From the sequence record KT919973.1: a stretch of 64,000 nucleotides of DNA; one strand, 5' to 3'. The notes below the pieces were generated by a model, which ran no database searches, had not been told where the DNA came from, and worked only from the letters and a program-made list of their open reading frames with translations. Within the stretch, counting starts at the first letter, position 1, and the number at the start of each line of letters is the position of its first letter. The position numbers were made by a program, and so were the translations under genes. Shown here piece by piece: positions 1 through 64,000 of the stretch.

Positions 1-23
1 CTTTTTTTGTATCTGAAACATGA

Positions 24-50
24 CATAAGTACTCATAACAGTATATGAGT
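24..50 (+). promoter_or_regulatory. Late-promoter variant CATAAGTA (24-31) followed by hairpin ACTCATA/TATGAGT (31-37/44-50) overlapping the RBS
   Basis: 2 mismatches to T4 late consensus TATAAATA; the same 8-mer precedes the gene at 32744; 7-bp inverted repeat read directly. Confidence 0.4.
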
Positions 51-60
51 GAGACTTATC

Positions 61-612
61 ATGGCATTTATGAAAAAAGAGAAAGACACAAAAGACATTA
101 CAGAAGCAGATGTACAGTACGCAATTGCCGTACAAAGCGTATGGATTCACAAGAGATACACAGCGGTTATACCAAACTGTTACACCAAGTTCGATAATGA
201 AGCTGATTTATTTGGTATTCGACCAAGTGGTTTATGTGATGAGATTGAAATCAAAGTATCTAAAGCAGATTATCGAGTTGACGAGCAGAAAACTGTTCTA
301 ATCGAAAATGAGTCTTACGATCACTGGCGTGACAAGTATACCAAAACACCAAAACGTGATGCATTGCAAGATGGTAAAATGAGCAATTACTTCTGGTATG
401 CATTCCCGAAAGGTCTTGTCGACCATGCTGATGTACCTGAGTGGGCTGGTATAATCGAAGTAGATGGTTTTCTCAATGCAAGAGAAGTAAGAATGCCAAA
501 ACGTCTACATGGTGGAAAGATGACAATCGAAGAGCAGTTAAAGCAAATCAAGAAATTGGGCTTTCGATTCTGGAATCTGGTTAAAAAGAACAAGAAGAGC
601 GAAGCGAAATAA
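61..612 (+). CDS. PD-(D/E)XK nuclease-like protein (MmcB-like)
   Basis: EADLFGIRPSG...DEIEIKVSKADY fits the D...E-x-K catalytic pattern; start set to ATG 61 after GAGTGAG. Confidence 0.6.
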   Translation: MAFMKKEKDTKDITEADVQYAIAVQSVWIHKRYTAVIPNCYTKFDNEADLFGIRPSGLCDEIEIKVSKADYRVDEQKTVLIENESYDHWRDKYTKTPKRDALQDGKMSNYFWYAFPKGLVDHADVPEWAGIIEVDGFLNAREVRMPKRLHGGKMTIEEQLKQIKKLGFRFWNLVKKNKKSEAK

Positions 613-617
613 CCAAC

Positions 618-697
618 TGAGGCCCAAAAATTGGGCATCATCTTAGTAGTATTAGTAGTTTTAGTGAAGTTAGAGATATTAGTAATATTAGGGGATT
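618..697. repeat. Hairpin (loop AAAAATT) + TCATCT + six tandem 9-mers each starting TAG
   Basis: TAGTAGTAT TAGTAGTTT TAGTGAAGT TAGAGATAT TAGTAATAT TAGGGGATT (644-697); second copy at 56685-56761. Confidence 0.9.
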
Positions 698-718
698 GAA
701 AATAACTTGAGAAAGTTG

Positions 719-747
719 TTGACAGTCCCCTTTTTTGATCGTACTAT
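719..747 (+). promoter_or_regulatory. sigma70-type early promoter
   Basis: TTGACA-17bp-TACTAT. Confidence 0.8.
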
Positions 748-781
748 ACAGTCCTTGAAACAATTTATGTGAGTGAAGACT

Positions 782-1306
782 ATGAACTTGAGTGAACGTG
801 AAGAAGAGCTAAGATCGTTATCGATTGAGCATGTGGACGATGAAGTTGCTGTTACTGTCTCATGTGCTGGCATGCTGAATTACTACACTGTTTGCCCGTC
901 AGAGTTCAAAGACTTTTTGGACAACCATGAGGGAACAGCTTATGTAGCATTTGAATGGCACAACATGCCATGTGATTTACAAGACGAAGAATTAGACTTC
1001 GACGGTCTACTTGCTTGGTTTAATCTCGATGAACAAGAACGTGAAATCTGCGAAGCATTGTATAATAACAACGTTTGTATGTCATTCGAAGATGCAGCCG
1101 AGAAAATCAGTGACTGTTGGGTGTTCGAAGGCACAAGCGAAGACTATGCAAGACATGTAACGTCTGAGCTAATGGGTATTCGCTTAGAAGATATGCCTGT
1201 CATTGTAAGCAGCAACATCAACTGGCGTGATGTATTCATCGACCTTGACGCAGAAGGTAATATCTACGAAATTGGTCGCGACAAATACTTAACAGTACAC
1301 GGTTAA
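782..1306 (+). CDS. ArdA-like antirestriction (DNA mimic) protein
   Basis: Very acidic; C-terminal pattern EGTSEDYARH...MPVIVSSNINWRDVFIDL..EG resembles ArdA (xDYAxE...P..L..YIDYE...RDL). Confidence 0.6.
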   Translation: MNLSEREEELRSLSIEHVDDEVAVTVSCAGMLNYYTVCPSEFKDFLDNHEGTAYVAFEWHNMPCDLQDEELDFDGLLAWFNLDEQEREICEALYNNNVCMSFEDAAEKISDCWVFEGTSEDYARHVTSELMGIRLEDMPVIVSSNINWRDVFIDLDAEGNIYEIGRDKYLTVHG

Positions 1307-1307
1307 A

Positions 1308-1886
1308 ATGAGTAGCACAAAAGGTAAAGTCAACAAAGACGATTACTACGCTACGCCAGACTGGATTGTTGAAGAGTTTCTACTAGAGTTTGAAACTCGC
1401 ATTCAGCATGAGCACGAGAAGAGCATGGCAGGTATGTACGTGCTCGACCCATCATGTGGTGGTTGTTCAGAACACAAAGCAGCATATCCCGTAGCATACA
1501 AGAGTTTGTATCATGTTGATATTGACACAATGGACATTCGCGAAGACAGTCACGCGCAAATTATCGCGAACTATCTTGAAGCTGATGTTCAAGTGAATTA
1601 CTACGATATGATCATGACTAACCCACCGTTCAGCTTATCAGTTGATTTTGCAGAGAAAGCACTGAGCGAAGTCAAGAATGGTGGTTATGTTGTCATGCTA
1701 CAACGTCTTAACTGGCTAGGTAGTATCAAACGAAAGCCTTTCTGGGATGAAGCACCCCTGAGAGCAGTGATGGTTCATCATCGAAGACCATCATTTCACG
1801 GTACAAAAGGCACAGACTCGATTGAGTATGCGCACTTTGTATTTCAAAAAGGTTACGCAGGTAAAGCAGAGATTATAGTAATATGA
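1308..1886 (+). CDS. DNA amino-methyltransferase (probably N6-adenine)
   Basis: Motif I VLDPSCGG and motif IV TNPPF. Confidence 0.85.
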   Translation: MSSTKGKVNKDDYYATPDWIVEEFLLEFETRIQHEHEKSMAGMYVLDPSCGGCSEHKAAYPVAYKSLYHVDIDTMDIREDSHAQIIANYLEADVQVNYYDMIMTNPPFSLSVDFAEKALSEVKNGGYVVMLQRLNWLGSIKRKPFWDEAPLRAVMVHHRRPSFHGTKGTDSIEYAHFVFQKGYAGKAEIIVI

Positions 1887-3027
1887 TTACTTCAGTTGAA
1901 ACTTATGAAGGTCTACTAGACACATTCGACAAACCACAACAAATGAAAATCGTAGATGGTGATGTTCATTATTCACTATTCGGCACTCAGTTGTTTAGTC
2001 GCAAAAGCGAACTATTGCTAGAGACCTACTTGGTTTCAACTGAATCTACGCTCGGTGATGTTTACATGTGGAGAGTGGCATGTCGTTTACGAAAATGAGA
2101 AAAATAAGGGAATCTATGTCCAATTTTAAAGCAAATCTAGCAAGTCGTAGTACGATTAAGATCAATGGTACTGAGTATCACGGTACAAGCGTGACAGTTA
2201 AGAACGGCAAAGTCGTTGTTGACGGTCGTTTGCAAGGTGATATTGATGACCGCGTGGTAAACGTGTACATTGATGGTGACTGTACTCTTGTTCAAAACGA
2301 GAACGGCAATATTGCATGTCGTAACGTACAAGGTGACGTGACAACGACTAATGGCGATATTGAATGTGACGATGTTGATGGTTCAGTATCATCAACAAAC
2401 GGTGATATCAAATGTGGTGATGTTGCTGGTAATGTAAGCACAAACAACGGGGATATTATTCGAAAATGGTAGATAAAACTCGAATCAAAGAAGTAATTGA
2501 CCTCGCGATTGAAAAAATTGAAGCAGGTTCAAATATTGCACACAGCGTGCAAGAGTTTACTCCGTTTGATATTGTCAACTACTTACAAGAAATTGGCTAC
2601 GAAGCTCATGATCTTGAGACAAACGGTTGGCAAGTAGACTTCTGGCAAGATTTCACCAAAGACGGCTGCAAGAAACTTACATTTGCAGGTAGCTGGTATT
2701 TCGGTCAATCAACACTGAGTGAGGCATGTGATGACTAGACAAACAGATTTTTTCGGTCGAGAAATTAAAGACGGTGACTTTGTATTGCGTGCAAAGAACT
2801 CAGGTCGTTCTTACTCAATGAACGTACTGCTCGTTGTTGACTTGCCTGATGGTCGTCGTAAATACCTAGAACTCAGATCTTACGGTGGTGTTAGCAACAA
2901 TGCCAAATTACCTGTCGGTAGTTCAGCGACGATTGTCGAACCTGAAATCGTCGAGCAAAAGTACCCAGATGCTTATCGCGCTGCGTTAGTAGAAGCTGCA
3001 AATCTTCGCACGGTAATCCCTCGATAG
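1883..3027 (+). other. Four hypothetical CDSs: 1883-2098, 2116-2472 (NGDI beta-repeat, DUF4097-like), 2466-2738, 2719-3027
   Basis: Overlapping stop/start junctions and RBSs; repeated NGDI/NGNI motifs in the second ORF. Confidence 0.7.
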
Positions 3028-3030
3028 TTG

Positions 3031-3058
3031 TTGACGTGAGTTGTCAATTGTGTATAAT
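3031..3058 (+). promoter_or_regulatory. Early promoter for the rII cluster
   Basis: TTGACG-16bp-TATAAT with TTGAC/GTCAA inverted repeat. Confidence 0.7.
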
Positions 3059-3083
3059 GCTCTTAAATTGAAGGAGAACTACT

Positions 3084-3221
3084 ATGATTGACAACATGAT
3101 ACGCGACATGATTGAGTCTGAATATGAATTCGATGACATCATTCATTGTCTTGAAAAGCAATACAAGATGCCTCATATAGAAGCAGTGGACGCTCTAAAC
3201 GAGGTAATTAACGATATGTGA
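3084..3221 (+). CDS. 45-aa acidic hypothetical protein upstream of rIIA (below ORF-track cutoff)
   Basis: AAGGAG RBS; MIDNMIRDMIESEYEFDDII... Confidence 0.65.
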   Translation: MIDNMIRDMIESEYEFDDIIHCLEKQYKMPHIEAVDALNEVINDM

Positions 3222-3228
3222 GAAATAC

Positions 3229-5298
3229 ATGATTATTCATACCCCTGAAAGTAAAGTCCAAACATCTGGTAAGATGCGAACGGCTGGCTTTAATATGAAA
3301 GCAAGTGCAAAAGGCTTTCGTATTATTTCGACTACACTATACAAAGACCCTATTCTAGCTATTGTACGTGAATTGACATGTAACGGCTGGGATGCTCATC
3401 AAATGAACAAAAATATCGATAAAGCAATCGAAGTACACTTGCCGAATCAGTTTGAACCATGGTTTGCAGTGAAAGATTTCGGTTGTGGTATGAGCGATGA
3501 CGAGATCTTTGGCGTGTACACGACTGTTTTTGATTCGACGAAAGACGACTCGAACGACGTGATTGGTGCAATGGGTCTTGGTTCTAAGACACCGTTTAGC
3601 TATAACAACGGTCAATCGTTCACTGTTAAGTCAACAAAGAACGGTCTTAAAGCGGTTTACTCTGCTTATCTTGATAATGGCGAACCTGCAATCACTTGTA
3701 TGTCAGAGCCTGCACCAACTGATGAGCCTGATGGTGTTGAAGTAATCGTACCAGTACGTAAAGAAGACTTCAATCGCTTCAAAGAAGCTGCAAACAAAGT
3801 AATGCCGTACTTCAAAGCACCTGCTGTTGAGACGAATATCACTCTTTCTGAGCGTAATTTCACTCATATGGACGGTTACTTCACTGAAAACAAGAAGAAT
3901 TCATGGCGTTCTGGTGATGTTTACGCAGTAATGGGCAATGTTTGTTACCCACTAAGTGAATATCACATTCAAGATATTCATCTAGTTCGAAACTACTTCA
4001 AGAACTCTGATCTATACATTGAATTCCCGATTGGTGAACTCGATGTCAGTGCGTCTCGTGAAGAGCTTCACTATGATGACTATACGATTGACAATATCAA
4101 TAAGCGTGTGAATGAAATCAATTCTAAGTTTCTAGCTGAAGCACAGAAATGGGTTGATGATCAAAACTTTGATTATATCGGTGATGCATATCGCGCTTGT
4201 GACAATCGTTTCAATGACGTTGTGCTGAAGAAGCTGAAGTTTAATGACGAGCTTGTGGCGACTTATGCAAGTCGTATGCTTAAAGATTTCCCGATTATGG
4301 GTAAAACTGTACGTATGCGACCTGAGTGCAGCAATAAAGAAGGTGTTCAACGCAATACCCGTGCTGCGCGTCCGTACGACTTGGTCAACCCGCGTAATGA
4401 TTACTCTAAAAAACCGATTACGGTCATTGTTGACGATTTGAAGTCTGGTGGTGTTGCAATCACAAAAGAATATATTCGTCAAGAAAACGTGAGTATTTTC
4501 TATCATCATGACGATAAGCCGTCTACGACTGCACCGTTGGCATTCTTCAAAGAACGTCTTCGTGATTGTGAGTATCGCGTGTTGAAAACGTCTGATTTGA
4601 AAGCGAATTACACGCCTCAGAAGAAGAGCGTCAAGAAAAAACCAGTGTCAGCTACAATTCGTTTGTATGAAATGCGAATTAATGAAGACGGCGAGCGTAC
4701 AGTTAAAGCATCTGACGTTAAACGCGAAGTATTAAAGAGCGGTTCGTTTCATTACGTAAGTCTGTTCCGTGATTACATTGAGAAAGTACCAGAGTGTGGT
4801 CATGGTCTTGATTACCATCGTTCGTTGGGTATGATCGAGACGATTATGCGTATTAAAGGCATTGATGTTGTTTACATCGCTCGACGTCCTGAGTACGTTC
4901 ACATCAAAGGTAATGAAAATGCTGTAAATATCTTTGATATTAAGTTTAACAAGCGTGAATTGCGTAGTAAAATTGATTGGAAATCATACACAGTTGATAA
5001 CAATCTGTACGGGTATCGCAGTGCGCTTGTGATGACGTGGAATAATGATGCTGTTCGTAATCATTTCGGTTACGCTCGTTCTTATCACACGTGTAATCAG
5101 ACGATTGATCGACTGTGCGACCACTTCTCTGCTATTCGCGACGTTCGAACACAAGAGCAAGAAAAGCACTTAGAGAAGTTGAAAAAGATTCAAAATGAAT
5201 CGAAATATGAATTGCTATTCAAACTTGTTGGTTCTAACACGTGTGAAGAATCAACTACAAAACTAATTAAACTCTTGAGAGGAAAACGCAATGGTTAA
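3229..5298 (+). CDS. rIIA: RIIA protector from prophage-induced early lysis
   Basis: GHKL-type N-terminus (LYKDPILAIVRELTCNGWDAH, VKDFGCGMS, GAMGLGSKTPF); 689 aa; precedes rIIB. Confidence 0.95.
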   Translation: MIIHTPESKVQTSGKMRTAGFNMKASAKGFRIISTTLYKDPILAIVRELTCNGWDAHQMNKNIDKAIEVHLPNQFEPWFAVKDFGCGMSDDEIFGVYTTVFDSTKDDSNDVIGAMGLGSKTPFSYNNGQSFTVKSTKNGLKAVYSAYLDNGEPAITCMSEPAPTDEPDGVEVIVPVRKEDFNRFKEAANKVMPYFKAPAVETNITLSERNFTHMDGYFTENKKNSWRSGDVYAVMGNVCYPLSEYHIQDIHLVRNYFKNSDLYIEFPIGELDVSASREELHYDDYTIDNINKRVNEINSKFLAEAQKWVDDQNFDYIGDAYRACDNRFNDVVLKKLKFNDELVATYASRMLKDFPIMGKTVRMRPECSNKEGVQRNTRAARPYDLVNPRNDYSKKPITVIVDDLKSGGVAITKEYIRQENVSIFYHHDDKPSTTAPLAFFKERLRDCEYRVLKTSDLKANYTPQKKSVKKKPVSATIRLYEMRINEDGERTVKASDVKREVLKSGSFHYVSLFRDYIEKVPECGHGLDYHRSLGMIETIMRIKGIDVVYIARRPEYVHIKGNENAVNIFDIKFNKRELRSKIDWKSYTVDNNLYGYRSALVMTWNNDAVRNHFGYARSYHTCNQTIDRLCDHFSAIRDVRTQEQEKHLEKLKKIQNESKYELLFKLVGSNTCEESTTKLIKLLRGKRNG

Positions 5299-6330
5299 CT
5301 TGCCACTCGAAACAAAACAGTCTATCGTTAAAGCATCTGCTAATGGTATGACACAGAAAGACAACGCGGCGAAGCATGGGACTTCGCCAACCACTCTACG
5401 CCGTGTTCTTGCTGAACATCGTGATGGTAAATTCAGCTTGAATACTGCAAAGCAAGTTGTCAAACGCCCGCGCCGTAAACAACATTGTCAAGACGTATTC
5501 AAAGAAAACCTAGAGAAGTTGCTAGACACTACTGGTACTAAAGAGCCAACGCCTAAGACGAAAGCACCTGAGCCTGAAAAGACTCTTGATCAAAAGCTTG
5601 ACGAGGCGATTGAAGAATTCGCTTATGTAATCACGCCAGTTAACGTGTCTTTTACTGTTGACGGTCAAGCTTATTCTGCCGATATCACAGCACCGAACTA
5701 CAGCAAGATCGTTGAAGCATTGCTAGACAATGACGGTGCTACCGCAGTTGAACTTCTAGATGTAGCAAAAGGCATTGAAGAGTTTATGCTTGGTAATGTC
5801 AAAGTGAAAGGTGGCGTTGTTAAGTACAAAGACCTTGATATCGATGGTGGTATGACTGGTCGCATTCTTGAAGCTATGGAAGATGGTGACAAGACTCAAG
5901 TGACTAAACTCGTGAAGTTCTTCGAGAATCTAATCGAGAACCCATCGCGTCGCGCTGTCGAAGAGCTTTACGGCTTCTTAGAAGCTGCTGATATCGAACT
6001 AACCGATGATGGTCACTTCTTAGCGTACAAAAAGATTCGCGACAACTACAAAGACATTCACAGTAACAAAATGTGCAATAAGCCAGGTACACGTGTATGG
6101 ATGTTGCGTCACCAAGTGAACGACAACAAAGATCAAACTTGTTCGCTGGTCTACACGTGTGCTCTAAGGGTTATTTACCACACTTCGGTGGAGCTGCGGG
6201 TAATCGTATTGTACTGTGTAAAGTCAACCCACGTGATGTTGTGTCAGTACCCTCTGATTATAACAACACAAAATTAAGATGTAGCGAGTATCTAGTTCTG
6301 AAAGAGCTAGACCGTAACACACTAAAATGA
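5291..6330 (+). pseudogene. rIIB: rIIB with an apparent 1-nt deletion between 6144 and 6145 (or a sequencing error)
   Basis: Conserved rIIB text ...NDNKDQTCS continues as AGLHVCS...KVNPRDVVSVPSDYNNTKLRCSEY only in the frame of ORF 6097-6330. Confidence 0.85.
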
Positions 6331-6482
6331 TTAGTCTAGAACTGATTAAAGTCATTATGTTTATGCGCGAGAACGATAGTCATCGCGCTAATTATCATGA
6401 TGACGAGACTGGTGAGTTTCATGTAGTAACCCGTCGAGAAGACGGGTTCTATATTGAAGGGACTAAGATATGTGAACTATGA
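6327..6482 (+). CDS. 51-aa hypothetical protein
   Basis: ATGA overlap with the rIIB stop; open to TGA 6480-6482. Confidence 0.5.
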   Translation: MISLELIKVIMFMRENDSHRANYHDDETGEFHVVTRREDGFYIEGTKICEL

Positions 6483-7172
6483 TTTGTGTTTGCAATTGTC
6501 AAAATGCCAGCGTTTCGATGCTGGCAATGTCGTTTCTTTACCACAATGTGGGCATACTACTTTGATGTTGTTCGGGTTATTCTTCTTCATGCGTTCACTC
6601 TTCTTTTCACGTTCTTCAGTTGACATATTTTCTGCACGCTTTCTACTTGCCTCTGAAATCTTGCGACGCGCTTCATCGCTATGAGACTTACCGAACATAC
6701 CATGATTCTCGCCCGAGTTTGCTTCAGATAGTTTTGATTTAGTTTCATCTGACATCGAACCTCTTTTCTTACCTCTCTTTGCTTCTGACATTTTGCGTCT
6801 AGATTCGATTGATGCTTTCTTACCTTTATTGTGCGGGGTTTTGCCTTTCTTAGCCTCTGACATTTTTCTCTTTGATTCATCGGTGTGTTTATAGCCAGTG
6901 ATACGCCCAATACCACCCGGGACTATATTGTAATTGCTCTCTGAAAGTATATACTCGTCAGTTACAATTGATGATTCAAGTTCGTACATTTCGTCTTCAG
7001 TACCAGACGCGATCACCTGCATATCGTCAAATGTGATACCATACTTGCGTATTGCTTGACCGATTGCATAATCTTTACGAGCGTGTTCGTTGAATCTACG
7101 CTTTAAGTCAATGGTTACCCCGATGTACTCTTTTCCATTAACAGGGTTTGTGATTTTGTAGAGATAAGCCAT
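6477..7172 (-). mobile_element. Free-standing GIY-YIG (Seg-like) homing endonuclease with NUMOD3 repeats
   Basis: YLYKITN...EYIGVT...RFNEH; repeats HTDESKRKMSEAKKG and HSDEARRKISEA; antisense to its neighbours. Confidence 0.9.
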
Positions 7173-7203
7173 GTTATTTTCCTTTTCAATGCTTTATACC
7201 ATG

Positions 7204-7211
7204 TATTTATA
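7204..7211 (-). promoter_or_regulatory. T4-type late promoter for the Seg-like endonuclease
   Basis: Exact TATAAATA on the minus strand, about 30 bp upstream of the ATG; AAGGA RBS. Confidence 0.8.
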
Positions 7212-7255
7212 ATAAGACGACGTGTGTTTGCATAATAAAACCAAAATAATTTTAA

Positions 7256-7330
7256 AAAAGGGTTGACTTCGGTCAACCCTTTTGTGTATTATACAACTAC
7301 TGAAACGAAACAACGAAAGAGAACATTATG
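7256..7330 (+). promoter_or_regulatory. Terminator/early-promoter/RBS cassette (PeSL-like)
   Basis: AAAAGGGTTGAC-TTCG-GTCAACCCTTTT hairpin containing -35 TTGACT; -10 TATTAT; ACTGAAACG at +1; GAGAACATTATG. Confidence 0.9.
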
Positions 7331-7942
7331 ACTGCACAACAAATTATCGCTTCACTAGAATCAACATATGACATCGACTATGCTTGTACAACTACTGATG
7401 GTGAAGTTCACACAATCACTGAGTATCGTGAAATCATCGGCTGTCTTGTAGTTTCACCGCGTCGAGGTAGTATTGGTGTTGGTTATGTTCATGATGACGA
7501 CACAGATGAAGTTCAACCGTATGATATTACGTGGTTCTCGTCTGATGACCTAAATTCTATCGAAGTTCACATTGATTGCTTATAAGAGGAAAACATTATG
7601 AAAACTATGAACGCTACTGACTTACGCGCTGTTGAAACACTAGTTGAACAAAATGATGCAGCGGTCGTCGATAAAGAAAAATACCGCAGTGCTCTTGCTT
7701 TCGCATATGGTTGCATGAACGGGATTCAACGAGAAGTATATCGCGATTATCACATGAATGTGTTGGTCGAGCGTTATGACATTGAGTACTGCAACGATGC
7801 GCAAGTGATCTTGCCTTACGGTGAATTGAAGTCAACTATCAAATTCATCAAAGAAACTCTAAGTGCTTCTGACTATGCAGAACTTAAAGAATACTTTCAA
7901 TTCACGATTGCACTGGCGGTGAACGACAATGAAACGATTTAA
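7328..7942 (+). other. Two hypothetical CDSs: 7328-7585, 7598-7942
   Basis: ORF track and RBSs. Confidence 0.75.
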
Positions 7943-8612
7943 GAAACATATTCGAAAATACGATGAGCACGGGGTTGCTCAGTATAATATGCTGATGATA
8001 TTCGGTTTGATGATAGTAATCGCTCTATCAATAGCACTTACTGCGGCAAATATACTATTTTCATTCGAAATACAAAACCCTGACGCGAACATCACAACAC
8101 CGGGTGATTCGTTCTGGACAGTATGGATGGCAATGAGTACAATCGGTTTTGGTGACAAGTACCCTGTCACTACGGGTGGTCGATATGTCATCGGGTGTAT
8201 GTTTGTTGTTGGTACATCGTTACTTGGTTTGACTATTGGTATTATCAACTCATGGGTTGTGTCTAAGTTTGATAAAAGCATTCAGAATCGCGTGTTGAAG
8301 AGTCAGAACGATGCATTATTGCACAAACTAGACCGTCTTGAGACGCATTTAGGCATCGATCAAGAAGTTCGATTTGATAAAGACGCACATGGTATAGATA
8401 CAATAATTGACCAGTATTTTGACAGCAACGAGAAAGCCGATAGATTTGTTACACTTGGTCAAGATGATAGCGGTCGATATGTCGTAGCAATAAATCAGCT
8501 AATGGTCGAAACGCAACATACATCAATGAAGTGGCATACTTTCATCAATGAAAAAGATGCTGTTAAATTCTTTGAAGAAACTAGTGAATTATTTCACACG
8601 GAGCTATTATGA
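7929..8612 (+). CDS. Two-TM potassium channel (KcsA-like) with C-terminal coiled coil and extra domain
   Basis: TM1, pore helix GDSFWTVWMAM, filter STIGFGDKYP, TM2, then LKSQNDALLHKLDRLE. Confidence 0.9.
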   Translation: MKRFKKHIRKYDEHGVAQYNMLMIFGLMIVIALSIALTAANILFSFEIQNPDANITTPGDSFWTVWMAMSTIGFGDKYPVTTGGRYVIGCMFVVGTSLLGLTIGIINSWVVSKFDKSIQNRVLKSQNDALLHKLDRLETHLGIDQEVRFDKDAHGIDTIIDQYFDSNEKADRFVTLGQDDSGRYVVAINQLMVETQHTSMKWHTFINEKDAVKFFEETSELFHTELL

Positions 8613-9100
8613 TTCGTAAAATTACACTCGTTGCACTAGCAACACTGGCACTTGCCGCATGTGACAACAAACCTGCGACGCTTGATACTAACGCTTACTA
8701 TGCTGAACAAGAAGATGAACAGCTACTAGTTGACGCACCAACCACTGAAAAGTTTGACGTGACGCTGCCTGTTGTTGAAGAACAACCGCAACAACCACAG
8801 ACGGTCGTTGTACAGCAAGATGACGGGTTTGATTTAGGTGATGCAGCGATTGGTTTTGTTGCTGCTGAGTTAATCGACGAAGTAGGTGATTCTTTTGAGT
8901 CGAAGAAGACGCACGTTAAGCAAGTTGTAATCAAGCAGCCTGTAAAGAAAGCGCCAGTGATTAAACGTGTTGAACCTAAAAAGGTAGAAGCGAAGAAGAT
9001 AACAAAGACTGTAGTCAAGAAGAAACAGAAAAAAGAAAGCTTTTTAAATCGAGCAGTCAAAAAAGTGAAAAAATCGAAGTTTAAAAAACGTCGCAGATAA
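8609..9100 (+). CDS. Lipoprotein with a very basic C-terminal tail
   Basis: Lipobox LAAC; acidic middle; Lys/Arg-rich last 60 or so aa. Confidence 0.8.
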   Translation: MIRKITLVALATLALAACDNKPATLDTNAYYAEQEDEQLLVDAPTTEKFDVTLPVVEEQPQQPQTVVVQQDDGFDLGDAAIGFVAAELIDEVGDSFESKKTHVKQVVIKQPVKKAPVIKRVEPKKVEAKKITKTVVKKKQKKESFLNRAVKKVKKSKFKKRRR

Positions 9101-9130
9101 AAAAAGGGAGCAATTAGCTCCCTTTTTTTT
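9099..9130. terminator. Bidirectional intrinsic terminator
   Basis: A7-GGGAGC-AATTA-GCTCCC-T8 between convergent genes. Confidence 0.9.
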
Positions 9131-9131
9131 G

Positions 9132-9689
9132 TTATTTTGACTTCTTAGCGGCTTTTTTAGCACGTTTAGTAGCCTTTTCAATCTTTATCAGCTCTGCTTC
9201 CATCTTCTCAAGACCTTGAAGATATTGATCAGATTGCTTGATGTCGCTACGAAATACGCCTTTCGCTGTTGCAATATCAATGTCACTGTTGAGACTTGTG
9301 CGAAGCTTACGAACTAAGAACAACGAACGCTCTAAGTCTTTTTCAAATGCTGCTACTTTCTTCTCAGTGATATCGTCTTGTTTCAGTGAGCGATACTTCT
9401 CGATTTTCTTCATAGTCTTTTTGAGTTCGCTGTAGTCTTTGCGTGCTTGACCGCCTGCAAATAACGCACCACCAATAAGACCATGAATACCGAGACTAAT
9501 TGCACCCCATGTTGCAAGTGGTACAGCGACTGCCAAACCACCTGTTGCTGTCGCACCCGCTGCTGCGGTCATAAAGCCAAATGCAGCACCGAGAGATGCA
9601 CCAGCTAATGCAGAACGACCAGCCCATTGCTTTATTGTAGCTTCTTTAAGCTCTGTTTCTTTATATTCATCAAATGTTTTAAGTTCCAT
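9132..9689 (-). CDS. Putative late internal-head/injected protein with a Gly/Ala hydrophobic hairpin
   Basis: N-terminus MELKTFDEYKETELKEA resembles the T4 capsid-targeting sequence; long G/A-rich hydrophobic stretch; AAAGGA RBS. Confidence 0.6.
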   Translation of the reverse strand: MELKTFDEYKETELKEATIKQWAGRSALAGASLGAAFGFMTAAAGATATGGLAVAVPLATWGAISLGIHGLIGGALFAGGQARKDYSELKKTMKKIEKYRSLKQDDITEKKVAAFEKDLERSLFLVRKLRTSLNSDIDIATAKGVFRSDIKQSDQYLQGLEKMEAELIKIEKATKRAKKAAKKSK

Positions 9690-9715
9690 CACGGTATTCC
9701 TTTGTTGTCAGTAAT

Positions 9716-9812
9716 AAAAAACGAGGGAAGCGACTATAGTTGGAACCAATACTCGCAGTGACCAATGCGATACATAGTCACGACCCTCGAAACTGAATAA
9801 AATATTGTGTAT
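9716..9812 (-). ncRNA. Candidate structured RNA or leader (multi-stem, ends in U6)
   Basis: Stems CGAGGG/CCCTCG, GACTAT/ATAGTC and TCGCA/TGCGA nested within 9722-9789; no ORF; upstream late-like promoter. Confidence 0.5.
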
Positions 9813-9816
9813 GATA

Positions 9817-9824
9817 TATTTAGT
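9817..9824 (-). promoter_or_regulatory. Late-promoter variant ACTAAATA
   Basis: Keeps the TAAATA core of TATAAATA; points toward the structured leader and the minus-strand gene. Confidence 0.45.
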
Positions 9825-9876
9825 GCTACAACACTACTTGATTTACAATTTTCTCATAAAAAAGACAAAATAATTG

Positions 9877-9905
9877 TTGACTAAAGTGTAAAAAATGCTT
9901 ATCAT
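9877..9905 (+). promoter_or_regulatory. Early promoter
   Basis: TTGACT-17bp-TATCAT with A-rich upstream element. Confidence 0.75.
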
Positions 9906-9957
9906 AAGGCATATTCTGATTAAACGTTCAATAATCCAACAAAAAGAGATTTATATT

Positions 9958-10422
9958 ATGACACCAAAAGACATTCTACGCGCTGCGAACACTACTGTTT
10001 CTAAGCTGAGTATTTTAAATGGCGAGTACAGCACAGTTGTTCTAGGCTCACCTGCAAGTGGTAAAAACACTATGCTATTGGGTATGATGATGCAACGTGG
10101 CATCGACAACTGTACAATGATCGTTACAGAAACACATCCCGCTAATATGGCTAATAAAATTGGTGTTGGTGCATTGGTTGTATGTGGTGGACTGAATCTT
10201 GAAAAACTCATTGAGGCAGTTTCATTTGCATGTACTCAAGATCGTGAACATATCTTCATCGAGCACGTGCAGCCTATGTTAGGTCACGACATCGTTGAAA
10301 TTCTAGAGTCAATCGTGAAACCATTCAACAAGCGCATCTACATCGGTATTCAAGCTGCACGCAGTAGCGGTCTAGGTGATAACTATAAAACACAAATGAT
10401 GAATACATTGACACTGGGGTAA
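9958..10422 (+). CDS. Small P-loop NTPase-like protein
   Basis: Walker A-like GSPASGKNT; hydrophobic strand plus E (HIFIEH). Confidence 0.55.
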   Translation: MTPKDILRAANTTVSKLSILNGEYSTVVLGSPASGKNTMLLGMMMQRGIDNCTMIVTETHPANMANKIGVGALVVCGGLNLEKLIEAVSFACTQDREHIFIEHVQPMLGHDIVEILESIVKPFNKRIYIGIQAARSSGLGDNYKTQMMNTLTLG

Positions 10423-10424
10423 TT

Positions 10425-10700
10425 ATGAACTTCTTTCAAATAAGCATGAATTTAGCTATTGACCCATCAATTGAACCAGACGAAGAGTGGGCTGATAAGC
10501 AATTGATCATTGCTTCTAGTCACGAAATGGCTAGAAAACTTGCTGATGCACGCAAGAAAGGTCGTCATGGTTGGTTCGACCCTAATGTGTGCTCTATCGA
10601 CTATCTCTATGAGTTGCGCGATAAAGCACTTGAAGATAATGATCACGTGAGTGTAATGAACTACACCGCAATGATCGCTATGCGGGAGAGTGTACAATGA
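10425..10700 (+). CDS. Conserved phage hypothetical protein (KL...KGRxGW motif)
   Basis: KLADARKKGRHGW...CS...L...VSVMNY pattern. Confidence 0.6.
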   Translation: MNFFQISMNLAIDPSIEPDEEWADKQLIIASSHEMARKLADARKKGRHGWFDPNVCSIDYLYELRDKALEDNDHVSVMNYTAMIAMRESVQ

Positions 10701-11710
10701 ATGTACTATTCACGAGTCTATTCGGCTCGAAACTCTATGGCACAGACACGCCAGAGTCAGATACAGACTACAAAGCTGTCTTTCAACCTGAAATACGTAA
10801 ACTGTTGCGCGGTGTTGCAATAAAGAACTCAGTACACACGACTGGCAAATCGTTTGAGAAGAACGGTGCAGACGATGAAGACTTTGAATATATACCAGTT
10901 CAAGTGTTCATGCGTGACTTTCTTGCAGGTCAGTCGTATGCAATTGAATTGGCATTTAATGCACTACAGAACCCAGATGACTGCAACCCTGCATTCTCTG
11001 CTATGTGTCGTGAGTTAACAAGTACGTATTTGACATCAAACGTTAAAGCAATGACTGGTTACGCGCTCAATCAAGCACAGAAGTACGGCATCAAAGGTAC
11101 GCGACTAAACAGCCTTATGCAATTCGCCCGTGCTGTAGAGACGCACAACGTCGATTCTAAAGCGAAGTTGGGTTCAAGCCCTGAGTTGTGCAAACAACTA
11201 TGGGAACTGTGTGCAGAAGACGCTCACGTGCGTTTTCAGTGGTATCATGGGCCTAAAACTAAAGACGCGAGCGATTTGAAAGACCCTGCATTCAGTGTGC
11301 TTGAGAAAGTATTCGGTCTTGAGATAACGTTTGAAGAAGCTGCGGGTCGTCTTGAGAAGATGATGAGCAAATATGGTGCTCGTGCATATCAAGCGCGTGC
11401 TGCAAGTGGTTCAGATTGGAAAGCGATATCACATGCCATGCGTGTAATCGATCAAGCAATCGATATACTAACAGTAGGTAAGTTGGAATTCCCTTTGAAG
11501 AACGCAGCGTTCTATCGTGACGTGAAACAAGGTAAGTACAAGTGGGAATATGTGTCTGAAGTGCTGCAAGAACGTCTTGAAGTGCTAGAAAATGCAAAAG
11601 ATACAACGTCACTTCCGAATCACACACCTGAATTGGTTAATGATTTCTACGAGTGGTATGATGACTGGCTTGACGAATTCTACTTCCCTTCAGTGGTCTC
11701 ATATGCGTAA
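10697..11710 (+). CDS. Pol-beta superfamily nucleotidyltransferase (T4 NrdC.11-like)
   Basis: FGSKLYGTDTPESDTDY (GS...DxD) motif. Confidence 0.85.
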   Translation: MNVLFTSLFGSKLYGTDTPESDTDYKAVFQPEIRKLLRGVAIKNSVHTTGKSFEKNGADDEDFEYIPVQVFMRDFLAGQSYAIELAFNALQNPDDCNPAFSAMCRELTSTYLTSNVKAMTGYALNQAQKYGIKGTRLNSLMQFARAVETHNVDSKAKLGSSPELCKQLWELCAEDAHVRFQWYHGPKTKDASDLKDPAFSVLEKVFGLEITFEEAAGRLEKMMSKYGARAYQARAASGSDWKAISHAMRVIDQAIDILTVGKLEFPLKNAAFYRDVKQGKYKWEYVSEVLQERLEVLENAKDTTSLPNHTPELVNDFYEWYDDWLDEFYFPSVVSYA

Positions 11711-12305
11711 ATTAGTATACGGTGTTGGTATAAATGACGTACCTAGGGTTACCGTTGATGAGCGTAAGTTATACGTAACATGGACTTCCATGTTACAGCG
11801 TGCATATGATCCTGAGTATAAAAGACGATTTCACACGTACGATAGTGTAAGTGTTTGTCAAGAATGGCATACACTATCAGTCTTTAGAGAATGGTTTAAT
11901 AAGAATTACGTGCCGACATGGCAGCTAGATAAGGACTTGATTTGCATCGACAATGATATATACAGTCCATCTATGTGTGCGTTCGTCCCTCGTTATCTTA
12001 ACAACCTCGAAAACGATTCAGGTGCATCGCGTGGAGATCTCCCTATTGGTGTGTGTTATAACAAGCAGCACGGTAAATTCCAGTCTAATGTGTCTAATAG
12101 CGGTAAGTTAAAGTTTCTAGGTTACTTTGACACCCCTGAAGAAGCGTCTTTAGCTCATGATAATGCTAAACGTGCATATGTATTATATGAAATCATACCA
12201 CGAGCCATTGAAGACGATGTTGACGGGCGTGTGATTGAATCGCTGAAGCGTAGATATAAATACAATAAAACAAATATTGGAGATAAAAATGAAGTCATTC
12301 AATGA
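11703..12305 (+). mobile_element. HNH-type homing endonuclease with AP2 DNA-binding domain
   Basis: WTSMLQRAY...VCQEWH...F.EW...QLDKD...YSPSMCAFVP; AP2-like GDLPIGV...KFLGYFDTPEEA. Confidence 0.8.
12255..12262 (+). promoter_or_regulatory. T4-type late promoter
   Basis: Exact TATAAATA, 27 bp before ATG 12289. Confidence 0.8.
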
Positions 12306-12540
12306 TTTTCACTCTAAAGGTGAAGTCAAACTGCAAGAAACTGAACAAGAGTTTCACGAGCGTGTTGTCAAGCATCGTAAAGTAGATGATAGCCGTTACC
12401 CAGACTTGTCTAATTCAGGTCTAGAGGGTCCATATACTGACCTGAATGGTAAAGTTTATTACTACGATGCACGTGAGGGTATGTACTACGACCCTGACAC
12501 AGACATCTACATCACTGCAAAAGACTTACGTTTACCGTAA
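12289..12540 (+). CDS. Putative internal head protein (late)
   Basis: MKSFNDF N-terminus resembles the capsid-targeting sequence; late promoter; own terminator. Confidence 0.6.
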   Translation: MKSFNDFHSKGEVKLQETEQEFHERVVKHRKVDDSRYPDLSNSGLEGPYTDLNGKVYYYDAREGMYYDPDTDIYITAKDLRLP

Positions 12541-12545
12541 AACAC

Positions 12546-12568
12546 AAAGCGCCTACGGGCGCTTTTTT
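12546..12568 (+). terminator. Intrinsic terminator
   Basis: AAAGCGCC-TACG-GGCGCTTTTTT. Confidence 0.9.
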
Positions 12569-12582
12569 ATTGAGAGAAATAT

Positions 12583-13038
12583 ATGATTACACTAATTCAA
12601 GACCAAAACTCCCTTCAATTCATGTTCAATGATGACCTTTTGCTATCTGCAACATGGGAATCATACATCGATCAAAACTACAACTGTGAAATGTACAAGA
12701 CAGCTATGGTTGAAATCCCTTCAATTGGCTGCACTGTCGTACGCGAAAAATACGACGCTCGTAATATAATCGAAACACTGCTTAAAACACGCGAACTAGA
12801 ACCAGACGAGTTCGAGTTAATCACAGACCTATTCCCTCACGTCGATGTGACTCAAGAAGAACATCACTGGCATTGTGAATGCTGCGGTGGGGTTCATGAT
12901 ACCACAACAAACATATTCAACCAAGAGACTGGTAAAGAACTTGAGTTTCATTTCGACGGACATTTTGGTGATAGCACATCGCTCATGCCTCATCAATTGC
13001 TTGAGTTCTGTCTATATGGTTGGTTAATTGACCAATGA
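12583..13038 (+). CDS. Hypothetical protein with HCECC motif
   Basis: ORF with GAGAG RBS. Confidence 0.7.
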   Translation: MITLIQDQNSLQFMFNDDLLLSATWESYIDQNYNCEMYKTAMVEIPSIGCTVVREKYDARNIIETLLKTRELEPDEFELITDLFPHVDVTQEEHHWHCECCGGVHDTTTNIFNQETGKELEFHFDGHFGDSTSLMPHQLLEFCLYGWLIDQ

Positions 13039-13409
13039 TGTCACCGAGAGTACTCGTCTGTGGTGGTCGTAAGTTCAGGGATAGAAAACTTGTTTATGCT
13101 GCGTTAGATAAGCTATACAATAGCTTCTATATAGGGCGAATGACTATTATAGAAGGCGGCGCACTTGGTGCTGATCGACTTGCGCAAGATTGGGCGAATC
13201 AAGCGCACATCGATGTTGATTTAATCACGTGCGAAGCTGAGTGGGACAAATATGGCGATTCTGCGGGTTTTAAACGCAACTCCGACATGGCTGATCTCAA
13301 GCCAGACATATGTTTGGCATTCAAAGGCGGTCGCGGCACTCAGAACATGATTGACATTTGTCGAGAGCGTTCAATCAAAGTGCATACGATCAATTGGAAA
13401 TATAGATGA
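13035..13409 (+). CDS. SLOG-family protein (DUF2493/YspA-like)
   Basis: RVLVCGGRKF...IIEGGALGADRLAQDWA...RNSDM...AFKGGRGT. Confidence 0.85.
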   Translation: MMSPRVLVCGGRKFRDRKLVYAALDKLYNSFYIGRMTIIEGGALGADRLAQDWANQAHIDVDLITCEAEWDKYGDSAGFKRNSDMADLKPDICLAFKGGRGTQNMIDICRERSIKVHTINWKYR

Positions 13410-13419
13410 GGAAAAGATA

Positions 13420-14685
13420 GTGGGTTTAACTAATTGCCAACAAGGTGCAATGAATGCGTTTCTCGACTCTGATGGGCATATGACTATTTCTGGTCCCGCG
13501 GGTTCTGGTAAGACATTCTTAATGAAGTCTATTCTCGCGGCACTTGACGCAAAAGGCAAGAACGTAGCAATGGTAGCACCAACTCACCAAGCAAAGAACG
13601 TGCTACACAAAATGACAGGTCGTGATGTATCAACGATTCACAGTCTACTGAAAATTCACCCAGACACGTATGAAGATCAGAAGCACTTCAAGCAAGCTGG
13701 TGATGTTGAAGGTCTAGACGAAATTGATGTGCTTGTGGTCGAAGAAGCAAGTATGATCGACAATGAGCTATACGACATCATGGGTAAAACAATGCCACGC
13801 AAGTGTCGCATTCTAGGTGTTGGTGATAAGTATCAGCTTCAACCAGTGAAACATGAGCCTGGTATTATCTCACCGATGTTCACTAAGTTCAACACTTATG
13901 AAATGACTGAAGTTGTACGACAAGCAAAAGACAACCCGTTGATTCAAGTCGCAACTGAAGTACGTCAAGGTGAATGGCTACGCACTAACTGGTCAAAAGA
14001 GCTGCGTCAAGGCGTTTTGCACGTTCCGAACGTGAATAAAATGCTAGACACTTACTTGAGTAAAATCAACACACCTGAAGACTTGCTTGACTATCGTATT
14101 CTTGCTTACACAAACGATTGTGTTGATACGTTCAATGGTATTATTCGTGAGCACATTTACAACACGAGCGAACCATTTATCCCGAATGAGTATCTTGTAA
14201 CACAAATGCCAGTTATGCAGTCAAACGGGAAGTACCCTGTTTGTGTCATTGACAATGGTGAAATCGTTAAGATTCTTGATGTTCGTCAGAAAACAATCGA
14301 TGGTATGTTACCAAAAGTAGACAACGAATCGTTTGATGTTGCTGTGCTAACTGTTGAGAAAGACGATGGTAATGTGTATGAGTTCACTGTTCTGTGGGAT
14401 GACCTACAGAAAGAACGCTTTGCGCGTTACTTGATGGTTGCTGCTGGTACTTACAAGTCGATGCGTGGTAATACTAAACGCTACTGGCGTGCTTTCTGGG
14501 GCTTGAAAGAGCAGATGATTGAAACTAAGTCTCTTGGTGCATCAACAACTCACAAGTCACAAGGTACGACTGTTAAAGGTGTGTGTATCTACACTCAAGA
14601 CATGGGATACGCCGAGCCAGAGATTGTTCAGCAACTTGCTTATGTTGCACTAACTCGACCAACAGATTGGGCATTGTACAATTAA
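13420..14685 (+). CDS. dda: Dda DNA helicase (SF1B)
   Basis: ISGPAGSGKT, VAPTHQAK, VVEEASMID, GDKYQLQPV, THKSQGTT, YVALTR; GTG start after GAGGA. Confidence 0.95.
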   Translation: MGLTNCQQGAMNAFLDSDGHMTISGPAGSGKTFLMKSILAALDAKGKNVAMVAPTHQAKNVLHKMTGRDVSTIHSLLKIHPDTYEDQKHFKQAGDVEGLDEIDVLVVEEASMIDNELYDIMGKTMPRKCRILGVGDKYQLQPVKHEPGIISPMFTKFNTYEMTEVVRQAKDNPLIQVATEVRQGEWLRTNWSKELRQGVLHVPNVNKMLDTYLSKINTPEDLLDYRILAYTNDCVDTFNGIIREHIYNTSEPFIPNEYLVTQMPVMQSNGKYPVCVIDNGEIVKILDVRQKTIDGMLPKVDNESFDVAVLTVEKDDGNVYEFTVLWDDLQKERFARYLMVAAGTYKSMRGNTKRYWRAFWGLKEQMIETKSLGASTTHKSQGTTVKGVCIYTQDMGYAEPEIVQQLAYVALTRPTDWALYN

Positions 14686-14698
14686 TTTCAAAAAGTAG

Positions 14699-14740
14699 TT
14701 GACAAAACGTGTGAGTGGCAGTAATATGTCACTCAACGCC
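14699..14740 (+). promoter_or_regulatory. Early promoter with an inverted repeat bracketing the -10
   Basis: TTGACA-17bp-TAATAT; TGAGTG-N12-CACTCA; near-identical to 62649-62687. Confidence 0.85.
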
Positions 14741-14763
14741 TAACGAAACAAGAGAACAAAATC

Positions 14764-16602
14764 ATGAAATTCAAAATGCCGAAAATGCCTAACTGGCTTG
14801 ACAACACTGTGATTCTCGCTCAAGAAGCTAAATCACACCCTCGTATCACTGCTGCTGTTCTTGTAGCTGTATTAGCACTTGGTTATGTCAGTTATACTCG
14901 TGTACCTGCAATTGCATCGTGTACATGGACTGCTGTAATCGATCAATCTGTACCATGGGATTTGTGGCGTCACAACATGTGGAACAATAACTGTCAATAC
15001 TACAATGGCACTCGTTGGATTGCATTAGAGAAAGTCATGGACGTTGGCGCAGGTTCTGCTGAAGAACTAGAGGAATTGGCTCTATGATCTTAGCAACTGC
15101 TGAAGAAGTTCAAGAATACTTAGACAAAGCGCGTGCATGGTTATGCACGCCGTCTGGTAGGATGTTCAACGATTGTAAGTCTGTTGCTCGTACGGCATAT
15201 GCAGAAGCATTAGCAAACGTAGACGGTAAAACAATCTACAATTTGAAACAAAAGCGAGATTAATAGCAAATTCATATGAAATCATGTGAATAATGTGTTA
15301 AATTCCAATAAATAAGAGTGATATATTATGAGTATTGCAACTACATCTGGGCATCGCTTCGGCATGCTTGTTAAATCAATCACAACTGGCATCGAAGGTA
15401 CGGTAATCGGTATCACACAGTGCATCGCAGGGTGTGAATTGCTTGAAGTTCGAGCAAAAGACGCTAAAAATGAAGTGAAAACTCATGTTTTTAGCTCGAA
15501 ATTAGTCGAAATCGTCAATTCTAATCGAGTTGAAGAGTATGAAGCTATCTTCGCAGAGACAAATACTACAATGCCAATTCGTCTTGGTGATGAAGTTGAA
15601 GACACAGTTTCAGAAGCGAAAGGTATCGTAACTGAAATTCAATACTCAGTGAACGCAGCACCTAATGTGCTTTTGATTAAGCCATACGCAGAGCATGAAA
15701 CGAATATTTATGCATCTGCGCGGGTCATTAGCTGTAAGCAAACAGGTCACTCGATTCACGATAAGATCATCAACAATCGTCAAAAGCGTGAGCGTGATGA
15801 GCTTAAAGTGGAATTGCTGCAAAAAGCTCGATGCATGGCAACTGGCGCAACTGGCTTAGTCACTGCCATTTTCAATCAAGCAAACGGGACAATCTCGGTT
15901 GGTATTCAACCCGTGAGTAAAGAAGGTCGACTACTCGATACTCATTATACCGATATTGAATTAGTCGAAATCATCACTGAAGAAGCAAAGAAAATCGTTC
16001 AACCTAAAGAGACAAAGCTCAAGAAAAGTGGCTCACTGCGCTCCCATGAACTGTCTTCATTGCGACGCAGTGGTATGCATACAGTGTAAAACTAACAGCG
16101 CCATATTTGCACGTGTGCAACAAGCACAAGGAAGCACAATATGAAGTTCGCATTGTTAAGCTTGGCAATAATGCCATTGATTGCGAACGCACACGTACAC
16201 GATGATTGGATGACTGTTCATCGTGTTGATGTTCGCACACATGAGCCAATACACACTGCAAGCACGAACTCAGTCAATCGTCTTGCTGTGCTCACAATTG
16301 ACTGTGATAAAGCAATCACGTTGTATGAAACGAGAGCATACCTGACCGCTGCAAAACCGGACGAAATCTGGTATTCACTAGATGGGAACCCATACGTGCG
16401 AGTCGAGAGTAATCAGTTACAACAACAATCATCTGTCACGACTTATCTTGGTAATAGTGATGATGTTATCGATACGCTCAAAACAGGAAATATGCTCGAA
16501 TATGTTGTAAACAACGGGCACGGTGTGTCATACTCGTATCATTTTAGTCTACACGGCATGAATGATGCATATGACGCACTCGGTGAATTATGCAAGTGGT
16601 AA
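14764..16602 (+). other. Hypothetical CDSs: 14764-15087 (TM anchor), 15084-15263, 15328-16089 (three tandem SH3/KOW-like repeats), 16141-16602 (signal peptide)
   Basis: ORF track plus manual reading; internal repeats G.V....TG..G.V..I. Confidence 0.7.
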
Positions 16603-16606
16603 CAAA

Positions 16607-17122
16607 ATGAAAGTTATATTCTTGGACATAGACGGCGTTCTGAACAACGCTTTAGAAGTCGATGAGCACATGGACGTGCTATTGAATGGCGAGTATCAAG
16701 GGATTTATTCGCCTCGATGTGTCGACCGTTTAAATGATCTCATTAAAAGAACTGACGCACGCATTGTGCTTACAAGTGTGTGGCGGTGTGGTCTTAGTAT
16801 CGATGAGATCAATACAGTGCTTAATGATATGGGTGTTAATGGTGAATGTATCGGCAAAACAGATATGCTCGACCATCAATACTCATGGGCTTTTCGTGGT
16901 AATGAGATTCTTAAATGGATTCAAGACAACGAAGAGTTGCTTGGTAAGCGATACGACTTTCGAAGCTATGTCATCTTAGATGATGACACTGATATGTTGT
17001 TATGGCAACGTCATAACTATGTAAACTGCGACCCAGAGATCGGCTTAACTGATCGCGTAGTCGCAAAAGCTGCTGCAATACTTAATAACGCAATTTGTTC
17101 TGATGCAGGTCAAGAGTTTTAA
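16607..17122 (+). CDS. HAD-superfamily protein (Swiss-army-knife RNA-repair-like)
   Basis: VIFLDIDGVLN, IVLTSVWR, YVILDDD. Confidence 0.85.
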   Translation: MKVIFLDIDGVLNNALEVDEHMDVLLNGEYQGIYSPRCVDRLNDLIKRTDARIVLTSVWRCGLSIDEINTVLNDMGVNGECIGKTDMLDHQYSWAFRGNEILKWIQDNEELLGKRYDFRSYVILDDDTDMLLWQRHNYVNCDPEIGLTDRVVAKAAAILNNAICSDAGQEF

Positions 17123-17191
17123 AGTATTTGACACAAACAATAATAGATGTAATAATCTAATCTCAATCAATGACAAAATGGGGAGCCCAAT

Positions 17192-18217
17192 ATGTCACAC
17201 GCAATCTTTATCGGACGCTTTCGTCCATTCCACAACGGTCATCTATCTGCAATCACCCAAGCGTTCGAATCGCTTAATCTAGACAAGATGACTATCTTAA
17301 TCGGTAGCTCTAATCGACATCGTTCAGTTAAAAACCCTTTCACGTTCGAAGAAGTACGCGATATGATGGGTGTTGCTTTACCTGACGATATTCGAAGCAA
17401 AGTTCGCTTTGTACCACTAGGTGATTACGCGAAAGACGACGTTTGGCAGTCAAATGTTCGTTCTCATACAAAAGGTGCCACTCACATCGTTGGTTACGAC
17501 AAAGACGAAAGCAGCTACTATCTCAAGCTATTCCCTGAGCTAAAACTATTTCAACCAGAACCAGTGAAGATGTATAACAGAGTTATCTCTGCAACTGACT
17601 TCAGAGAATTGTACTTCAGCGAGATTCTACTGAACCACCCTGTTATGTCTGGTCTGATTCCCAAGCAAACAATGATGTTTCTTGACGATTGGAGCAAAAC
17701 AGAGCATTTCACTGAAATGAAAGCTGAATACGATAGCTCAGTGCGCGAAATCGAGAAGTTTAAAGACTATCCCTACCAAGGTCACTTGAATATCGCGTGT
17801 GCTGACAGCGTTGTGATGTGTGCAGGTCACGTTCTTCTTGTCGAGCGTAAGTTCAACCCAGGCAAAGGCTGTTTAGCATTACCTGGCGGTCATAAGCACG
17901 AGAAAGAAACATTCTTGTCTGCTGCGATTCGTGAACTGCAAGAAGAAACTAACATCAAAATCCCAGAGAAAGTCTTGCGTGGCTCTCTCAAAGGTGAGAA
18001 GATGTTCGATAACCCTAATCGATCTTACCCTCACACTCGTATCACTATGGCATATCACTTCAAAGTGCAGCCAAACCCTGACAACACTTTCCCGAAAGTG
18101 AAACCAGCCGATGATGCTGTGTCTGCAAAATGGTATTCGTTGAGCGAAGTAATGGAAATGCAAGAACGTTTGTATGACGATCATTATCAAATCATTCAGT
18201 ACTTCACTGGCATCTAA
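17192..18217 (+). CDS. natV: Bifunctional NMN adenylyltransferase / Nudix ADP-ribose pyrophosphatase (NadM-Nudix)
   Basis: IGRFRPFHNGH (HxGH), KNPFTFEE, SATDFR; Nudix box GGHKHEKETFLSAAIRELQEET. Confidence 0.95.
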   Translation: MSHAIFIGRFRPFHNGHLSAITQAFESLNLDKMTILIGSSNRHRSVKNPFTFEEVRDMMGVALPDDIRSKVRFVPLGDYAKDDVWQSNVRSHTKGATHIVGYDKDESSYYLKLFPELKLFQPEPVKMYNRVISATDFRELYFSEILLNHPVMSGLIPKQTMMFLDDWSKTEHFTEMKAEYDSSVREIEKFKDYPYQGHLNIACADSVVMCAGHVLLVERKFNPGKGCLALPGGHKHEKETFLSAAIRELQEETNIKIPEKVLRGSLKGEKMFDNPNRSYPHTRITMAYHFKVQPNPDNTFPKVKPADDAVSAKWYSLSEVMEMQERLYDDHYQIIQYFTGI

Positions 18218-18222
18218 CTAAC

Positions 18223-18241
18223 GGGGCAGTAATGCCCCTTT
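18223..18241 (+). terminator. Intrinsic terminator
   Basis: GGGGCA-GTAA-TGCCCC-TTT. Confidence 0.7.
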
Positions 18242-18253
18242 GAGGAAATTAAT

Positions 18254-18873
18254 ATGAGCATTAAACAATTAGCAAAAACTGAAGTAAACAATTACAACAC
18301 TGCATACGTAGATGTATACAAAATTCGTGAAGATATGATTGCAAAGTACTCTGCTGCTCGTGCATGTGTTGAACGCGGCGATGGTACTATGAAAAACTGT
18401 ACATTACGTCGTGAAATCTGTCGCGCTCTTGATAATTCTAGTGATTGGAATAAAGTTGCTAAGACTGATTCTGGTCGTCTATTGTATCAACGAGTGAAAA
18501 GCAATTCACTAGAGAACTTTGTATGAACGCATACCGAATCAACACATCAATCGAAGAACTAGCAATAGTAAAAGGCGATTTGTTTGTTCAAAGTCCATTC
18601 AATGAACATGAATATAAAATGGCTCGTCAACCTCAACGACCACCAATGCACATCGACTTGATTACTCAGTTTCATCATCTTTATAATGAAACGACTGCTA
18701 CTGATGACGAAATCGCTGAATTGGTTCTAGAATGGAAGAATCAATTCAAAACACGAACCGAAGCATTGAATATGTTTCGCCAATCACTAATCGAACAGCG
18801 CCAATCGATTGATGAACAAATCAAACAAACTACATCTACCATTGAACAATTACGTGAAAAGTTCGGAGAGTAA
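18254..18873 (+). other. Two hypothetical CDSs: 18254-18526, 18523-18873
   Basis: ORF track; overlapping junctions. Confidence 0.7.
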
Positions 18874-18874
18874 T

Positions 18875-19501
18875 ATGCACGCATATGACTTAGTAAGAAA
18901 AATGCAAAAGGTTGTTGAGTCTTGCGAGACAATTGAACAACTACGCAATGCAAGAAAGTACCTCATGCGCTGTCAAGACTATGCACTAGATGGCGGCAAT
19001 GATAGCTACATCACTACTATCATGGTAGAAGTGCAAGACTTAGACGAACGCATCACCGATAAGATTGTTGAGTTGTCTGATACTCGTGGCATGAACGCTA
19101 TCGAAACTGGCGTTATCAAAGTCGGCATCGATATTCATGGCGTAATTGATCAATCACCAGAGTTCTTCGCGCTGTTAAGCAAACTACCAGTTGAAGTGCA
19201 TATCATCACTGGCATTAAAGAAGAACTCGATACTGATGTACCAGATGACTTAGAGTATGACCACTGGTTTAGCATTCATCAATCATGTGAAGACGACGGC
19301 GTTGAAATCTTGTACGACGAGAAAGGTCGCCCATGGGTCGATGACGAAATCTGGAACAACAAGAAAGCTGAATACTGCCGTGAGAATCAAATCAATATCA
19401 TGATCGATGACTCACCAACGTATGCTAGATCCTTCGAAGGTCTTGATACTTTCTATCTACAACTAACAAATACTGTTCGTGATGAATGGAGACGCAAATG
19501 A
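18875..19501 (+). CDS. HAD-like phosphatase/nucleotidase with N-terminal helical extension
   Basis: VGIDIHGVID, IITG, KKAEYC, IMIDDSP. Confidence 0.7.
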   Translation: MHAYDLVRKMQKVVESCETIEQLRNARKYLMRCQDYALDGGNDSYITTIMVEVQDLDERITDKIVELSDTRGMNAIETGVIKVGIDIHGVIDQSPEFFALLSKLPVEVHIITGIKEELDTDVPDDLEYDHWFSIHQSCEDDGVEILYDEKGRPWVDDEIWNNKKAEYCRENQINIMIDDSPTYARSFEGLDTFYLQLTNTVRDEWRRK

Positions 19502-20609
19502 GAAATTACGGCATTATAGACCGAGAAGGCAGATATCTACTTGTGCTAGACATTGACAATGAGATAAAAGTCATGGCAATCTTTTCTGAAATCGAAGATG
19601 CAAATCGTGTGCTGTACAAATATGATTTCGACAAACAAGGCTTTCGTGTAATTGAACTACAACCATTGGAAAAGAAACTATGAACGTATCAAATGTAATG
19701 TCACAACACGCTGAAATTCAAGATGCACTTATTGCCATGCTTGACGATGAGTTCAACGGCAAAGGTCATATCGAATATGCAGATTACTTCGATGACGAAC
19801 AACTATGGGAAGTGCAATACTTCGATGGTGAAACAGTACAAGAAGTCATTGTAACTACAGTCGCGCTCGAAAAATGGATGCATAATAACAAATGATACAT
19901 GACATTATCATCGAACATCGTCGCATCATGAACATAGTCACTGAGTTATGCCAACTCAAATCATATGAATTCATTGATGACATCGAGTACGATGAAGACA
20001 AACAAATATTCTATGTCACCATCGCTGAAGAAACTCAAAACGGCACTGAATACATAGAATGTAAAATCACTCTGCAACTAGTAGAAAACTACTATAAGGC
20101 TTGACAATGAAATTACCAGAATACTTACAACACATCAAAGTAAACGAAAACGTAATTACAGTAGACTCAGCACGCGATAAAGCATTAGTCATCGATTACC
20201 TACAATCAATCAAAGCACGATTCCATACTGTACAAAAGACAGTTAGCCGCTGCGAAATTCACGTCAAGAGAGCTTAATCATGAAAGAACTACTTAAAACA
20301 ATGAAAGAAACTGAAGAAGCCATCGCAGCGAAGTTTGGTCTCGACCATCTATGGCACGGACTAGTAGACTGCACCGATAGCGTATTCGCTGCTGATGAAC
20401 AAGACCTACTAAAAGCACACGAATTCCAATACGGCGATTGTGAAAAGGCAATCACAGAAGGCAACTGTTATGGCGTTGAAGTGTACGGCACAAGCGTGTG
20501 GCTATCAGATGATAAACAATACCTACTGATTGTAGCTGATGATGGAAGTGGCAATCGAGACTTCTATATCTTCGATATGTCTAAACACTCAGATTGCGAA
20601 ATGTACTAA
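19486..20609 (+). other. Small hypothetical CDSs: 19486-19683, 19680-19895, 19892-20104, 20107-20277, 20280-20609
   Basis: Tight packing; strongly C/A-rich + strand. Confidence 0.65.
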
Positions 20610-20611
20610 AG

Positions 20612-20682
20612 AAAAGGGTTGACAACTGTCAGCCCTTTCGCGTATCATACACATATCAAATCAAGAAAGGAAAAACATTATG
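20612..20682 (+). promoter_or_regulatory. Terminator/promoter cassette
   Basis: AAAGGGTTGAC-AACT-GTCAGCCCTTT; TTGACA-18bp-TATCAT; AAAGGAAAAACATTATG. Confidence 0.85.
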
Positions 20683-21516
20683 ATTGGACTATCTATTATC
20701 ATCGCAGTATTCAGCGTCGTGCTAATGATAGACTCACACGAGCAAATCATGTCTAAAGAATACAGAAACTTTGTCTTGATATTCAATGCCATTTGCTGTA
20801 TAGTCAATCTAGCTAACATGATTGTGATTCACAAATACGGAGTAACACTATGAGCTTGACAATACTACTAATGACACTTCTATGCTGTGCAATACTCACT
20901 GGCATGAGTATCTTCAGCTTCATTAACAAACCTAGCTTCGTGAAACTAGTAATCACTGCTGTTCTAGGCTTTGTCTCATATGTTCTACTACACGTAACGG
21001 CAGGCGCAATATGAATCAAACTATCAAAGCAATATGCATAGACAATACTTCAACTCGTATCGATAAACCCGAACCACCAAGCGGCATTACTCTCGGCAAA
21101 GAATATGTCGTTCACATGTATAACGTAAACGAACATACAAACAAACCACCTATGATTCGTATTACTAATGACAACAACCAACGAGCAAGCTATGTCGCTG
21201 CACGATTTAATCTAACAGTAGGATAAACTCATGTTCGCACTATCAATCTTAATTCTGATTCTCACTACATATCTGTTTGTAACCGATAAATCAAAACGAA
21301 CAGTTCCATTCGTGGCTCTGCTAATAACAACTGCGTTTAACTGTATCATTCAGTATTACCTAATTGATATTCTATCATTGAGCTTTAGTCTGAAGTAACA
21401 TGCAAACATTAATCGATTTACTAAACGATATACCCATCGGCTACATTATGCTTGTTCTATGTGCTCTAGCAGCTATAGCCGGATGGTGCTTGAGCGATAT
21501 GTCAAACAATGACTAA
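20680..21516 (+). other. Operon of small membrane peptides (20680-20853, 20850-21014, 21231-21398, 21400-21516) plus soluble 21011-21226
   Basis: Manual translation: 57, 54, 55 and 38 aa, each with 1-2 hydrophobic segments; coupled junctions. Confidence 0.65.
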
Positions 21517-21547
21517 AAACGCTTAGAATCGCTCTCACAGCGTCTCA

Positions 21548-21594
21548 GAGCATGGTACATATAGTATTGTTTTTAATATATCGCACCATGCCTC
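21548..21594. other. AT-rich element in an inverted repeat (candidate DNA-unwinding element)
   Basis: GAG-CATGGT...ACCATG-C-CTC enclosing a stretch with only 3 G/C in 25 bp (21557-21581). Confidence 0.5.
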
Positions 21595-21607
21595 GTTTAA
21601 ATGCACA

Positions 21608-21716
21608 TGTGTATAAATCTGTGGATAATATGTGTATGAGATTGTGCATAAGTGTCTGAAATCTGTGTATAAAAACATGATTTAGCTGTGCATAAGTCTG
21701 TGGATAATGTGGATAA
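21608..21716. repeat. Array of eight co-oriented DnaA-box-like 9-mers in noncoding DNA (candidate origin)
   Basis: TGTGTATAA 21608, TGTGGATAA 21620, TGTGTATGA 21631, TGTGCATAA 21643, TGTGTATAA 21664, TGTGCATAA 21687, TGTGGATAA 21699, TGTGGATAA 21708; 7 match TTWTNCACA exactly on the minus strand. Confidence 0.9.
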
Positions 21717-21886
21717 CTTTTTAGTGAAAAATTGGTGAAAGTCTCATCGGCTCCTGTGTGGTACGCGGCAGTCTAAAACCTTACACCATTTGTAAAAATC
21801 TAATCCGCTTCGCATCTTTTTGCTTGACACTCAATGCCGTCCTGTGAGAGGATGAGAAGACAACTGAACACCTTGGGAGGGGTGAT

Positions 21887-22033
21887 ATGATAACATTAGC
21901 TTTGTTTTATATGAGTCGCGACATGCAATACAGTGAGCGACCAAGTGACTTGTACCTTGGTACATGTATTTTAGACTTTGCATTAATCGCCACGATGTTC
22001 TGTGGTGTAATGATGTTCACTGGTAATTGGTAA
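21887..22033 (+). CDS. 48-aa membrane peptide
   Basis: Strong GGGAGGGG RBS; hydrophobic C-terminal half; TAATG coupling to the next gene. Confidence 0.6.
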   Translation: MITLALFYMSRDMQYSERPSDLYLGTCILDFALIATMFCGVMMFTGNW

Positions 22034-22356
22034 TGTTGTTTAAGAATTACAAAGTGAATCGCCATGTACGTGCTCGTGCTCTAGAGTTATTGAATTGTGG
22101 TGAGTTGCATCGCGTGTACACCTGTTTAGAGCTACAGCGTGGTGTGAATTCAGAAATGGTTAGCTTGATTAAGCTTAAACTAAAGCATTTGCAGCGTATG
22201 TATGTTCGCCAGAGTGATATGCCGAATGAGTTAGAAGATTGTTATTCTTTTATCTGTGCGCATCATCCGCCCTGTGAGCGTCGTAAGTTGCGTGCATATG
22301 AGCGCAAGAGCTGGTTGAAATACATTATAGAGAACATTAATAAGGTTAAGATATGA
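22033..22356 (+). CDS. Hypothetical protein, RKxWLK paralog family (copy 1)
   Basis: A.ELL...YTC and ERKSWLKYI motifs. Confidence 0.7.
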   Translation: MLFKNYKVNRHVRARALELLNCGELHRVYTCLELQRGVNSEMVSLIKLKLKHLQRMYVRQSDMPNELEDCYSFICAHHPPCERRKLRAYERKSWLKYIIENINKVKI

Positions 22357-22427
22357 ACGTAGTCTGCCGTTACTGGCAGATGATTATAAGCGTTGCAGTG
22401 ATGTAGAATTTTTCTAAGGGGTATTAG

Positions 22428-23039
22428 ATGAAACGAGTAGAAAGAAACAAAAAGGTAGTAGAGAAGCAAGCGGTCATGCCTAGTGGTAGTTTATCGCGAG
22501 TTGAGACGTACTACAACACATTGTCTGGTTATTTGAATTTCATTGATTCGGGTGATGGTATTCGTGGTGTAGAGCAGCCGACATATATGCTTGTATGTGA
22601 TGACGGTTCGTTTTATTCAGTAGAAGAAGAGCGCGTGAATGGTAATGTGCAGCGAGAGACTAAGATTAATGGTCAAAAAGTCTCTGTACATGCACGCCTG
22701 AAGCTATCAGCGAAAGATTGGGATTGGTATCCTTGTAAGTGGAAGAGCGGGCGTCTTGTTTACACGTATAAAGAAACTGATTTTGTCGATGAAGAGCATG
22801 AGCTAGTGGTTGGTGAGATACTAGACATTTATGCCGCAAGCGATAGTGTATTGGCATATGCACATGACGCGACAGTTGTCGTATCTCGTCCGACACAAAT
22901 TGCCGTTGAGACGTATGGTAAACTAGTTGTGTTTACAGTTGGTGATTCTAGTGTTGATGAACTAGTATCTGATTGTGGTGATTATCGTATTGATGGTCGT
23001 TATCTTGCTAGTCAGTACGATGAAGAGCTTCATTCGTAA
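22428..23039 (+). CDS. Hypothetical protein
   Basis: 203-aa ORF; G/T-rich codon usage. Confidence 0.7.
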   Translation: MKRVERNKKVVEKQAVMPSGSLSRVETYYNTLSGYLNFIDSGDGIRGVEQPTYMLVCDDGSFYSVEEERVNGNVQRETKINGQKVSVHARLKLSAKDWDWYPCKWKSGRLVYTYKETDFVDEEHELVVGEILDIYAASDSVLAYAHDATVVVSRPTQIAVETYGKLVVFTVGDSSVDELVSDCGDYRIDGRYLASQYDEELHS

Positions 23040-23048
23040 AAGTTAAAG

Positions 23049-23111
23049 AAAAGGGTTGCGCTATGCAGCCCTTTTTTGTATTATAATGACTTTGATTTGG
23101 AGAATATTATG
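23049..23111 (+). promoter_or_regulatory. Terminator/promoter cassette (left flank of endonuclease)
   Basis: AAAAGGGTTGC-GCTAT-GCAGCCCTTTT; TTGCGC-17bp-TATTAT; GAGAATATTATG. Confidence 0.85.
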
Positions 23112-23858
23112 GCTAGAATTAAATGGACACTTGAACGTCTTAAAGAAGATGCGTTGAAATACAAGACACGTACTGAATGGTGTAAAAACTCACAAGGTGC
23201 TTACTGTGCTGCGTCAAAACGTGGGTTACTTGATGAGTGCTGTTCTCATATGCATTCATCAATTAAAAACGCATTTTCTCGGTGTATATATCGAATATAT
23301 GCAGATAATGAGATTTACATTGGGTTGACTTACGATACTAAGCAACGCTTTAGTTCTCATCGAAAGCAAACACCTCAGATTATTGACCTAATCGAACGTC
23401 ATGGCATTGAAAACGTCAAGTTCGAGCAATTGACTGATTATATGAATCAAGAACTGGCGCAGTTGTCCGAGAAAGAACACATCAAACAGTACAGAAATGA
23501 CGGATGGGTTATTTTAAATCGTTCTAAGGCTGGTGCATTAGGGTGTTCAACATTAAAATGGACACTAGAACGTCTCAAAGAAGATGCATTGAAGTACAAG
23601 ACACGTACTGAATGGAAGAAAATGTCGAGCGGTGCTTATATGTCTGCTTATAGACGAGGATTGGTTGATGAGTGCTGTGCTCATATGTCATTGATGAAAG
23701 GTTATTGGACACTAGAACGTCTTAAAGAAGATGCATTGAAATACAAAACTCGCAACGAATGGCAGAAGATGTCGAGCGGTGCTTATTCTACTGCTAAGAA
23801 AAAAGGCTTACTAGATGAGTGTTGTGAACATATGCCGAAAAGAGCCAAACGAAAATAA
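23109..23858 (+). mobile_element. GIY-YIG endonuclease with three ~44-aa WTLERLKEDALKYKTR...DECCxHM repeats
   Basis: CIYRIY...IYIGLT...RFSSH catalytic module between repeats 1 and 2. Confidence 0.8.
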
Positions 23859-23864
23859 TTTAAT

Positions 23865-23939
23865 AAAAGGGTTGCGCTATGCAGCCTTTTTTTGTATTAT
23901 AGCTTTATCGAAACGACAACGACTAGAGAGAATATTATG
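23865..23939 (+). promoter_or_regulatory. Terminator/promoter cassette (right flank), near-identical to 23049-23084
   Basis: One mismatch over about 36 bp; ATCGAAACG at +1 (23907). Confidence 0.9.
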
Positions 23940-24254
23940 CAAATCATCAACGAAACTAAGTCATTTACTGTTTCACGTCACCCGCGTGGTGGTATGCGCC
24001 ATGAGCTTGATAAAAGCATGTACGCGAAGAACGGTAATGCTTTGTCTTCAGTTCGCATTTATCTAGCTGCTGAATACGGTATGATTGAAGGTCAAGACTA
24101 CACAATTGACAGTGGTATGACTTATACTCTGCTACGTATTGAGCGCATTAACGATATTAATGCCAAGAATAATTTCTTTCAAGTCGGCGAATACTACGAT
24201 TTAGACATCGATTTTGCTTCTAACACTGTACGTATGTACCAAGATAAGGGATAA
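23937..24254 (+). CDS. Hypothetical protein
   Basis: Follows the cassette RBS. Confidence 0.75.
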   Translation: MQIINETKSFTVSRHPRGGMRHELDKSMYAKNGNALSSVRIYLAAEYGMIEGQDYTIDSGMTYTLLRIERINDINAKNNFFQVGEYYDLDIDFASNTVRMYQDKG

Positions 24255-24258
24255 AACT

Positions 24259-24666
24259 ATGAAAATTCTACCAGATTTCCTTGATAACACTGAAATTCGC
24301 CGTGTAATTAGCGAAAAAGCACTTGAATTACGTCAAAATACCGCGATTTTAAGCGATGAAGACGCTTACACGTGTCATATTTTAGATGACCACGTCGAAA
24401 TCAAGCTTGGCGTTCTTGCTCAACAAAAAGCTATGCGTATCATTAAAGATAAAGGCGAAGCTTTCTGTGACCATTTACAAGCTAATCCTGTAGCTGTATT
24501 TGGTCGTGAATTGACTTCAACTGAAGCTGAATATCTCAACGAGATTTTTCAAAACAAGCTTAGTGCATTTGTACATAGCGTATCGCGTGTATTTGAAGAT
24601 GCCGATGATATTGATTTTGTATTTGTGCGTAAAGCATGGTTAAAATTCTTGATTAATTCACTATAA
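24259..24666 (+). CDS. RKxWLK paralog family (copy 2)
   Basis: EKALEL...DAYTCHI; FVRKAWLKFL. Confidence 0.75.
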   Translation: MKILPDFLDNTEIRRVISEKALELRQNTAILSDEDAYTCHILDDHVEIKLGVLAQQKAMRIIKDKGEAFCDHLQANPVAVFGRELTSTEAEYLNEIFQNKLSAFVHSVSRVFEDADDIDFVFVRKAWLKFLINSL

Positions 24667-24681
24667 AAGCAAAAAAAGTAC

Positions 24682-24990
24682 AAAAAGTGGTTGCGTGCCG
24701 TAGCCACTTACTGTATTATTCTCTTATCGAAACGAGATACAGAGAGAACATTATGACTTACGCAAACGCTACTAAAATCGACGCAATTGAACTTGTTATG
24801 TCAATGACAGAAGATCAGTTCTACGACCTTATTGCTGAATCAAATGCAAATGATGATTACGCGTTTTCTGCAAAAGTCATGAAAGCTCAATCTGACTTAC
24901 GTCGCGCTGGTAAAATTAACTACTAAGTGCTTGACACTTCCACTAGCAATAGCCGATAATAGCTTTATTGAAACGAGAGAGAACATTATG
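24682..24990 (+). promoter_or_regulatory. Two early-promoter cassettes (24682-24755, 24931-24990) driving 24753-24926 and 24988-25239
   Basis: TTGCGT-17-TATTAT with GTGGTTGC/GTAGCCAC hairpin; TTGACA-18-GATAAT; ATCGAAACG and ATTGAAACG leaders; GAGAACATTATG. Confidence 0.85.
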
Positions 24991-25242
24991 AACTTAATCA
25001 CACGCAGCAAAATCAATCACGATTCACTTTGGCTTAAAATCTTGACTGCTGATAAGAGCGAAGTAAAGCTATTCATCGGTCGTACTGGTGTTAAAATCAG
25101 TCACAAAACGACTGCTGCTTCAGCTAATATTATGCGTGAAGTCGCGAACAACGTAAACAAAATGTTCAATGAGCTATACAAGAGTGGTTTGCCTTACGGT
25201 CAAATCATTGAGAAAATCGAAGCAGCTTACAAGGGATAAGAT

Positions 25243-25677
25243 ATGAGAGCAATTGAGAAATCAGAAATCATCAAAGAAATTCGCGCAATGGCTACTGAAA
25301 TGTCTAATGACAATGCTTTGCTTGCAGATTCTTACGAGTATAGCTGTTGTACTGTCGTGAATCGTGTTTCAGATTTGTTTGAAGCTCGATATGACTTGTC
25401 GAAAAGAGAAAAAGCAAGACTTTATGCACCATGTAATGAACATGTAGAAGAAGCAGGTCTTGAGTTTGTTAAAACTGTCATTGCAGACTCTTACGGTGTA
25501 CTTGGTTTTATTCTACCAGAAGATACAATCGATGAACTACAAGACGATTTTGATTGGGGTCTAGCAGGTGCTTTTGTACACGCGATTGCTCGTGCATACG
25601 GGCCGTTGAATAAAGAACATTTCGTAGCAGCACGTAAAGCATGGTTGAAATTCTTGTCACAGTACGAGGGAAAATAA
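25243..25677 (+). CDS. RKxWLK paralog family (copy 3)
   Basis: AMATEM...YSCCTV; ARKAWLKFL. Confidence 0.75.
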   Translation: MRAIEKSEIIKEIRAMATEMSNDNALLADSYEYSCCTVVNRVSDLFEARYDLSKREKARLYAPCNEHVEEAGLEFVKTVIADSYGVLGFILPEDTIDELQDDFDWGLAGAFVHAIARAYGPLNKEHFVAARKAWLKFLSQYEGK

Positions 25678-25678
25678 A

Positions 25679-26056
25679 ATGAATCTACATGATCTCATTC
25701 GCCAAGCCGCGACTGAATTACTTGAAGATGACATCACTTCAAACATCAATAGCTATACGTGCAATCGCATTGCCGATGATATTTCATCTAGTAGCATTTA
25801 CACTCATTGCGAGGTTAAAGCAGTTATTCGTGAACTCGCTGAGTCGTTCTTATATGCTGTATTGCGTAAGCCAGTCGAAACACTTGGTTTTGAACTAGAA
25901 GAGGCATCGCGTTCTGAACTAAAGTCTATCGTAGCTGATAAATTCTATTCGTCTGCTTTCATTCACGTGATTGCTATGCGCGATAAAGACGTTGACTCAG
26001 AGTGGTTTGCAACAACTCGTAAAGCATGGCTGAAACATATCGTGGAGAATGTGTAA
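25679..26056 (+). CDS. RKxWLK paralog family (copy 4)
   Basis: AATELL...SYTCNRI; TRKAWLKHI. Confidence 0.75.
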   Translation: MNLHDLIRQAATELLEDDITSNINSYTCNRIADDISSSSIYTHCEVKAVIRELAESFLYAVLRKPVETLGFELEEASRSELKSIVADKFYSSAFIHVIAMRDKDVDSEWFATTRKAWLKHIVENV

Positions 26057-26478
26057 TGAAACATCTGGGTGAAATCAAAGTAGCTGCTGCTGAACTACTA
26101 AAAGATGGTGATATTTTAACTGACATGTATGGTTATACGTGTAATGAAATTGCGTTTCTTGTACGTTCTACCAAAAATCCATTTGAAAAATATTCGTCTT
26201 ACGTTGACGTGAAAACTACGTTATCTGAGATTGCAGCGCCTTTTGTTAAACGAGTTTATGACAATGCATTACAAGGCAAAATCGACTTGTCTGAAGCAGC
26301 AATGTCTAAGCTCAAAGCATGTCTAAACGTCGATTATTACCGCGGTACGTTTATTCACGATATTGCTATTCAAGACAATGGCAAAGTAGATTTAGAGCTA
26401 TTTACTGAATATCGTCGTCAATGGCTAGAGTTTATCTTGACTCAGCCGAGTGAACATGAAAATCAAAGAAAGGTATAA
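26056..26478 (+). CDS. RKxWLK paralog family (copy 5)
   Basis: AAAELL...GYTCNEI; YRRQWLEFI. Confidence 0.75.
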   Translation: MKHLGEIKVAAAELLKDGDILTDMYGYTCNEIAFLVRSTKNPFEKYSSYVDVKTTLSEIAAPFVKRVYDNALQGKIDLSEAAMSKLKACLNVDYYRGTFIHDIAIQDNGKVDLELFTEYRRQWLEFILTQPSEHENQRKV

Positions 26479-26480
26479 TC

Positions 26481-29400
26481 ATGACTTTAGCTGAACTAGC
26501 AGTAGATCATCCGTATTACTGTGCCGATTGTAATTACTATAGTAACGAGTCGGGTGGCGTACTTGAAACAATGACAGAGTTTTTAGACGAGTTTGAAGGC
26601 GCTGACATTGACATGAACTTGGTATTCCGTTGGGATGTGAAGCCGAACTTGTCTGAAGAAGATGAAACACCGCTTGATACGTACTACGCCGAGATCTTTA
26701 TGATGCATCAACGTAAAGGTATTTTCGCTCCGTTCTTCATTCGTTCTATTACTGAAGACGAAGTACCACGCTTTGTCGAGTACTTGAAAGAACATCATCA
26801 AACACTACAACAACTATGGCAGCCACTATGATCATTAATATTATAGCGTTTTATCTACTCGTTGCACTTGGTGCTTATCTGTATATTGCTGGTGGTGATT
26901 ATGCGATGTACAAGCTCAAAGGCAAGTTAGACAACAAGTTCCCGATTACATCAATCGAAACGCATAAGTGCATTGCTTTCTTTAGTTTAATCTGGTTCGC
27001 ACTTGTGCTATTCTTTATCAGAGACCGTATGCTTGATATGGTCAACTATTTTACGAGAAATAAAAAATGAAAGATTTAATTGTAGGTATTGCGACTGTTT
27101 TCGTAGTCGTGTTTATGGCGATTGTTGGGGTTATCTGGTCGATAATTGAATTCCTCGTCGGGCTGGTGGTACTATTAGGTGCTGTCATTATCGGTATTGT
27201 TGCGACTGTACTCGGGGCGTTTCTCGCAGCAATTACATGGCCATTTGTAGAAGCTCATAAAGCTTACAAACGTAAGAAAAATGATTAATCTAAGATCATT
27301 GCTTGCTAGAGTCAAACAAGAGCGTGATGGTCCTGTATTAGATGAATGTCGCTGTACTGTATGTCATAAAGACTTTGCAGTTGCAGATTGTATTCATGAT
27401 TACGGTCATCACGACGGTTGGGAAATGCCGCCTTATACTGAAATTCAATGCCCTGAGTGTGAGTGTGGTGGTTGTATTGAAGATTTCTGGTCGAGTGAAA
27501 AAGCAATTATTGAACATGGTGAATATCTACGCGAACATAAACCATGTCAATTTGAAGAATACAAGACGTACTTCCCAGACGTGTATTGCAAAACGCTAAC
27601 GGTAGTAAAGAGCCGTGTCGAGTCAGAACCACGCGAGTTAGTTCACCTTGATTATGAAATAGATGAGCCCGTGGCACTTCACGCCATTGATGTTGAAGAA
27701 GAGCTTACACGCATTCTAGAGGTTAGAAATGGAACTCAAAAAGGGTAGTGTTTTAGAAGAGACTTTGCTTGGTGATGCGTTCAACTATGAAATTGTCTCG
27801 CCAGTAACGGTTCGGAAAGACAAGTATTCATTTGTAATGCAAGTTATAAGTGTAGCTGGTAAGAAAATCGTTAATGGTTATCGTGCAAACATGACCATTA
27901 ACAAAACGTCTAGTCGATTTAAAGTAATAAAGTGAGAAGCAAATGTATAATGGTAATATGAACACTCCCGCGGGAATAGACTTAGACAAGCGTTCAGAAT
28001 CGTACGAGGATTTCCTACTGAAGAGTAATGACAACTCTGAATATTCCCGTCGTGTAAAGCGCGCCATTAAAGCGAAACGAGCAAAGCGAGGTTATTAACA
28101 TGATTTACCGTTTCTGGCAAACATCAAATGATATCTGTCTTATTGAAATGACAGACGACCATGCCAACGAAGGCAAACGAGCGTATATGACTGACATGAA
28201 TGATCTATACAAAGAAGAACATGGTCGTTATATTCTGCTCGGTCATATTCATGCTTGGGGTACTATTGACTTTAGTACTTACGATATTCGCGAGTTACGT
28301 TGTCTCGGTTCTATTGAAACACAAGATCTTACTTTATCAGCTCAAGATAAATCTATCTTACAGCGTTGTATTGATAAAGAGGGGTTTGATTACGCCATGT
28401 TCCATTACAGTGATTATCACACAGTCGAGCGCAATCGAGTTCACTCTAAAGATTTTCATGCACTGAGAAACAATCTAGTCTCTGCTAAACGTGAGCTTGA
28501 AACATGGTTATCTATGCAAGGGGTTGAGTTATGAAAGTAGGTGACGTTGTTAAAGTCTCTGCTGCGCCAGCTAGTCGTTATCACAATATCGACGGTCAAC
28601 CAGTGACTATAATTGCTATTACTGAACATGATAACAAGCCGTTATACGTGTTCTTTCATGGCGGTCAGAACGGTACTGGTTATGGGGCAATGTTAGAGCA
28701 CGGGTTTAAATCATGAACAAGATGTATGCCATTCGTTCTTCTCTATACGGGTTGTTATGGAAAGTCGTTATATTCTCAGACAACTACGACCGAAGAACTG
28801 TTTCATATCATTTCACTTACAACGGGGCTTATGAGTTATGTCGTAAGCTAAACGAGGAAAGACAATGATACAGGTACAACAAGTTTCACTAGATATTGAC
28901 CAATGGCTTGAGTATTCTTTGCAGAAATTCGAAGACGCGAAATCGCAATATCTCAAAGCCGTTGCTACAGCGAATGCATTCTCATGGAAGAAAGAAGAGC
29001 CAGTTCTGGTGAAAACGTTCTTCATGGAATACGGTGGTGAAAGTGATCCTCGTTATCTGCTTGAGTTCTGGTCTGAAGTCAATGCATATATTGACGAGCA
29101 CACGAGCGACGACTGGCAGTTTTGTTGTATTGAAGAAAACGAGTATGACGCCAACGATGACCCGTATGAAGATTACGAAATGCTATCGACTTCTATTGCA
29201 GTATATGCAACGGTCAAAGGCGATGATTACACGCAGTCTGAAGAATATCGAGCGTTGAAAGATGACGTTGATCGTTGTCTAGATCATCTATTAGAATGCA
29301 AGGAAAATTTCAAGCGGGAGTTTAACAAATGAGCCAAATGGAATATAATAAAGGCGTATTGCACCCCACTAGCAAGTCGATTGAAGAACTAGCTGAAGAA

Positions 29401-29649
29401 CTCGTGACAGATTTACCAAGCTATTACGATTCTAAAGTCGAATACCTCTTGGATAATCATGTCGATTATGGGCTAGTTTTGGTTTGTGACAAACCTTACA
29501 CTGTCACTTTTGAAGCCGAGCGCGAAGACCTATATCATATTGCACGCGCTGACGTGCAAGAAAACGGTGATATTCATTTCGAGACGTATCACTATAACGG
29601 TGGTGCTCACTGGACTGAAGTAGTAGAAGGTGCATTGCGTGAAAGTTGA
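26481..29649 (+). other. Run of hypothetical CDSs: 26481-26831, 26816-27070, 27067-27288, 27281-27748 (Zn ribbon), 27729-27935, 28100-28534, 28531-28716, 28865-29332, 29329-29649
   Basis: ORF track; overlapping junctions; CxxC pairs in 27281. Confidence 0.7.
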
Positions 29650-30553
29650 TTCAGTAGACAAGATTGCCATGTACATGTCGATGGTGAGTAAAACCCCTTT
29701 TCGATACAAGGGTAATCTATATGTCCCTAAGACCATGCGCATTCAAGAGAACATACGCAAGGGATTTTTATGTCCAGCGTCGTGTGGTTCATGTTGTGGT
29801 CGTTGGAGTTTGGATTATCTACCAAATGACTATCTCGATGAACATGACACGTATGGTGTAGAGACACGCGCTCCGTTAGAAGCTCAATCTGACTTATACG
29901 AAAAGCGTGTAATCAATGTCAACGGGAAAGACGTAGTTTTACTTTCTGACACTCAAGAAAAAGATTACACGAATCGAACCTTAAAGCCGAATGCATGTCG
30001 TAATGTCAGTATGACAGGTCGTTGTGATATTCACAATTTCGTATTACAAGGTGATTATGGTCAACCGTTCTCATGTGATTTCGAAATCATACGTTTCATC
30101 TCACCTGCTGGTCATGCTCAAGGTCATGTAACAGAGAAGCAATTCAAAGAGGGTATTAGATACTCGATTGGTCGTATTACAACTGATCTGTATGCCAATG
30201 ATCGTCATATGCGCGACGTACATGGTAAATGGCGTGAAATGAAGAGCTTGTCACACCCTGATTTCATCGATGTTAAACATGTTGATTTACCTGGCCCTAA
30301 GTGTAAGCTAACTGACGTAGATGAAGACAGCGTTGCCGATGCGATTCGTAAGTTTCGTCGTCTACAAGTATGGAGTGATTACTTCGGTATTGAGACGTGG
30401 TTAGATGAGATCATCGACTGGCTTGAAACAAAGAAATTCGGTTCGTTTGTTGTTAATGCACAGCCACAGACGAAATACAAAGAATCAGATACTGGTTATA
30501 CGAATATGAAGCCGTATAACCTAAGTGATTACGAGAAGAATGAAGATAATTGA
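29630..30553 (+). CDS. Cys-cluster protein (YkgJ/FliB-like zinc- or iron-chelating domain)
   Basis: CPASCGSCC...CRN...GRCDIH...PFSCDFE. Confidence 0.6.
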   Translation: MHCVKVDSVDKIAMYMSMVSKTPFRYKGNLYVPKTMRIQENIRKGFLCPASCGSCCGRWSLDYLPNDYLDEHDTYGVETRAPLEAQSDLYEKRVINVNGKDVVLLSDTQEKDYTNRTLKPNACRNVSMTGRCDIHNFVLQGDYGQPFSCDFEIIRFISPAGHAQGHVTEKQFKEGIRYSIGRITTDLYANDRHMRDVHGKWREMKSLSHPDFIDVKHVDLPGPKCKLTDVDEDSVADAIRKFRRLQVWSDYFGIETWLDEIIDWLETKKFGSFVVNAQPQTKYKESDTGYTNMKPYNLSDYEKNEDN

Positions 30554-30882
30554 TGGTTGTCAATGGTGATTATCTAATGAGAATAGTTGAATTAGAAGCG
30601 CAAATGAAAGCTCTTCAGAAAGAGATTGACGAAGAGCGTGATAAATGTCGTCATACAAGAGTCACTTATACGAATGATTCAGATGGCGGTATGAATTGGC
30701 GTGATGTTCGCTGTATTGACTGTAAGACTGTACATCGTTTTTATTCACATGTTGATATATTGAACTATCATATGCAAAATGAAATTGGTAGTGATTTGAG
30801 TATTGAAGAAGAGAAGTACAAAATCTACTTGCAAGTTAAAGCAGCGATTGACGGTGAGCCAGTTCCACCATATCCATATTAA
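30553..30882 (+). CDS. Coiled-coil/Zn-ribbon hypothetical protein, paralog of 31461-31763
   Basis: ELEAQ...ERDKCRHTRV...VRCIDC. Confidence 0.75.
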   Translation: MVVNGDYLMRIVELEAQMKALQKEIDEERDKCRHTRVTYTNDSDGGMNWRDVRCIDCKTVHRFYSHVDILNYHMQNEIGSDLSIEEEKYKIYLQVKAAIDGEPVPPYPY

Positions 30883-30890
30883 GGACTAAC

Positions 30891-31460
30891 ATGGCAAAAC
30901 TTTACTACAATTATTCCGCTATGAACGCGGGCAAATCTGCACAGTTGTTACAAGCTGCTCATAACTATGAACAGACTGGTTCTACTGTGTGGTATTTTAA
31001 CTACTATCAAGACAATCGTTTTGGTGGAACTGGTAAGATCTCAAGTCGTATTGGGCTTGAGCATGATGCAGTATTGTACTCTGAGGACTTCGACTTCATT
31101 GACTATGCGTTATTTGAACTAGTTCCTGCTGCGATTTTCGTTGACGAATGTCAGTTTCTAACTGAGAAACAAGTACTTCAGCTTGCTACTCTGGTTGATC
31201 AGTACAACATACCAGTGCTTTGTTATGGCATACGTAATGATTACATGGGTAATTTATTCGACGGTTCTGCTGCGTTGATGTGTCATGCCGATGAGATTCG
31301 CGAAATCAAAGCAATGTGTTCAGTTGATGGTTGTCATAAGAAAGCAACACATATCGGCTTGTTCATCGATGGTGAGCGCGTAACAGAAGGCGAGCAGACA
31401 CATATCGGTGATACTGATTACCGTAGTATGTGTCGTAAGCATTTTCTAAAGGGGATTTAG
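30891..31460 (+). CDS. tk: Thymidine kinase
   Basis: YSAMNAGKSAQLL, IFVDECQFL, VLCYGIRNDY, C-terminal Zn site and YRSMCRKHF. Confidence 0.95.
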   Translation: MAKLYYNYSAMNAGKSAQLLQAAHNYEQTGSTVWYFNYYQDNRFGGTGKISSRIGLEHDAVLYSEDFDFIDYALFELVPAAIFVDECQFLTEKQVLQLATLVDQYNIPVLCYGIRNDYMGNLFDGSAALMCHADEIREIKAMCSVDGCHKKATHIGLFIDGERVTEGEQTHIGDTDYRSMCRKHFLKGI

Positions 31461-31763
31461 ATGGACAGCGTATTTGAATTAGAAGCGCAGATTGCCGAGC
31501 TTCAGCATAAGTTAGAACAAGAGCGCAGTCGTTGCCAACATACTCGTGTGGCTTATGAACTCAAGTCTAACACGGGCAATTACGACCCGACGTGTGATTG
31601 TTATTGGAATGAAGTGAAATGCATTGACTGTGGTACTCGTATGCATTTTGATTCAGACGATGACAATATAAATTATCGTCTTAAAGGTGTAATCGGTTCT
31701 GAAGCGCAAATTCAGAAGACCGATTACGAAACATATTTGAAAGTGAAAAGGGTGTTGGGATGA
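31461..31763 (+). CDS. Coiled-coil/Zn-ribbon hypothetical protein, paralog of 30553-30882
   Basis: ELEAQ...ERSRCQHTRV...VKCIDC. Confidence 0.75.
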   Translation: MDSVFELEAQIAELQHKLEQERSRCQHTRVAYELKSNTGNYDPTCDCYWNEVKCIDCGTRMHFDSDDDNINYRLKGVIGSEAQIQKTDYETYLKVKRVLG

Positions 31764-32711
31764 AATACGTACGTTATACAGAATATAACGATCACGAAGG
31801 TGAAACATGGCATCGTTTTATACCGATGACAGACCCGTGTTTAGACAAGTTTCTAGATGTAATGAAGCTAGTTGAAGATGATCCCGAAGAATCGTATTCG
31901 ATTGAAGTCGATGCCGACGGTAAAGTTGTTCAATACGACGAATCATACGTGAAAGTTCTTGAAGAAGAAAGTACGTATATGAGCGGTTACATGGACGTGT
32001 ATGCCGTATGTAATATTAACGAAAAGCTATTCGAATGGGTTGCCGATGTCGAAAATGACGTTGAAGCAACTTGCGAACTACTATACAAAATGGGGTGGGC
32101 AAAATGAGCCAAGCACTATATGACGCAGTAAAAGCGTACAACGACGAACATGGTTATTCAAACGAGCCAGATTCGATGTATGAAACATTTGTAGAATGTT
32201 TGAGCAAGCGAGTCGTCCAAGAAGAAACCGATTCTGAGCATCGTTGGTATGACGTTCGTTCTGTCGTACATGCTGTTGACATCGACGGCGTAGAGCGTTA
32301 CTTCCAGACATTCGATTATCACATTACTGGTGATAACTGTGCCAGTGACATGGATTTAGACATGCCGACACTTGATGATGTAGCAGAAGTACACCCGCAT
32401 CAAGTGACAATGACTGTTTACAAGTAATGGACAAATGTACATTAACTGCATTATGTGAACGAGCAGCGTTGTTGTCTGTTCACTTACCAGTTGAGAAGCG
32501 CGACCGATGTTTGTCTATGATTGATGTGCTTCTAGCTAATTCACATTGGCCCGATCTCAAGATTGGTGGTTGGTTAGAACACATTATCACAGTGTGTATT
32601 GAAAACGATATAACGACGATAGATGCCGAGCGCGATTTCAGTCGACCGATTAAACATGCGTATTATAGAAGTCTAGGTATTGAACCGCCAGTGACAATTG
32701 ATCTATCATAA
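31760..32711 (+). other. Hypothetical CDSs: 31760-32107, 32104-32427, 32427-32711
   Basis: ORF track; coupled junctions. Confidence 0.7.
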
Positions 32712-32743
32712 GTAATACGTAAGTCATCAAATAAGGAACAACA

Positions 32744-33037
32744 ATGAAAAGCTTTAAAGAATTCAACGAGTCGGTCATGCGCGTATCGAAAAATTTCATA
32801 TACAACACGCCGAATCGAAACATCGATCTAGTTGTGTTAGATGTAACTGATGATTCTGGTAATTGGAATGTATCAGGTGATACAGTTCATTATGTTGAGT
32901 ATACAGGTGTGAGTGTAAGTGAAGTGAAAACAGCAAGCGTAGCGCAGTTTACTTCTCTTGTAACTAAACGCGGTTCTCGATTAGATCGTGGTCAGATTGA
33001 AAAGATAAAAAGCGGTGAAGATTTAATTAGCCGTTAA
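32744..33037 (+). CDS. Putative internal head protein
   Basis: MKSFKEFNES capsid-targeting-like N-terminus; CATAAGTA at 32707-32714; own terminator. Confidence 0.55.
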   Translation: MKSFKEFNESVMRVSKNFIYNTPNRNIDLVVLDVTDDSGNWNVSGDTVHYVEYTGVSVSEVKTASVAQFTSLVTKRGSRLDRGQIEKIKSGEDLISR

Positions 33038-33038
33038 T

Positions 33039-33203
33039 AAAAGCCCCTTAATTGGGGCTTTTTTAGGTCTGAAGAAAAATAAAAGAAAAAAAGTTTAAGT
33101 TTTTTGCAAAAAGTGGTTGCGTGGTGAATGGTGATTTAGTATTATATCTACATCGAAACGAGATACACAATCTTAAACGACTTAACTAAGAGAGAACATT
33201 ATG
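33039..33203 (+). promoter_or_regulatory. Terminator GCCCC-TTAATT-GGGGC + GGTCTGAAGAAAA + A-tract + early promoter + leader
   Basis: TTGCGT-17-TATTAT (33117-33145); ATCGAAACG at 33152; GAGAACATTATG. Confidence 0.9.
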
Positions 33204-36200
33204 CCAAGCAATCTAAACAACATCAAAATCAAAGACATTCGCGAATTCGGTATCAGCACTATTTTATACAAAGATTTCACTATCTTTGCTACTGAAGAAG
33301 CAGATGAGATTGTACTACGCGCTGCTGTATGTTACGACGAAAACTCAGACGCACACGTATCAGTGACTGAAGTATGCGGTGACACACTTAAAGAAGCGAA
33401 AGCTTACTTGCAAGCTGAGTTGAATGATGTTCAGCACACTGCGGGTCAAATTGCTGAAATGGCGATTGCACAAAATGACTTCGTTGGTCAATACGAAGAG
33501 CTAGTTGCGAAAGTCACTGCGCCAAAAGTTGAGAAAGCAGTTGAGCCGAAAGCGAAGGCAGTTGAGAAAACTGAAGCGCCAAAGAAAACTAACGTACGTG
33601 GTCAAGCAGCACGTGATTTAGTAGCTGAGAAAGCAACAGAGATTCTTGGTATGACTGACATCACATTTGAGCAGCGTGGCAAGTACAAAGATTGGTACAT
33701 CATGAGCAACGACGCTGAAGGCAATGCATTTGAGCAACGTCTAGACGTATTCAAGAAGAAACTAGTAGTAATGGGAGCACTGTAATGCAAAAGATTTATG
33801 TTGTACGCTATCAAACTGACATGACTGAAGGTCGCGGTATGATGAAACCAACCGCGTATTTCACAAACGAAGATGATGCATGGGCTTGTACTAAAGGTAA
33901 GACTGGTGTCATGGGTCGCAAGCCTGCAAAAGGCGACTGGCGAAATGAAGCGTATCCTGATTGGGATGTTAAAGAAATCACAGTGTACGAATCACTTGAC
34001 GAAAGCACAGCCGCGCATAGAGAGAGTCTAAAGCAAGCTGCGTTAGCGAAACTGAGCAAAGAAGAGCGATGGGCGTTGGGACTATGACAAGACAACAAGA
34101 GCGTATTCTAGAAGGTCTACGCAACGGCACGATGATTGCATACGCTTACACTAGCAATAACAAGCTATGCTTTCATGAGCAGCAAAACAGACCGTGTGTA
34201 TTGCCGATGACGATTACGTGTCGTGCTTTACTCAAGAAAGGTTTAATTTCGCTTGCAGATCATACGAGCGTATCATTAGAGCATTATCAAGGTGAGGCAC
34301 AGCATGTTAGCGTTAATTAAATCGCGAGTTGTATACGACAGAATCCCTATTAACACTGCTGAAGAACTTCGCGATAACATTACTGATGTTCGCATGTTCA
34401 ATGACGAATTAGACTTGTTCTACCCGTGCGGTAAGCCGGGTATGGTTAAGCGTCTGTGTTTTGTCAAAGCGGCAGATGTTGATTTCGACGGTGAGACATA
34501 CGATGATGCACTGACGCACTTTCAAGAGAATTACAAGAAGTATTGGGAGGTGATAAATGTCTGATATTACAGCTATCGTATACTTCGGTTCGTACTTCGG
34601 TGTTATGTTGTTGATTATCGCGTATTACATTTACTACGAAGTTAAAAACAACAAAGAGAAGACAACGAGTGATTTTGCTCAACGTGTTCTAGTGATTGGT
34701 ATGTTATGGCCCTTTATTTCAATCTTTATAATTGTGATTGGGTCGGCAATTGCTGTAGAAAAGTTATTCATAATGGTTGTAAACAAGCTAAAAGGCAGAT
34801 AAAATGGTAAATCAAATCAGACGCATTAACGGTGAAGATTTCATTGTGAAATCTCATCGAGATAACAAGTGTGAAGTACAAAAGCTTTCACATGCTGAAT
34901 TAGTTCTTGACACGTACGAAGTTCATGAGCTAGAATCTTTCGAACTGATTACAACACTATCTGATACATTTTAAGGACATATTATGAAATTTCAAAAAGG
35001 TCAAATCGTAGTTTCAACGGCAAATTCCCATCGTTCAGTTGCTAAGAAGGGCGAGTACGGGTTGGTTATGCACGCTAATAACACTCTAGCAATCGTATAT
35101 TGGCCAAACGCAGGTCGTTGTGCAAAGCAATTTTTTACAAATCCGACTATTGAATTACGACCGTCTAGAACTACGTTTGATACCAATATCAATATCGATA
35201 AAGCCGAAGCTGCATACGCACAATACAAAAACGATACTAAACCGGGAAAACGCAAACAAGAGCAAGTAAGTGAAGATAATCAACCGTCATTGAATACAGC
35301 GATGGGATTTGCAGTTGCGTTGATGCGCAATGACTTATCGGCTCGCGAACTACTATCAATGCATGACGGTCTTGCTTCTTCCGAGCAAATGTATTTGAAA
35401 CACGTCGAGAACGTTACAGGTGAACCGAGAGGTTCGGCAACAATTTTCAATGCAAAACGATTGTTAAAAACGACTCTACGTTCACAAGAAATCTCAGAAA
35501 TCAATGCAGAGATTCAACGTCTTGAACAACTAAAAGCACAACTTGCGAACAAATAAAACTTTATACCAAACTTGAGAGAAAAACATTATGAACAAATCAG
35601 TACAACTAGTAATCGCATTCGCTGGAACTTACATGCCAACTGCATACGAACTTGGTCAGAATTTCTACGACGAAAGTAAAAGCAATACTTATATTGACTC
35701 AGTGCGTCGTCAATGTGCTAAAGAGCTTGAAGAAGGCGTGAAAGCGGGATTACTAACTCGTGTTAAAGGTAAGAAATACGCAGGTTCAACTAAGTTTGCA
35801 CACCGTTACACATGTCGTAAGTACGCTGACAAGATTGGTCTAAAGAACGTACCTTACCGTAACGGTCGTAATGCTCCACCACGCACTGGTATTATTGCAC
35901 TGATTGAAAAATGTGTTGCTGAAATGATTGTAGACAAAACGTACCGTCATAAGAAGTTCACTTCAAATGAAGTTGGTATCGAGACTATTATTCAATACAT
36001 TCGAGAAGGCAAAACACCTGCTGCACGCAAGATCTTGAGCCGTCACGCGAACACATATGAAAAGAACGTGAAATACGTTGTTCGCAACCATCGTGGTGTC
36101 CTTGATGACAACGGGCTTAACTTACGCGACTTAGTGAAAGCATAATGCAACCAATAGACGTAAGAGAAAGATTGCCGCGTGAAAGCGGCACTTATCTCTG

Positions 36201-37773
36201 TATCAGATACGGTATGCCGTATAAACCAGAGCCAATTGAATTCGATGCGGGTGATGATCAACTAGATGAAGAGCCAAGATGGTTTGATTCTCTAAGTCAC
36301 ATGCATGGTGGTGGCGGTGGTGTTAAACGTTACTGTGAGCTGACTAACGCAGAGAAATACTGGCGAACCAACTTCGGTAAAGTGATTTACTGGTTCGAAG
36401 CACCTGAGAATCACATGAGCGGTCATGATTTCAAAGATTACATGATTGCAGAACTTAGCAGTCGCGGTATTGACCCTGATGAAATCACTGGCGATTGGGA
36501 AAAGATTGAACACGGAGATATCAAATGCATCAAATGACAGTACACGTATGCGACTACTGCGATTTTCAAAGCATATTGCAAGGCGAAGTTGCAGCTCATG
36601 AAAAGCGTTGCGCACAGCACGACACGTTTTTAAAAGTCAAAGCAATTCAGCAAGCACAAGCAAGCGCATATCTTGATACGATTCGTTTACGTGCAGCTTC
36701 GTTCAAACACTTGTTTGAAATCATTCAAGATGAAGAAGACATGATCATCGAAGCGGTTCACGTGTTACACTACTACGGCGATGCACGCAAGACGCCGCGA
36801 ATGATGAATGTTAGATGGGAATATTGTCTTTTCAGTACTCAACACAAGCCATTTATCGAAGCGCGTATGACACACAGTGCGCCAGTTGGTGAGAAGACTT
36901 GCTCGATGTGGTCAGAAAACAACGAAGATATTAAGCGCGGTCTAGCTTGCAATATTCGTTGTCATTGGGAACAGCAAGGTAGTAGAAAATCGTTTGATTT
37001 GTACCGCAAGTATCTGGGACACATACCAGGTGTTAACTGTGGTTCGGGCGGTGGGGTTGGACAATGCAATTCTTATCTAACACTATGGAAAGATGACTTT
37101 CCATTAATTCGAGGTTAACATGAAATACGTATTGAAAGAAGAAGGTCGCAACTCAAGTGTCATCCCAACTGGTGACATTGGTTTACTCGCACACGAGGAT
37201 GAAGAAAATTACGTCTACGTGTATTGGTTTAGTGCTGATGAGTTGCATCATTATCATAAGTCAGATAATGCAATTTCAATTCAAACCAACAACTGCCCTG
37301 ACAAGAAAGCCATTGCGCGTGCTAAACATCTACTTGAAATGGGCCAGACAACTGACGAAGAACGCGAAGAAACGATGACGTTCTTCCAGAATAAAGTTCA
37401 AAATGTTCTTCACAACGCGACTGAGTTTGCAAATCGCATCAAATACAATTTGTCGGAATTTGAACAATTCGACTGCTCTGAATTCACGCTGACAAGCGTA
37501 GTGTTAGACGAAGATGGTGATGTCTGTATTCGCTTTGATGAAATGTATGCGGGTGGTGATGAGGGTGTAATTACGTACTCTCATAACATTCAAGACTTCT
37601 GGGACGCTGAAAGCACTGTAAAAACGATTCAAGGTTACATTGACGAGGCGAAGCAACGAGACAAGAAAATGAAACTTGAACAAGAGCGCGAACAGAAAGA
37701 AAACGAAACTCAAGAGAAAAAAGAGCTTAAACGTCTCATGCAGAAATACATTTTCAGTGAATTACAAATTTAA
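33201..37773 (+). other. Run of hypothetical CDSs: 33201-33785, 33785-34087, 34069-34320, 34292-34564, 34557-34802, 34984-35556, 35588-36145, 36145-36537 (DUF551-like start), 36525-37118, 37120-37773
   Basis: ORF track, RBSs and coupled junctions. Confidence 0.7.
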
Positions 37774-37775
37774 CT

Positions 37776-37849
37776 AAAAAAGGGTTGCTTCGGCGACCCT
37801 TTTTGCGTATTATAGCTACATCGAAACGAGATACAGAGAGAACATTATG
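37776..37849 (+). promoter_or_regulatory. Terminator/promoter cassette
   Basis: AAAAAGGGTTGC-TTCG-GCGACCCTTTTT; TTGCTT-17-TATTAT; ATCGAAACG at 37820. Confidence 0.9.
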
Positions 37850-38686
37850 AACTACACAACTGAAACAATCACAGCTTGCATGAATCTAGTTGCTACATTG
37901 AAATCAGACAAGATTACAAAAGGTAATGTCGAGAAGCTTCGCGCTGCATATCGCGCACAGCAAGATCAAGAAGTGTCTATTGCTATGTCTTCTATCTGTT
38001 CGATTGCAGAGCGTCATTTAGACCGCAAAGCAGCGAATCGTCCTGCAATGAGTAAGTGTGCTGAATCTTACTTGAACTTTGATTGGCGTACAATCCCGGG
38101 TTGTGTTGGTTTTTCACGTGAAGTACTAGAGGTGTAACATGGTTAGTCTTTTAAAAGCAGTTAATAGTGAGTTCACGAGCTATACAGATCGCGTACTGCC
38201 TTCTGAAATCGCAGAGAAAGTCGCTCGTGCGTGTGAGCAAGAATATTGGGCAACGTTTTACACACACGATTGCAAGTCACTTGACACCGCTGATCGTGAT
38301 GTCGTATTCGATCTAATTGCAAACGAGCTTGGTCTTGAAAATGGGTGGCCTATGTATGGTTCTTCTGACGAGTACAAGCAACAGTTCAAACAAGAACTTG
38401 AGAAATTGGAGAAAGCATGAAACTACTAGCTAAAATCAAAGAATTTCTTTTCCCGACGATTACACCACCTGAAATCGGTGAAAGATATCTTCAAATTGGC
38501 AAAGATTGGGTTGACACGAGCGTTGGAGCGAATATAATCGAAGTCGTGAATGTATCGAAAGACGGTAAGCATATACAATATGATTGGGTGTGCATCGAGG
38601 GCAAAGAGATGTCGATATCGGCTAGAACTACATACGAAATGTCAACACACCACCTTTATAACTATTTCGAGAAACATGATGACTAG
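37847..38686 (+). other. Hypothetical CDSs: 37847-38137, 38139-38420, 38417-38686
   Basis: ORF track. Confidence 0.7.
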
Positions 38687-39101
38687 AATCAATTGTATGC
38701 CGGTTGAAACGCTCTCAGACAAGCATTTACTTGCAGAGTACAAAGAGATAACTCGTCCATTTAACAAGGTGGAGAAGCGCATACAAGCGCATACAATGAG
38801 TAATGTGGTCATTCCTTGTCATTATGTGCTTGGTGCAGGTCATGAAACGTTCTTTTTTGATAAGTTGCATTATCTTTATGTTCGTTATCGTGACCTTTGC
38901 GAAGAGTTATTACATCGTGGTGTGAATATCAACGTTGAACAGTTCGATGATATATGCGAATGGATTGAACGTACGTTCGTTGACACGCCGTATTGGAATT
39001 ATTGGACACCGCGACCAGAAGACATGTATTTGAATATGGCGCGATTAGTCAAGCGCAGCAACTTTGACGCCGCGAAATCTGAAGCATTAACATTAAACTG
39101 A
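38679..39101 (+). CDS. denV: Pyrimidine-dimer DNA glycosylase (endonuclease V)
   Basis: MTRINCMPVETLSDKHLLAEYKEITRPF...YVLGAGHETFFFDKL matches the T4 DenV pattern. Confidence 0.9.
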   Translation: MTRINCMPVETLSDKHLLAEYKEITRPFNKVEKRIQAHTMSNVVIPCHYVLGAGHETFFFDKLHYLYVRYRDLCEELLHRGVNINVEQFDDICEWIERTFVDTPYWNYWTPRPEDMYLNMARLVKRSNFDAAKSEALTLN

Positions 39102-39111
39102 GGAAAGTATC

Positions 39112-41396
39112 ATGACAATAGCACAGTTTCAACAAGATGAATTATACGAGCGTTCTGATTTTAAAGTGCCAGAAAAGCCACCGATTCGTAAGACACGCTG
39201 TAAAGTAACTGAAGAAAAAGAAGATAAGAAAATACTCAAAATCATTATGATTTGGTTCTTCGTGACTATAGCAGGTATCGCATTGTCAGCTTGCTTCGGG
39301 CTACTGTCAAACAAGATTGAAATCGGTGACCGTTATTATCTTCTAAACGATGTGGGATGGGAGCGAAGTCAGAGTGTTGATTTTGGCATTGTTGTAACTG
39401 ACGTGAATTACAATGCTGAGAGAATACGTTACAAGTACATTGGATTGGATGCGCTACCTGAGAAAGAAATGTCGTTTACGGCGCTAGAGTATTCTTATGT
39501 CCATGAAGACAGCGTTGACATCAATACTACAACGGAGAAAACAAAATGACCGCCCCGAGATTCGTAGGTTTAATTGTAACTACATGGATTGCCATTATTG
39601 TTTTCTTCATGATCCACATGACGGGATATTCGATATTCAAACCTGATATTAAAGTCGGTGATGTTTATCAAACTGTCAAGGTATCAGAATTCGCAAGCGA
39701 CCCCGACGAAGTGACGCAAATCGAAATCACTGAAATCAGCAAAGACGGCGAAGATGTTCGTTACATTTACAAAATGATAGACAATAAGGAGTATAACGAC
39801 GACCAGCAATATCAGTGGAAAATGAAAAAGCGTCACATATATCGCAACTACGAGAAAATTAATCATGAAAGCAACAGACAAGCAGATCGAACTATGTAAC
39901 TTGCTTATTGACAACGGCGCGCCGTTTGAACTCAAGCACCCGCATGAAGACAGCATTGAAGCTGCCGATCAGTTCATCAAAACGAATCGTCATTATCTAC
40001 AGCGTGGTATCGTCAAGCACGAGAACTATTACCACAAAGCAGTTGAGAACGGATTGATGCCTGAAGATATTGGTGTGTGGAATATGTAAAAAGTGGTTGC
40101 ATTGTCAAAACAGATACGTATAATGAACTCATCAACTGAAGAGAGAATCATTATGAAAAACACAAGCATCGACAAAGATTTGAAATGGGTTTTGAATTTA
40201 TTAATTGCAGCGTGCGTAATCGGGATTGCATTTATCGCGTGTCTGACTTACTCTTCGTTATCGAAGTCTGACACAGTTCTAAGAACGCTGACTACTGATT
40301 ACGGTAAAGTCGTGTCAGTATCATCATGTGATAGTCGAAAGAATTCAATAGATTGTTTAGTTAGAACTGACAAATACAATCTTGGTAGAATTCGCGTGAC
40401 AGATTACCCAGGTGATGATATGATATACGTCGGCGACAAAATCTTTCTAGAGCGTCGCGTATACGAAGATCGTGTTGAAACACGCAAAGGTCGTAACGGT
40501 TATACTGTAAGGTCTTCTGTATGTTACTCATGGATGCCATGTTTTGACAAATATGATAACAATTAATCGAGGGAATATATATGAGCTTTAAAACACGAGT
40601 GCAAATCTGGCGAGTTTCACGTTCAATCGTGATGTTCACTTACAATCTATTAGTTGCGGTCTCGCGTAGCTTCTAGAAAACGAGGGATGGTATGCAGTTC
40701 ACGCTATCCCTTAACGACTTATCACCAATGGGATTCGACGAGTTTAGTAAAACAGTCGATAAAGTCAGGGAAGAATTAGAGGAAGAGAATTATGAAAGTA
40801 GTGTACGAAAATGCGACAAAACACGAGAAAGGTTTATTAGTTTACTTGCATTTCAATGAAGAAACTGAATATCGTGTTGGTAAGAACGGTTCTGTTCAGC
40901 GTGGCAAGTCGTTTCACGGCAAAGTGAAGCGCGGTGAAAAGGTATACGCAAACGAACATGTAGTTGGTCACAAAAGCAACACAGTTGAAGAAGCGAACAA
41001 GCGAGTATTCAAATGAACGATAACGAACTAAAAGGCTTGCCTACGGACATCGATTTGCTAGAAACAGCAATTCAGTTACTCAAAGCAAAACCGTATGATC
41101 AGCGCCGTTTAGAACATTTAGCAAATGTTATGACTCGCGTTCAGCCTCAAGTGCTCAAGCGAAAAGCTGAACTTGACTGTTGGGCAGTGAAGCCATTCAC
41201 CAGAATGGACATGAAAAAGCTACAAATCGTACCAACGAATGGCGTGTTTTATCAAGATCAGTTGATTCACACGTACGACAAAGACGCTCAAGCGTTTCAT
41301 ATGCTTGATTATTTCAAAGAGAACGACATCAAATCATACGGTGAGTTTCTTGACCATCTTAGCGAATTGGAGAATAAAGTATGCACGCAGGTGTAA
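39112..41396 (+). other. Hypothetical CDSs: 39112-39549, 39546-39899, 39865-40089, 40153-40566 (own promoter at 40097-40124), 40792-41016, 41013-41396
   Basis: ORF track; TM anchors in several. Confidence 0.7.
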
Positions 41397-42361
41397 TTGG
41401 TAAATTTAACAACTACCATCAAGGTCATTTCAAGCTGATTAAGTTCGCGCTATCGCTTGCAGACAAAGTAACTGTTTTGCTTTGCACTGAAAACACAGAC
41501 CCGATTGATGTCGAAACACGCATGAAATGGATGCATCAAGATTTCGGTAATCGTATCTGCATCAAAGTGATCTGCCCGAGCGATGAAGGTCTATCTAATA
41601 AATCTGAATCAGATCGCGAAGTATCAAAGCAATGGGCTGAGTACATCGACGAGCATTTCCCAGAGATTGATGCATTCGTTGGTTCTGAGCAATACATCAA
41701 TTACTGTGCTGAGTACGGTAACTTCGATGGAATCATCTACGATGAAGCGCGTGAAATCACACCTTGCTCAAGTACTTCGGTTCGCGAGAACGATTCACAC
41801 GAGTTCTACAGCCCGAGCGCACAGCAAGATCGTGTAAAGAGAATTGCATTCATCGGTCCCGAGTCTTGTGGTAAGTCTTGGAACGCAGCATCAATCGCAG
41901 CCGCTAACGGTTATGAACTTGTACTTGAAGCAGCACGCGATATCATGAGTGACAATCACTACACTGAACACGACGTACTAGAGTTCGCGATTGCACAAAC
42001 TGCACGAATTGAAGCGACTGGTAAAGAAAGTGACACTGTAATCGTTGATTCTTCAGCCGTTACATCGGCTGTTTACAGTCAGTTTCAATTCAATCAATCA
42101 TCGGTTCTTCTTAATGCATTAGCTGCATTTGAAAGCATTGATGCTTACGTACTGTTTCGACCAAACTGCGAATTTGTTCAAGACGGGACTCGTACACAGT
42201 CACAAGAAGATCGCGAACGTTGGTTTGAACTTGCTAAATCTATGCTTCTTCGATTGAACAAACCATTCTTGATTGTTCAGAAAGGTAACAATTGGGAAGA
42301 ACGTTTACACGAAACAGCAAGTCATGTTTCATTACTGAGAGATAAAGTAAAATGGGTATAA
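41381..42361 (+). CDS. nadR: NadR-like NMN adenylyltransferase / nicotinamide riboside kinase (no HTH)
   Basis: GKFNNYHQGH (HxGH), SSTSVR; kinase P-loop IGPESCGKS; FVQDGTR. Confidence 0.85.
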   Translation: MHAGVIGKFNNYHQGHFKLIKFALSLADKVTVLLCTENTDPIDVETRMKWMHQDFGNRICIKVICPSDEGLSNKSESDREVSKQWAEYIDEHFPEIDAFVGSEQYINYCAEYGNFDGIIYDEAREITPCSSTSVRENDSHEFYSPSAQQDRVKRIAFIGPESCGKSWNAASIAAANGYELVLEAARDIMSDNHYTEHDVLEFAIAQTARIEATGKESDTVIVDSSAVTSAVYSQFQFNQSSVLLNALAAFESIDAYVLFRPNCEFVQDGTRTQSQEDRERWFELAKSMLLRLNKPFLIVQKGNNWEERLHETASHVSLLRDKVKWV

Positions 42362-43288
42362 TCTGGATTTCTAATATCGCTATTGTTGTTGCAACTTTGT
42401 TAGTTACAATAATCATGAAGTGTGTGTTTATGATGGACATCGAGTTTAATCGATATCTTGATAAGCTGCAACTTTTCAAATATCGTCACATATTCACCAA
42501 TAAAATGATGCATGAAATTACTAAAGATAAAGACGATATGGCGTTCTGGGCGTTTACATTCATGGTGTTTGACGTTGTTATATTGGGCTTGTTATGGTTA
42601 CTGAGCGTTGCGTTTCCTGTAATCGCATTTATCATACTCATTCTGATTCTAATTCGAATCATCGTTATTAAGGTGAAAAAATGTTAATAAAAACGGTCGG
42701 CGCAATACTGATCCTGATGTGGCTGATTAACTTAGCCACCCCTATTGTACTTTCTGTGGGCGGGACATTGATAAACTACATGTTTCGCAGTGAAATTCCG
42801 TTCGTAGATTGGGCTAGAGCTTATCAAGAATTCAAGTATGAATGGGCCACAAATGGGTTTATGCACAATGATGATCACGTCGTCGCGTACTTAATGTTTG
42901 ACTTGATTGTGGGATTCATAGTAACATTAATCAGCTTGTGGCTGTTAGAGCAAAGCGCCGTCATATGGTTTATGATTGCCATCCCATTCATTGTCCGATT
43001 TATTACAGGGTTTATTAAAAAATGAGTTTAACAGATTACAGCGAGAACGAACTGCGTGAAGAACTGCAACGTCGCGAAGCTGAACGAGAACTACGTGATA
43101 GTATTCAAGTAGTTCTTGGCAATACACCAGTTCAAGATGTAGAAGCACGACTTACTAGCCTAGCTCAATCTTACCTCGAAGATGAATTAAAAGATCGAGA
43201 AATAGACATGCAATGGGCGTATGAAGAAATAATGCAGCTCGTGTTTGGGCAAGATATCTTCAGCAAAATAAATCGCCTACGTCGCTAA
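42352..43288 (+). other. Two multi-TM hypothetical CDSs (42352-42687, 42681-43025) and 43022-43288
   Basis: Hydrophobic segments; coupled junctions. Confidence 0.7.
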
Positions 43289-43312
43289 CAACTACTTTGA
43301 GAGAAATATATT

Positions 43313-43987
43313 ATGTTTGATTTATTGTTTAACATTAACCACACTGTGTTTTCTATCGGTGATTATGCAGTGTCTGGTCTAGAACTATGGGCGACACTTA
43401 CAGGTTTAATCTGTGTTATCATGGCGAGAATGAACATGAAGCACAACTTCACAGTCGGTATTGTCAACTGCATCGGGTTTGCAATTCTGTTCTTCCAGAT
43501 TCAGTTGTATAGCGACGTGCTCTTACAAGGATTCTTCATTGCGATGTCGATTTTCGGCTTCTATCAGTGGAATAAGCAAGGTGAGAGCGAAGTCAAGATC
43601 AGATATTTAAAAATGCGCAAGTTCGTTGCTTCGATTGTCGCGACATTAGTCGGTACTGCTGCACTAGCTTACTTCATCGACCCGATTATGTACTTCAGTG
43701 GTTCACTACTCGTTACCGATTACGTACATATTCCTGCTGAACTTGCGGTACAAGACGCTTTCACGACAGTAGCAAGTATCATGGCGTTCATGTTAATGAT
43801 TCAGCGTAAAGTCGAAGCATGGTGGTACTGGGTTGCAGTTAACGTGGTATGCATTGTGAACTACAGCACACAAGGTGTAATTGTAGTTGCCGCTGAGTAC
43901 TGCATTTTCTTGGCAAACGCTGCGTATGCTATCGCAATCTGGCATAAAGAAGGCATGAAAAACGAATACATTGAGGTGAATTCATGA
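43313..43987 (+). CDS. pnuC: Nicotinamide riboside transporter PnuC
   Basis: Multi-TM; LYSDVLLQGFFIAMSIFGFYQW, DAFTTVASI, KVEAWWYWVAVN. Confidence 0.9.
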   Translation: MFDLLFNINHTVFSIGDYAVSGLELWATLTGLICVIMARMNMKHNFTVGIVNCIGFAILFFQIQLYSDVLLQGFFIAMSIFGFYQWNKQGESEVKIRYLKMRKFVASIVATLVGTAALAYFIDPIMYFSGSLLVTDYVHIPAELAVQDAFTTVASIMAFMLMIQRKVEAWWYWVAVNVVCIVNYSTQGVIVVAAEYCIFLANAAYAIAIWHKEGMKNEYIEVNS

Positions 43988-45891
43988 GACAAATCATATT
44001 CAACGGCTACAACGGCAAAGAAGTTGAAGAATTTCACAACGGGCTTGAATATATCCCACAAGAAGGTGAAATCAAATTCAACGGCAAGTACTACAAAGCA
44101 AATACCACGTTCTTGGTTGATGCAGATAATTGCCTTGGTGTTATCGACGATAGCACATGGGACGAAGTGAAAGACGCTGTAAACGGCGTTTTTAAGGCAA
44201 CTGGTGAATTCACGAAGCGTTTTCCAGACACTGACGTTGTAGCAGTTGTCTTTGATAACGCACTACCGCAAGCATTAGACAAAGCGTTGCAGCTTGCATT
44301 CATTCACAATCTCGACCGTAACAGCGTTGATTGTCAAGTCATGCTAAACGGTTACGAGCAACTAAAAACAAAAGGTTGGATTGGCGATGGTTGTTAAAGG
44401 GTTACCAGTTTATCTAGTTGGCTCACCGTGCATCATGATCGATGCGCAAACTAAAGCTCCACTAAATGGCACTGTTCAAGAAGATGTCGAAAAGCAAGTA
44501 TTGGAAATGCGAAGCTTCTTGAGCAAACCGAATTTGTGGCTTGAGAAAGTACTTGAAGAACTAGCGGACGGCGCGATTCAAGAAGGTGCAACTGCACTAT
44601 ACTTGTACGACGTTGACCATTATGCAGAAATCCCGAACACGGGTACCATTTACAAGATTCGAGGGGCGTGGGCATGACATATCGAAAGTTCGACTTACGT
44701 GAGAACTTCGAGCACTGCACTGACGAGCAAATGACGAATTTGCATTTCGTATTTGAGAAAGTCGAACCTTATTGGCGTGATTGCAAGATGCTAAGCGAAG
44801 AACAGCGTTATCGGTTAGCTCAGTGTCATACAATGGCGGTTGTTCAGACGTTAAGAAACATTATCATTGATCGTGAACGACATCAAATCATGGAACGATT
44901 ACGTCAAGAAGAAGCTGATCGGCTTTACGACGGTGATGTATCGAAGTTATATTTGTACTACCCACACCATCTTGTAGATGACGAATACAAAGTCAAAGCA
45001 CTATGGTGGGTTGAGTATTGTGATGAAGATATCGAAAATATCGAAGCTGCTCTTGTGAAAAGTAGCTATAGTGAAGGTCGCTTTATGACCCGTGATCGTT
45101 ATCACCTCGAAACGATGATGAATGTTTTTGATGTAGTACGTGAAAAACTTGAAAGAAGATACTTGATGTAGTGTTTTGATTCGTGTATACTCTTAAAAAA
45201 GGAGTATCACATGAACCAAGTACCAGATTTAATCTTCCATCTAATGAACGACAATGAAATCATCACAATGTGTTTCATTGTTGCTCTAACACTCGTGATA
45301 ATGCACGCAATTACGTTTAGAAATTGCGTTGTGTTATTCTTTTCATCATTTATTCACGGCATCATGACGTTTGTTGCCTTATTCTATACGCCTATGGGAG
45401 GCTAATATGAGCGCACCTAGTACTGCACATTTCTTCGCTGTTCATGAAGACGGCGAGCGAGAACATTTAGGTTATATTTTCTGCAACTGTGGTTGGGTCT
45501 TCCATGAAGAACACTTCTTGGCTGATCTTGCAGACGACATCGAACACAGCGCGATTCTAAACGGCACTATGAAGAAAGGTGTTGAGTGGGATTATGTCGA
45601 GGCATATGGCATGGTATGGTCAAAAGAAACTGTAATGAGCCATTTACCAGATCTCGCACCAATGAGAGGTGAGTGATGTTAGATGCGATTCACTTCACGA
45701 TCATCAAGTCACCGATCTTGTTCACTGTGATAGAAGCGTTTCTTCTTCTATTCACAGCGGGAGCAATGGAGTGGATACCAGAAACAGACGATTCAGAAAT
45801 CGGAATAGCTGTATGTTTGTTTTTGTTCTTTATGTCATTAATGGTATTCATTGCATACATGTGGGTTTTCTACGAACCATCATACTTCTAA
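43984..45891 (+). other. Hypothetical CDSs: 43984-44397, 44381-44677, 44668-45171, 45211-45405 (promoter TTGATG-17-TATACT at 45163-45191), 45371-45676, 45673-45891
   Basis: ORF track. Confidence 0.65.
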
Positions 45892-46010
45892 GACGCTTCG
45901 GCGTCTTTTTTTTTCGGGTTGAAGAAAATAATTGCAAAAAGTGGTTGCATGAAACAACGAATAGACCTAATATAGCTACATCGAAACGAAACACGAAAGA
46001 GAACATTATG
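45890..46010 (+). promoter_or_regulatory. Terminator AAGACGC-TTCG-GCGTCTT + early promoter cassette
   Basis: TTGCAT-17-TAATAT; ATCGAAACG at 45980; GAGAACATTATG. Confidence 0.9.
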
Positions 46011-49000
46011 AAAACTCATCTACGCGACAACGCAGTAACAAGCACAACTCACATCGAACTTGAAATCACAACTGAAGTACTAGGTTGGTTCAATAATGAA
46101 TTCAATCAAGCTGACGGCTGGGTGATTGTTGCACTAGATGAGTTCGAAAAAGCGTTTCTTGAAAATGCATCAATCGACCACTCAAATGTGTATCGCGTTA
46201 TGAACGATGATCGCACTAGCTTGTGTCGAATCGACGTTGAAAATGAAACATATGCGTTTCTCGACAACGGTGAGTTAATGGAAACTGGCATGTACAAATT
46301 CGAGCGACCTGCTAAGTATCGTTCACTGTACATTGACAGCAAAAATGAACTATTCAATCAAGGGAAATAATATGTTGAAACTAACTGTGTTTGATATTGA
46401 ACAAGTCGTTCAAGTAGGCATGCCGATTCGCGTACAGAACATTCGCACTGAAGAAGTCTTTACAACTCATGTCGGTTTGATTCGCGGTCACTACGTTGCA
46501 GTGTATGACGATGACAGCATTTACACGTTTACTGACGGGACTCGATTAGATGACTCTGAGCTGTTTCGTCTAGCAGACAACGCAACACTAACACACATTT
46601 AAAGGAAAACATCATGTTTGGTTTTGTAGAAGATATTTTCGATAGCGCAGTTAACACAGTTGATGATTTCATCAACGACCCGATTGGTCAGACTGTGCAT
46701 CACGCAACGTCACCGATTCGCGACGCAGTTGAGATCATCGACGGTCTAACTGAAGGCGAAATCAGAGGTATGGCTGTTGCTCGTCTAGGCGCAGATGTTG
46801 CGGCTGGCATGGCAATTTCAGAAATCATCGAAGAACTTGAGCTTGGAGAATAGTAGTGACAGTACAAAAAGAAATTGTCTGGAAACGTCACGTATATTTA
46901 ACGTACTATCATGCGTTTATAATCACGTTCAATGTATTCATTGCATCGTCAATGTATGAACATGCAGTACCGACAATCATCGGGTTGCTACCTGGGATGG
47001 CGATTGGTGTCAGTTCATGGCTAATTTTTGACATGTGGTTCGATAATAGAAAAACATTCGTTAAAGATGTGCAGGCTCCCGTAAAACATCTAGTCACTTA
47101 CCTTATTGAAAAGATGAGTAAGAAAAATGCCTAAAGCAATCTTCACACTATTTCGAATAGTAGCAATATATGCAGTTGGTGTAATGACACCTTCTTTATA
47201 CGCACACAGCCCAATGATGCTCATCGCACCTGCGATGGTTGTAATCGGGTTCGGTGTTTCACTAATGACGGATATAGTATCAAATGAAAAAAACTAAAAT
47301 CGACGCAAGAATCGGGATGTCGTCTCTTTGTGGTGTATCAGGTTCATTCCCGTTCGCACACGGCAATTACTGTAGCAACTCACAAGGTTATTACTTTGTC
47401 AACTTATGGGCAGAGAATCTTAAACATCTAGTAGCTAACGATTACTTGCCTGACGGGCAAATCGAAGTGCTGTTGTTTAGAGACAATATGCAACAGAACT
47501 ACGTTTATGCCTACGTTATTGACGAGCGTGTGCCGAAAGAAGCAATTCACGCGCCGTACTTCTGCGGTATTGCGACCTCAGTTGAGATTATGCGCTATCA
47601 TCATCAAACACCAGACGATAAATGTCTATGCCATTCTGAAGACCACAGATTGCTTAGTGTTCGTTCGCAAGACTTCAAAGGTCGTACAGTACGGCATTGC
47701 CCTGAGTGCGACACTCGCTACACTATTCAGATGCCAAGGCGCGACGCTATCTTCCGTGTTCAGACGTTTACCGAAGACGGCTGGGGTAAGTGGAAGCTAC
47801 TGTATCACAAGAACGGTGTTTTCTACACGATCCCTGAAAATGAGCCGGTAGCTGCCGAAGACATCATCAAGGTTGACGTGAAACCGGTGAATGAATTCGG
47901 TACTGGCGACGATCAGCAAGCGGCAATCTCGCTTGAGCAATTTAACTTCAGTGGCGTTGTTGAGAAAGCAATCCCACAAGAAGTAGACGGCAAGATTGAA
48001 TATATTGTACAAAAATAGTACAAAAATCGGCGTTCCTGCGGAGCTGAGTGTCTGGCGACACTGTTTCAGCTCCTTGGTTTATTGAGGTACTTATGGTATT
48101 CACTGAAGAGCAGCTTGATCAAGTCGAGCACAACTACTCGCATATTGATACTGTCAATCTTGCAGATAGAAAGGGCGTGCCACAAGCGAAGTATGTCATA
48201 GAGATACGACAAGGCACGTATACTAAATTCAAAACATCTTGGTTAAGTCAAGATTCATGCGAAGAGCGAGATATTGACCCAGAACTAGTCGGTTATTGGA
48301 TCTTATCAGACGCAATCGACCCTTATTGGTACTCAGTTCAAGAATGCTTAGAGAAGTACGAATGGGAACCAGCACACGAAGTAACAATCACAACATGGGA
48401 AGCAATTTAATGAGCACAAATTCAAGCATTAGCATTACACAAGAAAACGGTCAAGTTCGTTCAATCTACTGTCACTGGGATGGTGGTTTATGGGATGGTG
48501 GTGTTGCTGACAATCTACTTCAGTTCTACCGAACAGAAAACGAAATCAATGCACTTATCGATCAAGGTGAATGTAGCTCACTTAGTGGTACAATCGAAGA
48601 TAGCGTTTTCTACGCTCGTGATCGTGGTGAAGACCTTACGATCTACATCGACAACATCCCCGAGCAAGAATACAACTACATGTTTAAAGACGGTAAATGG
48701 TTTGTATGTTGTCCTGAAACAAATTGGGAAGATGTCGTTCTAACAAACGAGCTTCGAATTGAACTTGAAAACTGTGAAGACTAATCATGTCAAATTATCA
48801 ACCCGAAGAAATAATCAAAGACGCTTCTGGTAACGAATATCAGATCGGCGCGTATTATAAAGTCACTGAGACTGAACCCAATTGGGGATTTCGAGAATCT
48901 AGAATCGTACAGATGGTTCCTAATTTCGATTTTGCATATCATACAGTCGAAGAAGTTCACGGTGTATTCGGTACAATTCGCAAGCCGCCTCCGAAATTAA

Positions 49001-49600
49001 TCGAAGGCAAAGCATATATGTTCTGCATGTGTGATTCTAACGAGCGTAGCGTAGGCATATGGGGCGGAATAGACAAAGGCTTTGTATGCGGTCCCGTTCA
49101 ACTTAAAATGTCTCAAATCGACGCACAGACGCTATCAGAGGTATAGATGAAAACTACGTTCTTTAATGCATCGGGAAATGAAATGAGCTATCAATGGTTT
49201 CACGTACCGTTTGCTTATACAAAAGTGAATCTCGGTAACAAGCAATTGGTGATTGCTGAGATTTCACGTAATGTAAAACGCATCGCGTATGCATTACGAA
49301 ACAACGATACAGGTCGTATTGGTATTGTTCGCTTTAAACCGATTCATGAAGATCGTAAGCGCGGAAAATACTTCGAATACAAAGGTAATAAAGTTTTCTT
49401 GAAAGATGTCGGAGTTGTTCTATGAAGTGTGAAATCTGCGGACACCCTGACGGGTACAGTGATGGTGTTGGTATGATTCTGTGCAATGACTGCTACAGTT
49501 TAGCACGCAGACCATTTATTGCCTACACTGAAGAAGAAAAGCCAGTTATCGTGCCTCCGTCACTTATAGACAAAATCAAAAAACTTTTCGAAAAGGGTTG
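46008..49600 (+). other. Hypothetical CDSs: 46008-46370, 46333-46602, 46614-46853, 46856-47134, 47284-48018, 48048-48410, 48410-48784 (IYCHWDG motif), 48787-49146, 49147-49425, and a small Zn-finger ORF ending at 49600
   Basis: ORF track plus manual reading. Confidence 0.65.
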
Positions 49601-49666
49601 ACAGATGTCAGCCCTTTTTTGTATTATAGCTACATCGAAACGACAACGACTAAAGAGAACATTATG
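49591..49666 (+). promoter_or_regulatory. Terminator/promoter cassette
   Basis: AAAAGGGTTGAC-AGAT-GTCAGCCCTTTT; TTGACA-18-TATTAT; ATCGAAACG at 49634. Confidence 0.9.
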
Positions 49667-50982
49667 ATTACACTATCTACAAACAAAGAACAACTAGCTA
49701 TCTTCTGCGTACTTGATTCAGCACTAAGTGCTCCAATCATGAACTTTGTTAAAACAAAGACAGTTCTCGACTCTACCGTGTATGAACTTGAGTTGTTGTA
49801 CCATCTTGAGTTGTCACGCGAAGATGTTCTTGCATTAGCAAAAGCAGTTCAAGCAAGTGACTTCGATCACGTCGATGAAATCGGTCTTATCTTCAACGAA
49901 TCAATGTCAGAAATGCTTTTTGAAATCTACGAAGAAAACGACACAGAATCTGTTCACGGTATCGCACTATAAGGAGCGCATTATGATTTACTCATTATCA
50001 CCTGTACTTTGGTCTTTTCAAGATGTTGAGCGACAAACCGGTCTTCGAATTTGGGAAGAAATGATCTCTAACGTCGAAGGCACTGGCATTCGTTTGTTTG
50101 CTGCGAAGTACAATCAATTTGTTTTTGATGCAGTTCACCCTAGCATACCGCTATGTGATCACTTTAATGTACTCGAACCGCTAGATGCGACAATCAACTT
50201 TCATAAAAACAGCTACACGATTGTTATCATTACAGAAGATTCATTTGATGTGCTTTTCTCAGAGCGTGCAAGCGAACGTACAATCGCTGACGTTGAAGAT
50301 CTTATCAACAATTGTGCTGAAAGATGGAATGAAGATCGTCTATGCACGCACGAGCAGCGTTACATAATCGAGTGGTGCAGTGCTAGTCAAGACTACATCA
50401 TCAACACAGTGACATTTGACCGTAAGTGGGGTTAATCATGGAATGGCTTATTTTCTCGGGAGTATGTGCTTGTATTGCCATATATCTGACTTGCAAAAAA
50501 GACTGCAAGCATGACTGGATGATCGTCAAAGACGAAACAACGAAATCAAGTGGTGAAGTATACGGCGAAATGACAGGCAACGTCCCAACACCTCGTAACT
50601 CATATCACATGCAAGAACTCACGTCACGCAAGCGTATTATCATTATGACGTGCGTGAAATGTGGTAAGATAGACAAAACAGTGGAGACTATCTAATGCAG
50701 TACACGTTAGAATTACTAAATGAAAAGCTCGAATCTCTGAAGAAAAAACAATTCGGGTGGGTTGTAGCATTGCCTCACAAACAAGGTGGTGAAATTGCAG
50801 TTGTTCAGAAAATCATTTCTGACATTGCAGTACAGATTACATCAATCGAGCACGATATTAAACTTATCGAAGCTTCACGCGGGTTAAACGCAACGACTGT
50901 TAAGCAATTAGTTGATGAGCACTACCGTGTACATCACGGACTTGATGAAAACGACAACTTTATTACACGAGCGGCAGACTAA
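49664..50982 (+). other. Hypothetical CDSs: 49664-49972, 49857-50435, 50426-50695, 50695-50982
   Basis: ORF track. Confidence 0.7.
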
Positions 50983-51806
50983 TGGAAATTGAAATCGAAC
51001 GTAAATGGCTAGTTACTGGCGAACAATATCGCGAATTTGTAAACTGGCTGAGCTATCGTGACAGCGACACCACGGGGATGAACATATATCAACGTTATTT
51101 CAAGAAAAATGAAATCGCTTTTATTGATGGTTCGTTTTACATCAACAGTCGAGTGAAAGCACATCGCGGTTATCTAATCAAAGCACCGAAAGATTGCCCT
51201 GACTTAACTGCCGTGAATCTACGTAAGCTCGGTGCCCGTATGCGTCGAACTGTGCATGAAGATTCATCTGAAAGTCTTGAATTCACTATCAAGTTACCTC
51301 ACGGTGACGGAATTTCAAAGCGTGAAATCAACATTCCACTAGAGTCTGGTTATACAGATTTGATCGTTGATGCGATTGAGAAAGATGACAAGCTCAATCA
51401 CAATACAACTGAAGTGACACCAACTGGTTTGATTAAAAAAGTTCGTTGGTCTGGTGAAGTTGATGACGTGCATTATGACGCTGATCGATTCACCAATCGC
51501 CCGTTTTACATCATCGAAGCTGAATTCAATAACGAAGAAGATGCAGATGCATTCGTCGCGCCTTTTGAGTTCATTCGAGAAGTAACCGAAGATAAACGTT
51601 TCAGCAACAAGCGCATGGCATGGAATCACGATGTCGCAGATGGGTTGGTTAATAACATTCGCATGTACATCGAGCAGCTTGAGAAAGAAGCGAATGCATT
51701 GCGAGGTGACACGCTTGTTTCAATGCGCGAAAGCGTAACGAACGAAATCATGGCAGAACGTTACGAGAAAATTGCTCGTGACTTAAAACACATTGTAGGT
51801 GCGTAA
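50982..51806 (+). CDS. CYTH / triphosphate tunnel metalloenzyme
   Basis: EIERKWLV (ExExK), RMRR...FTIK, KREINIPL, KKVR, IIEAEF, EVTEDKRFSNKRMA. Confidence 0.85.
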   Translation: MEIEIERKWLVTGEQYREFVNWLSYRDSDTTGMNIYQRYFKKNEIAFIDGSFYINSRVKAHRGYLIKAPKDCPDLTAVNLRKLGARMRRTVHEDSSESLEFTIKLPHGDGISKREINIPLESGYTDLIVDAIEKDDKLNHNTTEVTPTGLIKKVRWSGEVDDVHYDADRFTNRPFYIIEAEFNNEEDADAFVAPFEFIREVTEDKRFSNKRMAWNHDVADGLVNNIRMYIEQLEKEANALRGDTLVSMRESVTNEIMAERYEKIARDLKHIVGA

Positions 51807-53404
51807 TGAAAGTATATGCAATTCACATTAACAATTTAACAACTGGTATGATGTGCGGTTCATCAATCGCACAAGGTAGTTTCAATCTAATCGTCGACCG
51901 TCTTCCAGCCGAAGCAGTGTATGAACGCCACGGTCGTTTTCTGATCAGTAACACAGACGGTGTTTGGCGTCACTTTACAATCGGCGAGCAAGGTGGGTTT
52001 GCGGGGCGCACATTCAAGCTCCGAATGAAAGGTGGTACTGTATTCAAGAACAAAGGTTATCACTATGAAGAATTCAAAGGTAATCTTTGGGATACCGCTG
52101 CGGGTTTACAAAAGTGCATGGAACTTGCAGGTGGGCCGTTGATGAGCGTTTCACTACGACCAGATCATGAAAACGGCTGTTTCATTGGCGGGTATTACTT
52201 TAGTCAAGAGGAAATCTTACTGAAGTTCAGCCACTTGATTCGTTTCGCATCGCCGACACAAAACAAAGCAATTACATTTGGTGAGTAAATGAATAGTCAT
52301 AGAGCAGAAATCATCGCGTTGAAAAGGCGAGTATCCAAGCTTGAAGATCTAGTGAAAACTCTCATGCAACGTGACGTTACACCCCGTAACGTTTCAGAAC
52401 TAGACGAAGATGAAGAGTTTATTTCTCTTCATCCCGTCGATGACATGTTCGATATGTTCCGAATCAAACGCGAGTTGTTGCAAAAGATGACACAGCCATC
52501 AGAGCGTTATCTAAAAATCACATTTGATAACTACCCTGACGTAGCGAGACACAAAGTGTATCAGAATCATCTAATGGTAGATGTTGGTATGTCATACGCG
52601 GAACGTAAGAAACTTGCAAAGACTCGTTACATGATTGCCGATGAAATGTCAATTGGTGATGAGTTTGAATGCCCTGGGTGTGGTGAGAAAGTCATCAAGA
52701 AAACTTACCAACATCGTTTCTGTGGCGTGAAGAAACGCGGTCAGAGCAATTGCAAAGACTTTATCAACAATTGGTTTAACCCGAAGCGTTTAGAACGCAC
52801 GCTAAAATGGTTGGAGTCATGATGAAAATCAGATTTATTGAATTAGAAGACGGTTATGGGCAAAAGACATATCGAATTCAAGCAAGAACTTGGTATTGGC
52901 CATTCTGGTCAACCGTGACTAAACCGAATGGTTACGGTGGAGATGCCCCTGTAGAGAGAAATAGCCCCGAAGAACTTGTTGAATTTCTACAACAGGAAGA
53001 GCGAAAAGAACGCAGAAAAGCGAGAAAGTTTAGAAAAGTAGTCGGTGAATATGATGGTTAAATTTATAAAGAGACTTGTTAGCAAGAAGAAATGGCACGT
53101 CGTAGGTCGTTCTGAAAACATCGATCTATGGACAGTGACAGATCGCAAACCACAAGTGAAGTGTCGCTTGCTATTAAAAGAAGATCAATTTGGTAATCGA
53201 GATTACGAGCTAGACATGCTCGACGATTCGAAATTGAATTATAATTCACATACTCGCTACTTAATGATCGAACAAATCATTCCGCGTGAGTATGTTCAAA
53301 AGTTCTTGAAAGGTTGGTCAGTTGATAAAGTAAACCGCATTTACGGCAAGAATGTATTCACAATCGAAAAGACACCATACGAGTCTTTCAAAGACTGGCG
53401 TTAA
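51806..53404 (+). other. Hypothetical CDSs: 51806-52288, 52289-52822 (CPGC...HRFC Zn finger), 52807-53061, 53045-53404
   Basis: ORF track. Confidence 0.7.
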
Positions 53405-53529
53405 AAAAAGCCCCTTAATCGGGGCTTTTTTTAGGTCTGAAGAAAATTAATCAAAAAAGTTCTTGACGAGTGTTTAGAATTTACTTATTATGTGTCTATC
53501 GAAACGAAACACAGAAAGAGAAAATTATG
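53403..53529 (+). promoter_or_regulatory. Terminator GCCCC-TTAATC-GGGGC + GGTCTGAAGAAAAT + early promoter
   Basis: TTGACG-17-TATTAT; ATCGAAACG at 53498. Confidence 0.9.
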
Positions 53530-55589
53530 ACAAAAATTATTATGACAAGCGATATTCACTTCGGTCACGCTTCTGTATCATCAAATGATTTAGTGACTAA
53601 GCTGTTCAAAGAAGTACTGCGTAGTAACAACGTTGGTTATGGCAAGCTTTACCGCGAGAAACGCACGTCAACGCATCGTAGCAACATTTCTGGTAAGAGC
53701 GTACGATTTGTCGGGATACGTCTTTCTGTCCCTGAGAAGACGATACAGAAGGTTCTACGCGAGTTTAACGACATGCTTCCAAATGACTATGTTGCCGAGT
53801 ACAACAAGCCGTGGTGTCGCTTCGCATCTTCATCATTTCAAATTTTTAAGAAGTAGATTATGATTAAAAAAGACGTTAGTCGCCTTACTGTAGGCGACAT
53901 TACAGACGATACATTCTGGAATAGAACTGAATGTCTTAAAGAAGGCAAGTACTCACTAACTGGCGTTCAGAAAAACGGTGAAAAATTACCCGAATACGAG
54001 CACGACGATCTAGAACATATTGTCGCAGTCGTCGAACAGTCGATTTTAGATCGAAGCAGTGGTTCTTACATGCGCCAGTTCAATCGTCACATTGTGATTG
54101 AGTCATCTGAAAATGTATTGCACGTTCGTCTCGGTTACGGTTCAAAAGATAATCGTTCACCAGGTAATTATCTTCACGAAATTAAAATAGAGGTTAAAAA
54201 TGACTAAAGGTTGGTCTGATTACGAGCTTGAAGGTCGCTCGAAGCCAAAAGACCCTGAGCGTCACAAAATGCAAGACTCAGTTGATGAAATGTGTCGTAT
54301 AATGAAAGACGAACATGAACGTTTTTCAGTTTCAACGCACACGGTCGATTTCGATAACGGTATCGAATTGTGGCGCAGTGATATGAAACGTATCTGGGCA
54401 GGTCGTTCTTCGCAGATTGTATTTACTGAATCGCAAGCACGACAATTACGTGATGCGTTTGTAATCGGCATGAAAACGAAAAAAACACAAGCACAAGAAG
54501 AGATTGAACGTCGATTTTTGCATCGCGAACCTGAAGAAGATTCACTTCGTTCTGAAGAAGATTCACTTCGTTCACAAAAAGAGCGTGATCGCGGTATCGG
54601 TGTAGTAGTTCTCGGTGAAACTAAGAAAAAAGACAAGAAATGGTGGGAGTTTTGGAAATGAAATCACAAGATGAAATGACACGACAAGCTATGCGTGTAA
54701 GAGCCGCAGTCGGCTTATTCGATACTGAAATTCGCTTTCAAGATGCGTTAAACGATGATTTATCTTATCGTGGACAGCGTGTGATGTCTGCGTTGCCAGA
54801 AAACATTCAATTCATGTGGCAGAAACGCGACGAATTGAACGACAAAATCCTAGCTGAGGTCAGTCGTGTTGAAAAACAAATTGACAAGACGCTATGCGAA
54901 ATCAACGATCCGTTACATGCAATCGGGAAATATGTAGCGAAGAAATCAGGCAAGCCGTTTAAAGGCGGCGAAGATATTGTCAAAGTGACTGGTATTACAA
55001 AGCATCCGTACACTGAAGGTTATGCGTTTACTTACAACTACTCTGAAGACAACGGTCAACTTGCACAATCATACATTCACACGGCGATGGTAATCATCAA
55101 CTATTCAAATTTAAACCTATGATTATTTACGAAAACGGTCTACCAGTTAATAAATCAGAACCCAAACAAGAGAGTAAAACAATGTTAGAAAAAGTAAATG
55201 AATTTGTAAAAGCAAAGCCACTTGTATCACTTTTAATCGCAGTTGCACTAGGTGTAGTCGGTACTAAAGTGATTCAGTCAGACCCGTTAGCTGAAAAGCC
55301 GCTACTAAAATACCGCGTTGTATACGAATACAACAAAGACTACGGTCGCGATTGTGGTGAATTAGGTAATGGTTACTACTGGTACACTCAAGAACTCAAC
55401 GAAGGTATTATCTTCGATCACTGGGAGCCAAGTGGTTGGTGTGATGAAACAGAATCAGGTGCACGCGCTTTAGCTGAATCAGCTATCAAAAATCGCATCG
55501 AAACAGAGAACTCAAAGAAACGAGTTTATCAAGCATGGGCAACTAAGGAAGACTCGGTACGATTCGAGCCTCTAAAGGTGATTGAATGA
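53527..55589 (+). other. Hypothetical CDSs: 53527-53856, 53860-54207, 54200-54661, 54658-55122, 55119-55589
   Basis: ORF track. Confidence 0.7.
54531..54573 (+). repeat. Perfect 21-bp in-frame tandem duplication (EEDSLRS x2)
   Basis: CTGAAGAAGATTCACTTCGTT twice. Confidence 0.95.
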
Positions 55590-55915
55590 TCTCATTAACA
55601 ACTTTACTTGCACTGTTCGCAGTGCATTTCATTGCTGATTTCTTCGTACAGACAGAACATCAAGCGTTAAACAAAAGCAAAAACATGTGGCCATTAGCAA
55701 GACACTGTATCACGTATGCAATCTGCTTCTTGCCATTCGGTATCGTGTTTGCAATATTAACTGGTATGTTGCACATGGTCGTTGACTATGCGACTTCGAG
55801 AATGACAAGCTCACTTTGGGCGAAAGGTGAAACTCGTAAGTTCTTCCAAGTCATTGGCTTTGACCAGTTCTTACATGCAGCTAGTTTGGTAACGATGTAC
55901 GTTATTTTAAATTAA
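55586..55915 (+). CDS. DUF3307-like membrane protein
   Basis: HFIADFFVQT...RH...HMVVDY...GFDQFLH. Confidence 0.75.
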   Translation: MISLTTLLALFAVHFIADFFVQTEHQALNKSKNMWPLARHCITYAICFLPFGIVFAILTGMLHMVVDYATSRMTSSLWAKGETRKFFQVIGFDQFLHAASLVTMYVILN

Positions 55916-55920
55916 TTGAA

Positions 55921-56001
55921 AAAAGTGGTTGCGCTATGCAGCCACTTTTATTATTATAGTCACAACAGCTAACGAGTTAAACAAAAAGAGAGAACATTAT
56001 G
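55921..56001 (+). promoter_or_regulatory. Terminator/promoter cassette
   Basis: AAAAGTGGTTGC-GCTAT-GCAGCCACTTTT; TTGCGC-17-TATTAT; GAGAACATTATG. Confidence 0.85.
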
Positions 56002-56685
56002 AAAATCAATCTTCGCAAACTTCTAATGTGGTGGGACGAGAACGAGAAAGCAGCAGACGAGTTCACAAACTTCGTTCTTGAGTATGCAATGAAAGCAGGT
56101 AGCGATAACTTCATTTCAGATTACGCAACATACTTACGTGATTCTGGCAAGTACACTGTCCCAAATCTAGCAGACTTAGAATCTCTTCTTCGCCATGCAG
56201 GTTTGCAAGCTGAATTCGACGGTCGTCACACTCGCATCGTTCTATAAGAGGTCAACATGTTAAAGAAACTTTTCAAAAAAATATTCCCAGACCGTGAATG
56301 GAAAGTAGCAGCTTACACAGAACAGAAATCATTCGATGTGTCTAGTTCATTTACATTTAAAGGAACGATCAAGTGTCGTGCAGTTATTCTAGTAGACAAG
56401 CATGATCGCCGACAAGTTAGAGTCGTATTCGATGAGTACGATTATGGTCGAGATATCTCAGAGTACAACGAGAATTTGATTAGCAAGATTTTAAAGAACA
56501 GCAGCCTTGAATTGATTCGAAGCTCTATTAGTACTCGCAAGCTGAATAGCTATGAAGGGTTTGATTTGTGCGAACATCACGAAGCATTCTATGATTGGGA
56601 AACATTCAAAAACGACTTTATCTATGGTGAAGTTGACTTAGAAGGTAATCTAATCGAGAAGAGCGAAGCGACAGAAACCGATTAG
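55999..56685 (+). other. Hypothetical CDSs: 55999-56247, 56257-56685
   Basis: ORF track. Confidence 0.7.
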
Positions 56686-56761
56686 GCGGAAAAATTCCGT
56701 CTCATCTTAGTAGTATTAGTGGTTTTAGTGATATTAGAAGTATTAGAGGGATTAGAGTGAA
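56685..56761. repeat. Hairpin (loop AAAAATT) + TCATCT + six tandem 9-mers (second copy)
   Basis: GGCGG/CCGTC stem; TAGTAGTAT TAGTGGTTT TAGTGATAT TAGAAGTAT TAGAGGGAT TAGAGTGAA. Confidence 0.9.
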
Positions 56762-57458
56762 AAAATCAATTCTCGTGGCGGTTACAGTCGCAGTACTTGC
56801 AGGTTGTGGTGAAAGACCACAACTCGAAACGAAGAAAGATAAAAAATTCACTACGGTAAATGCAGTTGTGAATAAAAAAGAGCGTGAAATGATCAACTAC
56901 TGGCTGGCAGATGCTGACGCTAGTAACTATTTGTATAACCCATTGTGGACTGCTCTTGCCACTCGTAACAAATACGGTACTAATGCAGTGCGACGTTCAG
57001 ACGATGAAATCCCTTTCTGTGATGTGATTGCATCACTTGTCGAAGCCGAAGACGACATTCGCAGTACATACGAACGCACGATGAGTAACCAGTGGCGAAC
57101 GCAGTATGGTATTAGTTTGAGTGAGCAATGTAATTACGATGCTCCTGAATCTCTAGAAGAGAAAGCACAGCGCGTTGAAAAACTTGAAATGCAAGCTGAG
57201 TTAAATCAGCGTGAACAAAACGCATTGTCTGGTAATATCAACAATATGGATGATGTTCAAGACGCGACAATCGAGCTGTTAGACCCGCATGAGTATGACT
57301 ATCTCATTGAATCTGCACGCGACTGCAATCGAGCTAAAACAAAGTTACTTGAGCTAACACAAGCAGGTAAACCATTAACACAAGCTGACGGGTCTGAAGC
57401 GCGTAAGTTGATAATCGAATGCAAAATGCATAAACTTGAAGTTGAATTGAATAAGTGA
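56757..57458 (+). CDS. Lipoprotein, paralog of 62981-63700
   Basis: Lipobox LAGC; shared PFCDVI, SNQW..YGI.L.EQCN and DCNRAK motifs. Confidence 0.8.
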   Translation: MKKSILVAVTVAVLAGCGERPQLETKKDKKFTTVNAVVNKKEREMINYWLADADASNYLYNPLWTALATRNKYGTNAVRRSDDEIPFCDVIASLVEAEDDIRSTYERTMSNQWRTQYGISLSEQCNYDAPESLEEKAQRVEKLEMQAELNQREQNALSGNINNMDDVQDATIELLDPHEYDYLIESARDCNRAKTKLLELTQAGKPLTQADGSEARKLIIECKMHKLEVELNK

Positions 57459-57465
57459 GAAAAAC

Positions 57466-58236
57466 ATGTTAAGAACGAATATCGCAATTGAAGATCTAAA
57501 GATCAAAATGCACCCATTCGACCGAGTGGCAAATTCAGCGAATGATGAAAGTTCAGTTCGTGAATGGCGTCAATGCCCTGAAGTTATGAACGAAAATATC
57601 TTGAAGAACTCAGTACTACCGTCATGGGTTATTCGTGAATTTCACTGGCGTGATTATGCATTCAATCAACCGTCAATTAGCAATCTACCAGTCGAATATA
57701 AAACTGAAAGTGGTGAAGTTGGTCGATGTCAATCACACTATCTCGGCGAGCTTGATTCGTGTAAGTCATGGCGCCCTGATCTATCTTCGTTAAACGCTCA
57801 GTACATTGACGCAACAGACGTAGATAAAGCATTGTGCGAGTTACAAGCCATTGATGTATTTTCACCGTCTGAGGGGTTTGAAGAAGGTCGAACTGAACCT
57901 ATTAACAACACTCATCATGGCATTACCGATCTTGAGCTTGAAGAAGCACTTGTCGAAGCTGAACTAGAATCAGCCATTGAAACAAGTCAGCAAATTTCTG
58001 ACGTAGAACATGTTTATTACATGGACGAAAAGTATTATATTATAGGTGATGATCCGTTCGATGATGATTACTGTTATGCATTGTCTAATAGTAAGCATCC
58101 GCAGAGAATTGCAAAATCACAGATTGTAACAGCAGAACAGTACAAAGAAGCTGAAGTGTTGTCACATCAATTCCCTAGAATGTTTAAACCACAAGACTAC
58201 GCCAAGCTTGTAAAATACATTCGTGAAAACGGTTAA
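57466..58236 (+). CDS. Hypothetical acidic protein
   Basis: 256-aa ORF. Confidence 0.7.
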   Translation: MLRTNIAIEDLKIKMHPFDRVANSANDESSVREWRQCPEVMNENILKNSVLPSWVIREFHWRDYAFNQPSISNLPVEYKTESGEVGRCQSHYLGELDSCKSWRPDLSSLNAQYIDATDVDKALCELQAIDVFSPSEGFEEGRTEPINNTHHGITDLELEEALVEAELESAIETSQQISDVEHVYYMDEKYYIIGDDPFDDDYCYALSNSKHPQRIAKSQIVTAEQYKEAEVLSHQFPRMFKPQDYAKLVKYIRENG

Positions 58237-58241
58237 TCATG

Positions 58242-58249
58242 TATAAATA
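58242..58249 (+). promoter_or_regulatory. T4-type late promoter
   Basis: Exact TATAAATA, 35 bp before ATG 58277; AAAGGA RBS. Confidence 0.85.
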
Positions 58250-58276
58250 CGATTTTAACATGAAAGGAATAACATA

Positions 58277-58810
58277 ATGGGATTACCATCAACTGGTCCA
58301 ATATCACTTAATGATGTTCGAATCGAGTTGGACAGACCTAGCGGGGCTATCTCGCTAGGTGATGCAGATGTGCGCGACCTAGCAGAGAGACCTAGCGGGT
58401 CGATATCAATGGGAGATCTTAGAGGTAAATCTGCATTCTCGCATACTATAGTTCGAGGGTTGTTATATCGTTTTGGTGAACCTCGTTCTTCTGGTTGGGG
58501 TTATGCGAAAAATAGTCCGAACTTCGAAAACGCAGGTTCGTTGACTCCTACTACTATTGGTGGTAGAAGTGTAACTGACATAGCATATAGCGAAGACCAA
58601 ATATCGACTGAATCGTTCATTGCATTGTCTTCTGATCTGACACAATCAACACTACGAGTTACAACTGAAAGTGGTACTGTGTTTATATTCAGTCATCGCT
58701 CGCCGTCAAAGCGTTTTTACGAGTTGACATCTAACAATGAATCACAATGGAAGAGTTTCTTATCGACTGCGGTAGGGTCTTCGGCTAAAATTAACATCGA
58801 ATATTATTAA
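58277..58810 (+). CDS. Late virion protein with tail-fibre-adhesin-like N-terminal attachment motif
   Basis: MGLPSTGPISLNDVRIEL...ISLGDADVRDLA..PSGSISMGDLRGKS. Confidence 0.55.
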   Translation: MGLPSTGPISLNDVRIELDRPSGAISLGDADVRDLAERPSGSISMGDLRGKSAFSHTIVRGLLYRFGEPRSSGWGYAKNSPNFENAGSLTPTTIGGRSVTDIAYSEDQISTESFIALSSDLTQSTLRVTTESGTVFIFSHRSPSKRFYELTSNNESQWKSFLSTAVGSSAKINIEYY

Positions 58811-58817
58811 AAAAAGC

Positions 58818-58846
58818 TTGCAATGTGAGAAAAAGAATAATATAAT
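58818..58846 (+). promoter_or_regulatory. Early promoter
   Basis: TTGCAA-17-TATAAT. Confidence 0.8.
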
Positions 58847-58873
58847 GTATTCATTCAATAAGAGGAAGACATT

Positions 58874-59377
58874 ATGAAAAAACTTACTGCACTATCACTA
58901 TTGCTTTTATCTAGCGTTGCAAGCGCAAATGCATCTACTAACGAACAGACTACGTTCATTGACGATGTTCAGGTTCGATTAGGTGGATGGTCTTATCACC
59001 TTTCAGGTGACGGATATTGTCCTGATTTAGCAGATAAATGTAAAACGTCTGTTTTTAAAGAGTACAATGAAACAAACAATGCAATTGGTGTTAGATATAA
59101 AAATTGGGAAGTTATGACTTTAGAAAACAGCTTCTATGAGCGTAGTTTTGTTGCAGGTTATCACTTCACATACACACCAAGTAAAGAAATTGACTATGAT
59201 TTATTTCTTGGTCTAGCGACTGGTTATACTGAAGTTTATGATCTCGGTATTCTACCTGCGATTCAGCCATCAGTTACTTATTGGGCTACTGATAACTTAG
59301 GTGCAGAGCTTGGGTTGTTGATGGGTTCTGATATCTGGGTGCCAGTCGTAACTATGTCATTTAAAGCTCGTTTTTAA
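58874..59377 (+). CDS. Outer-membrane beta-barrel, PagP-like
   Basis: Signal peptide; WSYH...YNETNNAIG...ENSF...GLATGY; alternating strands; C-terminal Phe (VTMSFKARF). Confidence 0.65.
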   Translation: MKKLTALSLLLLSSVASANASTNEQTTFIDDVQVRLGGWSYHLSGDGYCPDLADKCKTSVFKEYNETNNAIGVRYKNWEVMTLENSFYERSFVAGYHFTYTPSKEIDYDLFLGLATGYTEVYDLGILPAIQPSVTYWATDNLGAELGLLMGSDIWVPVVTMSFKARF

Positions 59378-59434
59378 TGGCACTTACACTCGAACATTCG
59401 AGAAACTTTAACAGCATAAAATGGGAGCCATACA

Positions 59435-60928
59435 ATGCTTAATCTTAATCAAAATATCGCAATCGCAACAGACAGCTACAAAGTTTCACACTGGTCTCAA
59501 TTCCCTCGTGGTTTAGAGTACAGTCAATATTACGTTGAAAGCCGGGGCGGCAAGTTCGACAAAATTATGATCGATGGTATGGCATACATGTGTCGTATTC
59601 TCGAAAAAGGTGTTGCAATGAACGATGTCAAGCGTGCGAAACGTCTGTTCAAAAAGCACTTCGGTTCTGAAGTCTTCAATGACAAGGGTTGGGAAATCAT
59701 CGTTAACGAACTGAACGGCAAACTGCCTATTAAGATTCGTGCGGTAAAAGAAGGTACTGTAGTACCAGTTAAGCACCCTATCTTGACGATTGAGAACACA
59801 GATCCACGTTTCGGTTGGCTACCTGGTTATCTTGAAACGTTTATCTTACGTGCGATTTGGTACCCGACAACTGTAGCAACGATCTCGTTCGAAGTGAAGA
59901 AAATCATTCGTGAATTCATGAAGAAAACGGTTGATGATGAACGCATTGCAGAACAAGAGCCGTTTAAACTTCACGACTTCGGTTCTCGTGGTGTGTCAAG
60001 TGGCGAATCAGCAGCTATTGGCGGCGCAGCTCACTTGAAAAACTTCTTGGGAACTGACAATGTAGAAGCACTTGTTGCAGTTGAAGAGCTTTACGCTGAA
60101 GATGTTGAAGACTTCATTGCGGGATTCTCTATCCCTGCACGTGAACATTCAACAACTACAATCTACAAAGAATTTGGCGAAGATCAAGCATTCTTGAACT
60201 CTATCGAGCAATGGGGCGCAGCTCTATACGCTTGTGTAATGGACAGCTACGACTACGAAGCAGCAATGAATCGTGTCTCAACTGGTCGTTTCAAAGAGCT
60301 AATCATCAGTAAAGGCGGTACGTTTGTTGCTCGTCCTGACTCTGGTGTACCAGTAGATGTAGTAATGAAAGGTCTTGAGATTCTTGGTAAGAACGTTGGT
60401 TACACAATCAACAGCAAGGGTTACAAAGTTCTACACCCTAGTTACCGTATCATTCAAGGCGACGGCGTGAACATCGAAGAAATTCGTCGAATTCTATCTT
60501 ACATGGAAAGTAAAGGTTGGTCGGCAGAAAACATTGCATTCGGTATGGGTGGTGGTTTGCTTCAGCAACTTGACCGTGATACTCAACGTTTTGCAATGAA
60601 AATGTCAGCGGCGATCATCAACGGCGAATACGTTAGTGTGTTCAAAATGCCGAAGACTGACCCAACAAAAGCATCAAAAGCAGGTTTCTTAGATTTGATT
60701 GCAGTCGATGCAGAAAATCCGAACCCAGCAGCTCGTGGTTACGTGACGTTCTCTACTGAAGATTACGACACTCGCGTACACCCGAAAAGCGTGATGCAGA
60801 CAATCTTCGAAGACGGTGTAACAGTTGCTGACTTCTCACTTGAAGAAGCTCGTAAACTGTCTGACGTGCAAGCTGATTTTATCAACGAAGGTGAATGGAA
60901 AATCGCCAAGAAGATTCGAACAGCGTAA
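59435..60928 (+). CDS. nadV: Nicotinamide phosphoribosyltransferase
   Basis: ATDSYKVSH, LHDFGSRG, SIPAREHS, VARPDSG, IIQGDG, AFGMGGGLLQ, RDTQRFAMK. Confidence 0.97.
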   Translation: MLNLNQNIAIATDSYKVSHWSQFPRGLEYSQYYVESRGGKFDKIMIDGMAYMCRILEKGVAMNDVKRAKRLFKKHFGSEVFNDKGWEIIVNELNGKLPIKIRAVKEGTVVPVKHPILTIENTDPRFGWLPGYLETFILRAIWYPTTVATISFEVKKIIREFMKKTVDDERIAEQEPFKLHDFGSRGVSSGESAAIGGAAHLKNFLGTDNVEALVAVEELYAEDVEDFIAGFSIPAREHSTTTIYKEFGEDQAFLNSIEQWGAALYACVMDSYDYEAAMNRVSTGRFKELIISKGGTFVARPDSGVPVDVVMKGLEILGKNVGYTINSKGYKVLHPSYRIIQGDGVNIEEIRRILSYMESKGWSAENIAFGMGGGLLQQLDRDTQRFAMKMSAAIINGEYVSVFKMPKTDPTKASKAGFLDLIAVDAENPNPAARGYVTFSTEDYDTRVHPKSVMQTIFEDGVTVADFSLEEARKLSDVQADFINEGEWKIAKKIRTA

Positions 60929-60930
60929 AA

Positions 60931-60946
60931 CGTGACATTGATCACT
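60931..60946. promoter_or_regulatory. Near-consensus CRP site
   Basis: CGTGA-CATTGA-TCACT flanked by A-tracts; centre about -62.5 from predicted +1 (61001). Confidence 0.55.
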
Positions 60947-60962
60947 AAAAATCGTAAATTTA

Positions 60963-61038
60963 GGGTTGCTTCGGCAACCCTTTTTTTGTATTATATCTAC
61001 ATCGAAACGGGATACGAAAACAAAGAGAGAACATTATG
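60963..61038 (+). promoter_or_regulatory. Terminator/promoter cassette
   Basis: GGGTTGC-TTCG-GCAACCC-T7; TTGCTT-17-TATTAT; ATCGAAACG at 61001. Confidence 0.9.
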
Positions 61039-62644
61039 CAACTAACTACTAACATGACTAAAGCTCAAAAAACTAAAGTTGTTGAAGGTTTCAACTTCGA
61101 GCGCGAAACAAATCAAGGTCAATATAAGTTTCGTAACGGTTCTTATGCTATGGAAGGTTCAGATGTCGCTCGTCGATTCAATCTAATTTCAACTATCGTG
61201 ACTGGTAAGCCAGCTATTATCGCTGAAGCGACAGTTGCTGATTTCGACCGCATTATTCTTATGCAAACAATGACAGATCAATTCTTAACAATGAGTGCAG
61301 GTGCTGCTTCTCTTGAAGAATCTAACGAATTTGGTAAAAAGGTGCTTGCACACTTCGCTTAATTCAATTAGAATACTTACATCAACTTAAAATCGCTCAA
61401 ATGGAGACAACATAATGGGTTCATTCAACACAACTTGCGCAATCTCACGTACACCTATTCTAGAAGGTCAGAAAGCGCGTGTGTTCTTCTTAGTCATGGA
61501 CACGTTTGATCAGCATTACAACTTACGCTCGAAATCGCTCTACAGCAATGTTCTAATGGGAAGTAAATGTTACCCGTGGGATACGTTTAAAGTCATTGGT
61601 TACCCGCTTCTAGCTAAGTATGCTGACTACAACAATTATGAATTCGAAGACGCTGATATGGAATCGTTGACGCTCAAGGCGATTAACAACATTTATATGC
61701 CGAATCGTGTTCCAGAAGGGAAGTCGCTTGACGACTACAACGAATATCACGATTACATGGAAATTGATGAAATCGAAGATATGAATCAACTTCAAGACAT
61801 GGAACATAGCGGTGCGTTGCGTGTGAAAACGTGTCACGGCGTTAGTCTGATTGCGAAAATGGCAATTCACGAAGAGATTTATCAGCAAATGATTCTCGAT
61901 GGTACGTATACTACGGGTTGGGGTGAAGACGCGAATACATACACGTTTACAGAAGAAGTTGACGAATTTGTAGCGAAATATTCAAAATCTACATCTGATC
62001 TTGAAATGATTTCAGCTCGTGGTAGACTTCAAATCGAACGTGCGCGTATTGAACTTGAAAAAGACGATACGAAAACAGAAGATGAGAAGAAAGAAATCAT
62101 TGATAGTTTAATCGAACTGCAAGTTGACATGGTTAAATTTGATACGCAGTTCGAACGCTCAGAATGGTTGACTGAAACTCACCCGATTGTTGACATGAAA
62201 GAAAACGATTTCGGTCAAAAGATTGCTGAAGCATATATCGGTGGTAAATGGACGTCTCGCTTCTTCTTGGCGAATAACCTTGAATTTATGCCTGCTATGA
62301 CTTCTGGTCAATGTCACGACATGTGCGCGGACGCTGAACGTCTTCGTAAAATGGCAGACATCATCGAAGATCTACAACCAGATTGGTATTTTGAAGAATC
62401 AGTTCAACTCAAAGTCGAGCGTACAACTCGTCTGACTCTACGCCGCGAAGACCTGCACGAGAAGTTCAGCGAATGGTATGACGAAGATGACCAAGAATAT
62501 CAAGATTATCTTGCTGCCGTTGAATACATGAATGAACAAAGCAGCTTCACAGTCGGTGATAAGAACTGTAAAATGGCTCAATTCATCGAAGAATACGATG
62601 TGCTACGTGATGTAGACGACGGTCAAGTAATTAATTTCAACTAA
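61036..62644 (+). other. Hypothetical CDSs: 61036-61362, 61415-62644 (MGSFNTTCAIS conserved-looking start)
   Basis: ORF track and RBSs. Confidence 0.75.
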
Positions 62645-62648
62645 ATAG

Positions 62649-62687
62649 TTGACAACAACGTTGAGTGGCTGTAATATGTCACTCAAC
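62649..62687 (+). promoter_or_regulatory. Early promoter with an inverted repeat bracketing the -10
   Basis: TTGACA-17-TAATAT; GTTGAGTG-N12-CACTCAAC. Confidence 0.85.
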
Positions 62688-62708
62688 AACTAACGAGAGA
62701 ACAATATC

Positions 62709-62969
62709 ATGAAAGATGAAGTAACTCTTCACATTAAAAATCATTGGCTACATCGACGCGCATATGTAGTGCTTCACCAAAAGCCAATGAAATTCAGAAA
62801 GAAAGCATTAGCAGAGTGGGAAGAAAAACGCAGTGAATTCTGGTACGTTGTTCAGCGTCTTAACCCTGAATTTTTTGCTCAGTGTCCCGAAGGTATGCAA
62901 CCGTACTTGACTTGCGTGCCACGAGGAACTAATGGCCCACAATACTTCTACATCAAATTTGACAAATAA
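62709..62969 (+). CDS. Hypothetical protein
   Basis: ORF track and RBS. Confidence 0.7.
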   Translation: MKDEVTLHIKNHWLHRRAYVVLHQKPMKFRKKALAEWEEKRSEFWYVVQRLNPEFFAQCPEGMQPYLTCVPRGTNGPQYFYIKFDK

Positions 62970-62980
62970 GAGAGAACATC

Positions 62981-63700
62981 ATGAAAAAATTAATCGCAAT
63001 CGTAGCACTAGCAGCATCAGTAGCAATGACTGGTTGTACTGACACGATTGACACTGCATCAACAGATCGTTTAGACGCGGCAAAACCCGTGCTATCTCAA
63101 ACTGAAAAAGACATGCTGAACGTGTTTGCTGCGCCGAGTTTTCTAAGTCGTTATGATAACGTGTACGTTGAAATCGTTAAGAATCGAGTACATTTCGGTC
63201 AAGATCCAACGCCTCGTTCAGATGCTGAAGTACCGTTCTGTGATGTCATTGACTCTGTAATTGCAGCAGAGCGTGAGCATGGTATGCTCGAACGAGACTA
63301 CACGTTGAGCAATCAATGGAAACTGAAGTACGGCATCCCGTTGGTTGAGCAATGTAATAAATCTGACCGCGCTCGAATTGCAATGCAAATCAAACTTGCG
63401 AAAGAAGAAGCCGAAGAAATCAAAGATCGCGTCGTAATCGAAGAACAAGAATTCAGCAAGAAAGAAATCAAAGCTGAAAAAGTAATTGAAGAGTCTGTAG
63501 TGATTAATGACGATGTGCTTCTATCACCTGAGCTTGTTCGTGACCTACGTGGTTCAGTTAAAGACTGTAATCGAGCTAAGGTGAAACTAATGAGCGTAGT
63601 CGATGCTGGTGAACCACTAACAACCAAGCACTATGATGAAGTCAAAGGTCTAGTTCTACAGTGTGAAATGCTCAAGTTAGAAGTTGAAATCAACAAATAA
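62981..63700 (+). CDS. Lipoprotein, paralog of 56757-57458
   Basis: Lipobox-like MTGC; shared Cys motifs. Confidence 0.8.
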   Translation: MKKLIAIVALAASVAMTGCTDTIDTASTDRLDAAKPVLSQTEKDMLNVFAAPSFLSRYDNVYVEIVKNRVHFGQDPTPRSDAEVPFCDVIDSVIAAEREHGMLERDYTLSNQWKLKYGIPLVEQCNKSDRARIAMQIKLAKEEAEEIKDRVVIEEQEFSKKEIKAEKVIEESVVINDDVLLSPELVRDLRGSVKDCNRAKVKLMSVVDAGEPLTTKHYDEVKGLVLQCEMLKLEVEINK

Positions 63701-63716
63701 TGTGACTTGAATCACA
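63701..63716. promoter_or_regulatory. Perfect CRP consensus site
   Basis: TGTGA-CTTGAA-TCACA; centre -81.5 from predicted +1 (63790). Confidence 0.65.
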
Positions 63717-63832
63717 AAAAGCCCCTTAATTGGGGCTTTTTTTCGTTTTAGTGGTTGCATGACAATCAATAAAACCCTATTATTACTACATCGAAACGAG
63801 ATTACATTTTAATAATTGGAGATTATATTATG
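63716..63832 (+). promoter_or_regulatory. Terminator GCCCC-TTAATT-GGGGC + early promoter cassette
   Basis: TTGCAT-17-TATTAT; ATCGAAACG at 63790. Confidence 0.9.
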
Positions 63833-64000
63833 TTTTACAAATTTACTAACGAAAAGAAAGTAGTCACTAAAACTCGCCCACTACGTGTAAATGATAAAGT
63901 TTCAATCGTTTTTGAATCAGGTCGTGTAGACGAAAATATGATTAAAGTTCATAGTGACTCAACTTTAAATTCAGCCACGTTTGTCTCGACAGATACAGGT
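63830..64000 (+). CDS. Hypothetical protein, truncated by the window end
   Basis: GGAG RBS; open to 64000. Confidence 0.6.
   Translation, partial: MFYKFTNEKKVVTKTRPLRVNDKVSIVFESGRVDENMIKVHSDSTLNSATFVSTDTG

Follow-up and report, generated by a model that had tools for sequence, protein, structure and literature searches.

Six syntenic copies of a hairpin and nine-base repeat element in KVP40-like vibriophages: a candidate replication-origin or replisome-loading module

Replication of phage T4 DNA starts from at least 5 spaced origins, one of which (oriF) combines the promoter of uvsY with an unwinding element 3′ of it (PMC3016281). At oriF and oriG, an R-loop transcript in the unwinding element primes a leading strand that runs the same way as transcription, and the displaced strand takes the helicase (PMC3016281). 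Also described for T4-like phages, including nt-1 and KVP40, are the promoter–stem-loop cassettes termed PeSL and PmSL, and PeSL-mediated shuffling is documented for these two phages (Comeau et al. 2014, PMC4122927). The element reported here, from Vibrio phage phi-ST2 (KT919973.1), a KVP40-like phage of the T4 family, shares traits with both types of sites.

The stretch of DNA analysed (the window) comprises bases 1–64000 of the phi-ST2 genome and contains two copies of a non-coding element of ~100 bases, i.e., a small hairpin followed by six phased 9-base repeats. Copy 1 (locus A) is preceded by the motif GCGAAGCG (599–606, + strand), which lies within the final codons of phiST2_0001 and has the potential to form a GCGAAGC mini-hairpin. 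The hairpin of the element proper (619–639, +) has a stem of 9 pairs with one mismatch and an AAA loop, the core stem being formed by pairing of bases 622–627 with 631–636. A stem-loop at this site was recognised in a preliminary description of the DNA; the loop AAAAATT given there is better read as AAA within the 9-pair stem. The linker ATCT (640–643, +; invariant (T)CATCT between hairpin and array) leads into the array (644–697, +), in which, as claimed before and directly readable from the bases, six 9-mers starting with TAG and devoid of C follow each other. The units (TAG + 5 + T) begin at 644, 653, 662, 671, 680 and 689 such that TTAG recurs every 9 nt, and the array contains 74 % A+T. 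A sigma-70-type early promoter (TTGACA-17-TACTAT; 719–747, +) is located 3′ of copy 1 and reads into phiST2_0002.

In case of copy 2 (locus B), the GCGAAGCG motif (56663–56670, +) lies within the end of phiST2_0127, the stop codon of which provides the first three bases of the hairpin (56683–56703, +). The array (56708–56761, +) again consists of six 9-mers, and its last units supply the ribosome binding site (RBS) and the GTG start codon (56757) of the lipoprotein gene phiST2_0128. The stem reads CGG/CCG where that of copy 1 reads CCC/GGG, bearing out the previous claim that the same design recurs (56683–56761) with an altered yet pairing stem. An 18-mer spanning the hairpin–array junction occurs exactly twice in the window, compared to 0.04 occurrences expected by chance, and none of 100 shuffles matched this count. 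Across both strands of the 250-kb genome, five of the six C-free runs of at least 54 bases are arrays of this element.

The gene directly 5′ of copy 1, phiST2_0001 (61–612, +), encodes a D...E-x-K type motif (CDEIEIK) and displays a weak match to a PHROG annotated as ‘DNA repair protein’; as judged from the sequence, its product may be a PD-(D/E)XK nuclease. It adjoins the element in phi-ST2, KVP40 and 6E35.1a; in nt-1 and F86, it is not a neighbour.

The preliminary description had counted two copies and suggested a search of the whole genome and of relatives. Recurrence was confirmed by this search, the number of copies being six per genome rather than two. In the complete phi-ST2 genome (250,485 bp), a four-unit TTAG pattern retrieved six arrays, four on the + strand (643, 56707, 134372 and 203624) and two on the − strand (108451 and 160944); the reversed control pattern retrieved none, and no partial copies of hairpin or junction were found elsewhere in this genome. 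BLAST detected the element in 51 phage records, all of them from Vibrio phages of the KVP40-like group and mostly at six places each. Copies were extracted from six relatives (KVP40, nt-1, 6E35.1a, 1.081.O, F86 and K566), revealing the same six syntenic intergenic loci in KVP40, nt-1, 6E35.1a, 1.081.O and K566, and five of them in F86, which lacks the copy at locus B. In phage 1.081.O (MG592456.1, ~207126–207337), locus C is doubled, with two whole elements in tandem ~160 bp apart.

Locus A is located 3′ of phiST2_0001 and 5′ of the early promoter, locus B between phiST2_0127 and the lipoprotein gene phiST2_0128, locus C between the genes for tail-completion protein gp3 and dNMP kinase gp1, locus D between a gp12-like fibre gene and wac, locus E directly 5′ of the gene for the UvsY homologue (identity confirmed), and locus F 5′ of the gene for an NrdH-like glutaredoxin, with gp24 and gp55 coming next. 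At loci A and B, the element is kept although neighbouring genes have been exchanged, the swap occurring exactly at the element edges. The record of Vibrio phage Va3 (MK568540.2; 7 places) has its boundary inside the locus A array (alignment starting at window base 672), which is probably an assembly break at the repeat. In the Aeromonas relative ZPAH1, synteny at uvsY differs.

In IMG/VR, the junction pattern matched only KVP40 and VH7D, and the plasmids searched yielded no match to the element. Two pattern searches (285 Vibrio genomes), BLAST (401 genomes) and a covariance model (151 genomes) returned only chance or unrelated matches among Vibrionaceae; the element was not found in the ~400 Vibrionaceae genomes searched, which is short of absence from this family. 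One Vibrio genome (G205, contig 18, ~684–735) contains five perfect TTAGTAGTA repeats encoding the (Leu-Val-Val)n core of a signal-peptide-like N-terminus, a coding look-alike unrelated to the element. In another one (G023, ~2084544–2084629), three TAGTTTTAG repeats between a stop codon and an intrinsic terminator give in-frame tandem TAG stops. Unrelated and mostly intergenic arrays with TTAG every 9 nt and C-poor spacers were among the listed matches from Alistipes, Tidjanibacter, Chitinophaga, Kiritimatiellae and others. On these bacterial MAG contigs the arrays read (Arg-x-Phe/Ile/Leu)n in one frame, and on one Tidjanibacter contig TAG stands in frame at every third codon directly after the end of an ORF. 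These arrays may be iterons or phage genes with recoding.

Alignment of 35 copies, which required no gaps, shows little or no variation in the hairpin core, in TCATCT, in unit 1 (TAGTRGWAT) and in the TTAG that recurs with every ninth base, and position 5 of the units is almost always a purine. The number of units varies by whole units only (5 to 7), and none of the 35 copies has an indel between hairpin and array. Across the alignment, 85 % of the hairpin cells are paired, with two pairs changing on both sides (CGG/CCG to CCC/GGG), in agreement with the earlier view of a selected, structured, non-coding element with compensatory stem change. Both stem variants are present within one genome, and several G-U wobbles restrict pairing to the sense strand. 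The RNAalifold consensus retains the small hairpin alone and leaves the array unpaired; a long RNA hairpin within the array, predicted for single copies, is not conserved and in case of copy 2 does not go beyond shuffles. The GCGAAGCG motif is found 9–16 nt 5′ of the hairpin in most copies at loci A–E and is missing from every locus F copy. Its loop varies (GAA, GCA, GTCA, GTTA, GATA) with GC...GC being retained; Hirao and colleagues reportedly described GCGAAGC as a stable hairpin in DNA rather than RNA.

Several conventional assignments were considered and rejected. A small gene, the TTA frame of which would give a Leu/Val-rich peptide, was excluded because the copies have neither a start codon nor a frame in common: the ATGs at locus D stand in different frames in phi-ST2 versus 6E35.1a, and at locus E a stop codon precedes the TTA frame. 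An intrinsic terminator was dismissed, as no terminator-like site is present at 450–900 or 56400–56900. Comparison to the families of Rfam 15 gave only sub-threshold chance matches, none of them on the element. Sites fixed in nearly all genomes examined and the lack of terminal repeats speak against a mobile element (MITE or REP-like).

The copies within a genome are homogenised by gene conversion, with loci B and E of phi-ST2 being 100 % and loci A and C 99 % identical. Phage K566 (OZ196521.1), overall 97.4 % identical to 6E35.1a, has TTCG in place of TTAG in units 3 and 4 in five of its six copies. All five share one new 27-base variant, comprising the TTCG units plus a GATC site. The K566 variant represents very fast concerted change, and it demonstrates that neither the TAG triplet nor the lack of C is essential; the features that persist across lineages are the junction block and the 9-base register. 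Since ~60 ORFs differ or are missing between K566 and 6E35.1a, these are too many to pick one trans-acting factor. Homogenised paralogues, the new variant shared by five copies in a phage so closely related to 6E35.1a, gene swaps exactly at the element edges (loci A and B) and the PeSL shuffling reported for nt-1 and KVP40 (PMC4122927) could be accommodated by a recombination boundary cassette, the repeats of which persist mainly via homologous recombination (gene conversion, module exchange) as proposed for PeSLs and would have no further biochemical function of their own. This explanation is regarded as improbable, since the many invariant columns and the strict 9-nt register argue for selection on the sequence itself, and ectopic recombination would do damage where the copies involved are inverted or far apart.

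At the six loci of phi-ST2, each copy runs in the direction of both flanking genes, and each block of co-oriented genes has at least one copy. An intrinsic terminator is located just 5′ of the element at loci C, D, E and F (C, D and F detected by scan; E by eye, the scan having placed that hairpin on the opposite strand only). The same four loci have a promoter of the GTTTAN-17/18-TATAAT type 0–27 bp 3′ of the array. At locus A, the TTGACA-17-TACTAT promoter is conserved after the array in KVP40, nt-1, 6E35.1a, 1.081.O and F86. A scan of locus B (56400–56900) yielded no site resembling a promoter or a terminator. Roughly a dozen GTTTA-type promoters of phi-ST2 that look intergenic have no array. 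Promoters of the GTTTAN-N17/18-TATAAT class stand before core genes (e.g., at 168443, 169434, 181270, 207892, 213664 and 239608 of phi-ST2) and are unlike the GTTGACA-type early promoters of the hyperplastic region.

Around the genome, the six sites are spaced by 25.9 kb (smallest gap) to 56.1 kb (largest gap), which is more even than random placement (P ~0.008 for the minimum gap, 0.005 for the maximum gap and 0.005 for the CV). This even spacing is one conserved arrangement and hence one evolutionary observation.

The presence of a sigma-70-like promoter 0–27 bp after the array at five of the six loci may indicate promoter-linked control, the array acting as a platform to which a phage or host protein binds and tunes the next promoter, or the element itself being a phage-specific promoter. 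For the latter version, one may conjecture positions 4–9 of unit 1 (TAGWAT) to form the −10 box with the TTAG repeats as 5′ leader, and the palindrome GGAAAAATTCC, centred at −30, to be recognised by an activator working together with AsiA. T4 MotA binds at −30. The genome of phi-ST2 harbours an AsiA homologue (78560–78814; E 1e-46), and neither the activation nor the DNA-binding domain of MotA was found in it. Middle-mode transcription of phi-ST2, if any, must use a partner other than MotA, and AsiA without either MotA domain renders another co-activator conceivable. Moreover, the T, A and T of TAGWAT show little or no variation, the distance between palindrome and unit 1 is constant, and the element always faces the downstream gene, mostly after a terminator, like the PeSLs of nt-1 and KVP40 (PMC4122927). 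Nevertheless, promoter-linked control appears rather doubtful: distance and phase between the array and the −35 box differ by locus, locus B is promoterless, about a dozen GTTTA-type promoters are array-free, and the putative internal promoter has no −35 match. In addition, CGG/CCG and CCC/GGG stems in one genome fit structure better than a sequence-specific dimer site, and the even spacing would become a coincidence.

Alternatively, the element may act as RNA, i.e., hairpin and unstructured U/A/G tract would form a protein landing or nuclease cutting site in 3′ UTR or read-through RNA, thereby setting how the mRNA is processed, how stable it is or how the following gene is translated. Candidate partners would be a RegA-type repressor, RNase E or a ring protein reading UUAG every 9 nt. 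Such a role would agree with the G-U wobbles and sense-only pairing of the hairpin, the unstructured array in the consensus fold and the orientation with transcription at every copy. Furthermore, the copies at loci A and B lie within transcription units, the array at locus B ends in RBS and start codon, and phi-ST2 encodes RegA. RegA proteins of the T4 family bind unstructured A+U-rich RNA, the RB69 protein selecting UAA triplets (PMC3014915). However, the position between terminator and next promoter at four loci is the least transcribed one, the next start codon is located at a variable distance (0 to ~130 nt), no Rfam family matches, and the even genome-wide spacing is left unexplained. Adding to this the reported preference of GCGAAGC for a stable hairpin in DNA rather than RNA, we consider an RNA cis-element unlikely.

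The hairpin is joined to a C-poor, unstructured tract of 54–63 bases. The six arrays are characterised by low duplex stability, with nearest-neighbour z-scores of +2.7 to +3.8 placing them among the least stable 0.02–0.5 % of 54-bp windows. Three of them rank among the 11 least stable 54-bp windows of the genome, that of copy 1 (z +3.7) being the sixth. By this nearest-neighbour measure, the arrays qualify as DNA unwinding elements of ~50 bp such as define T4 oriF and oriG. On the non-template strand, A+T amounts to 70–79 % and C to 0–2 %, as compared to ~70 % A+T and 7–14 % C in the unwinding region of T4 oriF.

Even spacing and strict orientation relative to transcription could also reflect another polar DNA site, e.g., a nick- or clamp-loading late-transcription enhancer, a polar barrier to replication forks, or a site for packaging or domain organisation. 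The strand specificity of the T4 late enhancer counts for this group of explanations. They are nonetheless judged highly improbable: no supporting feature is apparent, no link to a nuclease or terminase has been established, and the sole nuclease-like neighbour, the product of phiST2_0001, is encoded beside one copy only and is not conserved there. For the packaging site listed in the preliminary description, in particular, nothing in support was obtained.

Taken together, even spacing, the position in the gap between terminator and promoter, and easy melting point towards a role at the DNA level and on a genome-wide scale; the gap position at four loci would be odd for an RNA signal, but is usual for a DNA site. 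Strict co-orientation and sense-only pairing of the hairpin argue for a single-stranded sense strand, be it RNA or displaced DNA. An origin of the T4 oriF/oriG type unites even spacing, melting, co-orientation and sense-strand hairpin. Hence, by analogy to these origins, we tentatively favour the element as a candidate strand-specific replication-origin or replisome-loading module of KVP40-like vibriophages, cis-acting and orientation-specific, while rating the probability of this assignment below even. Support is lent by the six copies at conserved syntenic sites, kept despite the exchange of neighbouring genes, by locus E directly 5′ of the UvsY homologue, i.e., the site of T4 oriF, and by an array composition like that of the T4 oriF unwinding region.

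Of the earlier suggestions, that of an origin with iterons or of a site for loading onto single-stranded DNA fits best, and six evenly spaced, oriented and meltable copies, one of them at uvsY, add to it. The element departs from a classical iteron origin, since the 9-bp period is not in helical phase and no initiator is found among the neighbours, which differ by locus. The comparison to the iterons of T4 oriE is an analogy only, as these are 12-nt repeats at a single T4 origin with a role itself unproven (PMC3016281). The proposed relation to DnaA-trios did not hold, as no DnaA box flanks any copy and K566 has TCG for TAG in two units of five copies.

Several observations weaken the origin-module assignment. 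Within the element, no sigma-70-like promoter was recognised 5′ of the array, and at the four loci with a terminator just upstream, few transcripts may run across the array. The 9-bp period is non-helical, a protein reading the units would be needed to account for it, and the neighbouring genes do not include one for an initiator, unlike in classical iteron origins. At locus B, the array constitutes the 5′ leader and RBS of a gene, where a role in RNA or expression fits equally well. The even spacing, being one evolutionary observation, carries correspondingly less weight. U-rich RNA forms weak RNA–DNA hybrids, which also counts against an origin. To our knowledge, the T4 origins have no common motif and resisted definition for decades; the precedent is therefore only architectural.

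A more detailed and more doubtful proposal is that the six elements are the origins of KVP40-like phages, each defined by sequence and strand-specific, at which a folded RNA that is not translated, together with a displaced strand incapable of folding, would start unidirectional, transcription-co-oriented replication in each gene block. Possibly, this would combine ColE1-like primer formation with T4-like helicase loading. In the mechanism envisaged for the origin or replisome-loading module favoured above, an untranslated transcript, stemming either from a 3′ UTR or from reading through the terminator upstream, would enter the element, fold the hairpin and remain hybridised to the G-free template along the array to give an R-loop. 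The promoter that follows closely may aid melting of the array by negative supercoiling. The RNA would then prime a leading strand that grows in the direction of transcription, and the displaced sense strand, unable to fold back, could serve as landing pad for single-strand binding protein, helicase loader and helicase-primase. An oligomeric protein might also read the TTAG units, as suggested by the strict 9-base register.

Full-text literature searches retrieved no description of the element; an early mention in the KVP40 genome paper (PMC180978) is possible. Within the literature searched, it is a real, strongly conserved and undescribed cis-element. If the origin-module assignment is correct, a relative of T4 would have candidate origins all bearing one compact conserved module, and origin recognition, R-loop formation or helicase loading, and origin spacing would become directly testable. 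Even if its function turns out to be transcriptional or RNA-based, the element would represent a strongly conserved regulatory signal for which no description was found. From the sequence, the strict 9-base register implies a putative oligomeric binding factor. Phages of the KVP40-like group are widely used for biocontrol of Vibrio.

Among the known systems, DnaA-trios are 3′-GAT-5′ repeats beside DnaA boxes. The element resembles them in that its A+T-rich tract carries TAG and TAT triplets on one strand, but differs by the lack of an adjacent DnaA box, the conservation of only every third triplet and the TCG of K566. In the translational operator of T4 gene 32, a folded nucleation site precedes an A/U tract of unstructured repeats. 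A similar succession of a folded part and unstructured repeats leading towards an RBS is present at locus B, whereas the element has six copies, located mostly 5′ of promoters rather than in leaders, and its repeats are different ones.

With iteron origins (plasmids, lambda and the 12-nt repeats of T4 oriE), the element shares tandem direct repeats by easily melted DNA, and its repeats change in concert within a lineage, as in K566. Unlike in iteron origins, the units abut with a 9-bp period, the repeats themselves are the melt-prone tract, and six dispersed copies are present with no adjacent initiator gene. Like a PeSL, the element is intergenic, located after a terminator stem-loop and before a promoter, and tied to module exchange. 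In a PeSL, a sigma-70-like promoter, a Shine-Dalgarno site and a start codon come directly after the terminator stem-loop. Loci C–F show this frame with the element inserted between stem-loop and promoter, and locus B has neither of the two. The hairpin-plus-TTAG array differs from a PeSL as an additional piece between the terminator and the promoter that is far more conserved, is confined to six sites and occurs also without promoter (locus B); the text of the PeSL publication (PMC4122927) makes no mention of a TTAG array.

The closest counterparts are T4 oriF and oriG, with which the element shares a size of ~100 bp, co-orientation with transcription and a tract of ~50 bp that is A+T-rich and C-poor on the non-template strand; it is likewise one of several spaced sites, with one copy at uvsY. 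In contrast to oriF and oriG, no MotA was found in the phage and no recognisable promoter lies upstream of the tract, and in contrast to the T4 origins its copies are all of one sequence, with a hairpin and a strict 9-base register.

Follow-up and report, generated by a model that had tools for sequence, protein, structure and literature searches.

The DNA analysed here, referred to as the window, is a stretch of 64,000 nucleotides that comprises bases 1-64000 of record KT919973.1, from the Vibrio phage phi-ST2, a KVP40-like T4-type phage. Its plus strand carries an intact open reading frame for a predicted potassium channel of 227 aa, located by the ORF finder within an operon (Table 1). The predicted protein consists of a basic N-terminus, a first transmembrane helix (TM1), a pore helix, a selectivity filter, a second transmembrane helix (TM2), a helix with a heptad pattern and a C-terminal domain.

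Table 1. Features of the channel operon of phage phi-ST2 (window coordinates; residue numbers refer to the channel protein).
Feature	Coordinates	Strand	Basis
Regulatory cassette	about 7245..7327	+	promoter/terminator scan and sequence
Operon gene 1, 85 aa (phrog_20248)	7328..7585	+	ORF list, PHROG
Operon gene 2, 114 aa (phrog_14270)	7598..7942	+	ORF list, PHROG
Predicted K+ channel gene	7929..8612 (including stop codon)	+	ATG start, 227 aa; ORF finder
Predicted TM1 (outer helix), residues 21-47	7989..8069	+	hydropathy; model helix 21-47
Predicted pore helix (residues 58-69) and selectivity filter	8100..8156	+	motif, hydropathy, model
Predicted TM2 (inner helix), residues 82-112	8172..8264	+	PDB alignment, hydropathy, model
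Predicted cytoplasmic post-TM2 helix, residues 113-141	8265..8351	+	model helix 117-141; heptad pattern
Predicted C-terminal domain, residues 146-227	8364..8609	+	four antiparallel strands and one helix; model
Operon gene 4, 163 aa (phrog_13991), predicted lipoprotein	8609..9100	+	ORF list, weak LPAM_1 match
13-bp stem-loop, T-runs on either side	9099..9129	.	promoter/terminator scan

The operon is preceded by a regulatory cassette, in which a stem-loop (7256-7283) holds a -35-like TTGACT (7263-7268). A T-run and a -10-like TATTAT (7287-7292) come next and then, upstream of the ATG at 7328, a conserved leader and the ribosome-binding site AAAGAGAA. Similar cassettes occur elsewhere in the window, in at least seven aligned copies. 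The late-type motif TATAAATA is absent from the plus strand between 5000 and 11000. The original prediction had placed the gene in an early, cassette-driven operon. The stem-loop/sigma-70-type cassette is real, whereas the early timing follows from the promoter type: because such a cassette precedes the operon, without a late-type promoter nearby, host RNA polymerase would be expected to transcribe the operon early.

The four genes of the operon are tightly packed. The end of gene 2 overlaps the start of the channel gene by 14 nt, and the ATG of gene 4 overlaps the channel stop codon (ATGA). Gene 4 encodes a lipobox (L-A-A-C) with Asp at position +2 and a very basic C-terminal tail. According to jackhmmer searches with the three operon partners, gene 1 is restricted to the closest relatives of the phage, gene 2 has homologues in Schizotequatrovirus phages only (including 1.081.O, at 42% identity), and gene 4 is confined to close KVP40-like relatives. 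None of the partners is kept with the channel outside KVP40-like phages, and a conserved multi-gene module was therefore rejected. The stem-loop downstream of gene 4 is likely to serve as a terminator both for the operon and for a convergent gene on the minus strand (9132-9692). When the channel and its four neighbours were scanned with PADLOC, the channel had no match, and the convergent gene a weak LeoBC-like one.

The position of the channel gene bears on the idea that the protein is a virion component, delivered to the host membrane so as to raise its K+ conductance at genome injection, as in the chlorovirus model. Greiner et al. (PMC6163359) raised this as a possibility, by analogy with the K+ efflux that accompanies infection by T4 and T5. 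The early-type cassette and the non-structural genes around it argue against a virion protein, as does the lack of a late-type TATAAATA promoter on the strand of the channel gene. Moreover, tailed phages, to our knowledge, have no internal membrane that could hold an integral membrane tetramer. We therefore consider a role in the virion extremely improbable.

The assignment of the protein to the potassium channels draws on profiles, alignments and a structural model. The Pfam family Ion_trans_2 (PF07885) matches residues 35-111 (37.2 bits, cut-off 22.5; E 2.8e-9), and Ion_trans matches above its cut-off (E 2.2e-8) with profile positions 127-231 of 241, which represent only the S5-S6 part. In view of these E-values, the match is not due to chance. 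A sequence search of the PDB retrieved KcsA and the pore regions of Kv2.1 and Kv1.3 at about 1e-8, in alignments that bring the filter, W63, D76, Y78 and the hinge glycine into register with the KcsA and Kv pores. The hydropathy scan finds two hydrophobic spans (residues about 21-47 and 85-112), with the filter S-T-I-G-F-G-D between them at residues 70-76 (nt 8136-8156). In an alignment of 34 family sequences, W63, T71, G73, G75, G84 and G95 are invariant, the last being a TM2 residue in register with G99, the hinge glycine of KcsA. Conservation of F74 and D76 is nearly complete in this alignment (at least 90%), and D76 is invariant among 19 full-length family members. A match of the whole protein to SieB (E 0.071, not reaching the cut-off) was judged to be a chance hit to a hydrophobic stretch.

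The AlphaFold2 model (mean pLDDT 88.9) contains helices at residues 21-47, 58-69, 82-114 and 117-141, the first three with pLDDT above 88. Foldseek superposes it on KcsA with an rmsd of 2.3 A over 99 columns and a target-normalised TM-score of 0.81, at about 25% identity; for KcsA chains overall, the values are 2.1-2.5 A, 96-99 columns and 0.80-0.82. The protein thus combines a Pfam score above threshold, two TM helices with a re-entrant pore helix, the signature T-x-G-[YF]-G-D and a fold that superposes on a known channel. Judging from sequence and model, 7929-8612 is a real and intact gene for a predicted 2TM/one-pore channel subunit of the KcsA type, in agreement with the original prediction, both in the TM-pore helix-filter-TM architecture with its STIGFGD filter and in the likeness to KcsA.

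It may be asked whether the pore selects for K+ at all. The protein could form a non-selective cation pore, or be a membrane protein other than a channel in which the channel-like sequence is a relic. Our literature search found no functional studies of family members, a conserved Met67 stands in place of Glu71 of KcsA, and Thr64 in place of one of the pair of tryptophans in the pore helix. However, every filter position occurs in proven K+-selective channels, with isoleucine in Kir and K2P channels and phenylalanine in Kcv and hERG. The invariance of T71, G73 and G75, the near invariance of F74 and D76, the strong purifying selection and the match of the modelled fold to KcsA also speak against this reading, which we regard as very unlikely.

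Vibriophage potassium channels are not new as such. At least nine of them, that of phi-ST2 included, were catalogued by Greiner et al. in 2018 (Viruses 10:456, PMC6163359), and orthologues in phi-pp2, VH7D, ValKK3 and other phages are annotated as potassium channels in GenBank, so that the channel of the original prediction had in effect been reported already. On the function of these channels, or on the timing of KVP40 expression, our search of the literature found only genome surveys from 2012 and 2018. The deposited phi-ST2 record has a channel CDS of 161 aa (8127-8612), which lacks TM1, and a spurious antisense CDS (7979-8092) over the TM1 stretch. The absence of TM1 in phi-ST2 has been discussed as a possible biological feature (PMC6163359). 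Since the DNA encodes the full 227-aa protein from 7929, the published loss of TM1 is, on the evidence of the reading frame, an annotation artefact, which is a new result of this analysis, and the phi-ST2 gene model should be corrected. In KVP40, the channel gene is present but unannotated.

Two names in the databases are also unsupported. Several GenBank records call the protein a "voltage-gated K+ channel, subfamily A". With about 20 residues before TM1 and two TM helices in total, there is no room for an S1-S4 voltage sensor, and the Ion_trans match covers the S5-S6 part only; the name has been transferred from a best BLAST hit. The name used in RefSeq records and for PHROG 15627, "cAMP-dependent Kef-type K+ transporter", is a misnomer. 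Pfam gives no match to Na_H_Exchanger, TrkA_N or cNMP_binding up to E 1, and none of the NCBIfam families scores above its threshold.

The protein matches PHROG 15627 with E 2.7e-153 over positions 1-227 of the 227-position profile. The family is present in 37 of 50,697 phage records, all of them Vibrio phages, which bears out the expectation that K+ channels are rare in phages. The phi-ST2 channel is 99% identical to those of VH7D, ValKK3 and phi-Grn1 (and, in all, to those in 10 other phage records), and 80% identical to those of KVP40 and phi-pp2. The phages with orthologues belong to the Straboviridae, the Demerecviridae and other groups of large phages. Most T4-type phages lack the gene, which is therefore accessory. 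Compared with KVP40, dN/dS is 0.11 for the whole gene, and 0.106, 0.02 and 0.17 for pore, helix and C-domain, respectively, values that indicate purifying selection on all parts of the gene.

Relatives of the channel were found in 323 bacterial loci; the 80 that are listed come mostly from marine Gammaproteobacteria, and nearly all have a short form of the protein. In the tree, the long forms fall into one well-supported group (24 of its 26 rows are long forms), and the copy from Ferrimonas nests inside it. The C-domain marks a phage-associated clade. The short bacterial forms end PspA-family operons in 37-39 loci, and in two phage loci a Na_Ca_ex gene precedes the long form (L086 is a third candidate). 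In phi-ST2, a tblastn search with the phage exchangers found no Na+/Ca2+ exchanger in the window, and the pairing is thus not seen there. Taken together, the PspA operons and the exchanger pairing hint at a role in membrane and ion homeostasis. Like the clade marked by the C-domain, the short relatives in marine Gammaproteobacteria, many of them in PspA-type operons, and the pairing with a Na+/Ca2+ exchanger in some other phages have come to light in this analysis.

These distributions lend something to the idea of counter-defence, according to which the channel would offset the collapse of ion gradients in abortive infection, or pre-empt signalling that depends on K+ loss. Horizontal spread among unrelated vibriophage families is often seen with anti-defence genes, and the bacterial relatives lie in PspA-type membrane-stress operons. 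However, the protein matches no PADLOC defence-related model, its neighbourhood has no recognisable genes for defence or anti-defence, and a selective path for K+ cannot offset a non-selective pore. On balance, we consider a counter-defence role quite unlikely.

The post-TM2 helix is the most constrained part of the gene (dN/dS 0.02), and has the conserved motif D-x-S-x-x-N-R-x-L-[KR]-x-Q, which is common to the short bacterial forms. Read directly from the sequence, residues L123, N127, L130, L134, L137 and L141 occupy a/d heptad positions in helix 117-141. Of the C-terminal coiled coil that had been proposed, the predicted helix and its heptad pattern stand, and the coiled coil itself is putative. 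The additional domain of about 70 aa is present and somewhat larger than predicted (about 80 aa), with four strands and one helix in the model and a pLDDT of 88.8 when residues 146-227 are modelled alone. This domain has four invariant residues (D157, G177, D179 and G182) and a nearly invariant one (H154); judging from the strand topology rather than from coordinates, the conserved His, Asp and Gly residues may lie at one end of the sheet.

The C-domain has no clear counterpart among the families and folds that were searched. Profile scans of the domain found no Pfam or NCBIfam family, and a match to Zot (E 0.076) is attributed to chance. The topology agrees with that of PUR, WGR and Whirly domains, but Foldseek returned only weak matches (best E 0.026, TM 0.44-0.56, 10-25% identity) and no significant structural relative. 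Among viral models, the sole significant Foldseek match was the truncated phi-ST2 entry itself. RCK/TrkA_N, Kir C-terminal and cyclic-nucleotide-binding domains were found neither by Pfam nor among the fold matches. With residues 146-227 as the query, homologues came up in the three closest phage clusters only, and an HMM of the domain, applied to every six-frame ORF of the loci that were fetched, detected no free-standing or otherwise fused copy. In these loci, the domain occurs only fused to channels.

It is tempting to speculate that the C-domain is a new kind of gating domain for K+ channels, with D157, G177, D179, G182 and H154 binding an ion or a small ligand in the cytoplasm. One candidate is a divalent cation such as Ca2+, because other phages place the channel directly after Na+/Ca2+ exchanger and TerD genes. 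We regard this reading as doubtful. If it were true, the channel of large vibriophages would be ligand-gated and belong to a phage-encoded toolkit for ion homeostasis, which would take over the membrane potential of the host early in infection.

The best explanation of the data as a whole, which we consider probable, is a K+ channel subunit of bacterial origin, made from an early operon and conferring a passive K+ conductance. The protein would insert into the inner membrane in such a way that its N- and C-termini face the cytoplasm, as the six Lys/Arg residues before TM1 suggest. Four copies would form a K+-selective pore, and the conserved post-TM2 helices a cytoplasmic bundle at the gate. 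The C-domain might sense a cytoplasmic signal and set the opening of the channel, but this role is a guess, since the domain has no significant structural relative. The infected Vibrio cell would most likely gain a large passive K+ conductance, which, by analogy with general bacterial electrophysiology, would draw the membrane potential toward the K+ equilibrium potential. Seawater contains about 10 mM K+. An energised cell in seawater would then draw in K+ electrophoretically, and could in this way make good, for instance, a loss of K+ at genome injection. A depolarised cell would be repolarised by an outflow of K+. Which way K+ moves is governed by the membrane potential and K+ content of the host during infection. 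The gene probably arose from the short 2TM channels (about 130-165 aa) of marine Gammaproteobacteria, gained the C-domain in the phage-associated lineage and has come to occur in vibriophage families that are not related to one another.

Exclusion of later phages, or an adjustment of lysis timing, could stem from the same conductance. In a rival reading, in line with the original prediction, the channel would serve mainly as a controlled depolariser that blocks the DNA entry of later phages or sets the time of holin-triggered lysis. Two genes upstream of the channel gene lie rIIA/rIIB (3229-6277), with an annotation as genes of lysis inhibition. The channel gene has a promoter of the early type, and is translationally coupled to a predicted lipoprotein of the inner-membrane type, to which some exclusion proteins of other phages also belong. 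However, the region downstream of rIIB contains a homing endonuclease insertion and many orphan genes, and adjacency to rII is therefore weak evidence. Moreover, neither the lipoprotein nor the rII neighbourhood is kept with the channel in other phage families, and the K+ equilibrium potential sets a limit to the shift that a K+-selective pore can cause, so that depolarisation would be partial. The depolariser is thus unlikely. As for the functions originally suggested, superinfection exclusion, counter-defence and lysis timing, nothing in the sequence favours one over the others.

For the question of what K+ channels do in tailed phages, this family offers a good entry point. It is conserved in the well-studied KVP40-like group, and has an orthologue in nt-1, which grows on Vibrio natriegens, a laboratory host that is not pathogenic. 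Unlike the minimal channels of algal viruses, its members have cytoplasmic parts, which suggest regulation.

Among known systems, the phi-ST2 protein is closest to the vibriophage channels of PHROG 15627 (phi-pp2, nt-1, VH7D, ValKK3, phi-Grn1), which form the same family. It matches the PHROG over its full length and has the common (T/S)T(I/V)GFGD motif; the only difference lies in the deposited gene model. KcsA, the pH-gated channel of Streptomyces lividans, resembles the predicted phage channel in its 2TM/one-pore architecture, with a pore helix, a filter and, beyond TM2, a helix in the cytoplasm. The two proteins align at the hinge glycine and at the W, D and Y residues around the filter, and the target-normalised TM-score is 0.81. 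The two differ in the filter (TVGYGD in KcsA, TIGFGD in phi-ST2), in Glu71 versus Met67 and in most of the sequence (about 25% identity), and only the phage protein has the conserved N-terminal D-E-H-G...Y motif and the C-domain of about 80 aa. In the ligand-gated prokaryotic channels MthK (with RCK domains) and KirBac, the 2TM pore is likewise followed by a potentially gating cytoplasmic domain, but this is a working analogy only: the phi-ST2 C-domain is a much smaller unit of four strands and a helix, in which neither Pfam nor the fold matches revealed an RCK or a Kir C-terminal domain.

Channels of the Kcv type, such as Kcv of PBCV-1, share with phi-ST2 a virus-encoded 2TM K+ pore module, often with a GFG filter (PMC6163359, PMC7650704). 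They are proven channels of about 80-125 aa from eukaryotic algal viruses, with almost no cytoplasmic parts. In contrast, the phi-ST2 protein is a putative channel of a tailed phage, has 227 aa, of which about 135 are cytoplasmic (residues 113-227 make up the cytoplasmic helix and the domain), and is thus not a Kcv-type miniature; it groups with bacterial rather than algal-virus sequences. Among these are predicted short chromosomal channels of marine Gammaproteobacteria (Colwelliaceae, Alteromonadaceae, Oceanospirillaceae and Vibrio sinus), which are 34-44% identical over residues about 5-141 and agree with it in the N-terminal motif, in the pore with its STIGFGD filter and in the motif of the post-TM2 helix. 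Unlike the phage protein, they end after this helix, at about 130-165 aa, and lack the C-domain. Ferrimonas pelagia is the only bacterium with the long form, and its channel belongs to the phage-associated clade.

The gene is intact, conserved and constrained, and its 227-aa product has the pore features of a K+ channel in both sequence and fold. Hydropathy delineates two strongly hydrophobic spans (residues ~21-47 and ~85-112), the first preceded by six Lys/Arg among 22 residues, as would be expected for a cytoplasmic N-terminus. The stretch between the spans contains D-S-F-W-T-V-W-M-A-M-S-T-I-G-F-G-D-K-Y-P, so that the original prediction, a TM-pore helix-filter-TM arrangement with the filter STIGFGD, is borne out. 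Pfam Ion_trans_2 matches the protein with 37.2 bits (cut-off 22.5, E 2.8e-9), and the match to Ion_trans is confined to the S5-S6 part of the profile. The closest solved structures by sequence are the pores of Kv2.1, Kv1.3 and KcsA (~1e-8); the filter, W63, D76, Y78 and G95 align with the KcsA filter, W67, D80, Y82 and the hinge glycine G99. An AlphaFold2 model built from an alignment of 34 sequences (mean pLDDT 88.9) has helices at residues 21-47, 58-69, 82-114 and 117-141, followed by four strands and a last helix. Foldseek superposes its pore part on KcsA with an rmsd of ~2.3 A over 99 columns (target-normalised TM 0.81). Together with the Ion_trans_2 and KcsA/Kv pore matches, this superposition confirms the predicted KcsA type.

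The deposited phi-ST2 annotation splits this gene, and sequence comparison identifies the single 227-aa gene as the correct model. The window covers the first 64 kb of the phi-ST2 record, and its bases 7000-9800 are 100% identical to KT919973.1, with the same coordinates; the record gives Vibrio alginolyticus as host and places the phage in the Straboviridae, genus Schizotequatrovirus (KVP40-like T4-type phages). The single-gene model is correct because the 227-aa reading is 99% identical, over its whole length, to orthologues in ten other phage records, and because the N-terminus is conserved out to KVP40. Residues 1-112 have a dN/dS of 0.106 in the 227-aa frame (versus KVP40). In the KVP40 records, the orthologous ORF is present at 80% identity, without annotation. 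The truncated 161-aa channel is UniProt/BFVD entry A0A126HHV5 and has been carried into the literature: Greiner et al. 2018 describe a phi-ST2 channel that "lacks the first TM domain", and discuss how such a truncated protein could function (PMC6163359). The missing TM1 is an annotation artefact.

The channel family is already known and published, and still uncharacterised. PHROG 15627 matches the channel across all 227 positions (E 2.7e-153). The abstract of the 2012 phi-pp2 genome paper mentions the channel (PMC3468402). In the 2018 survey, at least nine channels from vibriophages, that of phi-ST2 among them, are listed with the motif (T/S)T(I/V)GFGD; the authors describe the phage proteins as longer than the nearest bacterial relative (228 versus 158 aa), and regard any function as speculative (PMC6163359). 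A 2020 paper repeats that such genes occur in Vibrio and Mycobacterium phages (PMC7650704). We found no functional study of vibriophage K+ channels in the literature. Orthologues are labelled "putative potassium channel protein" in phi-pp2 and PG216. Two other database names are misleading: the voltage-gated K+ channel subfamily A name (VH7D, ValKK3, Va3 and others) is rejected for a protein with two TM helices only and no voltage sensor, and "cAMP-dependent Kef-type K+ transporter" (RefSeq copies, nt-1) for one without CPA2, RCK or cyclic-nucleotide-binding domains. Besides these rejections and the corrected gene model, the present analysis contributes a definition of the C-terminal domain (C-domain) as the mark of a phage-associated clade, and bacterial and phage gene contexts that can guide experiments.

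The C-domain (residues 146-227) is the extra domain of the original prediction, which is present, though with ~80 rather than ~70 residues. Modelled alone, it folds confidently (pLDDT 88.8, pTM 0.78) into strands 158-166, 170-178, 184-192 and 198-205 and a helix 208-224. No family was found for it in Pfam or NCBIfam. The best fold matches, a PUR-alpha repeat, the PARP1 WGR domain and Whirly proteins, share the four-strand-plus-helix plan; they are weak (E >=0.026, TM 0.44-0.56), and the C-domain is therefore not assigned to any of them. Among 19 full-length members, four positions (D157, G177, D179, G182) are invariant and a fifth (H154) is nearly invariant. From the strand order of an antiparallel meander, a deduction from topology rather than from model coordinates, these residues should lie at one end of the sheet, which suggests a candidate binding or contact site. 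The domain is under purifying selection (dN/dS 0.17 versus KVP40). In the fetched loci, a C-domain HMM detects it fused to channels in every case and never as a free-standing ORF. A more novel reading, in which the tail would be a ligand- or cation-sensing gate of a new kind, seems to us improbable.

The family occurs in 37 of 50,697 phage records, all 37 of them Vibrio phages: KVP40-like Straboviridae, the T5-like Demerecviridae phage VCPH, D69-type 187-kb phages and 320-350-kb jumbo phages. An exhaustive, profile-free protein search over 1.84 billion representatives gave 3,411 matches at E <=1e-3, 8 of them below 1e-30, and ~18 clusters match the channel over its full length, C-domain included. 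In bacteria, a scan that took a single genome for each species found relatives at 323 loci. The majority of the 80 listed are from marine Gammaproteobacteria (Colwelliaceae, Alteromonadaceae, Oceanospirillaceae, Vibrio sinus), and 79 of these 80 match residues ~5-141 alone, a short form that ends after the post-TM2 helix. The sole exception among the 80 is a 223-aa long form in Ferrimonas pelagia (47% identity), around which no phage genes are recognisable. All other long forms with readable context lie amid phage-like genes. In a maximum-likelihood tree of N-terminus, pore and helix columns, the long forms fall into one well-supported group. Of its 26 rows, 24 are long forms, one is a protein of 160 aa, and one is a VCPH-like protein whose tail is degenerate. 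The copy from Ferrimonas is nested within this phage-associated group, apart from the chromosomal short forms, a position that suggests transfer from a phage. In the simplest history, the C-domain would have been added to a short marine-bacterial channel a single time, in a lineage associated with phages, and the long form would then have spread among vibriophages, with at least one return to a bacterium. The tree was built on a small number of columns and leaves many forks unresolved, so that this history is reasonable but not proven.

Features of the channel region and of related loci
Feature	Position	Strand	Remarks
segD-type GIY-YIG homing endonuclease gene	6477-7172	-	inserted between rIIB region and channel operon
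Regulatory cassette	7245-7332	+	stem-loop 7256-7283 with TTGACT, T-run, TATTAT, conserved leader, ribosome-binding site, then ATG at 7328
Cassette copies	7245-7332, 23840-23920, 37765-37851, 45925-46012, 49580-49668, 53443-53531, 60965-61040		upstream of + strand runs
Four-gene operon	7328-7585, 7598-7942, 7929-8612, 8609-9100	+	overlaps or very short gaps
Channel ORF	7929-8612	+	ATG start, 227 aa; ORF finder
phiST2_0015, deposited CDS	7979-8092	-	37 aa, antisense over TM1; spurious
phiST2_0016, deposited "hypothetical protein" CDS	8127-8612	+	161 aa, begins at Met67 within pore helix
Selectivity filter S-T-I-G-F-G-D	8136-8156	+	residues 70-76
Predicted lipoprotein gene	8609-9100	+	translationally coupled to channel; lipobox L-A-A-C, Asp at +2
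Strong hairpin	9099-9129		likely terminator; ends operon and is shared with convergent gene
Convergent 186-aa ORF	9132-9692	-	Gly/Ala-rich double membrane segment, long charged helix
Ferrimonas long form	L002/L003, contig BAABJZ010000104.1		JCM 18401; near sucABCD, ordinary chromosomal genes
Further PspA-type loci (examples)	L017-L019, L024-L027, L045-L048		Colwelliaceae, Alteromonadaceae, Psychrobium

At least seven similar cassettes of ~85 nt occur in the window, each ahead of + strand gene runs. They combine a stem-loop rich in G+C, which includes TTG(A)C, with a T-run, TATTATA, the leader ATCGAAACGA, AAAGAGAA and ATTATG. The cassette has the look of a terminator and an early promoter in one; it may be mobile as a whole, and presumably resembles the "promoter-early stem-loop" cassettes of T4-type phages. 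No late-type TATAAATA motif is present on the + strand between 5000 and 11000. The cassette, this absence and the four-gene arrangement make early transcription of the operon by the host polymerase likely. The 114-aa gene upstream stays linked to the channel inside the genus only, and the 85-aa gene and the lipoprotein gene in the closest relatives only. As no operon partner is common to other phage families, the channel looks like a self-contained module. The predicted lipoprotein, restricted to close KVP40-like relatives, combines an acidic middle rich in Gln and Pro with an extremely basic Lys/Arg tail; in E. coli lipoproteins, Asp at +2 is an inner-membrane retention signal. For the convergent ORF, a holin family (E 0.031) and the LeoBC model of PADLOC (E 1.3e-4) give weak matches. 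The homing endonuclease gene is absent from phi-Grn1, VH7D, ValKK3 and others, whose match to the window begins at 7244; a late-type TATAAATA motif lies immediately upstream of it, at 7211 (-).

In bacteria (Colwelliaceae, Alteromonadaceae and Psychrobium), short forms close a tight same-strand run in 37-39 loci, in the order DUF2170, PspA/IM30 protein, DUF4178-like protein, ~110-aa ORF and channel (for example locus L054, 3677-6453). The run ties an uncharacterised family of K+ channels to a membrane-stress operon of PspA type. In Oceanospirillaceae, the short form follows purE-purK rather than a PspA-type run. In phage D69 (2058-4133 of locus L090), one small ORF separates the long form from a Na+/Ca2+ exchanger (CaCA) gene upstream (Pfam Na_Ca_ex, E 5.9e-31). 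In the metagenomic phage contig L092 (1991-6639), the long form, again one small ORF further on, follows a Pfam-confirmed exchanger gene, whose product is 50% identical to that of D69, and three TerD genes and an NMN transporter are adjacent. In the region 4446-6618 of contig L086, a 366-aa ORF at the matching position is a candidate exchanger. The 64-kb window of phi-ST2 contains no Na+/Ca2+ exchanger. The exchanger and channel neighbourhood may represent a phage ion-handling gene set. Both contexts, bacterial and phage, would fit a role in the physiology of ions and membrane stress.

We infer that, early in infection, four subunits would assemble into a K+-selective pore in the inner membrane of the host, and that the cytoplasmic helix and C-domain would control its opening. 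Ile and Phe at filter positions 2 and 4 occur in proven K+-selective channels (Kir/K2P and Kcv/hERG, respectively). A large K+ conductance would draw the membrane potential towards its K+ equilibrium value. With textbook K+ concentrations of ~10 mM for seawater and a few hundred mM inside cells, this value lies near -90 mV and is less negative than the potential across an energised bacterial membrane. For this reason an energised cell would take up K+ through the channel; a depolarised cell would lose K+ and repolarise. One such conductance could restore K+ after the genome-injection leak, steady the potential during takeover, hinder later phages by partial depolarisation, or shift the time of holin triggering. 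All four benefits are possible, and the sequence favours none.

Outside the pore, the family has in common a short N-terminal motif, D-E-[HY]-G-x-x-E-Y, which the model renders as a small hairpin with moderate confidence, and the post-TM2 helix, which is also found in short bacterial relatives. The helix carries D-x-S-x-x-N-R-x-L-[KR]-x-Q and an a/d heptad pattern (L123, N127, L130, L134, L137, L141), and is the most constrained part of the gene (dN/dS 0.02 versus KVP40). KcsA Glu71 is replaced by a conserved Met in the phage channel, and KcsA-style inactivation is therefore not expected. The most natural reading of the post-TM2 helix is that it would build a cytoplasmic bundle of helices at the gate, like that of full-length KcsA.

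Follow-up and report, generated by a model that had tools for sequence, protein, structure and literature searches.

A probable small regulatory RNA gene with two alternative folds in the T4-related vibriophage phi-ST2 and its relatives

Base-pairing small RNAs of phages and prophages include DicF of Qin, OOP of lambda and VpdS of vibriophage VP882. These described examples belong to temperate phages or prophages, and they act mostly on host mRNAs or on genes of the lysis-lysogeny decision. T4-type phages regulate their late genes via promoters, mRNA processing and protein repressors, and we know of no trans-acting small RNA with a phage target described for this group. The small stable RNAs of T4 (species 1 and 2, rnaC/rnaD) are encoded in the tRNA cluster and are cut from a tRNA precursor. 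For KVP40-like phages, our literature searches returned neither a report of an sRNA nor a transcriptome study, and a look through public RNA runs yielded none containing phi-ST2.

Here we describe an element of Vibrio phage phi-ST2 that, judging from comparative sequence analysis, is probably an undescribed phage regulatory RNA. In the explanation that we prefer, with a probability of roughly 0.5, it is a stand-alone late RNA gene with two folds and its own terminator, and its product would pair with the start of the phage gene phiST2_0163 and thereby limit synthesis of that protein.

Setting, distribution and structure of the element

The window, that is the whole stretch of 64,000 nucleotides that was analysed, comprises bases 1-64000 of the phi-ST2 record KT919973, and window and record coordinates are identical. 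Phi-ST2 is a T4-related Schizotequatrovirus close to KVP40, with a genome of 250 kb. Most of its early genes lie on the plus strand, and in the stretch examined the late structural genes (tail fibres, baseplate hub, head completion) are mostly on the minus strand. The element is situated on this late strand, within a 265-nt gap between the divergent genes phiST2_0018 and phiST2_0019, and no gene on its 5' side on the minus strand would need termination. All sequence elements named in the original prediction, which had proposed a structured RNA of about 95 nt, were found on the minus strand where it had placed them. The parts of the locus are as follows:

9132-9689, minus strand: phiST2_0018, the gene 3' of the RNA element
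9689 (or GTG at 9692), minus strand: start codon of this downstream gene, preceded by AAGGA
9716-9789, minus strand: structured RNA element of phi-ST2
9716-9727, minus strand: 3' strand of stem P1, CCCUCG (9722-9727), followed by U6 (9716-9721), an intrinsic-terminator-like 3' end
9730-9738, minus strand: 3' strand of P2, UAUAGUCGC, whose UCGC also pairs with GCGA 9753-9756 in fold B (Py)
9741-9749, minus strand: UUGG/CCAA
9742-9753, minus strand: proposed seed AGUAUUGGUUCC, single-stranded in fold A, partly in the Py stem and loop in fold B
9753-9770, minus strand: P3 hairpin of fold A, with UCGCA (9766-9770), the 8-nt loop UUGGUCAC (9758-9765) and UGCGA (9753-9757)
9773-9781, minus strand: common 5' strand GUGACUAUG, partnered by 9730-9738 (P2, fold A) or by loop 9758-9764 (Px, fold B)
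9784-9789, minus strand: 5' strand of P1, CGAGGG, pairing with CCCUCG 9722-9727
9790-9811, minus strand: putative 5' leader
9817-9824, minus strand: ACTAAATA, a variant of the T4-type late promoter, with a -10-like box and no -35
9877-9905, plus strand: sigma-70-type early promoter TTGACT-17-TATCAT, serving phiST2_0019
9895-10422, plus strand: longest open reading frame of phiST2_0019, with a probable true start at 9958

The start of phiST2_0019 is probably at 9958 rather than at 9895, because the PHROG match begins at residue 22 and the GenBank annotation gives 9958. The sequence TTTTACACTTTAGTCAACA around the early promoter is kept in phi-ST2, KVP40 and VS2 and carries one change in D482. 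Given this conservation, the gap appears to be shared by back-to-back early (plus) and late (minus) promoters. Beyond the far end of phiST2_0018, a 13-bp hairpin at 9099-9129, flanked by A7 and T7, forms a two-way terminator between the convergent genes phiST2_0017 and phiST2_0018; this hairpin drew many weak chance matches in Rfam.

According to blastn, the element is present once in each of about 47 KVP40-like vibriophage genomes. A covariance model built from the sense strand likewise recovered one copy per genome (sense 92.5 bits vs antisense 17.4). The RNA is unannotated in all of the approximately 50 public genomes of the group. For comparison we distinguished ten lineages, namely the phi-ST2 group, the KVP40 group, VS2/VS1/QD01, nt-1 (Mylasvirus), the D482 group, F86, 1.081.O and the metagenomic phages L063, L064 and L065. 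The copy of 1.081.O (L055:2985-3054) is divergent and was found by eye. The RNA was not found in D479, the nearest outgroup T4-like vibriophage, which is weak evidence because the covariance model also missed the copy of 1.081.O. Two annotations in these records deserve mention. Small hypothetical CDSs overlie the RNA gene or its promoter in D482 and F86 (L007 2091-2213 and L012 1150-1242) and are probably gene-caller artefacts, and the 1.081.O record carries a 'CRISPR spacer 1' ncRNA feature within rIIB (L055 381-404), presumably a protospacer matched by a host spacer.

The element is more conserved than its surroundings. Its identity to phi-ST2 is 95% in KVP40, 83% in nt-1, 69% in D482 and 76% in F86, above both flanks (53-76%), and the corresponding values for the downstream protein are 61%, 42%, 66% and 64%. 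The sequence GCGAGUAUUGGU is invariant in 8 lineages. Outside the genomes compared, pattern scans of IMG/VR returned KVP40 and VH7D only, plus chance matches in G+C-rich contigs, and one metagenome pattern scan gave 0 matches. When the 19-nt core was searched against 185,579 prokaryote genomes, 15 matches were obtained in unrelated taxa, which is about the number expected by chance; none of them was in Vibrio, and hence there is no host copy or perfect host complement of the core. A blastn comparison with E. coli genomes, which excludes long matches only, detected no complementarity to conserved rRNA.

The predicted folding energy of the phi-ST2 RNA (-26.4 to -26.5 kcal/mol for 74-85 nt) lies well below that of dinucleotide shuffles (-15.2 +/- 2.7-2.8 kcal/mol), with z scores of -4.0 to -4.2. 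None of 200 shuffles folded as well, as anticipated for a genuine structure, and homologues in nine lineages gave z scores of -3.0 to -6.2. Counted from its predicted start the RNA would be about 95 nt long, with a 68-nt folded core plus the U tail. ARAGORN detected 0 tRNA or tmRNA genes in the whole window, in line with the statement that the RNA is not a tRNA. The families of Rfam 15, including riboswitches, ribozymes, Y RNA and known sRNAs, gave no match over 9716-9800 at E <= 10 in a 1.6-kb search, and a search of a 151-nt piece yielded a single 9-bit chance match.

Covariation was scored across 8 lineages. It is strongest in P1, where all five scored pairs changed on both sides, 99-100% of cells hold a pair and none of 500 shuffles scores as high; when the strands are slid against each other as a control, paired cells fall to 32-62%. 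The covariation expected by the original prediction is thus borne out for P1, and the individual support from P2, P3 and Px is modest. Pair 6 of P2 is U-A in five lineages and C-G in three, and in L064 this helix is rebuilt as UCGGUU/AAGCCGA (fold read by eye). The closing pair of P3 changes from A-U to U-A in F86. In Px, where 98% of cells are paired, pair 7 changes from A-U to G-C in D482, and pair 6 occurs as U.G, C-G or U-A. The P3 loop contains GGUCAC, which is invariant in six lineages and reads AGUCAC in L065.

Within the constant stem P1 the core can adopt two mutually exclusive folds. Fold A consists of P2 (GUGACUAUG/UAUAGUCGC) and P3 (UCGCA/UGCGA), and fold B of Px (GUGACUA with UGGUCAC of the P3 loop) and Py (GCGA..UAU/AUA..UCGC). 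The exclusive pairing of GUGACUA and the loop, one of the claims made beforehand, is real, and constrained folding placed the two folds close together. Fold B minus fold A amounted to +0.2 kcal/mol in phi-ST2, +0.5 kcal/mol in both KVP40 and VS2, -1.7 kcal/mol in nt-1, -0.1 kcal/mol in D482 and +2.0 kcal/mol in F86. The consensus structure obtained by RNAalifold is fold B. Both helix cores reach at least 0.15 in the ensemble in five of six lineages, compared to 6-10% of random phi-ST2 mutants carrying 6-10 substitutions, and the two-state character therefore looks maintained in this small sample. A further alternative pairing that had been put forward, UUGG with CCAA, is present at 9749-9741 in phi-ST2, but the mini-hairpin is not conserved in relatives and was rejected as a conserved feature. 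An H-type pseudoknot in which Px and P3 coexist was likewise rejected by inspection; zero nucleotides are available to cross the 7-bp stem, and without a linker this arrangement is sterically excluded.

Could the conserved sequence be something other than an RNA gene, for example a DNA-level site (protein binding, or a hairpin for replication or recombination), a simple terminator or a gene for a tiny peptide? Good folding is seen for the plus strand too (z -5.3), and a short open reading frame (..VTASIG..) covers the core in most lineages. We nevertheless consider this highly improbable, since G.U pairs such as the U.G of P2, found in all eight lineages, work only in the minus-strand RNA, since the promoter box and the U tail point the minus-strand way in every lineage, and since there is no upstream minus-strand gene to terminate. 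A small protein gene was rejected separately. The open reading frame has no Shine-Dalgarno sequence, begins with TTG or GTG, varies between 8 and 49 codons and has no start in L063, and the other core frame is not kept between lineages.

Promoter, terminator and the downstream gene

The box ACTAAATA resembles a T4-type late promoter in that it is a TATAAATA-like box without a -35, of the kind found shortly 5' of late genes. Its CTAAATA is invariant 5' of the RNA in all ten lineages, and the flanks and the distance to the stem (3-27 nt) vary. Throughout the phi-ST2 genome, a Shine-Dalgarno sequence and an open reading frame follow within 70 nt at 17 of 31 CTAAATA sites (55%) and at 24 of 32 ATAAATA sites (75%), compared to 5 of 37 GTAAATA sites (14%) and 3-33% for permuted control boxes. 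Because CTAAATA and ATAAATA precede genes above the controls, we conclude that [A/C]TAAATA is the late box of phi-ST2. The head-completion (gp4), gp48 and tail-fibre genes, too, have a CTAAATA 18-40 nt ahead of their start codons. The original label of a late RNA is thereby supported indirectly, since CTAAATA is placed close to genes in much the same way as ATAAATA and some of its sites lie in front of known late structural genes, and ACTAAATA becomes a credible candidate for a late promoter of the RNA.

Late transcripts of T4 begin about 6 nt past the promoter box. With this spacing the start is predicted near 9811 in phi-ST2 and at the first stem bases in nt-1 and 1.081.O. The leader is accordingly variable in length, with essentially none in these two lineages, and its final six bases (CAGUUU) are kept in most lineages. 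ACTAAATA also precedes phiST2_0182, a tiny gene in the tRNA cluster (record 101971, minus strand; L035 about 37971). Its product starts with MKTFD, similar to the N-terminus MELKTFDEYK of phiST2_0018, and the two may share a paralogous N-terminal module.

At the 3' end, the U run directly abuts the 6-bp stem P1, which contains 5 G-C pairs and encloses a 56-nt insert. This is an atypical layout for a terminator, and a simple terminator scanner made no call for P1 and U6, its loop limit being smaller than the enclosed part. All lineages have a U-rich tail behind P1, with weaker versions in nt-1 and D482. The VS2 group and 1.081.O carry, directly behind the element and ahead of a convergent gene, an additional hairpin terminator of canonical form.

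The spacing between U6 and the ribosome-binding site of phiST2_0018 is only about 22 nt, leaving no room for a promoter, so this gene would be expressible only via read-through of the terminator. PhiST2_0018 encodes a protein of 185 aa with two predicted membrane helices and a coiled-coil, lysine-rich tail; it belongs to phrog_14713, and scans of PHROG and Pfam assigned no function to it. The downstream membrane-protein gene is present in six lineages, 20-35 nt past the U tract. It is absent in four (VS2/VS1/QD01, 1.081.O, L063 and L065), in which a convergent gene follows the RNA and in which promoter, helices, core and terminator are nonetheless intact. The blastn match of VS2 to phi-ST2 starts at window position 9715, one base before the 3' end of the element. 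Since four lineages without the downstream gene keep promoter, RNA and terminator, we conclude that the element is most plausibly an RNA gene in its own right and not only a leader. These orphan units suggest an independent transcription unit, as in trans-encoded sRNAs. Of the two options originally offered, the stand-alone small RNA is thus supported, by the retention of the unit without its downstream gene and by its conservation above the flanks.

The other option, an attenuator or riboswitch, fared worse. The six lineages folded under constraint all retain P1 and the U tract whichever fold is imposed, and the fold switch can therefore not decide termination. No conserved antiterminator pairing was found on inspection of the lineages, and one candidate, GCGAG with the 3' strand of P1, was rejected by inspection, as it is not conserved in D482, F86 and nt-1. 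Alternative folds that gate a terminator or a helix at the ribosome-binding site, the hallmark of such leaders, were not observed, and no riboswitch family matched.

A broader version of this idea holds that the element is a cis-acting 5' leader of the membrane-protein gene, be it a leaky terminator, a 5' stabiliser or a switch responding to a ligand or protein, and that the orphan copies reflect recent gene loss. In six lineages transcription would indeed have to cross the element, as the gene lies 20-35 nt beyond it with no intervening promoter; the near-equal energies of the two folds would suit a switch, and the weak U tails of nt-1 and D482 would favour read-through. Recent loss fits poorly with the gene-less lineages, which have kept promoter, helices and core, have added a terminator of their own, and include at least two that are far apart (target protein 82% vs 60% identical to phi-ST2). 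A switch is further disfavoured by the presence of P1 and the U tract in both folds, and the downstream ribosome-binding site is sequestered in neither. The element is, moreover, far better conserved than the gene it would serve. We regard a leader function as quite unlikely and return to the stand-alone RNA gene.

Complementarity to the start of phiST2_0163

The first 114 kb of phi-ST2 (the window and L035) were scanned for exact complements of the 96-nt RNA, and one 12-mer was found. The seed AGUAUUGGUUCC (9753-9742) is perfectly complementary to GGAACCAAUACU at record positions 79761-79750 on the minus strand. GGAACCAAUACU occupies positions -12 to -1 of phiST2_0163, directly before the AUG, and contains the Shine-Dalgarno GGA. 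Fold A leaves the seed unpaired, and no part of the RNA varies less than it. In a pattern search of the 250-kb record the 12-mer was confined to the RNA and the phiST2_0163 site, with no other copy at 0 or 1 mismatch. For the whole RNA compared with all 412 start regions, we estimate a chance expectation of about 0.03 matches of 12 nt.

The target side is conserved as well. The block CAUAGGAACCAAUACUAUG, located in front of the phiST2_0163 AUG, does not vary among eight lineages (phi-ST2, KVP40, VS2, D482, F86 and three metagenomic phages), among which the proteins are 50-87% identical and the upstream leader and the first codons vary. The predicted duplex comprises 12 contiguous pairs in phi-ST2, KVP40 and L065/L069, 12 in VS2 (one G.U) and F86 (two G.U), 11 in D482, and 10 in L063/L067 and nt-1. 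For six of these eight lineages the target was shuffled 200 times, and only 0-5 of the shuffled versions paired as well as the real one. The only two-sided change was seen in nt-1, where the RNA has ..GGUCCUAC and the target GUAGGACC.., one base shorter; both partners have changed and 13 of 14 positions pair by hand count. After subtraction of the opening costs, the net binding energy is predicted at -3 to -9.5 kcal/mol. A conserved seed with a conserved target site, as known from trans-encoded sRNAs, is accordingly seen in the sequences of eight lineages and is weak in 1.081.O. These lineages are not independent trials, because seed and target block are both conserved by descent.

When candidate starts were ranked by duplex energy with wobbles and loops, using a 20-nt seed scan, the phiST2_0163 start region came second of 1,348 (-20.5 vs -21.5), and the other top-ranked sites look like spurious internal starts. 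A ranking by full-length RNAduplex was dropped, since it returned meaningless long gapped duplexes. The pairing is less regular in two lineages. In 1.081.O the seed has lost GUA, and the remaining 7-bp pairing is no better than in shuffles. In the L064/L068 pair a bulge interrupts the pairing. L064 has an extra U, and its seed is buried in a stem; in L068, the presumed target of L064 from a sister sample, an A-to-G change gives a wobble pair. In the outgroup D479, neither the RNA nor the target gene was found.

A TATAAATA box is located about 40 nt 5' in the phiST2_0163 mRNA, and both RNAs would consequently be late. After this box, the phiST2_0163 leader starts with a hairpin, CUGAC-A-GUCAG (L035 15790-15775; record about 79790-79775, minus strand), which KVP40 and VS2 share and which may serve to stabilise the 5' end.

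PhiST2_0163 encodes 191 aa and has homologues only in the KVP40-like phage group; neither Pfam nor PHROG gave a function. The AlphaFold model (mean pLDDT 74, pTM 0.30) consists of an N-terminal membrane helix, a very long helix (33-156) and a further helix (164-190), and we predict a membrane-anchored coiled-coil protein. The gene directly follows the distal tail-fibre gene, beside a Tad2-like gene and near an anti-sigma (AsiA-like) gene. At this position T4 has its holin gene t, and the layout of the protein resembles that of an inner-membrane spanin. Identity with the T4 holin T was rejected, as support from Pfam and PHROG is absent and the model shows a membrane helix and long helices without a globular domain. 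The search for a spanin partner led to one overlapping 63-aa ORF without a proper lipobox, which is unconvincing. In four metagenomic relatives (L067, L068, L069 and L070/L071) the convergent neighbour of the phiST2_0163 orthologue carries PF11195 (Tad2-like, anti-Thoeris family), and phiST2_0162 is probably the same Tad2-like gene.

A stand-alone RNA need not act through its seed. It may instead be recognized by its shape and serve some protein of the host or the phage as a decoy or handle, in which case the complementarity to phiST2_0163 would be a coincidence, held in place because both sites are conserved. Conceivable partners are RNA chaperones, nucleases, defence proteins and processing enzymes of the RNase P type. 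Invariance extends beyond the seed to GUGAC, GGUCAC and GUCGC, and fold B, the RNAalifold consensus, joins three helices in a junction and has its 5' and 3' ends paired. By eye, a T-loop-like GGU-N3-A pattern is recognizable in six lineages. The variable leader length would suit 5' processing at the stem, and 1.081.O retains the RNA despite its 7-bp seed pairing. Against these points, no Rfam, tRNA or tmRNA model matched even at E <= 10, and no gene for a partner protein travels with the element, whose neighbours vary among lineages. Recognition by shape would also leave unexplained the invariant, complementary 19-nt block before the phiST2_0163 AUG. We therefore hold it to be unlikely, and prefer pairing with phiST2_0163 as the function of the RNA gene.

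Proposed function and relation to known systems

Following this preferred explanation, the RNA would be transcribed late in infection from ACTAAATA, the variant of a gp55-type promoter, and would fold co-transcriptionally, with Px able to form before P2. Transcription would end at P1 and U6, the intrinsic terminator of the RNA itself. The core may then equilibrate between fold A, a rod of P2 and P3 in which the invariant 14-nt strand is free, and fold B, a three-way junction of Px and Py in which this strand is partly hidden. The free strand of fold A (AGUAUUGGUUCC), or its loop part in fold B, would nucleate pairing with the Shine-Dalgarno and AUG region of phiST2_0163. Such pairing would block ribosome loading on the mRNA, so that synthesis of the protein is limited or delayed. 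In phages that have the downstream membrane-protein gene, read-through transcripts may express it. A more specific proposal, which we advance tentatively and think somewhat less probable than its negation, is that this two-state antisense RNA serves as a timer or dose control for one late membrane protein of a virulent T4-type phage.

If true, this would be the first trans-acting regulatory RNA controlling a late gene in the T4 group, possibly one that tunes lysis or virion completion. As the RNA gene is conserved, occurs in single copy and has a specific predicted target, it lends itself to direct tests. Phi-ST2, KVP40, ValKK3 and their relatives are under study as biocontrol phages in aquaculture, and because the RNA may tune a late membrane protein in these phages, it could bear on latent period and burst size.

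Among the described systems, the G+C-rich stem directly followed by a U run is what the element has in common with intrinsic terminators. It differs from them in that its 'loop' is a structure of 56 nt that is conserved, covaries and contains an invariant core of 20 nt, and in that no upstream gene is there to be terminated. With trp-type attenuators (1:2/3:4 vs 2:3) and bistable switches it shares segments that swap partners: GUGAC pairs with GUCAC or GUCGC, and UGCGA with UCGCA or UCGC, the folds lying within about 2 kcal/mol of each other in six lineages. The exchange is enclosed by an outer stem that stays constant and doubles as the terminator, and a leader peptide, ligand pocket or antiterminator, as in attenuators, was not found.

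The small stable RNAs of T4 resemble the element as small non-coding RNAs of a T4-type phage. Measured against what is generally described for them, the phi-ST2 RNA is set apart by lying about 90 kb from the tRNA cluster and by having a predicted promoter and terminator of its own.

The closest resemblance is to DicF, OOP and VpdS. As in these, the sequence predicts a short transcript that is non-coding and is bounded by a promoter of its own and an intrinsic terminator, and a conserved seed predicted to pair at the Shine-Dalgarno and AUG region of an mRNA. In contrast to them, the phi-ST2 RNA belongs to a strictly virulent T4-type phage, with a gp55-type late promoter and a late phage mRNA as predicted target. 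Its terminator stem encloses the whole RNA instead of forming a separate 3' hairpin, and there is no relationship to them in sequence or in Rfam. We propose that the RNA would work like a classical trans-encoded base-pairing sRNA while standing outside any described family.

Follow-up and report, generated by a model that had tools for sequence, protein, structure and literature searches.

A short-range strand-composition flip at a conserved intergenic gap of Vibrio phage phi-ST2

Does the abrupt change of strand composition near 21.5 kb of the Vibrio phage phi-ST2 genome mark a replication origin? We analysed bases 1-64000 of KT919973.1 (64,000 nucleotides, here the window), which belong to this KVP40-like, T4-related phage with a 250-kb genome. 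Replication-associated strand asymmetry is seen as a switch of GC or keto skew at bacterial and some viral origins (Lobry, Grigoriev). The initial annotation had recognized such a pattern here and had taken it as support for an origin at a group of DnaA boxes. Its hand counts were exact upon recount (15 C and 5 G at 21121-21180; 18 G and 8 C at 22801-22860). It was also right that the flip occurs without a change of gene orientation, since all genes annotated from 9958 to 46853 lie on the + strand, and that its polarity is that of a bidirectional origin, with the + strand A/C-rich on the left and G/T-rich on the right. The flip is centred on a non-coding gap, as first described, and the step lies inside it (Table 1).

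The top positive GC-skew step of the window was located at 21438-21620 for all scales from 300 to 1500 bp. Its height of +0.38 to +0.46 corresponded to about 4-5 sd of the sliding difference (sd 0.07-0.12), and the detrended cumulative skew of the window reached its minimum at 21608. The step at ~21.45-21.62 kb was also the biggest up-step of the whole 250-kb genome, the runner-up (+0.30) being found where the strand switches at 93.8 kb. Profiling in 1-kb windows covered 1-64 kb and 100-250 kb and gave the top G skew (+0.314) for 22001-23000; 64-100 kb was profiled at 5 kb and by step differences only, with no comparable signal there. When the 17 intergenic gaps measuring 90 bp or more were compared, this gap alone carried such a step. 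Third codon positions behaved similarly. Against a reference of 118 ORFs (mean GC3 skew -0.065, sd 0.197), most genes of 18965-21226 had values of -0.31 to -0.73, including the lowest of the window, and the values across 22033-23858 (+0.46, +0.39 and +0.31) were within the four highest. Synonymous sites also kept the flip, being A/C-rich in the left block and G/T-rich in the right block. The anomaly extended over 2-4 kb per side, fading by ~17 kb on the left and decaying over about 2 kb on the right, where the baseline was regained at ~23.9 kb. The skew feature is local and not replichore-like.

Table 1. Features around the composition step (window coordinates)
Feature	Position	Strand	Description
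Outer left block	17192..19501	+	NadM-type adenylyltransferase and neighbours (annotation)
Inner left block	19486..21516	+	Ten short genes, several encoding small membrane peptides; third positions A/C-rich
Non-coding gap	21517..21886		370 bp; longest intergenic region of the 79-kb early region; step centre
5' element	21519..21597	+	Mostly invariant columns in the five-phage alignment
DnaA-box array	21608..21716	-	Seven TTATNCACA matches within 109 bp (three perfect, TTATCCACA); one orientation
17-mer CTCATCGGCTCCTGTGT	21743..21759	+	Between box array and promoter; identical in 8/8 phages
Putative early sigma-70-type promoter	21824..21853	+	TTGACA, 18-nt spacer, TGn, GAGGAT; read from sequence
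Right block	21887..23039	+	48-aa membrane peptide, 107-aa protein, 203-aa protein
GIY-YIG homing-endonuclease-like gene	23109..23858	+	Free-standing; Pfam PF01541, phrog_314; also G/T-shifted

On the genome scale, the skew of phi-ST2 tracked gene orientation, as also reported in its genome paper (PMC5107563). The initial annotation had named a skew minimum away from the gap as grounds for rejecting its origin, and genome-wide the cumulative curve did turn elsewhere, at ~79, 114, 150 and 167 kb, where the coding strand switches. The genome paper put the "origin" at nucleotide 1 on the basis of cumulative skew (PMC5107563), and the skew at that position merely tracks transcription. The initial claim that transcription cannot explain the flip was overstated, as a conserved promoter and a transcription-unit boundary lie at the same place as the flip.

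The architecture of the gap is kept in KVP40, V07, Va3 and QD01, which were aligned with phi-ST2 (five phages); an Rfam search of the gap gave no match. The 5' element holds a hairpin with a 9-bp stem (GAGCATGGT / ACCATGC-CTC) and an AT-rich loop (RNA fold -18.1 kcal/mol, z -1.95; DNA fold z -2.3). This loop of roughly 28 nt is the only candidate for an AT-rich unwinding element in the gap, the GC content of which is 0.37-0.42. Among the 40-mers of the gap, the least stable starts at 21542; it reached the 99th percentile of the window and lay outside its top eight. The 17-mer served as the alignment anchor for cross-phage comparison. At the right end, the -35 hexamer of the putative promoter and its surroundings are invariant in the five-phage alignment, the -10 reads GAGGAT in phi-ST2 and GAGAAT in the relatives, and a GGAGG ribosome-binding site follows on the 3' side. 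The consensus promoter scan left this site unflagged because of its weak -10, and its sequence suggests that it acts as an early promoter. A leftward promoter was sought in the gap by scan and by eye, and none was found. GATC was absent from 21400-22000, where 1.4 occurrences would be expected, and neither strand carried an IHF consensus. The gap also contains the break points of two independent genome records, 30 bp apart.

The box array includes one further, degenerate copy at 21632, and the start-to-start spacings are 12, 12, 11, 21, 23, 12 and 9 bp, roughly in helical phase. These eight 9-mers, spaced by 9-12 or 21-23 bp, lie 108-216 bp upstream of the -35. Of the 25 TTATNCACA matches that the 250-kb genome contains, 7 lie in the array, and no second cluster exists. 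Seven boxes were also present in six close relatives and five in QD01. However, the homologous gap of KVP40 contained zero TTATNCACA boxes despite its conserved flanks, as did the V07 locus throughout, which covers the homologous gap. The step height was similar in all eight phages examined (+0.38 to +0.48), with +0.42 in the box-free KVP40, so the flip does not support a DnaA-box origin as initially proposed. The array is shown to be a lineage-specific version of a variable module, and the step can do without it. The strand-composition flip is real, the sharpest in the phi-ST2 genome, short-range and independent of DnaA boxes. A DnaA-dependent origin at this site is therefore not demonstrated, and an origin is weakly supported as the reading of the flip.

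The two flanks deviated in different ways. On the left, the sliding GC4 skew dropped to -0.35/-0.40 from about 17.8 kb, forming a ramp toward the gap; the ramp begins in the outer block (4-fold counts A76 C40 G25 T111), where C exceeds G and A/T is still normal. Three ORFs of the inner block (20850-21014, 21231-21398 and 21400-21516) are unannotated in phi-ST2 and annotated in relatives, and the codon counts cover nine ORFs, up to 21398. The 4-fold sites of the inner block were A.49, C.19, G.09 and T.23, compared with.31/.12/.16/.41 elsewhere (chi2 p=3e-12), and the block held both the lowest GC4 skew (-0.52) and the highest AT4 skew (+0.40) of the window. AAA (81%), GAA (86%) and CAA (95%) were preferred. 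The left block as a whole (about 17.8-21.5 kb) is A/C-rich at synonymous sites, and Gly, Arg and Trp are scarce in its proteins. The same pattern was found in KVP40 and QD01.

The right block was G/T-rich chiefly through 2-fold codons and amino-acid usage. C/(C+T) and A/(A+G) at 2-fold sites were 0.25 and 0.38, versus 0.49 and 0.67 elsewhere; the 4-fold sites did not differ from elsewhere (p=0.86). Val, Arg and Cys were raised. The G/T-type region runs from the putative promoter to the 203-aa gene and continues more weakly through the homing-endonuclease gene. No match to the right-block proteins was found in Pfam, NCBIfam, PADLOC or PDB; their PHROG families are function-unknown families, and the 203-aa protein shares 61% identity with KVP40.0174.

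We consider the step most plausibly to be a junction at a conserved early-promoter region, with a conserved gene block on either side and the two blocks opposite in composition, a reading to which we give a little under an even chance. Two early-gene blocks of opposite nucleotide usage would meet at a regulatory gap made up of the hairpin element, a variable module of roughly 120 bp and the early-type promoter. Composition would be a property of the genes, presumably inherited genus-wide, and the step would then be no footprint of fork direction. This is consistent with the dependence of genome-scale skew on gene orientation and with the equal step in box-free KVP40. It also agrees with the right side, where composition tracked the gene set and not the distance to the gap. 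The 203-aa orthologue was G/T-type at 292 bp (QD01), about 685 bp (phi-ST2) and 929 bp (XZ1) from the anchor, and the gene that follows it in QD01 had normal composition at +994. The restriction of the right-hand deviation to 2-fold families in phi-ST2 points in the same direction. Between clades, 4-fold identity was 0.60-0.79, compared with 0.3-0.4 expected by chance; synonymous sites are thus unsaturated, and common ancestry can explain the common composition pattern. Polarised transitions showed no significant asymmetry, with keto-ward/amino-ward rate ratios of 0.81 (0.57-1.15) on the left and 1.06 (0.55-2.02) on the right (z=0.69), although these counts, pooled over 11 genomes, have low power and the two clades disagree. 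Finally, at about 0.5 in both GC4 and AT4 skew, the left block seems to deviate more than replication could bring about in a phage that would, like T4, be expected to initiate mostly by recombination (PMC3016281).

The junction of gene blocks nevertheless needs a coincidence, in that the genome's most extreme A/C block and its most extreme G/T block would be adjacent, in origin-like polarity, and at the intergenic region that is both longest and most conserved; we roughly estimate this at <1% under random placement. Other promoter-type gaps lack a step. The non-homologous genes on the right side are all G/T-type (the 107-aa gene, the 102-aa gene, and endonuclease genes that are only 52-82% identical), and genes inserted on the left side are mildly A/C-type. 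Amino-acid and codon usage shift alike, which is typical of nucleotide-level pressure, and translational selection fails for the left block, which is T-poor, whereas high-expression genes favour T-ending 4-fold codons. The right block of the relatives does deviate at 4-fold sites, weakly in KVP40 (GC4 skew +0.47, p=0.13) and significantly in QD01 (+0.65, p=0.019). The ramp on the left is a further difficulty. Gene blocks with distinct synonymous usage within one phage have a parallel in T4, where codon-usage heterogeneity was reportedly tied to expression time and phage tRNAs by Cowe and Sharp in 1991. The left block of phi-ST2 differs in not being of the high-expression type, and the contrast follows a strand-like A/C versus G/T axis that reaches amino-acid usage.

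The main rival is a strand-asymmetric process acting in place at a T4-type origin, which we regard as somewhat less likely but well worth keeping in view. A transcript from the early promoter would prime synthesis with the help of an iteron-like array, the DnaA boxes being an option of one lineage. Repeated bidirectional strand displacement or R-loops would expose the + strand on the right and the - strand on the left, and deamination (C to T, A to G) would enrich these strands in G and T, but only in the vicinity of the origin. Single-strand deamination predicts the mirror-symmetric keto/amino polarity at synonymous sites and in amino acids. The uniqueness of the step (1 of 17 gaps), the left ramp and right decay, the adoption of the local type by inserted non-homologous genes, the deep conservation of the non-coding elements and the clustered breaks of the two genome records would all fit. 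T4 oriE consists of an early promoter and evenly spaced 12-nt repeats, and T4 forks are slow to start and yield sub-genomic DNA (PMC3016281). The phi-ST2 locus resembles oriE in its conserved early-type promoter near same-orientation repeats ~11-12 bp apart, and resembles oriF in its G-rich non-template strand 3' of the promoter (skew about 0.3-0.36 at oriF). In contrast, its repeats conform to the DnaA-box consensus of the host, and the KVP40 clade lacks them. The locus shows no synteny with oriE, and its origin activity is putative.

Several observations weigh against such an origin. The right extent is set by gene content and not by distance, the 4-fold sites of the phi-ST2 right block are normal, the polarised substitutions revealed no asymmetry at their low power, and the left deviation is very large for a process that would operate in only some rounds of replication. 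The candidate unwinding element is weak, and GATC and the IHF consensus are absent. Of the two mapped T4 origins that we checked, oriF has local skew and oriG lacks it, and a review places both oriA and oriC outside skew shifts (PMC3016281), so local skew is not reliably a mark of the known T4 origins. Compared with a replication skew switch, the phi-ST2 flip is alike in its sign change independent of gene orientation, its polarity and its effect on synonymous sites. It differs in extending 2-4 kb per side with no replichore, in a genome skew that tracks transcription, and in a right side that tracks genes and has normal 4-fold sites.

If the origin-like features are taken together, the gap might, with what we judge to be a fairly low probability, be the first recognisable origin of the KVP40-like T4 relatives, an oriE-like site with a box array and a skew footprint. 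To our knowledge, no replication origin has been mapped among T4 relatives outside T4. The KVP40 group presumably has no MotA, so that middle-promoter origins of the T4 type would be unusable. The repeat module would have become a host DnaA-box array in the lineage of V. alginolyticus/harveyi phages, and the mirror keto/amino skew would be the footprint of long-lived ssDNA during bidirectional strand-displacement initiation. Either way, the gap unites three oddities, the sharpest strand-asymmetry step, an optional host DnaA-box array and breakpoints in independent assemblies, which makes this one conserved gap a concrete test site. If the skew is an initiation footprint, origins could be found by means of short-range steps in phages whose replication is otherwise recombination-driven; if it only reflects a gene-block junction, it cautions against taking local skew as origin evidence.

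Divergent transcription without replication is an unlikely source of the flip. The gap would hold an unusually strong early promoter directed rightward and, facing left, an antisense promoter that has escaped recognition, and the two would produce transcription-associated asymmetry or R-loops on both sides. The putative promoter has a conserved, perfect TTGACA -35, the G/T-type region starts there and spans the genes 3' of it, and GC-skewed non-template strands promote RNA-DNA hybrids according to the passage of PMC12599619 that cites Ginno et al. 2013. However, neither scan nor eye found the leftward promoter, the promoter at 20619 fits the consensus better (11/12 matches) and the genes just 3' of it are A/C-type, other gaps lack a step, and heavily expressed late genes are not G/T-type.

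We think it quite improbable that the blocks were imported separately from donors of different codon usage, with the gap as a recombination junction. The right side is a hot spot of gene gain and loss (107-aa and 102-aa genes; endonuclease genes in 0-2 copies), a copy of the same terminator hairpin stands on each side of the endonuclease cassette (about 23049-23079 and 23865-23891), and horizontal transfer of gene clusters has been described among T4 relatives (PMC3016281). Both blocks and their composition are common to all clades examined, however, so any import would be older than the genus. Several unrelated genes would all require donors of the same bias, and the mirror polarity would be left unexplained. 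The endonuclease gene encodes 249-407 aa in relatives, with two copies in Va3 and none in ValKK3, KVP40 and QD01.

An oriC-like bidirectional origin opened by host DnaA, with the flip left by leading/lagging asymmetry, would fit the polarity, the conserved array in the closest relatives and the phasing of this sole cluster, but it is very improbable given the step kept in the box-free KVP40 gap, the loss of boxes where the locus is conserved (KVP40, V07), the absence of a genome-scale skew switch at the gap and of GATC and IHF consensus, the weak AT-rich patch, and the R-loop and recombination-dependent initiation described for T4 (PMC3016281). We know of no T4-type phage that uses DnaA, and the papers that we searched do not mention DnaA boxes for any T4-like phage. 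The array itself lacks partner initiator iterons and an IHF consensus site, as far as we found, and the T4-like phage that carries it has a replisome and a helicase loader of its own. In these respects the array is unlike the DnaA-box clusters found outside oriC, such as datA-type titration sites and plasmid or phage origins, e.g. P1 oriR; it shares with them a dense cluster of consensus boxes on a mobile replicon.

A strand-composition flip at the non-coding gap was confirmed, and it proved stronger than the initial annotation could have known from its two hand counts, both exact on recount. The sequence analyzed and its numbering were identical to bases 1-64000 of KT919973.1, the genome of Vibrio phage phi-ST2 (250,485 bp), a KVP40-like, T4-related Schizotequatrovirus that infects Vibrio alginolyticus. 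The feature lies within a long early region where almost all genes are on the + strand. Sliding windows of 300 to 1500 bp all placed the largest upward GC-skew step of the 64 kb at 21438-21620; at +0.38 to +0.46, it amounted to about 4-5 sd of sliding differences. The remaining large steps lay beside the few minus-strand genes. The step was also the largest up-step in the whole 250 kb, followed by +0.30 at the 93.8 kb strand switch. The most G-skewed 1-kb window was 22001-23000 (+0.314; 1-64 kb and 100-250 kb profiled), and nothing similar appeared in 64-100 kb, which was covered by a 5-kb profile and step differences only. At third codon positions, most genes of 18965-21226 had GC3 skews of -0.31 to -0.73, and the three genes in 22033-23858 had +0.46, +0.39 and +0.31 (mean over 118 ORFs -0.065, sd 0.197), with AT3 skew running opposite to GC3 skew. 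Since GC3 skew flipped too, the effect goes beyond amino-acid composition. Its reach was short, fading by about 17 kb on the left and ending by about 23.9 kb on the right. A weaker second G/T-type stretch at 29.8-32.7 kb, which includes thymidine kinase (C/(C+T) 0.31-0.35, A/(A+G) 0.48-0.58), begins after the intergenic 29650-29810, and the third-largest 500-bp up-step is at 30316.

At the genome scale, skew in 5-kb and 1-kb profiles was positive over + strand genes and negative over the - strand genes of 79-114 kb and 150-167 kb. The sign of the skew therefore follows gene strand, and the cumulative curve turns at the strand switches instead of at 21.6 kb. The phi-ST2 genome paper takes the same view on skew and transcription, and derives from the cumulative curve a nominal 'origin' at nucleotide 1 and a terminus at 242,751 (PMC5107563). 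This published origin is not a mapped one; the call stems from the net positive skew of a circularly permuted and arbitrarily linearized genome. An origin at the gap had been expected to coincide with the skew minimum. Locally it did, with the minimum of the detrended cumulative skew at 21608, exactly within the gap, but the genome-scale turning points lay elsewhere, and at that scale the origin reading fails.

We tentatively read the local step as the junction of two conserved gene blocks that inherited opposite composition and meet at a regulatory gap. A less likely but live rival is that strand asymmetry acts in situ around an origin of the T4 type. The genome's two most extreme and opposite blocks abut, with origin polarity, at the best-conserved and longest intergenic gap, as a process in place would have it, although the short range of the effect argues against a replication footprint.

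The left block (A/C-rich early genes up to 21516) had 4-fold sites with A.49, C.19, G.09 and T.23, compared with.31,.12,.16 and.41 elsewhere (p=3e-12). It preferred GGC, and the remaining genome GGT; its 2-fold sites were AAA 81%, GAA 86% and CAA 95%, and Gly, Arg and Trp were scarce. The same pattern recurred in KVP40 and QD01. In the right block (G/T-rich genes at 21887-23039), the 2-fold families were extreme (AAG 59%, GAG 67%, CAT 9/9, TGT 10/10), and Val, Arg and Cys were enriched. Sliding analysis showed the left side ramping toward the gap over about 3 kb; this ramp and the parallel movement of amino-acid and codon usage are in keeping with a process in place. However, the 4-fold sites of the phi-ST2 right block were ordinary (p=0.86), and the left deviation was very large for a phage in which most initiation is expected to depend on recombination, both of which speak against a footprint of replication. 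Right-block 4-fold GC skew was raised elsewhere, to +0.47 in KVP40 and +0.65 in QD01. Overall, the contrast set amino (A+C) against keto (G+T) bases, in the polarity that single-strand deamination would produce, and the left side showed it more cleanly than the right.

Translational selection or matching to phage tRNAs was rejected as a sufficient cause. Optimal codons were taken from highly expressed late genes (NNC/NNA in 2-fold families, NNT in 4-fold). These genes favor NNT at 4-fold sites and NNC (0.88) at 2-fold Y sites, a preference that sets the left block apart from the high-expression type. At 2-fold sites the right block runs against the optimal codons. The 26 tRNAs of the phage all carry anticodons with U34 or G34, a set that fits selection and nucleotide-level bias alike. 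KT919973.1 also carries queE, queF-like, folE, queD-like and queC genes of the 7-deazaguanine pathway, at 72.5 kb and 238.6-246.3 kb. They hint at modified guanine in phi-ST2 DNA or tRNA, which could alter the mutation spectra of the phage.

Alignment of the gap with those of KVP40, V07, Va3 and QD01 divided it into four parts, listed in the table. Downstream of the promoter-like site come a ribosome-binding site and a 48-aa membrane ORF, which is conserved. The phi-ST2 version of the variable module carries seven matches to the DnaA box TTATNCACA (three perfect) and one degenerate copy, arrayed in a single orientation at spacings of 9-12 or 21-23 bp. These seven are the sole cluster among the 25 matches of the genome. 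All seven boxes recurred in six close relatives, and QD01 had five. KVP40 had an unrelated, box-free sequence of equal length between the same flanks, with no convincing alternative repeats in its gap; V07 likewise had a box-free module of equal length by alignment, and zero boxes in its entire locus. Neither a GATC site nor an IHF consensus was found in the phi-ST2 gap, the AT-rich patch there was modest, and Rfam returned nothing with E ≤ 1 for 21000-22500. QD01_174, a 101-aa minus-strand ORF annotated over the DnaA-box array (QD01 locus 5194-5499), has a phi-ST2 counterpart of only 47 aa and is probably a spurious gene call.

Elements of the non-coding gap of phi-ST2 and the ORF at its left edge
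Feature	Position	Defined from
Non-coding gap	21517-21886	
38-aa ORF, unannotated	ends 21516	
5' element, largely invariant; hairpin with AT-rich loop	about 21519-21597	gap alignment
Variable module, about 120 bp		gap alignment
17-mer CTCATCGGCTCCTGTGT, invariant	21743-21759	gap alignment
Promoter-like site TTGACA-N18-TGnGAGGAT, conserved	21824-21853	gap alignment

The step itself was conserved. In 8/8 phages, the locus of roughly 11 kb had its largest up-step (+0.38 to +0.48) within about 150 bp of the 17-mer. Box-free KVP40 kept a step of +0.42, so the step is independent of DnaA boxes; this weighs against a replication footprint, and the support that the initial annotation drew from the step for a DnaA-box origin was not borne out. 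The 48-aa and 203-aa genes were present in the right block of every phage examined. The 107-aa gene was present in all six phi-ST2-clade genomes examined and missing in KVP40 and QD01; a 102-aa gene was carried by XZ1, VH7D, ValKK3, phi-Grn1 and KVP40, and a GIY-YIG gene of 249-407 aa occurred in zero to two copies per phage. Right-block genes were G/T-shifted without exception, and the gene after them was ordinary in each phage. That unrelated inserted genes take the local type would suit a process in place. However, the 203-aa orthologue kept its bias at start distances of 292, about 685 and 929 bp from the 17-mer, and in QD01 the gene after it was normal at +994, so right-side composition tracks genes rather than distance, contrary to a footprint of replication. 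A 17-mer search of metagenomes (IMG/VR) returned KVP40, VH7D and three contigs, none used for comparison; the two larger contigs (45-57% GC) look like chance matches, and the third is 2.7 kb.

Identity at 4-fold sites between clades was 0.60-0.79, against a chance expectation of 0.3-0.4. Synonymous sites are therefore unsaturated and the shared composition of orthologues can be inherited, as the junction of inherited blocks supposes; cross-clade persistence was rejected on this ground as proof of an ongoing force. In six phi-ST2-clade genomes and five of the KVP40 clade, singleton-polarized substitutions gave pooled keto-ward/amino-ward per-site rate ratios of 0.81 (0.57-1.15) on the left and 1.06 (0.55-2.02) on the right, with control blocks at 0.73 and 1.01. 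With too few events, a right versus left z of 0.69 and clades pointing in opposite directions, the test was silent, which does not favor a replication footprint. A general promoter-gap effect was rejected as well. The 79-kb early region has 17 intergenic gaps of 90 bp or more, and their keto step at third positions averaged -0.002 (sd 0.09); only the 21.6-kb gap, at +0.272, stood apart. A promoter that matches the consensus better lies at 20619, and the genes directly after it were A/C-type. Divergent transcription, mosaic import and, with the step kept in box-free KVP40, the DnaA-driven version first proposed are each improbable.

The records of vB_ValM_R11Z and PVA23, independently deposited close relatives, were linearized 30 bp apart in the gap, at positions corresponding to 21782-21812 between the box array and the -35 (MT612989.1 position 1; ON190025.1 last base). 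By BLAST coordinates, the R10Z record is likewise broken in the gap. If a 247-kb genome were broken arbitrarily, such a coincidence would have a probability of about 2e-4. The breaks, which are in line with a process in place, may stem from a nick, a coverage anomaly or true DNA ends; the PVA23 paper does not mention termini.

A promoter beside a repeat array is a known layout of T4 origins, and oriE pairs an early promoter with evenly spaced 12-nt repeats (PMC3016281). T4 forks start slowly, and sub-genomic DNA is made (PMC3016281). In the T4 record, oriF is annotated at 115321 and its primer RNA runs leftward; + strand skew over the 600 bp downstream is -0.28 to -0.36, so the non-template strand is G-rich, to a degree similar to the phi-ST2 right block. 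This G-rich stretch spans uvsY, just past the origin promoter (NC_000866 114.7-115.3 kb). At oriG (152947) we found no local skew, and oriA and oriC lie outside skew shifts (PMC3016281), which makes local skew undependable as a mark of T4 origins. For KVP40-like phages, our literature search turned up neither an origin nor DnaA boxes at this locus. Local compositional steps and promoter-plus-repeat regions are both known, and the feature is a real but unusual variant of them; we make no claim to a new kind of system.

Searches of the right-operon proteins against Pfam, PHROGs, NCBIfam, PADLOC and PDB sequences identified GIY-YIG only. On the left, three + strand ORFs at 20850-21014, 21231-21398 and 21400-21516 encode hydrophobic peptides of 54, 55 and 38 aa and are unannotated in phi-ST2. 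XZ1, ValKK3 and QD01 have them annotated; the ORFs overlap or abut their neighbors operon-style and probably encode genuine small membrane peptides. Directly left of the gap, phi-Grn1 (locus 5557-6102) and phi-pp2 (locus 5765-6304), which belong to different clades, each have an extra gene of about 180 aa. This may point to a further mobile insertion at the junction, and the phi-Grn1 gene, from which alone the composition was taken, is mildly A/C-type. The GIY-YIG gene (23109-23858) lies between near-identical terminator hairpins at about 23049-23079 and 23865-23891, with a promoter-like site of its own at 23092-23119. Sequence matching this gene occurs at 4-6 places in each of Va3, R11Z, PVA23 and XZ1. 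The segment 23047-23891 resembles a mobile cassette that made a second copy of the terminator; the gene is present as two tandem copies in Va3 and in zero copies in ValKK3, KVP40 and QD01.

Follow-up and report, generated by a model that had tools for sequence, protein, structure and literature searches.

A conserved array of co-oriented DnaA boxes in the T4-type vibriophage phi-ST2, a probable platform for host DnaA and a candidate accessory origin

Host DnaA is recruited by a number of plasmid and prophage origins (P1 oriR, F, pSC101 and RK2) via consensus boxes, and opens the AT-rich region adjacent to them; these origins carry one to five boxes and work together with their own Rep protein and iterons. 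DnaA acts as a transcription factor as well, and a box occupied by it can stop RNA polymerase during elongation; E. coli asnC and dnaA are examples. At datA, an IHF site and a particular arrangement of boxes are both required, and IHF is needed for the hydrolysis of DnaA-ATP. To our knowledge, the replication of phage T4 needs no DnaA; we know of no contact between DnaA and a T4-type replisome, and of no mapped replication origins in T4-related phages other than T4 itself. T4 origins start from R-loops and share no common motif, and the review that describes them never mentions DnaA (PMC3016281). Within this set, T4 oriE relies on an early promoter and has 12-nt repeats at regular intervals (PMC3016281). 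All T5-like phages, on the other hand, carry about eight DnaA boxes (Davison 2020, bioRxiv 10.1101/866236), which, according to Davison's account, were first noted in 1987 by Heusterspreute et al. (bioRxiv 10.1101/866236). The T5 boxes form pairs 3 bp apart in inverted repeats within the untranslated injection-stop (iss) region, they lie far from the mapped T5 origins, and it has been proposed that membrane-bound DnaA holds the incoming T5 DNA there (bioRxiv 10.1101/866236). In this article, we describe an array of DnaA boxes in a T4-type phage, its conservation among relatives and its recurrence elsewhere, and weigh the roles that it may have.

The window analysed here is a stretch of 64,000 nucleotides from Vibrio phage phi-ST2 (KT919973.1), and all phi-ST2 positions refer to it; the 1.1 kb around the array are 100% identical to this record at matching positions. 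The phage has a genome of 250,485 bp, belongs to Schizotequatrovirus in the KVP40 group, and was isolated on V. alginolyticus. Within the early-gene cluster that follows the rII and NMN-adenylyltransferase genes, the array lies in a noncoding gap of 370 bp between a stop codon at 21516 and an ATG at 21887. The surrounding genes are all small early-type ORFs on the plus strand, for which Pfam and PHROG returned no function except for a GIY-YIG endonuclease-like ORF at 23076–23858, and no intrinsic terminator was found at the end of the early gene string upstream of the array. The original prediction of eight co-oriented 9-mers in 109 bp of noncoding DNA is confirmed (Table 1). Seven of them match TTWTNCACA exactly and also fit the stricter form TTATNCACA, three of these seven being the perfect TTATCCACA, while the remaining site, box 3, is the co-oriented TCATACACA with one mismatch, which we take to resemble E. 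coli R5M (TCATTCACA). From start to start, the boxes are spaced 12, 11, 12, 21, 23, 12 and 9 bp apart, and the 12/11/12 spacing claimed for the first four is therefore correct by start positions. The gaps between neighbouring boxes measure 3 bp in three of seven cases (boxes 1–2, 3–4 and 6–7), and 0, 2, 12 and 14 bp in the others.

The rest of the window holds six matches to TTWTNCACA on both strands, where shuffled sequences give an expectation of 11.25 per window. By the Poisson distribution, at least seven boxes in a single 109-bp interval on one strand have a probability of 8.6e-19; corrected for every possible placement, this becomes about 1.1e-13, and the view that the cluster is not due to chance holds at this corrected value. 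The whole phi-ST2 genome contains 25 strict boxes, including the seven of the array, and has no second cluster, as no other two strict boxes lie within 200 bp of each other. On the basis of the box counts, the chance probability and the genome census, the array is thus real, non-random and unique in the genome. Chance and simple tandem duplication are both rejected as its source, since the spacers differ and conservation is confined to the box positions.

The array region was aligned across 13 phages. Among distant relatives, DNA similarity peaks across 21514–22035, and the 370-bp gap, together with the small ORF that follows it, is better conserved than the flanking genes. The array occurs at the same place in phi-ST2, Va3, XZ1, phi-Grn1, VH7D and ValKK3, with seven strict boxes each, in VS2, VS1 and QD01, with five strict boxes plus near-boxes, and in nt-1 and CZ01, members of another genus (Mylasvirus), with four strict boxes plus near-boxes. 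Three of the array-bearing relatives, nt-1, QD01 and CZ01, infect Vibrio natriegens, which is fast-growing and non-pathogenic. Several of the published assemblies have been linearised immediately to the right of the array. In the 11 array-bearing phages, which represent three clades and two genera, only 5 of the 64 columns at specified box positions are variable, as compared to 4 of 8 at the free fifth position and 21 of 37 in the spacers. Fisher's test gives 1e-7 for core versus spacer and 0.007 for core versus free position; the columns are not independent events, as the sequences are related, but the contrast is large nonetheless. Judged from the alignment, this column pattern is the footprint expected from selection on TTATNCACA as such, and the boxes are under purifying selection in most phages of the KVP40 and nt-1 groups.

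KVP40, which is the type phage of its group, and phi-pp2 have no boxes at this site, though both flanks are kept. Their identity to phi-ST2 amounts to 0.80 in the left flank and 0.73 in the right flank, and falls to 0.51 in the middle segment, which has the same length and is 91% identical between the two phages. There is also no array anywhere else in the KVP40 genome, where 10 strict boxes are scattered without any pair within 200 bp, and where at most three one-mismatch boxes are found per any 150 bp. Since the array is present in both genera, and since the right flank of KVP40 is nearest to that of the VS2 clade (0.87), we consider the array to be ancestral and to have been lost in the lineage of the KVP40 species. 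Conservation in relatives, proposed as a check on the original prediction, is seen in 11 of the 13 aligned phages, but not in KVP40 itself or phi-pp2. As KVP40 is without the boxes, the array is dispensable and not an essential origin, and its function would be helpful only.

Two other explanations of the conserved gap were considered and rejected. A minus-strand ORF at 21535–21678 (47 aa) and a CDS of 101 aa annotated in QD01 could be taken as coding, but the variable positions show no codon pattern and instead track boxes and spacers, and a 1-nt deletion is present in one clade. For a structured RNA, Rfam at a permissive threshold gave no relevant match in 20000–23500, and RNAalifold with 10 relatives was weak too (−7.7 kcal/mol, with a covariation term of −0.5); the imperfect inverted repeat GCATGGT/ACCATGC, formed by blocks B and C, has mismatches in relatives and no compensatory changes.

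Phased arrays of this kind are not confined to the relatives of phi-ST2. A scan of 2.9 million metagenomic viral contigs, in which three co-oriented boxes were required, yielded phased DnaA-box arrays in at least 119 contigs, and two composition-matched shuffled control motifs yielded 16 and 69 loci. With simple tandem repeats removed, at least 75 DnaA loci were left versus 1 and 5 for the controls, and DnaA-box arrays are by this measure at least 15-fold commoner than the control motifs. Among the matches listed, the spacing is 11 bp in 139 cases and 12 bp in 110, the fifth position is G in 71–78% of the boxes, giving TTATCCACA, and the bases flanking the boxes are C in 63% and 67%. A box flanked by C in this way presumably matches CTGTGGATAAC of R1 and R4, the strongest boxes of E. 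coli oriC. Of the matches listed, 25 loci lie beside a terminase with an SU10-type portal, 9 beside another terminase and 13 beside YqaJ recombinases, and the only T4-like case among the matches is a three-box locus (L098). The flanks of the matches listed are only mildly AT-rich relative to random placements, and of 74 clusters, 38 have the less stable flank to their left and 36 to their right; a general polarity rule is thus rejected, and metagenomic phage arrays have no general origin-like polarity.

In bacteria, the pair made by boxes 6 and 7, TGTGNATAA-GTC-TGTGGATAA, occurs in at least 120 species of many phyla, where about one occurrence is expected by chance for its 20 fixed bases, and for 35 of the 120 bacterial box-pair loci listed, the 8-kb locus also contains a match to dnaA domain IV. 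When the array was compared with GenBank phages by BLAST, T5-like phages and gokushoviruses were among the matches. A T5-like genome contains both TGTGGATAA-GTC-TGTGGATAA and TGTGATTAA-GTC-TGTGGATAACTT, with the pair, the spacer and the right flank as in boxes 6–8. Taken at the level of sequence, the spread of these arrays suggests that the use of host DnaA may be a common phage strategy.

The phi-ST2 array is probably a binding platform for host DnaA. Vibrio DnaA recognises the same box as E. coli DnaA, and the oriC of Vibrio harveyi works in E. coli. The identification of the 9-mers as host DnaA boxes, made in the original prediction, is strongly supported by the exact consensus and by a free fifth position that evolves like the spacers, and gains further from the same extended motif and 11–12 bp phasing in unrelated phages, as well as from the standing of TGTGNATAA-GTC-TGTGGATAA as a common bacterial module that is often found beside dnaA. 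A six-frame search of phi-ST2 detected no homologue of DnaA domain IV (best E = 0.42), a weak negative because the query was a single sequence, that of E. coli DnaA domain IV. Pfam identified no DNA-binding or Rep domain in the ORFs neighbouring the array, and no second repeat family was seen. A PhoB (pho box) reading of the 11-bp repeats was rejected by eye, as the half-site CTGTCAT can be matched to the invariant TGTGNATAA only if a deletion is introduced.

The boxes are part of a longer conserved noncoding element (Table 1). Gene content upstream of it varies between relatives up to block A, one-mismatch copies of which occur elsewhere in the genome at chance level. Neither a MotA middle-type promoter at block A nor a promoter feeding the AT-rich segment could be upheld, as there was no convincing −10/−35. 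The AT-rich flank noted in the original prediction is real: 21556–21580 is the least stable 25-mer of the window and the 12th genome-wide, and most of the 25-mers that are less stable contain or resemble the late-promoter motif TATAAATA. In relatives, the sequence of this segment drifts while its AT-richness is kept. Conserved blocks without a second copy in the genome flank it on both sides, and it lies to the left of box 1 at a distance of 27 bp, that is, 5′ of the boxes when these are read on the plus strand as TGTGNATAA. We take this to be the side of the boxes on which the unwinding element of E. coli oriC lies relative to R1. Of the two supports that had been offered for an origin, the AT-rich flank stands, but the skew flip does not, as the cumulative GC skew rises steadily except for a local dip of some 50 units at 20–21.5 kb. 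Genome-wide, the cumulative skew follows gene orientation, without a switch at the array.

To the right of the array, the −10 element of the predicted promoter reads GAGGAT in phi-ST2 and GAGAAT in most relatives, and a simple promoter scan missed the site in phi-ST2 because this hexamer matches at three of six positions only. The promoter points away from the array and the AT-rich segment and towards the ORF at 21887, which it would drive. This ORF of 48 codons is almost identical in nucleotides even in KVP40, and forms the right end of the conserved block.

Table 1. Features of the conserved noncoding element of phi-ST2 and of the ORF that follows it, with positions in the window.
Feature	Position	Strand	Sequence	Remarks
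Block A	21520–21529	+	CGCTTAGAAT	Left edge of the conserved noncoding element; near-invariant in 13 phages
Block B	21546–21558	+	CAGAGCATGGTAC	Directly left of the AT-rich segment; in 13/13 phages including KVP40; unique in 250 kb
AT-rich segment	21556–21580		TACATATAGTATTGTTTTTAATATA	Candidate DNA unwinding element; least stable 25-mer
Block C	21580–21592	+	ATCGCACCATGCC	Between the AT-rich segment and box 1; in most relatives; unique in the genome
Weak inverted box-like 9-mer	21599–21607	+	AAATGCACA	Two mismatches; abuts box 1; read from the sequence
DnaA box 1	21608–21616	−	TTATACACA	Fifth position T/C/G across relatives
DnaA box 2	21620–21628	−	TTATCCACA	Perfect consensus; invariant in 11/11 array-bearing phages
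DnaA box 3	21631–21639	−	TCATACACA	One mismatch; least conserved box
DnaA box 4	21643–21651	−	TTATGCACA	Invariant in 11 phages
DnaA box 5	21664–21672	−	TTATACACA	Variation at the fifth position only
DnaA box 6	21687–21695	−	TTATGCACA	Pairs with box 7 as TGTGNATAA-GTC-TGTGGATAA
DnaA box 7	21699–21707	−	TTATCCACA	Perfect
DnaA box 8	21708–21716	−	TTATCCACA	Perfect; abuts box 7; CGTGGATAA in the other two clades
Block D	21743–21754	+	CTCATCGGCTCC	Right of the array; TCATCGG part invariant in 13/13; unique in the genome
Predicted early-type sigma-70 promoter	21824–21853	+	TTGACA-15 nt-TGa-GAGGAT	From sequence and conservation
Small ORF	21887–22033	+		48 aa; hydrophobic C-terminus; phrog_16778 (unknown function)

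With bacterial oriC, as represented by the left half of E. coli oriC and by the tandem-box basal unwinding system, the array shares co-oriented boxes about 11–12 bp apart, a tandem pair with a 3-bp spacer and an AT-rich, easily melted segment, presumably on the side that matches the unwinding element and R1 of E. coli. Unlike a bacterial oriC, the phi-ST2 region has no DnaA-trios (a manual scan of the 40 nt beyond box 1, read in the orientation of TTATNCACA, gave no three consecutive NTN or NAN triplets), no GATC cluster and no IHF site (0 GATC versus 0.9 expected, and no match to the consensus WATCARNNNNTTR, in 21450–21900) and no skew switch, and its boxes are nearly all strong and not graded. 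The rule for the basal unwinding system asks for three or more DnaA-trio motifs no further than 16 bp from the proximal box (PMC8287927), whereas the AT-rich segment of phi-ST2 is 27 bp from its box instead of the required 16 bp or less. The array resembles datA and other chromosomal clusters in its dense consensus boxes outside an origin context, with room for many DnaA molecules, but differs from datA in being without an IHF consensus, phage-borne and present once per genome. Compared to the plasmid and prophage origins, it has no visible Rep gene or second repeat family. Like T4 oriE, it belongs to a T4-family phage and combines evenly spaced short direct repeats with a nearby early-mode promoter; however, the T4 repeats are inside gene 5, with a coding period of 24 nt, and the two locations are not syntenic. 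The T4 oriE repeats are not DnaA boxes themselves, with 8 matches observed versus 10 expected.

The likeness to the T5 iss region is close, in that a virulent phage with its own replication machinery carries eight or so boxes, of consensus or near-consensus type, in untranslated DNA that is conserved. The 3-bp distance within the T5 pairs is found at three of the seven gaps in phi-ST2, and boxes 6–7 match a T5-like pair down to the GTC spacer. However, the T5 boxes make up four pairs in inverted repeats (IRC/IRD) with 52-bp spacers in a terminal repeat, whereas those of phi-ST2 are all co-oriented in one run, in a circularly permuted genome and beside an unstable AT-rich segment. Literature searches retrieved no work that connects KVP40-group phages with DnaA boxes and none on a DnaA decoy in phages, and as far as these searches reach, the claim that such an array is undescribed in T4-like phages stands. 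Its novelty is lowered by the fact that a comparable eight-box array has already been described in the virulent phage T5; what is new relative to T5 is that the array is co-oriented, beside an unwinding-prone segment, presumably outside a terminal repeat, and in a different phage family.

Among the roles that the array may have, that of an accessory DnaA-assisted replication origin, or of an origin enhancer or unwinding aid, is the most likely one, and it is put forward tentatively. It is ranked first because of the AT-rich neighbour with matching polarity, the uniqueness of the array and its conserved noncoding setting. The eight co-oriented boxes, which for the most part follow one another at intervals of one helical turn, would seed a DnaA oligomer on the phage DNA, and this oligomer would help to open the AT-rich 25-mer 27 bp beyond box 1. 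The opened DNA could then serve as a single-stranded entry site for the T4-type helicase loader and helicase of the phage, and early transcription through the region might assist the opening. DnaA binding, the opening of DNA by bound DnaA and the start of replication at the array are all steps that we infer. A role that is helpful and not essential fits a type of phage with several redundant origins and recombination-driven replication. In favour of an origin, a predicted early-type promoter lies near the array, and T4 oriE likewise depends on an early promoter (PMC3016281). Against an origin stand the loss of the boxes in KVP40 and phi-pp2, the absence of a skew inflection, of DnaA-trios and of GATC or IHF sites in the stretches scanned, and a predicted promoter that fires away from the AT-rich segment. 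To these may be added that the comparable T5 boxes are far from the T5 origins, that T4 origins start from R-loops (PMC3016281), and that metagenomic arrays have no preferred side for the unstable flank.

The same boxes could instead act as a DnaA sink, or datA-like decoy, soaking up host DnaA as the phage genomes multiply, so that host initiation is stopped or DnaA-regulated host transcription (e.g., of nucleotide supply genes) is shifted to the benefit of the phage. We regard this as unlikely, though several observations point to it. The boxes are almost all of the consensus class and not the weak sites typical of ATP-DnaA arrays at origins, and the array is dispensable and has disappeared from one lineage, as is common for accessory traits of host manipulation. 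Similar arrays in unrelated phages lie in varied contexts, next to terminase genes in some and next to recombinase modules in others, and this suggests that their role does not depend on the neighbouring genes. However, there is one array per genome and hence no titration at the single-copy stage, when the take-over of the host is decided; moreover, simple titration needs no strict co-orientation, helical phasing or conserved positions. An IHF site of the datA type is also absent from the scanned interval, and no precedent was found in the literature.

Rather more doubtful is a function in transcription control or as a boundary, in which a DnaA oligomer would block read-through from upstream or modulate the promoter at 21824–21853, thereby coupling early gene expression to the DnaA status of the host. 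The array does lie between a terminator-less early gene string and a conserved predicted promoter, the −35 of which is of the consensus type and the −10 extended, and DnaA acts elsewhere as a transcription factor and blocks RNA polymerase at boxes. However, the 108 bp between the end of the nearest box and the −35 downstream of it are too great a distance for activation or repression of the ordinary kind, known DnaA-regulated promoters use far fewer than eight phased boxes, and KVP40 retains both the promoter and the downstream ORF without any box.

Tethering of the kind proposed for T5, in which membrane-associated DnaA would anchor the phage DNA and position or pause the incoming or replicating genome, is improbable. 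A T5-like genome does contain TGTGNATAA-GTC-TGTGGATAACTT, with the pair and the spacer as in boxes 6–8, but the T5 model is itself only a proposal, and the T5 boxes, unlike the phi-ST2 array, are in inverted repeats within a terminal repeat. Furthermore, T4-type genomes are circularly permuted (PMC3016281), and the array therefore has no fixed distance from the entering end.

Least probable of all is that the repeats are iterons for a phage-encoded protein and resemble DnaA boxes in appearance only: many small neighbouring ORFs have no known function, and the KVP40 lineage has swapped the whole segment and keeps a version of its own, 91% identical between KVP40 and phi-pp2, as a changed protein-site pair might do, but the motif is the DnaA consensus down to one free position and flanking preferences, unrelated phages and the dnaA regions of bacteria show the same motif and phasing, a protein like DnaA domain IV was undetected in phi-ST2, and no repeated motif is evident by eye in the KVP40 segment.

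Because T4 origins share no motif and T4 is not known to need DnaA, a conserved DnaA platform beside an unwinding-prone segment is a concrete origin candidate, and it concerns a large group of aquaculture-relevant vibriophages. KVP40, as a natural box-loss variant, provides the group with a built-in control, and together with the phages of Vibrio natriegens it makes the question experimentally tractable. The wider lead, which may be the more valuable one, is the abundance of phased DnaA-box arrays in viral contigs and their strong enrichment over controls. It is possible, if doubtful, that a T4-type lytic phage has recruited the host initiator and that its array works as a DnaA-dependent origin or origin enhancer, for which there would be no earlier case in Straboviridae, and that phased arrays are widespread, unrecognised cis elements by which lytic phages exploit or neutralise host DnaA.

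The array of eight co-oriented DnaA boxes in Vibrio phage phi-ST2 contains a tandem pair, boxes 6 and 7, whose 3-bp spacer reads GTC on one strand and GAC on the other, and the same arrangement is widespread in bacteria. The 21-mer TTATCCACA-GAC-TTATNCACA was found in at least 120 bacterial species of many phyla (genome_contigs loci L231-L350), where about one match is expected by chance, and dnaA lies inside the 8-kb locus in 35 of the 120 matches listed. Judged from these sequences, the GAC spacer itself seems to be conserved along with the boxes that it separates.

Phased, co-oriented DnaA-box arrays also occur in other phages, with at least 119 viral contigs (IMG/VR loci L014-L133) carrying them at a phasing of 11–12 bp and with up to 11 boxes. 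Arrays that are not simple tandem repeats number at least 75 for the DnaA box, whereas two control motifs with shuffled sequence yield 1 and 5. Genes that recur beside the IMG/VR arrays encode a terminase together with an SU10-type portal, a terminase of another family, or a YqaJ recombinase. In GenBank, DnaA-box-like repeat runs in small Microviridae genomes of gokushovirus type from animal faeces match the array (hits H49-H56 and H69-H78), and some of these runs are close to a replication initiator gene.

The features discussed below are collected in the following table.

Features at and around the DnaA-box array, with the corresponding segment and records of relatives
Feature	Location	Remarks
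Small ORF, 55 aa	window 21231-21398	hydrophobic; just upstream of the noncoding element
Small ORF, 38 aa	window 21400-21516	hydrophobic; just upstream of the noncoding element
Records linearised near the array	window ~21782-21812	MT612988, MT612989, ON190025, ON190024, OQ164647, OM782678
48-codon ORF	window 21887-22033	hydrophobic C-terminus; phrog_16778
ORF with GIY-YIG domain	window 23076-23858	Pfam E = 4e-5; PHROG homing endonuclease
Array-replacing segment	L002 2290-2440 (KVP40 98.8-98.95 kb); L005 (phi-pp2)	

The two small upstream ORFs are annotated in ValKK3 and XZ1 and absent from the annotation of the phi-ST2 record; in phi-Grn1, VS2 and phi-pp2, the position directly upstream of the element is taken by a gene of ~180 aa. 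The relatives differ in upstream gene content as far as 21517, which makes the element's left edge a recombination junction. In six GenBank records from close relatives, the linearisation point falls on the right-hand side of the array, no more than ~100 bp away; mapping of the matches places the beginning of the R10Z and R11Z records at window 21812 and the finish of the PVA23, PVA8 and PC-Liy1 records at ~21782. The PVA23 paper describes a SOAPdenovo assembly and gives no reason for the linearisation point; the shared position could reflect reference copying or a recurrent break in coverage.

Modification of a G within a DnaA box would alter the major groove. phi-ST2 encodes a 7-deazaguanine (preQ1) DNA modification pathway at 72.5-73.4 kb and 238.6-246.3 kb (L219, L222), and its DNA was measured to contain 668 dPreQ1 per million nucleotides, a low level (PMC10516641). 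In T4, the repeats reported for oriE have a 24/48-nt period within gene 5 (L227 4427-4558; T4 79.4-79.6 kb), close to the annotated oriE point, and may merely reflect a repeated peptide motif in the C-terminal region of gp5. Downstream of the array, at a distance of 1.4 kb, is the GIY-YIG ORF, which GenBank labels hypothetical.

To the right of the element, the 48-codon ORF, for which GenBank uses a later ATG at 21911, is nearly identical in nucleotides between phi-ST2 and KVP40, including ~47 consecutive identical bases; its identity is far higher than the ~78% of the matched DNA at this locus. In nt-1 the ORF is retained, and an inserted 531-bp gene splits it from the candidate promoter. In KVP40 and phi-pp2, a segment of unchanged length stands in place of the array, and inspection of the segment by eye shows no evident repeat. 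Since this segment is 91% identical between the two phages, as compared with 78% for the left flank, it may have a different function rather than being a product of plain decay.
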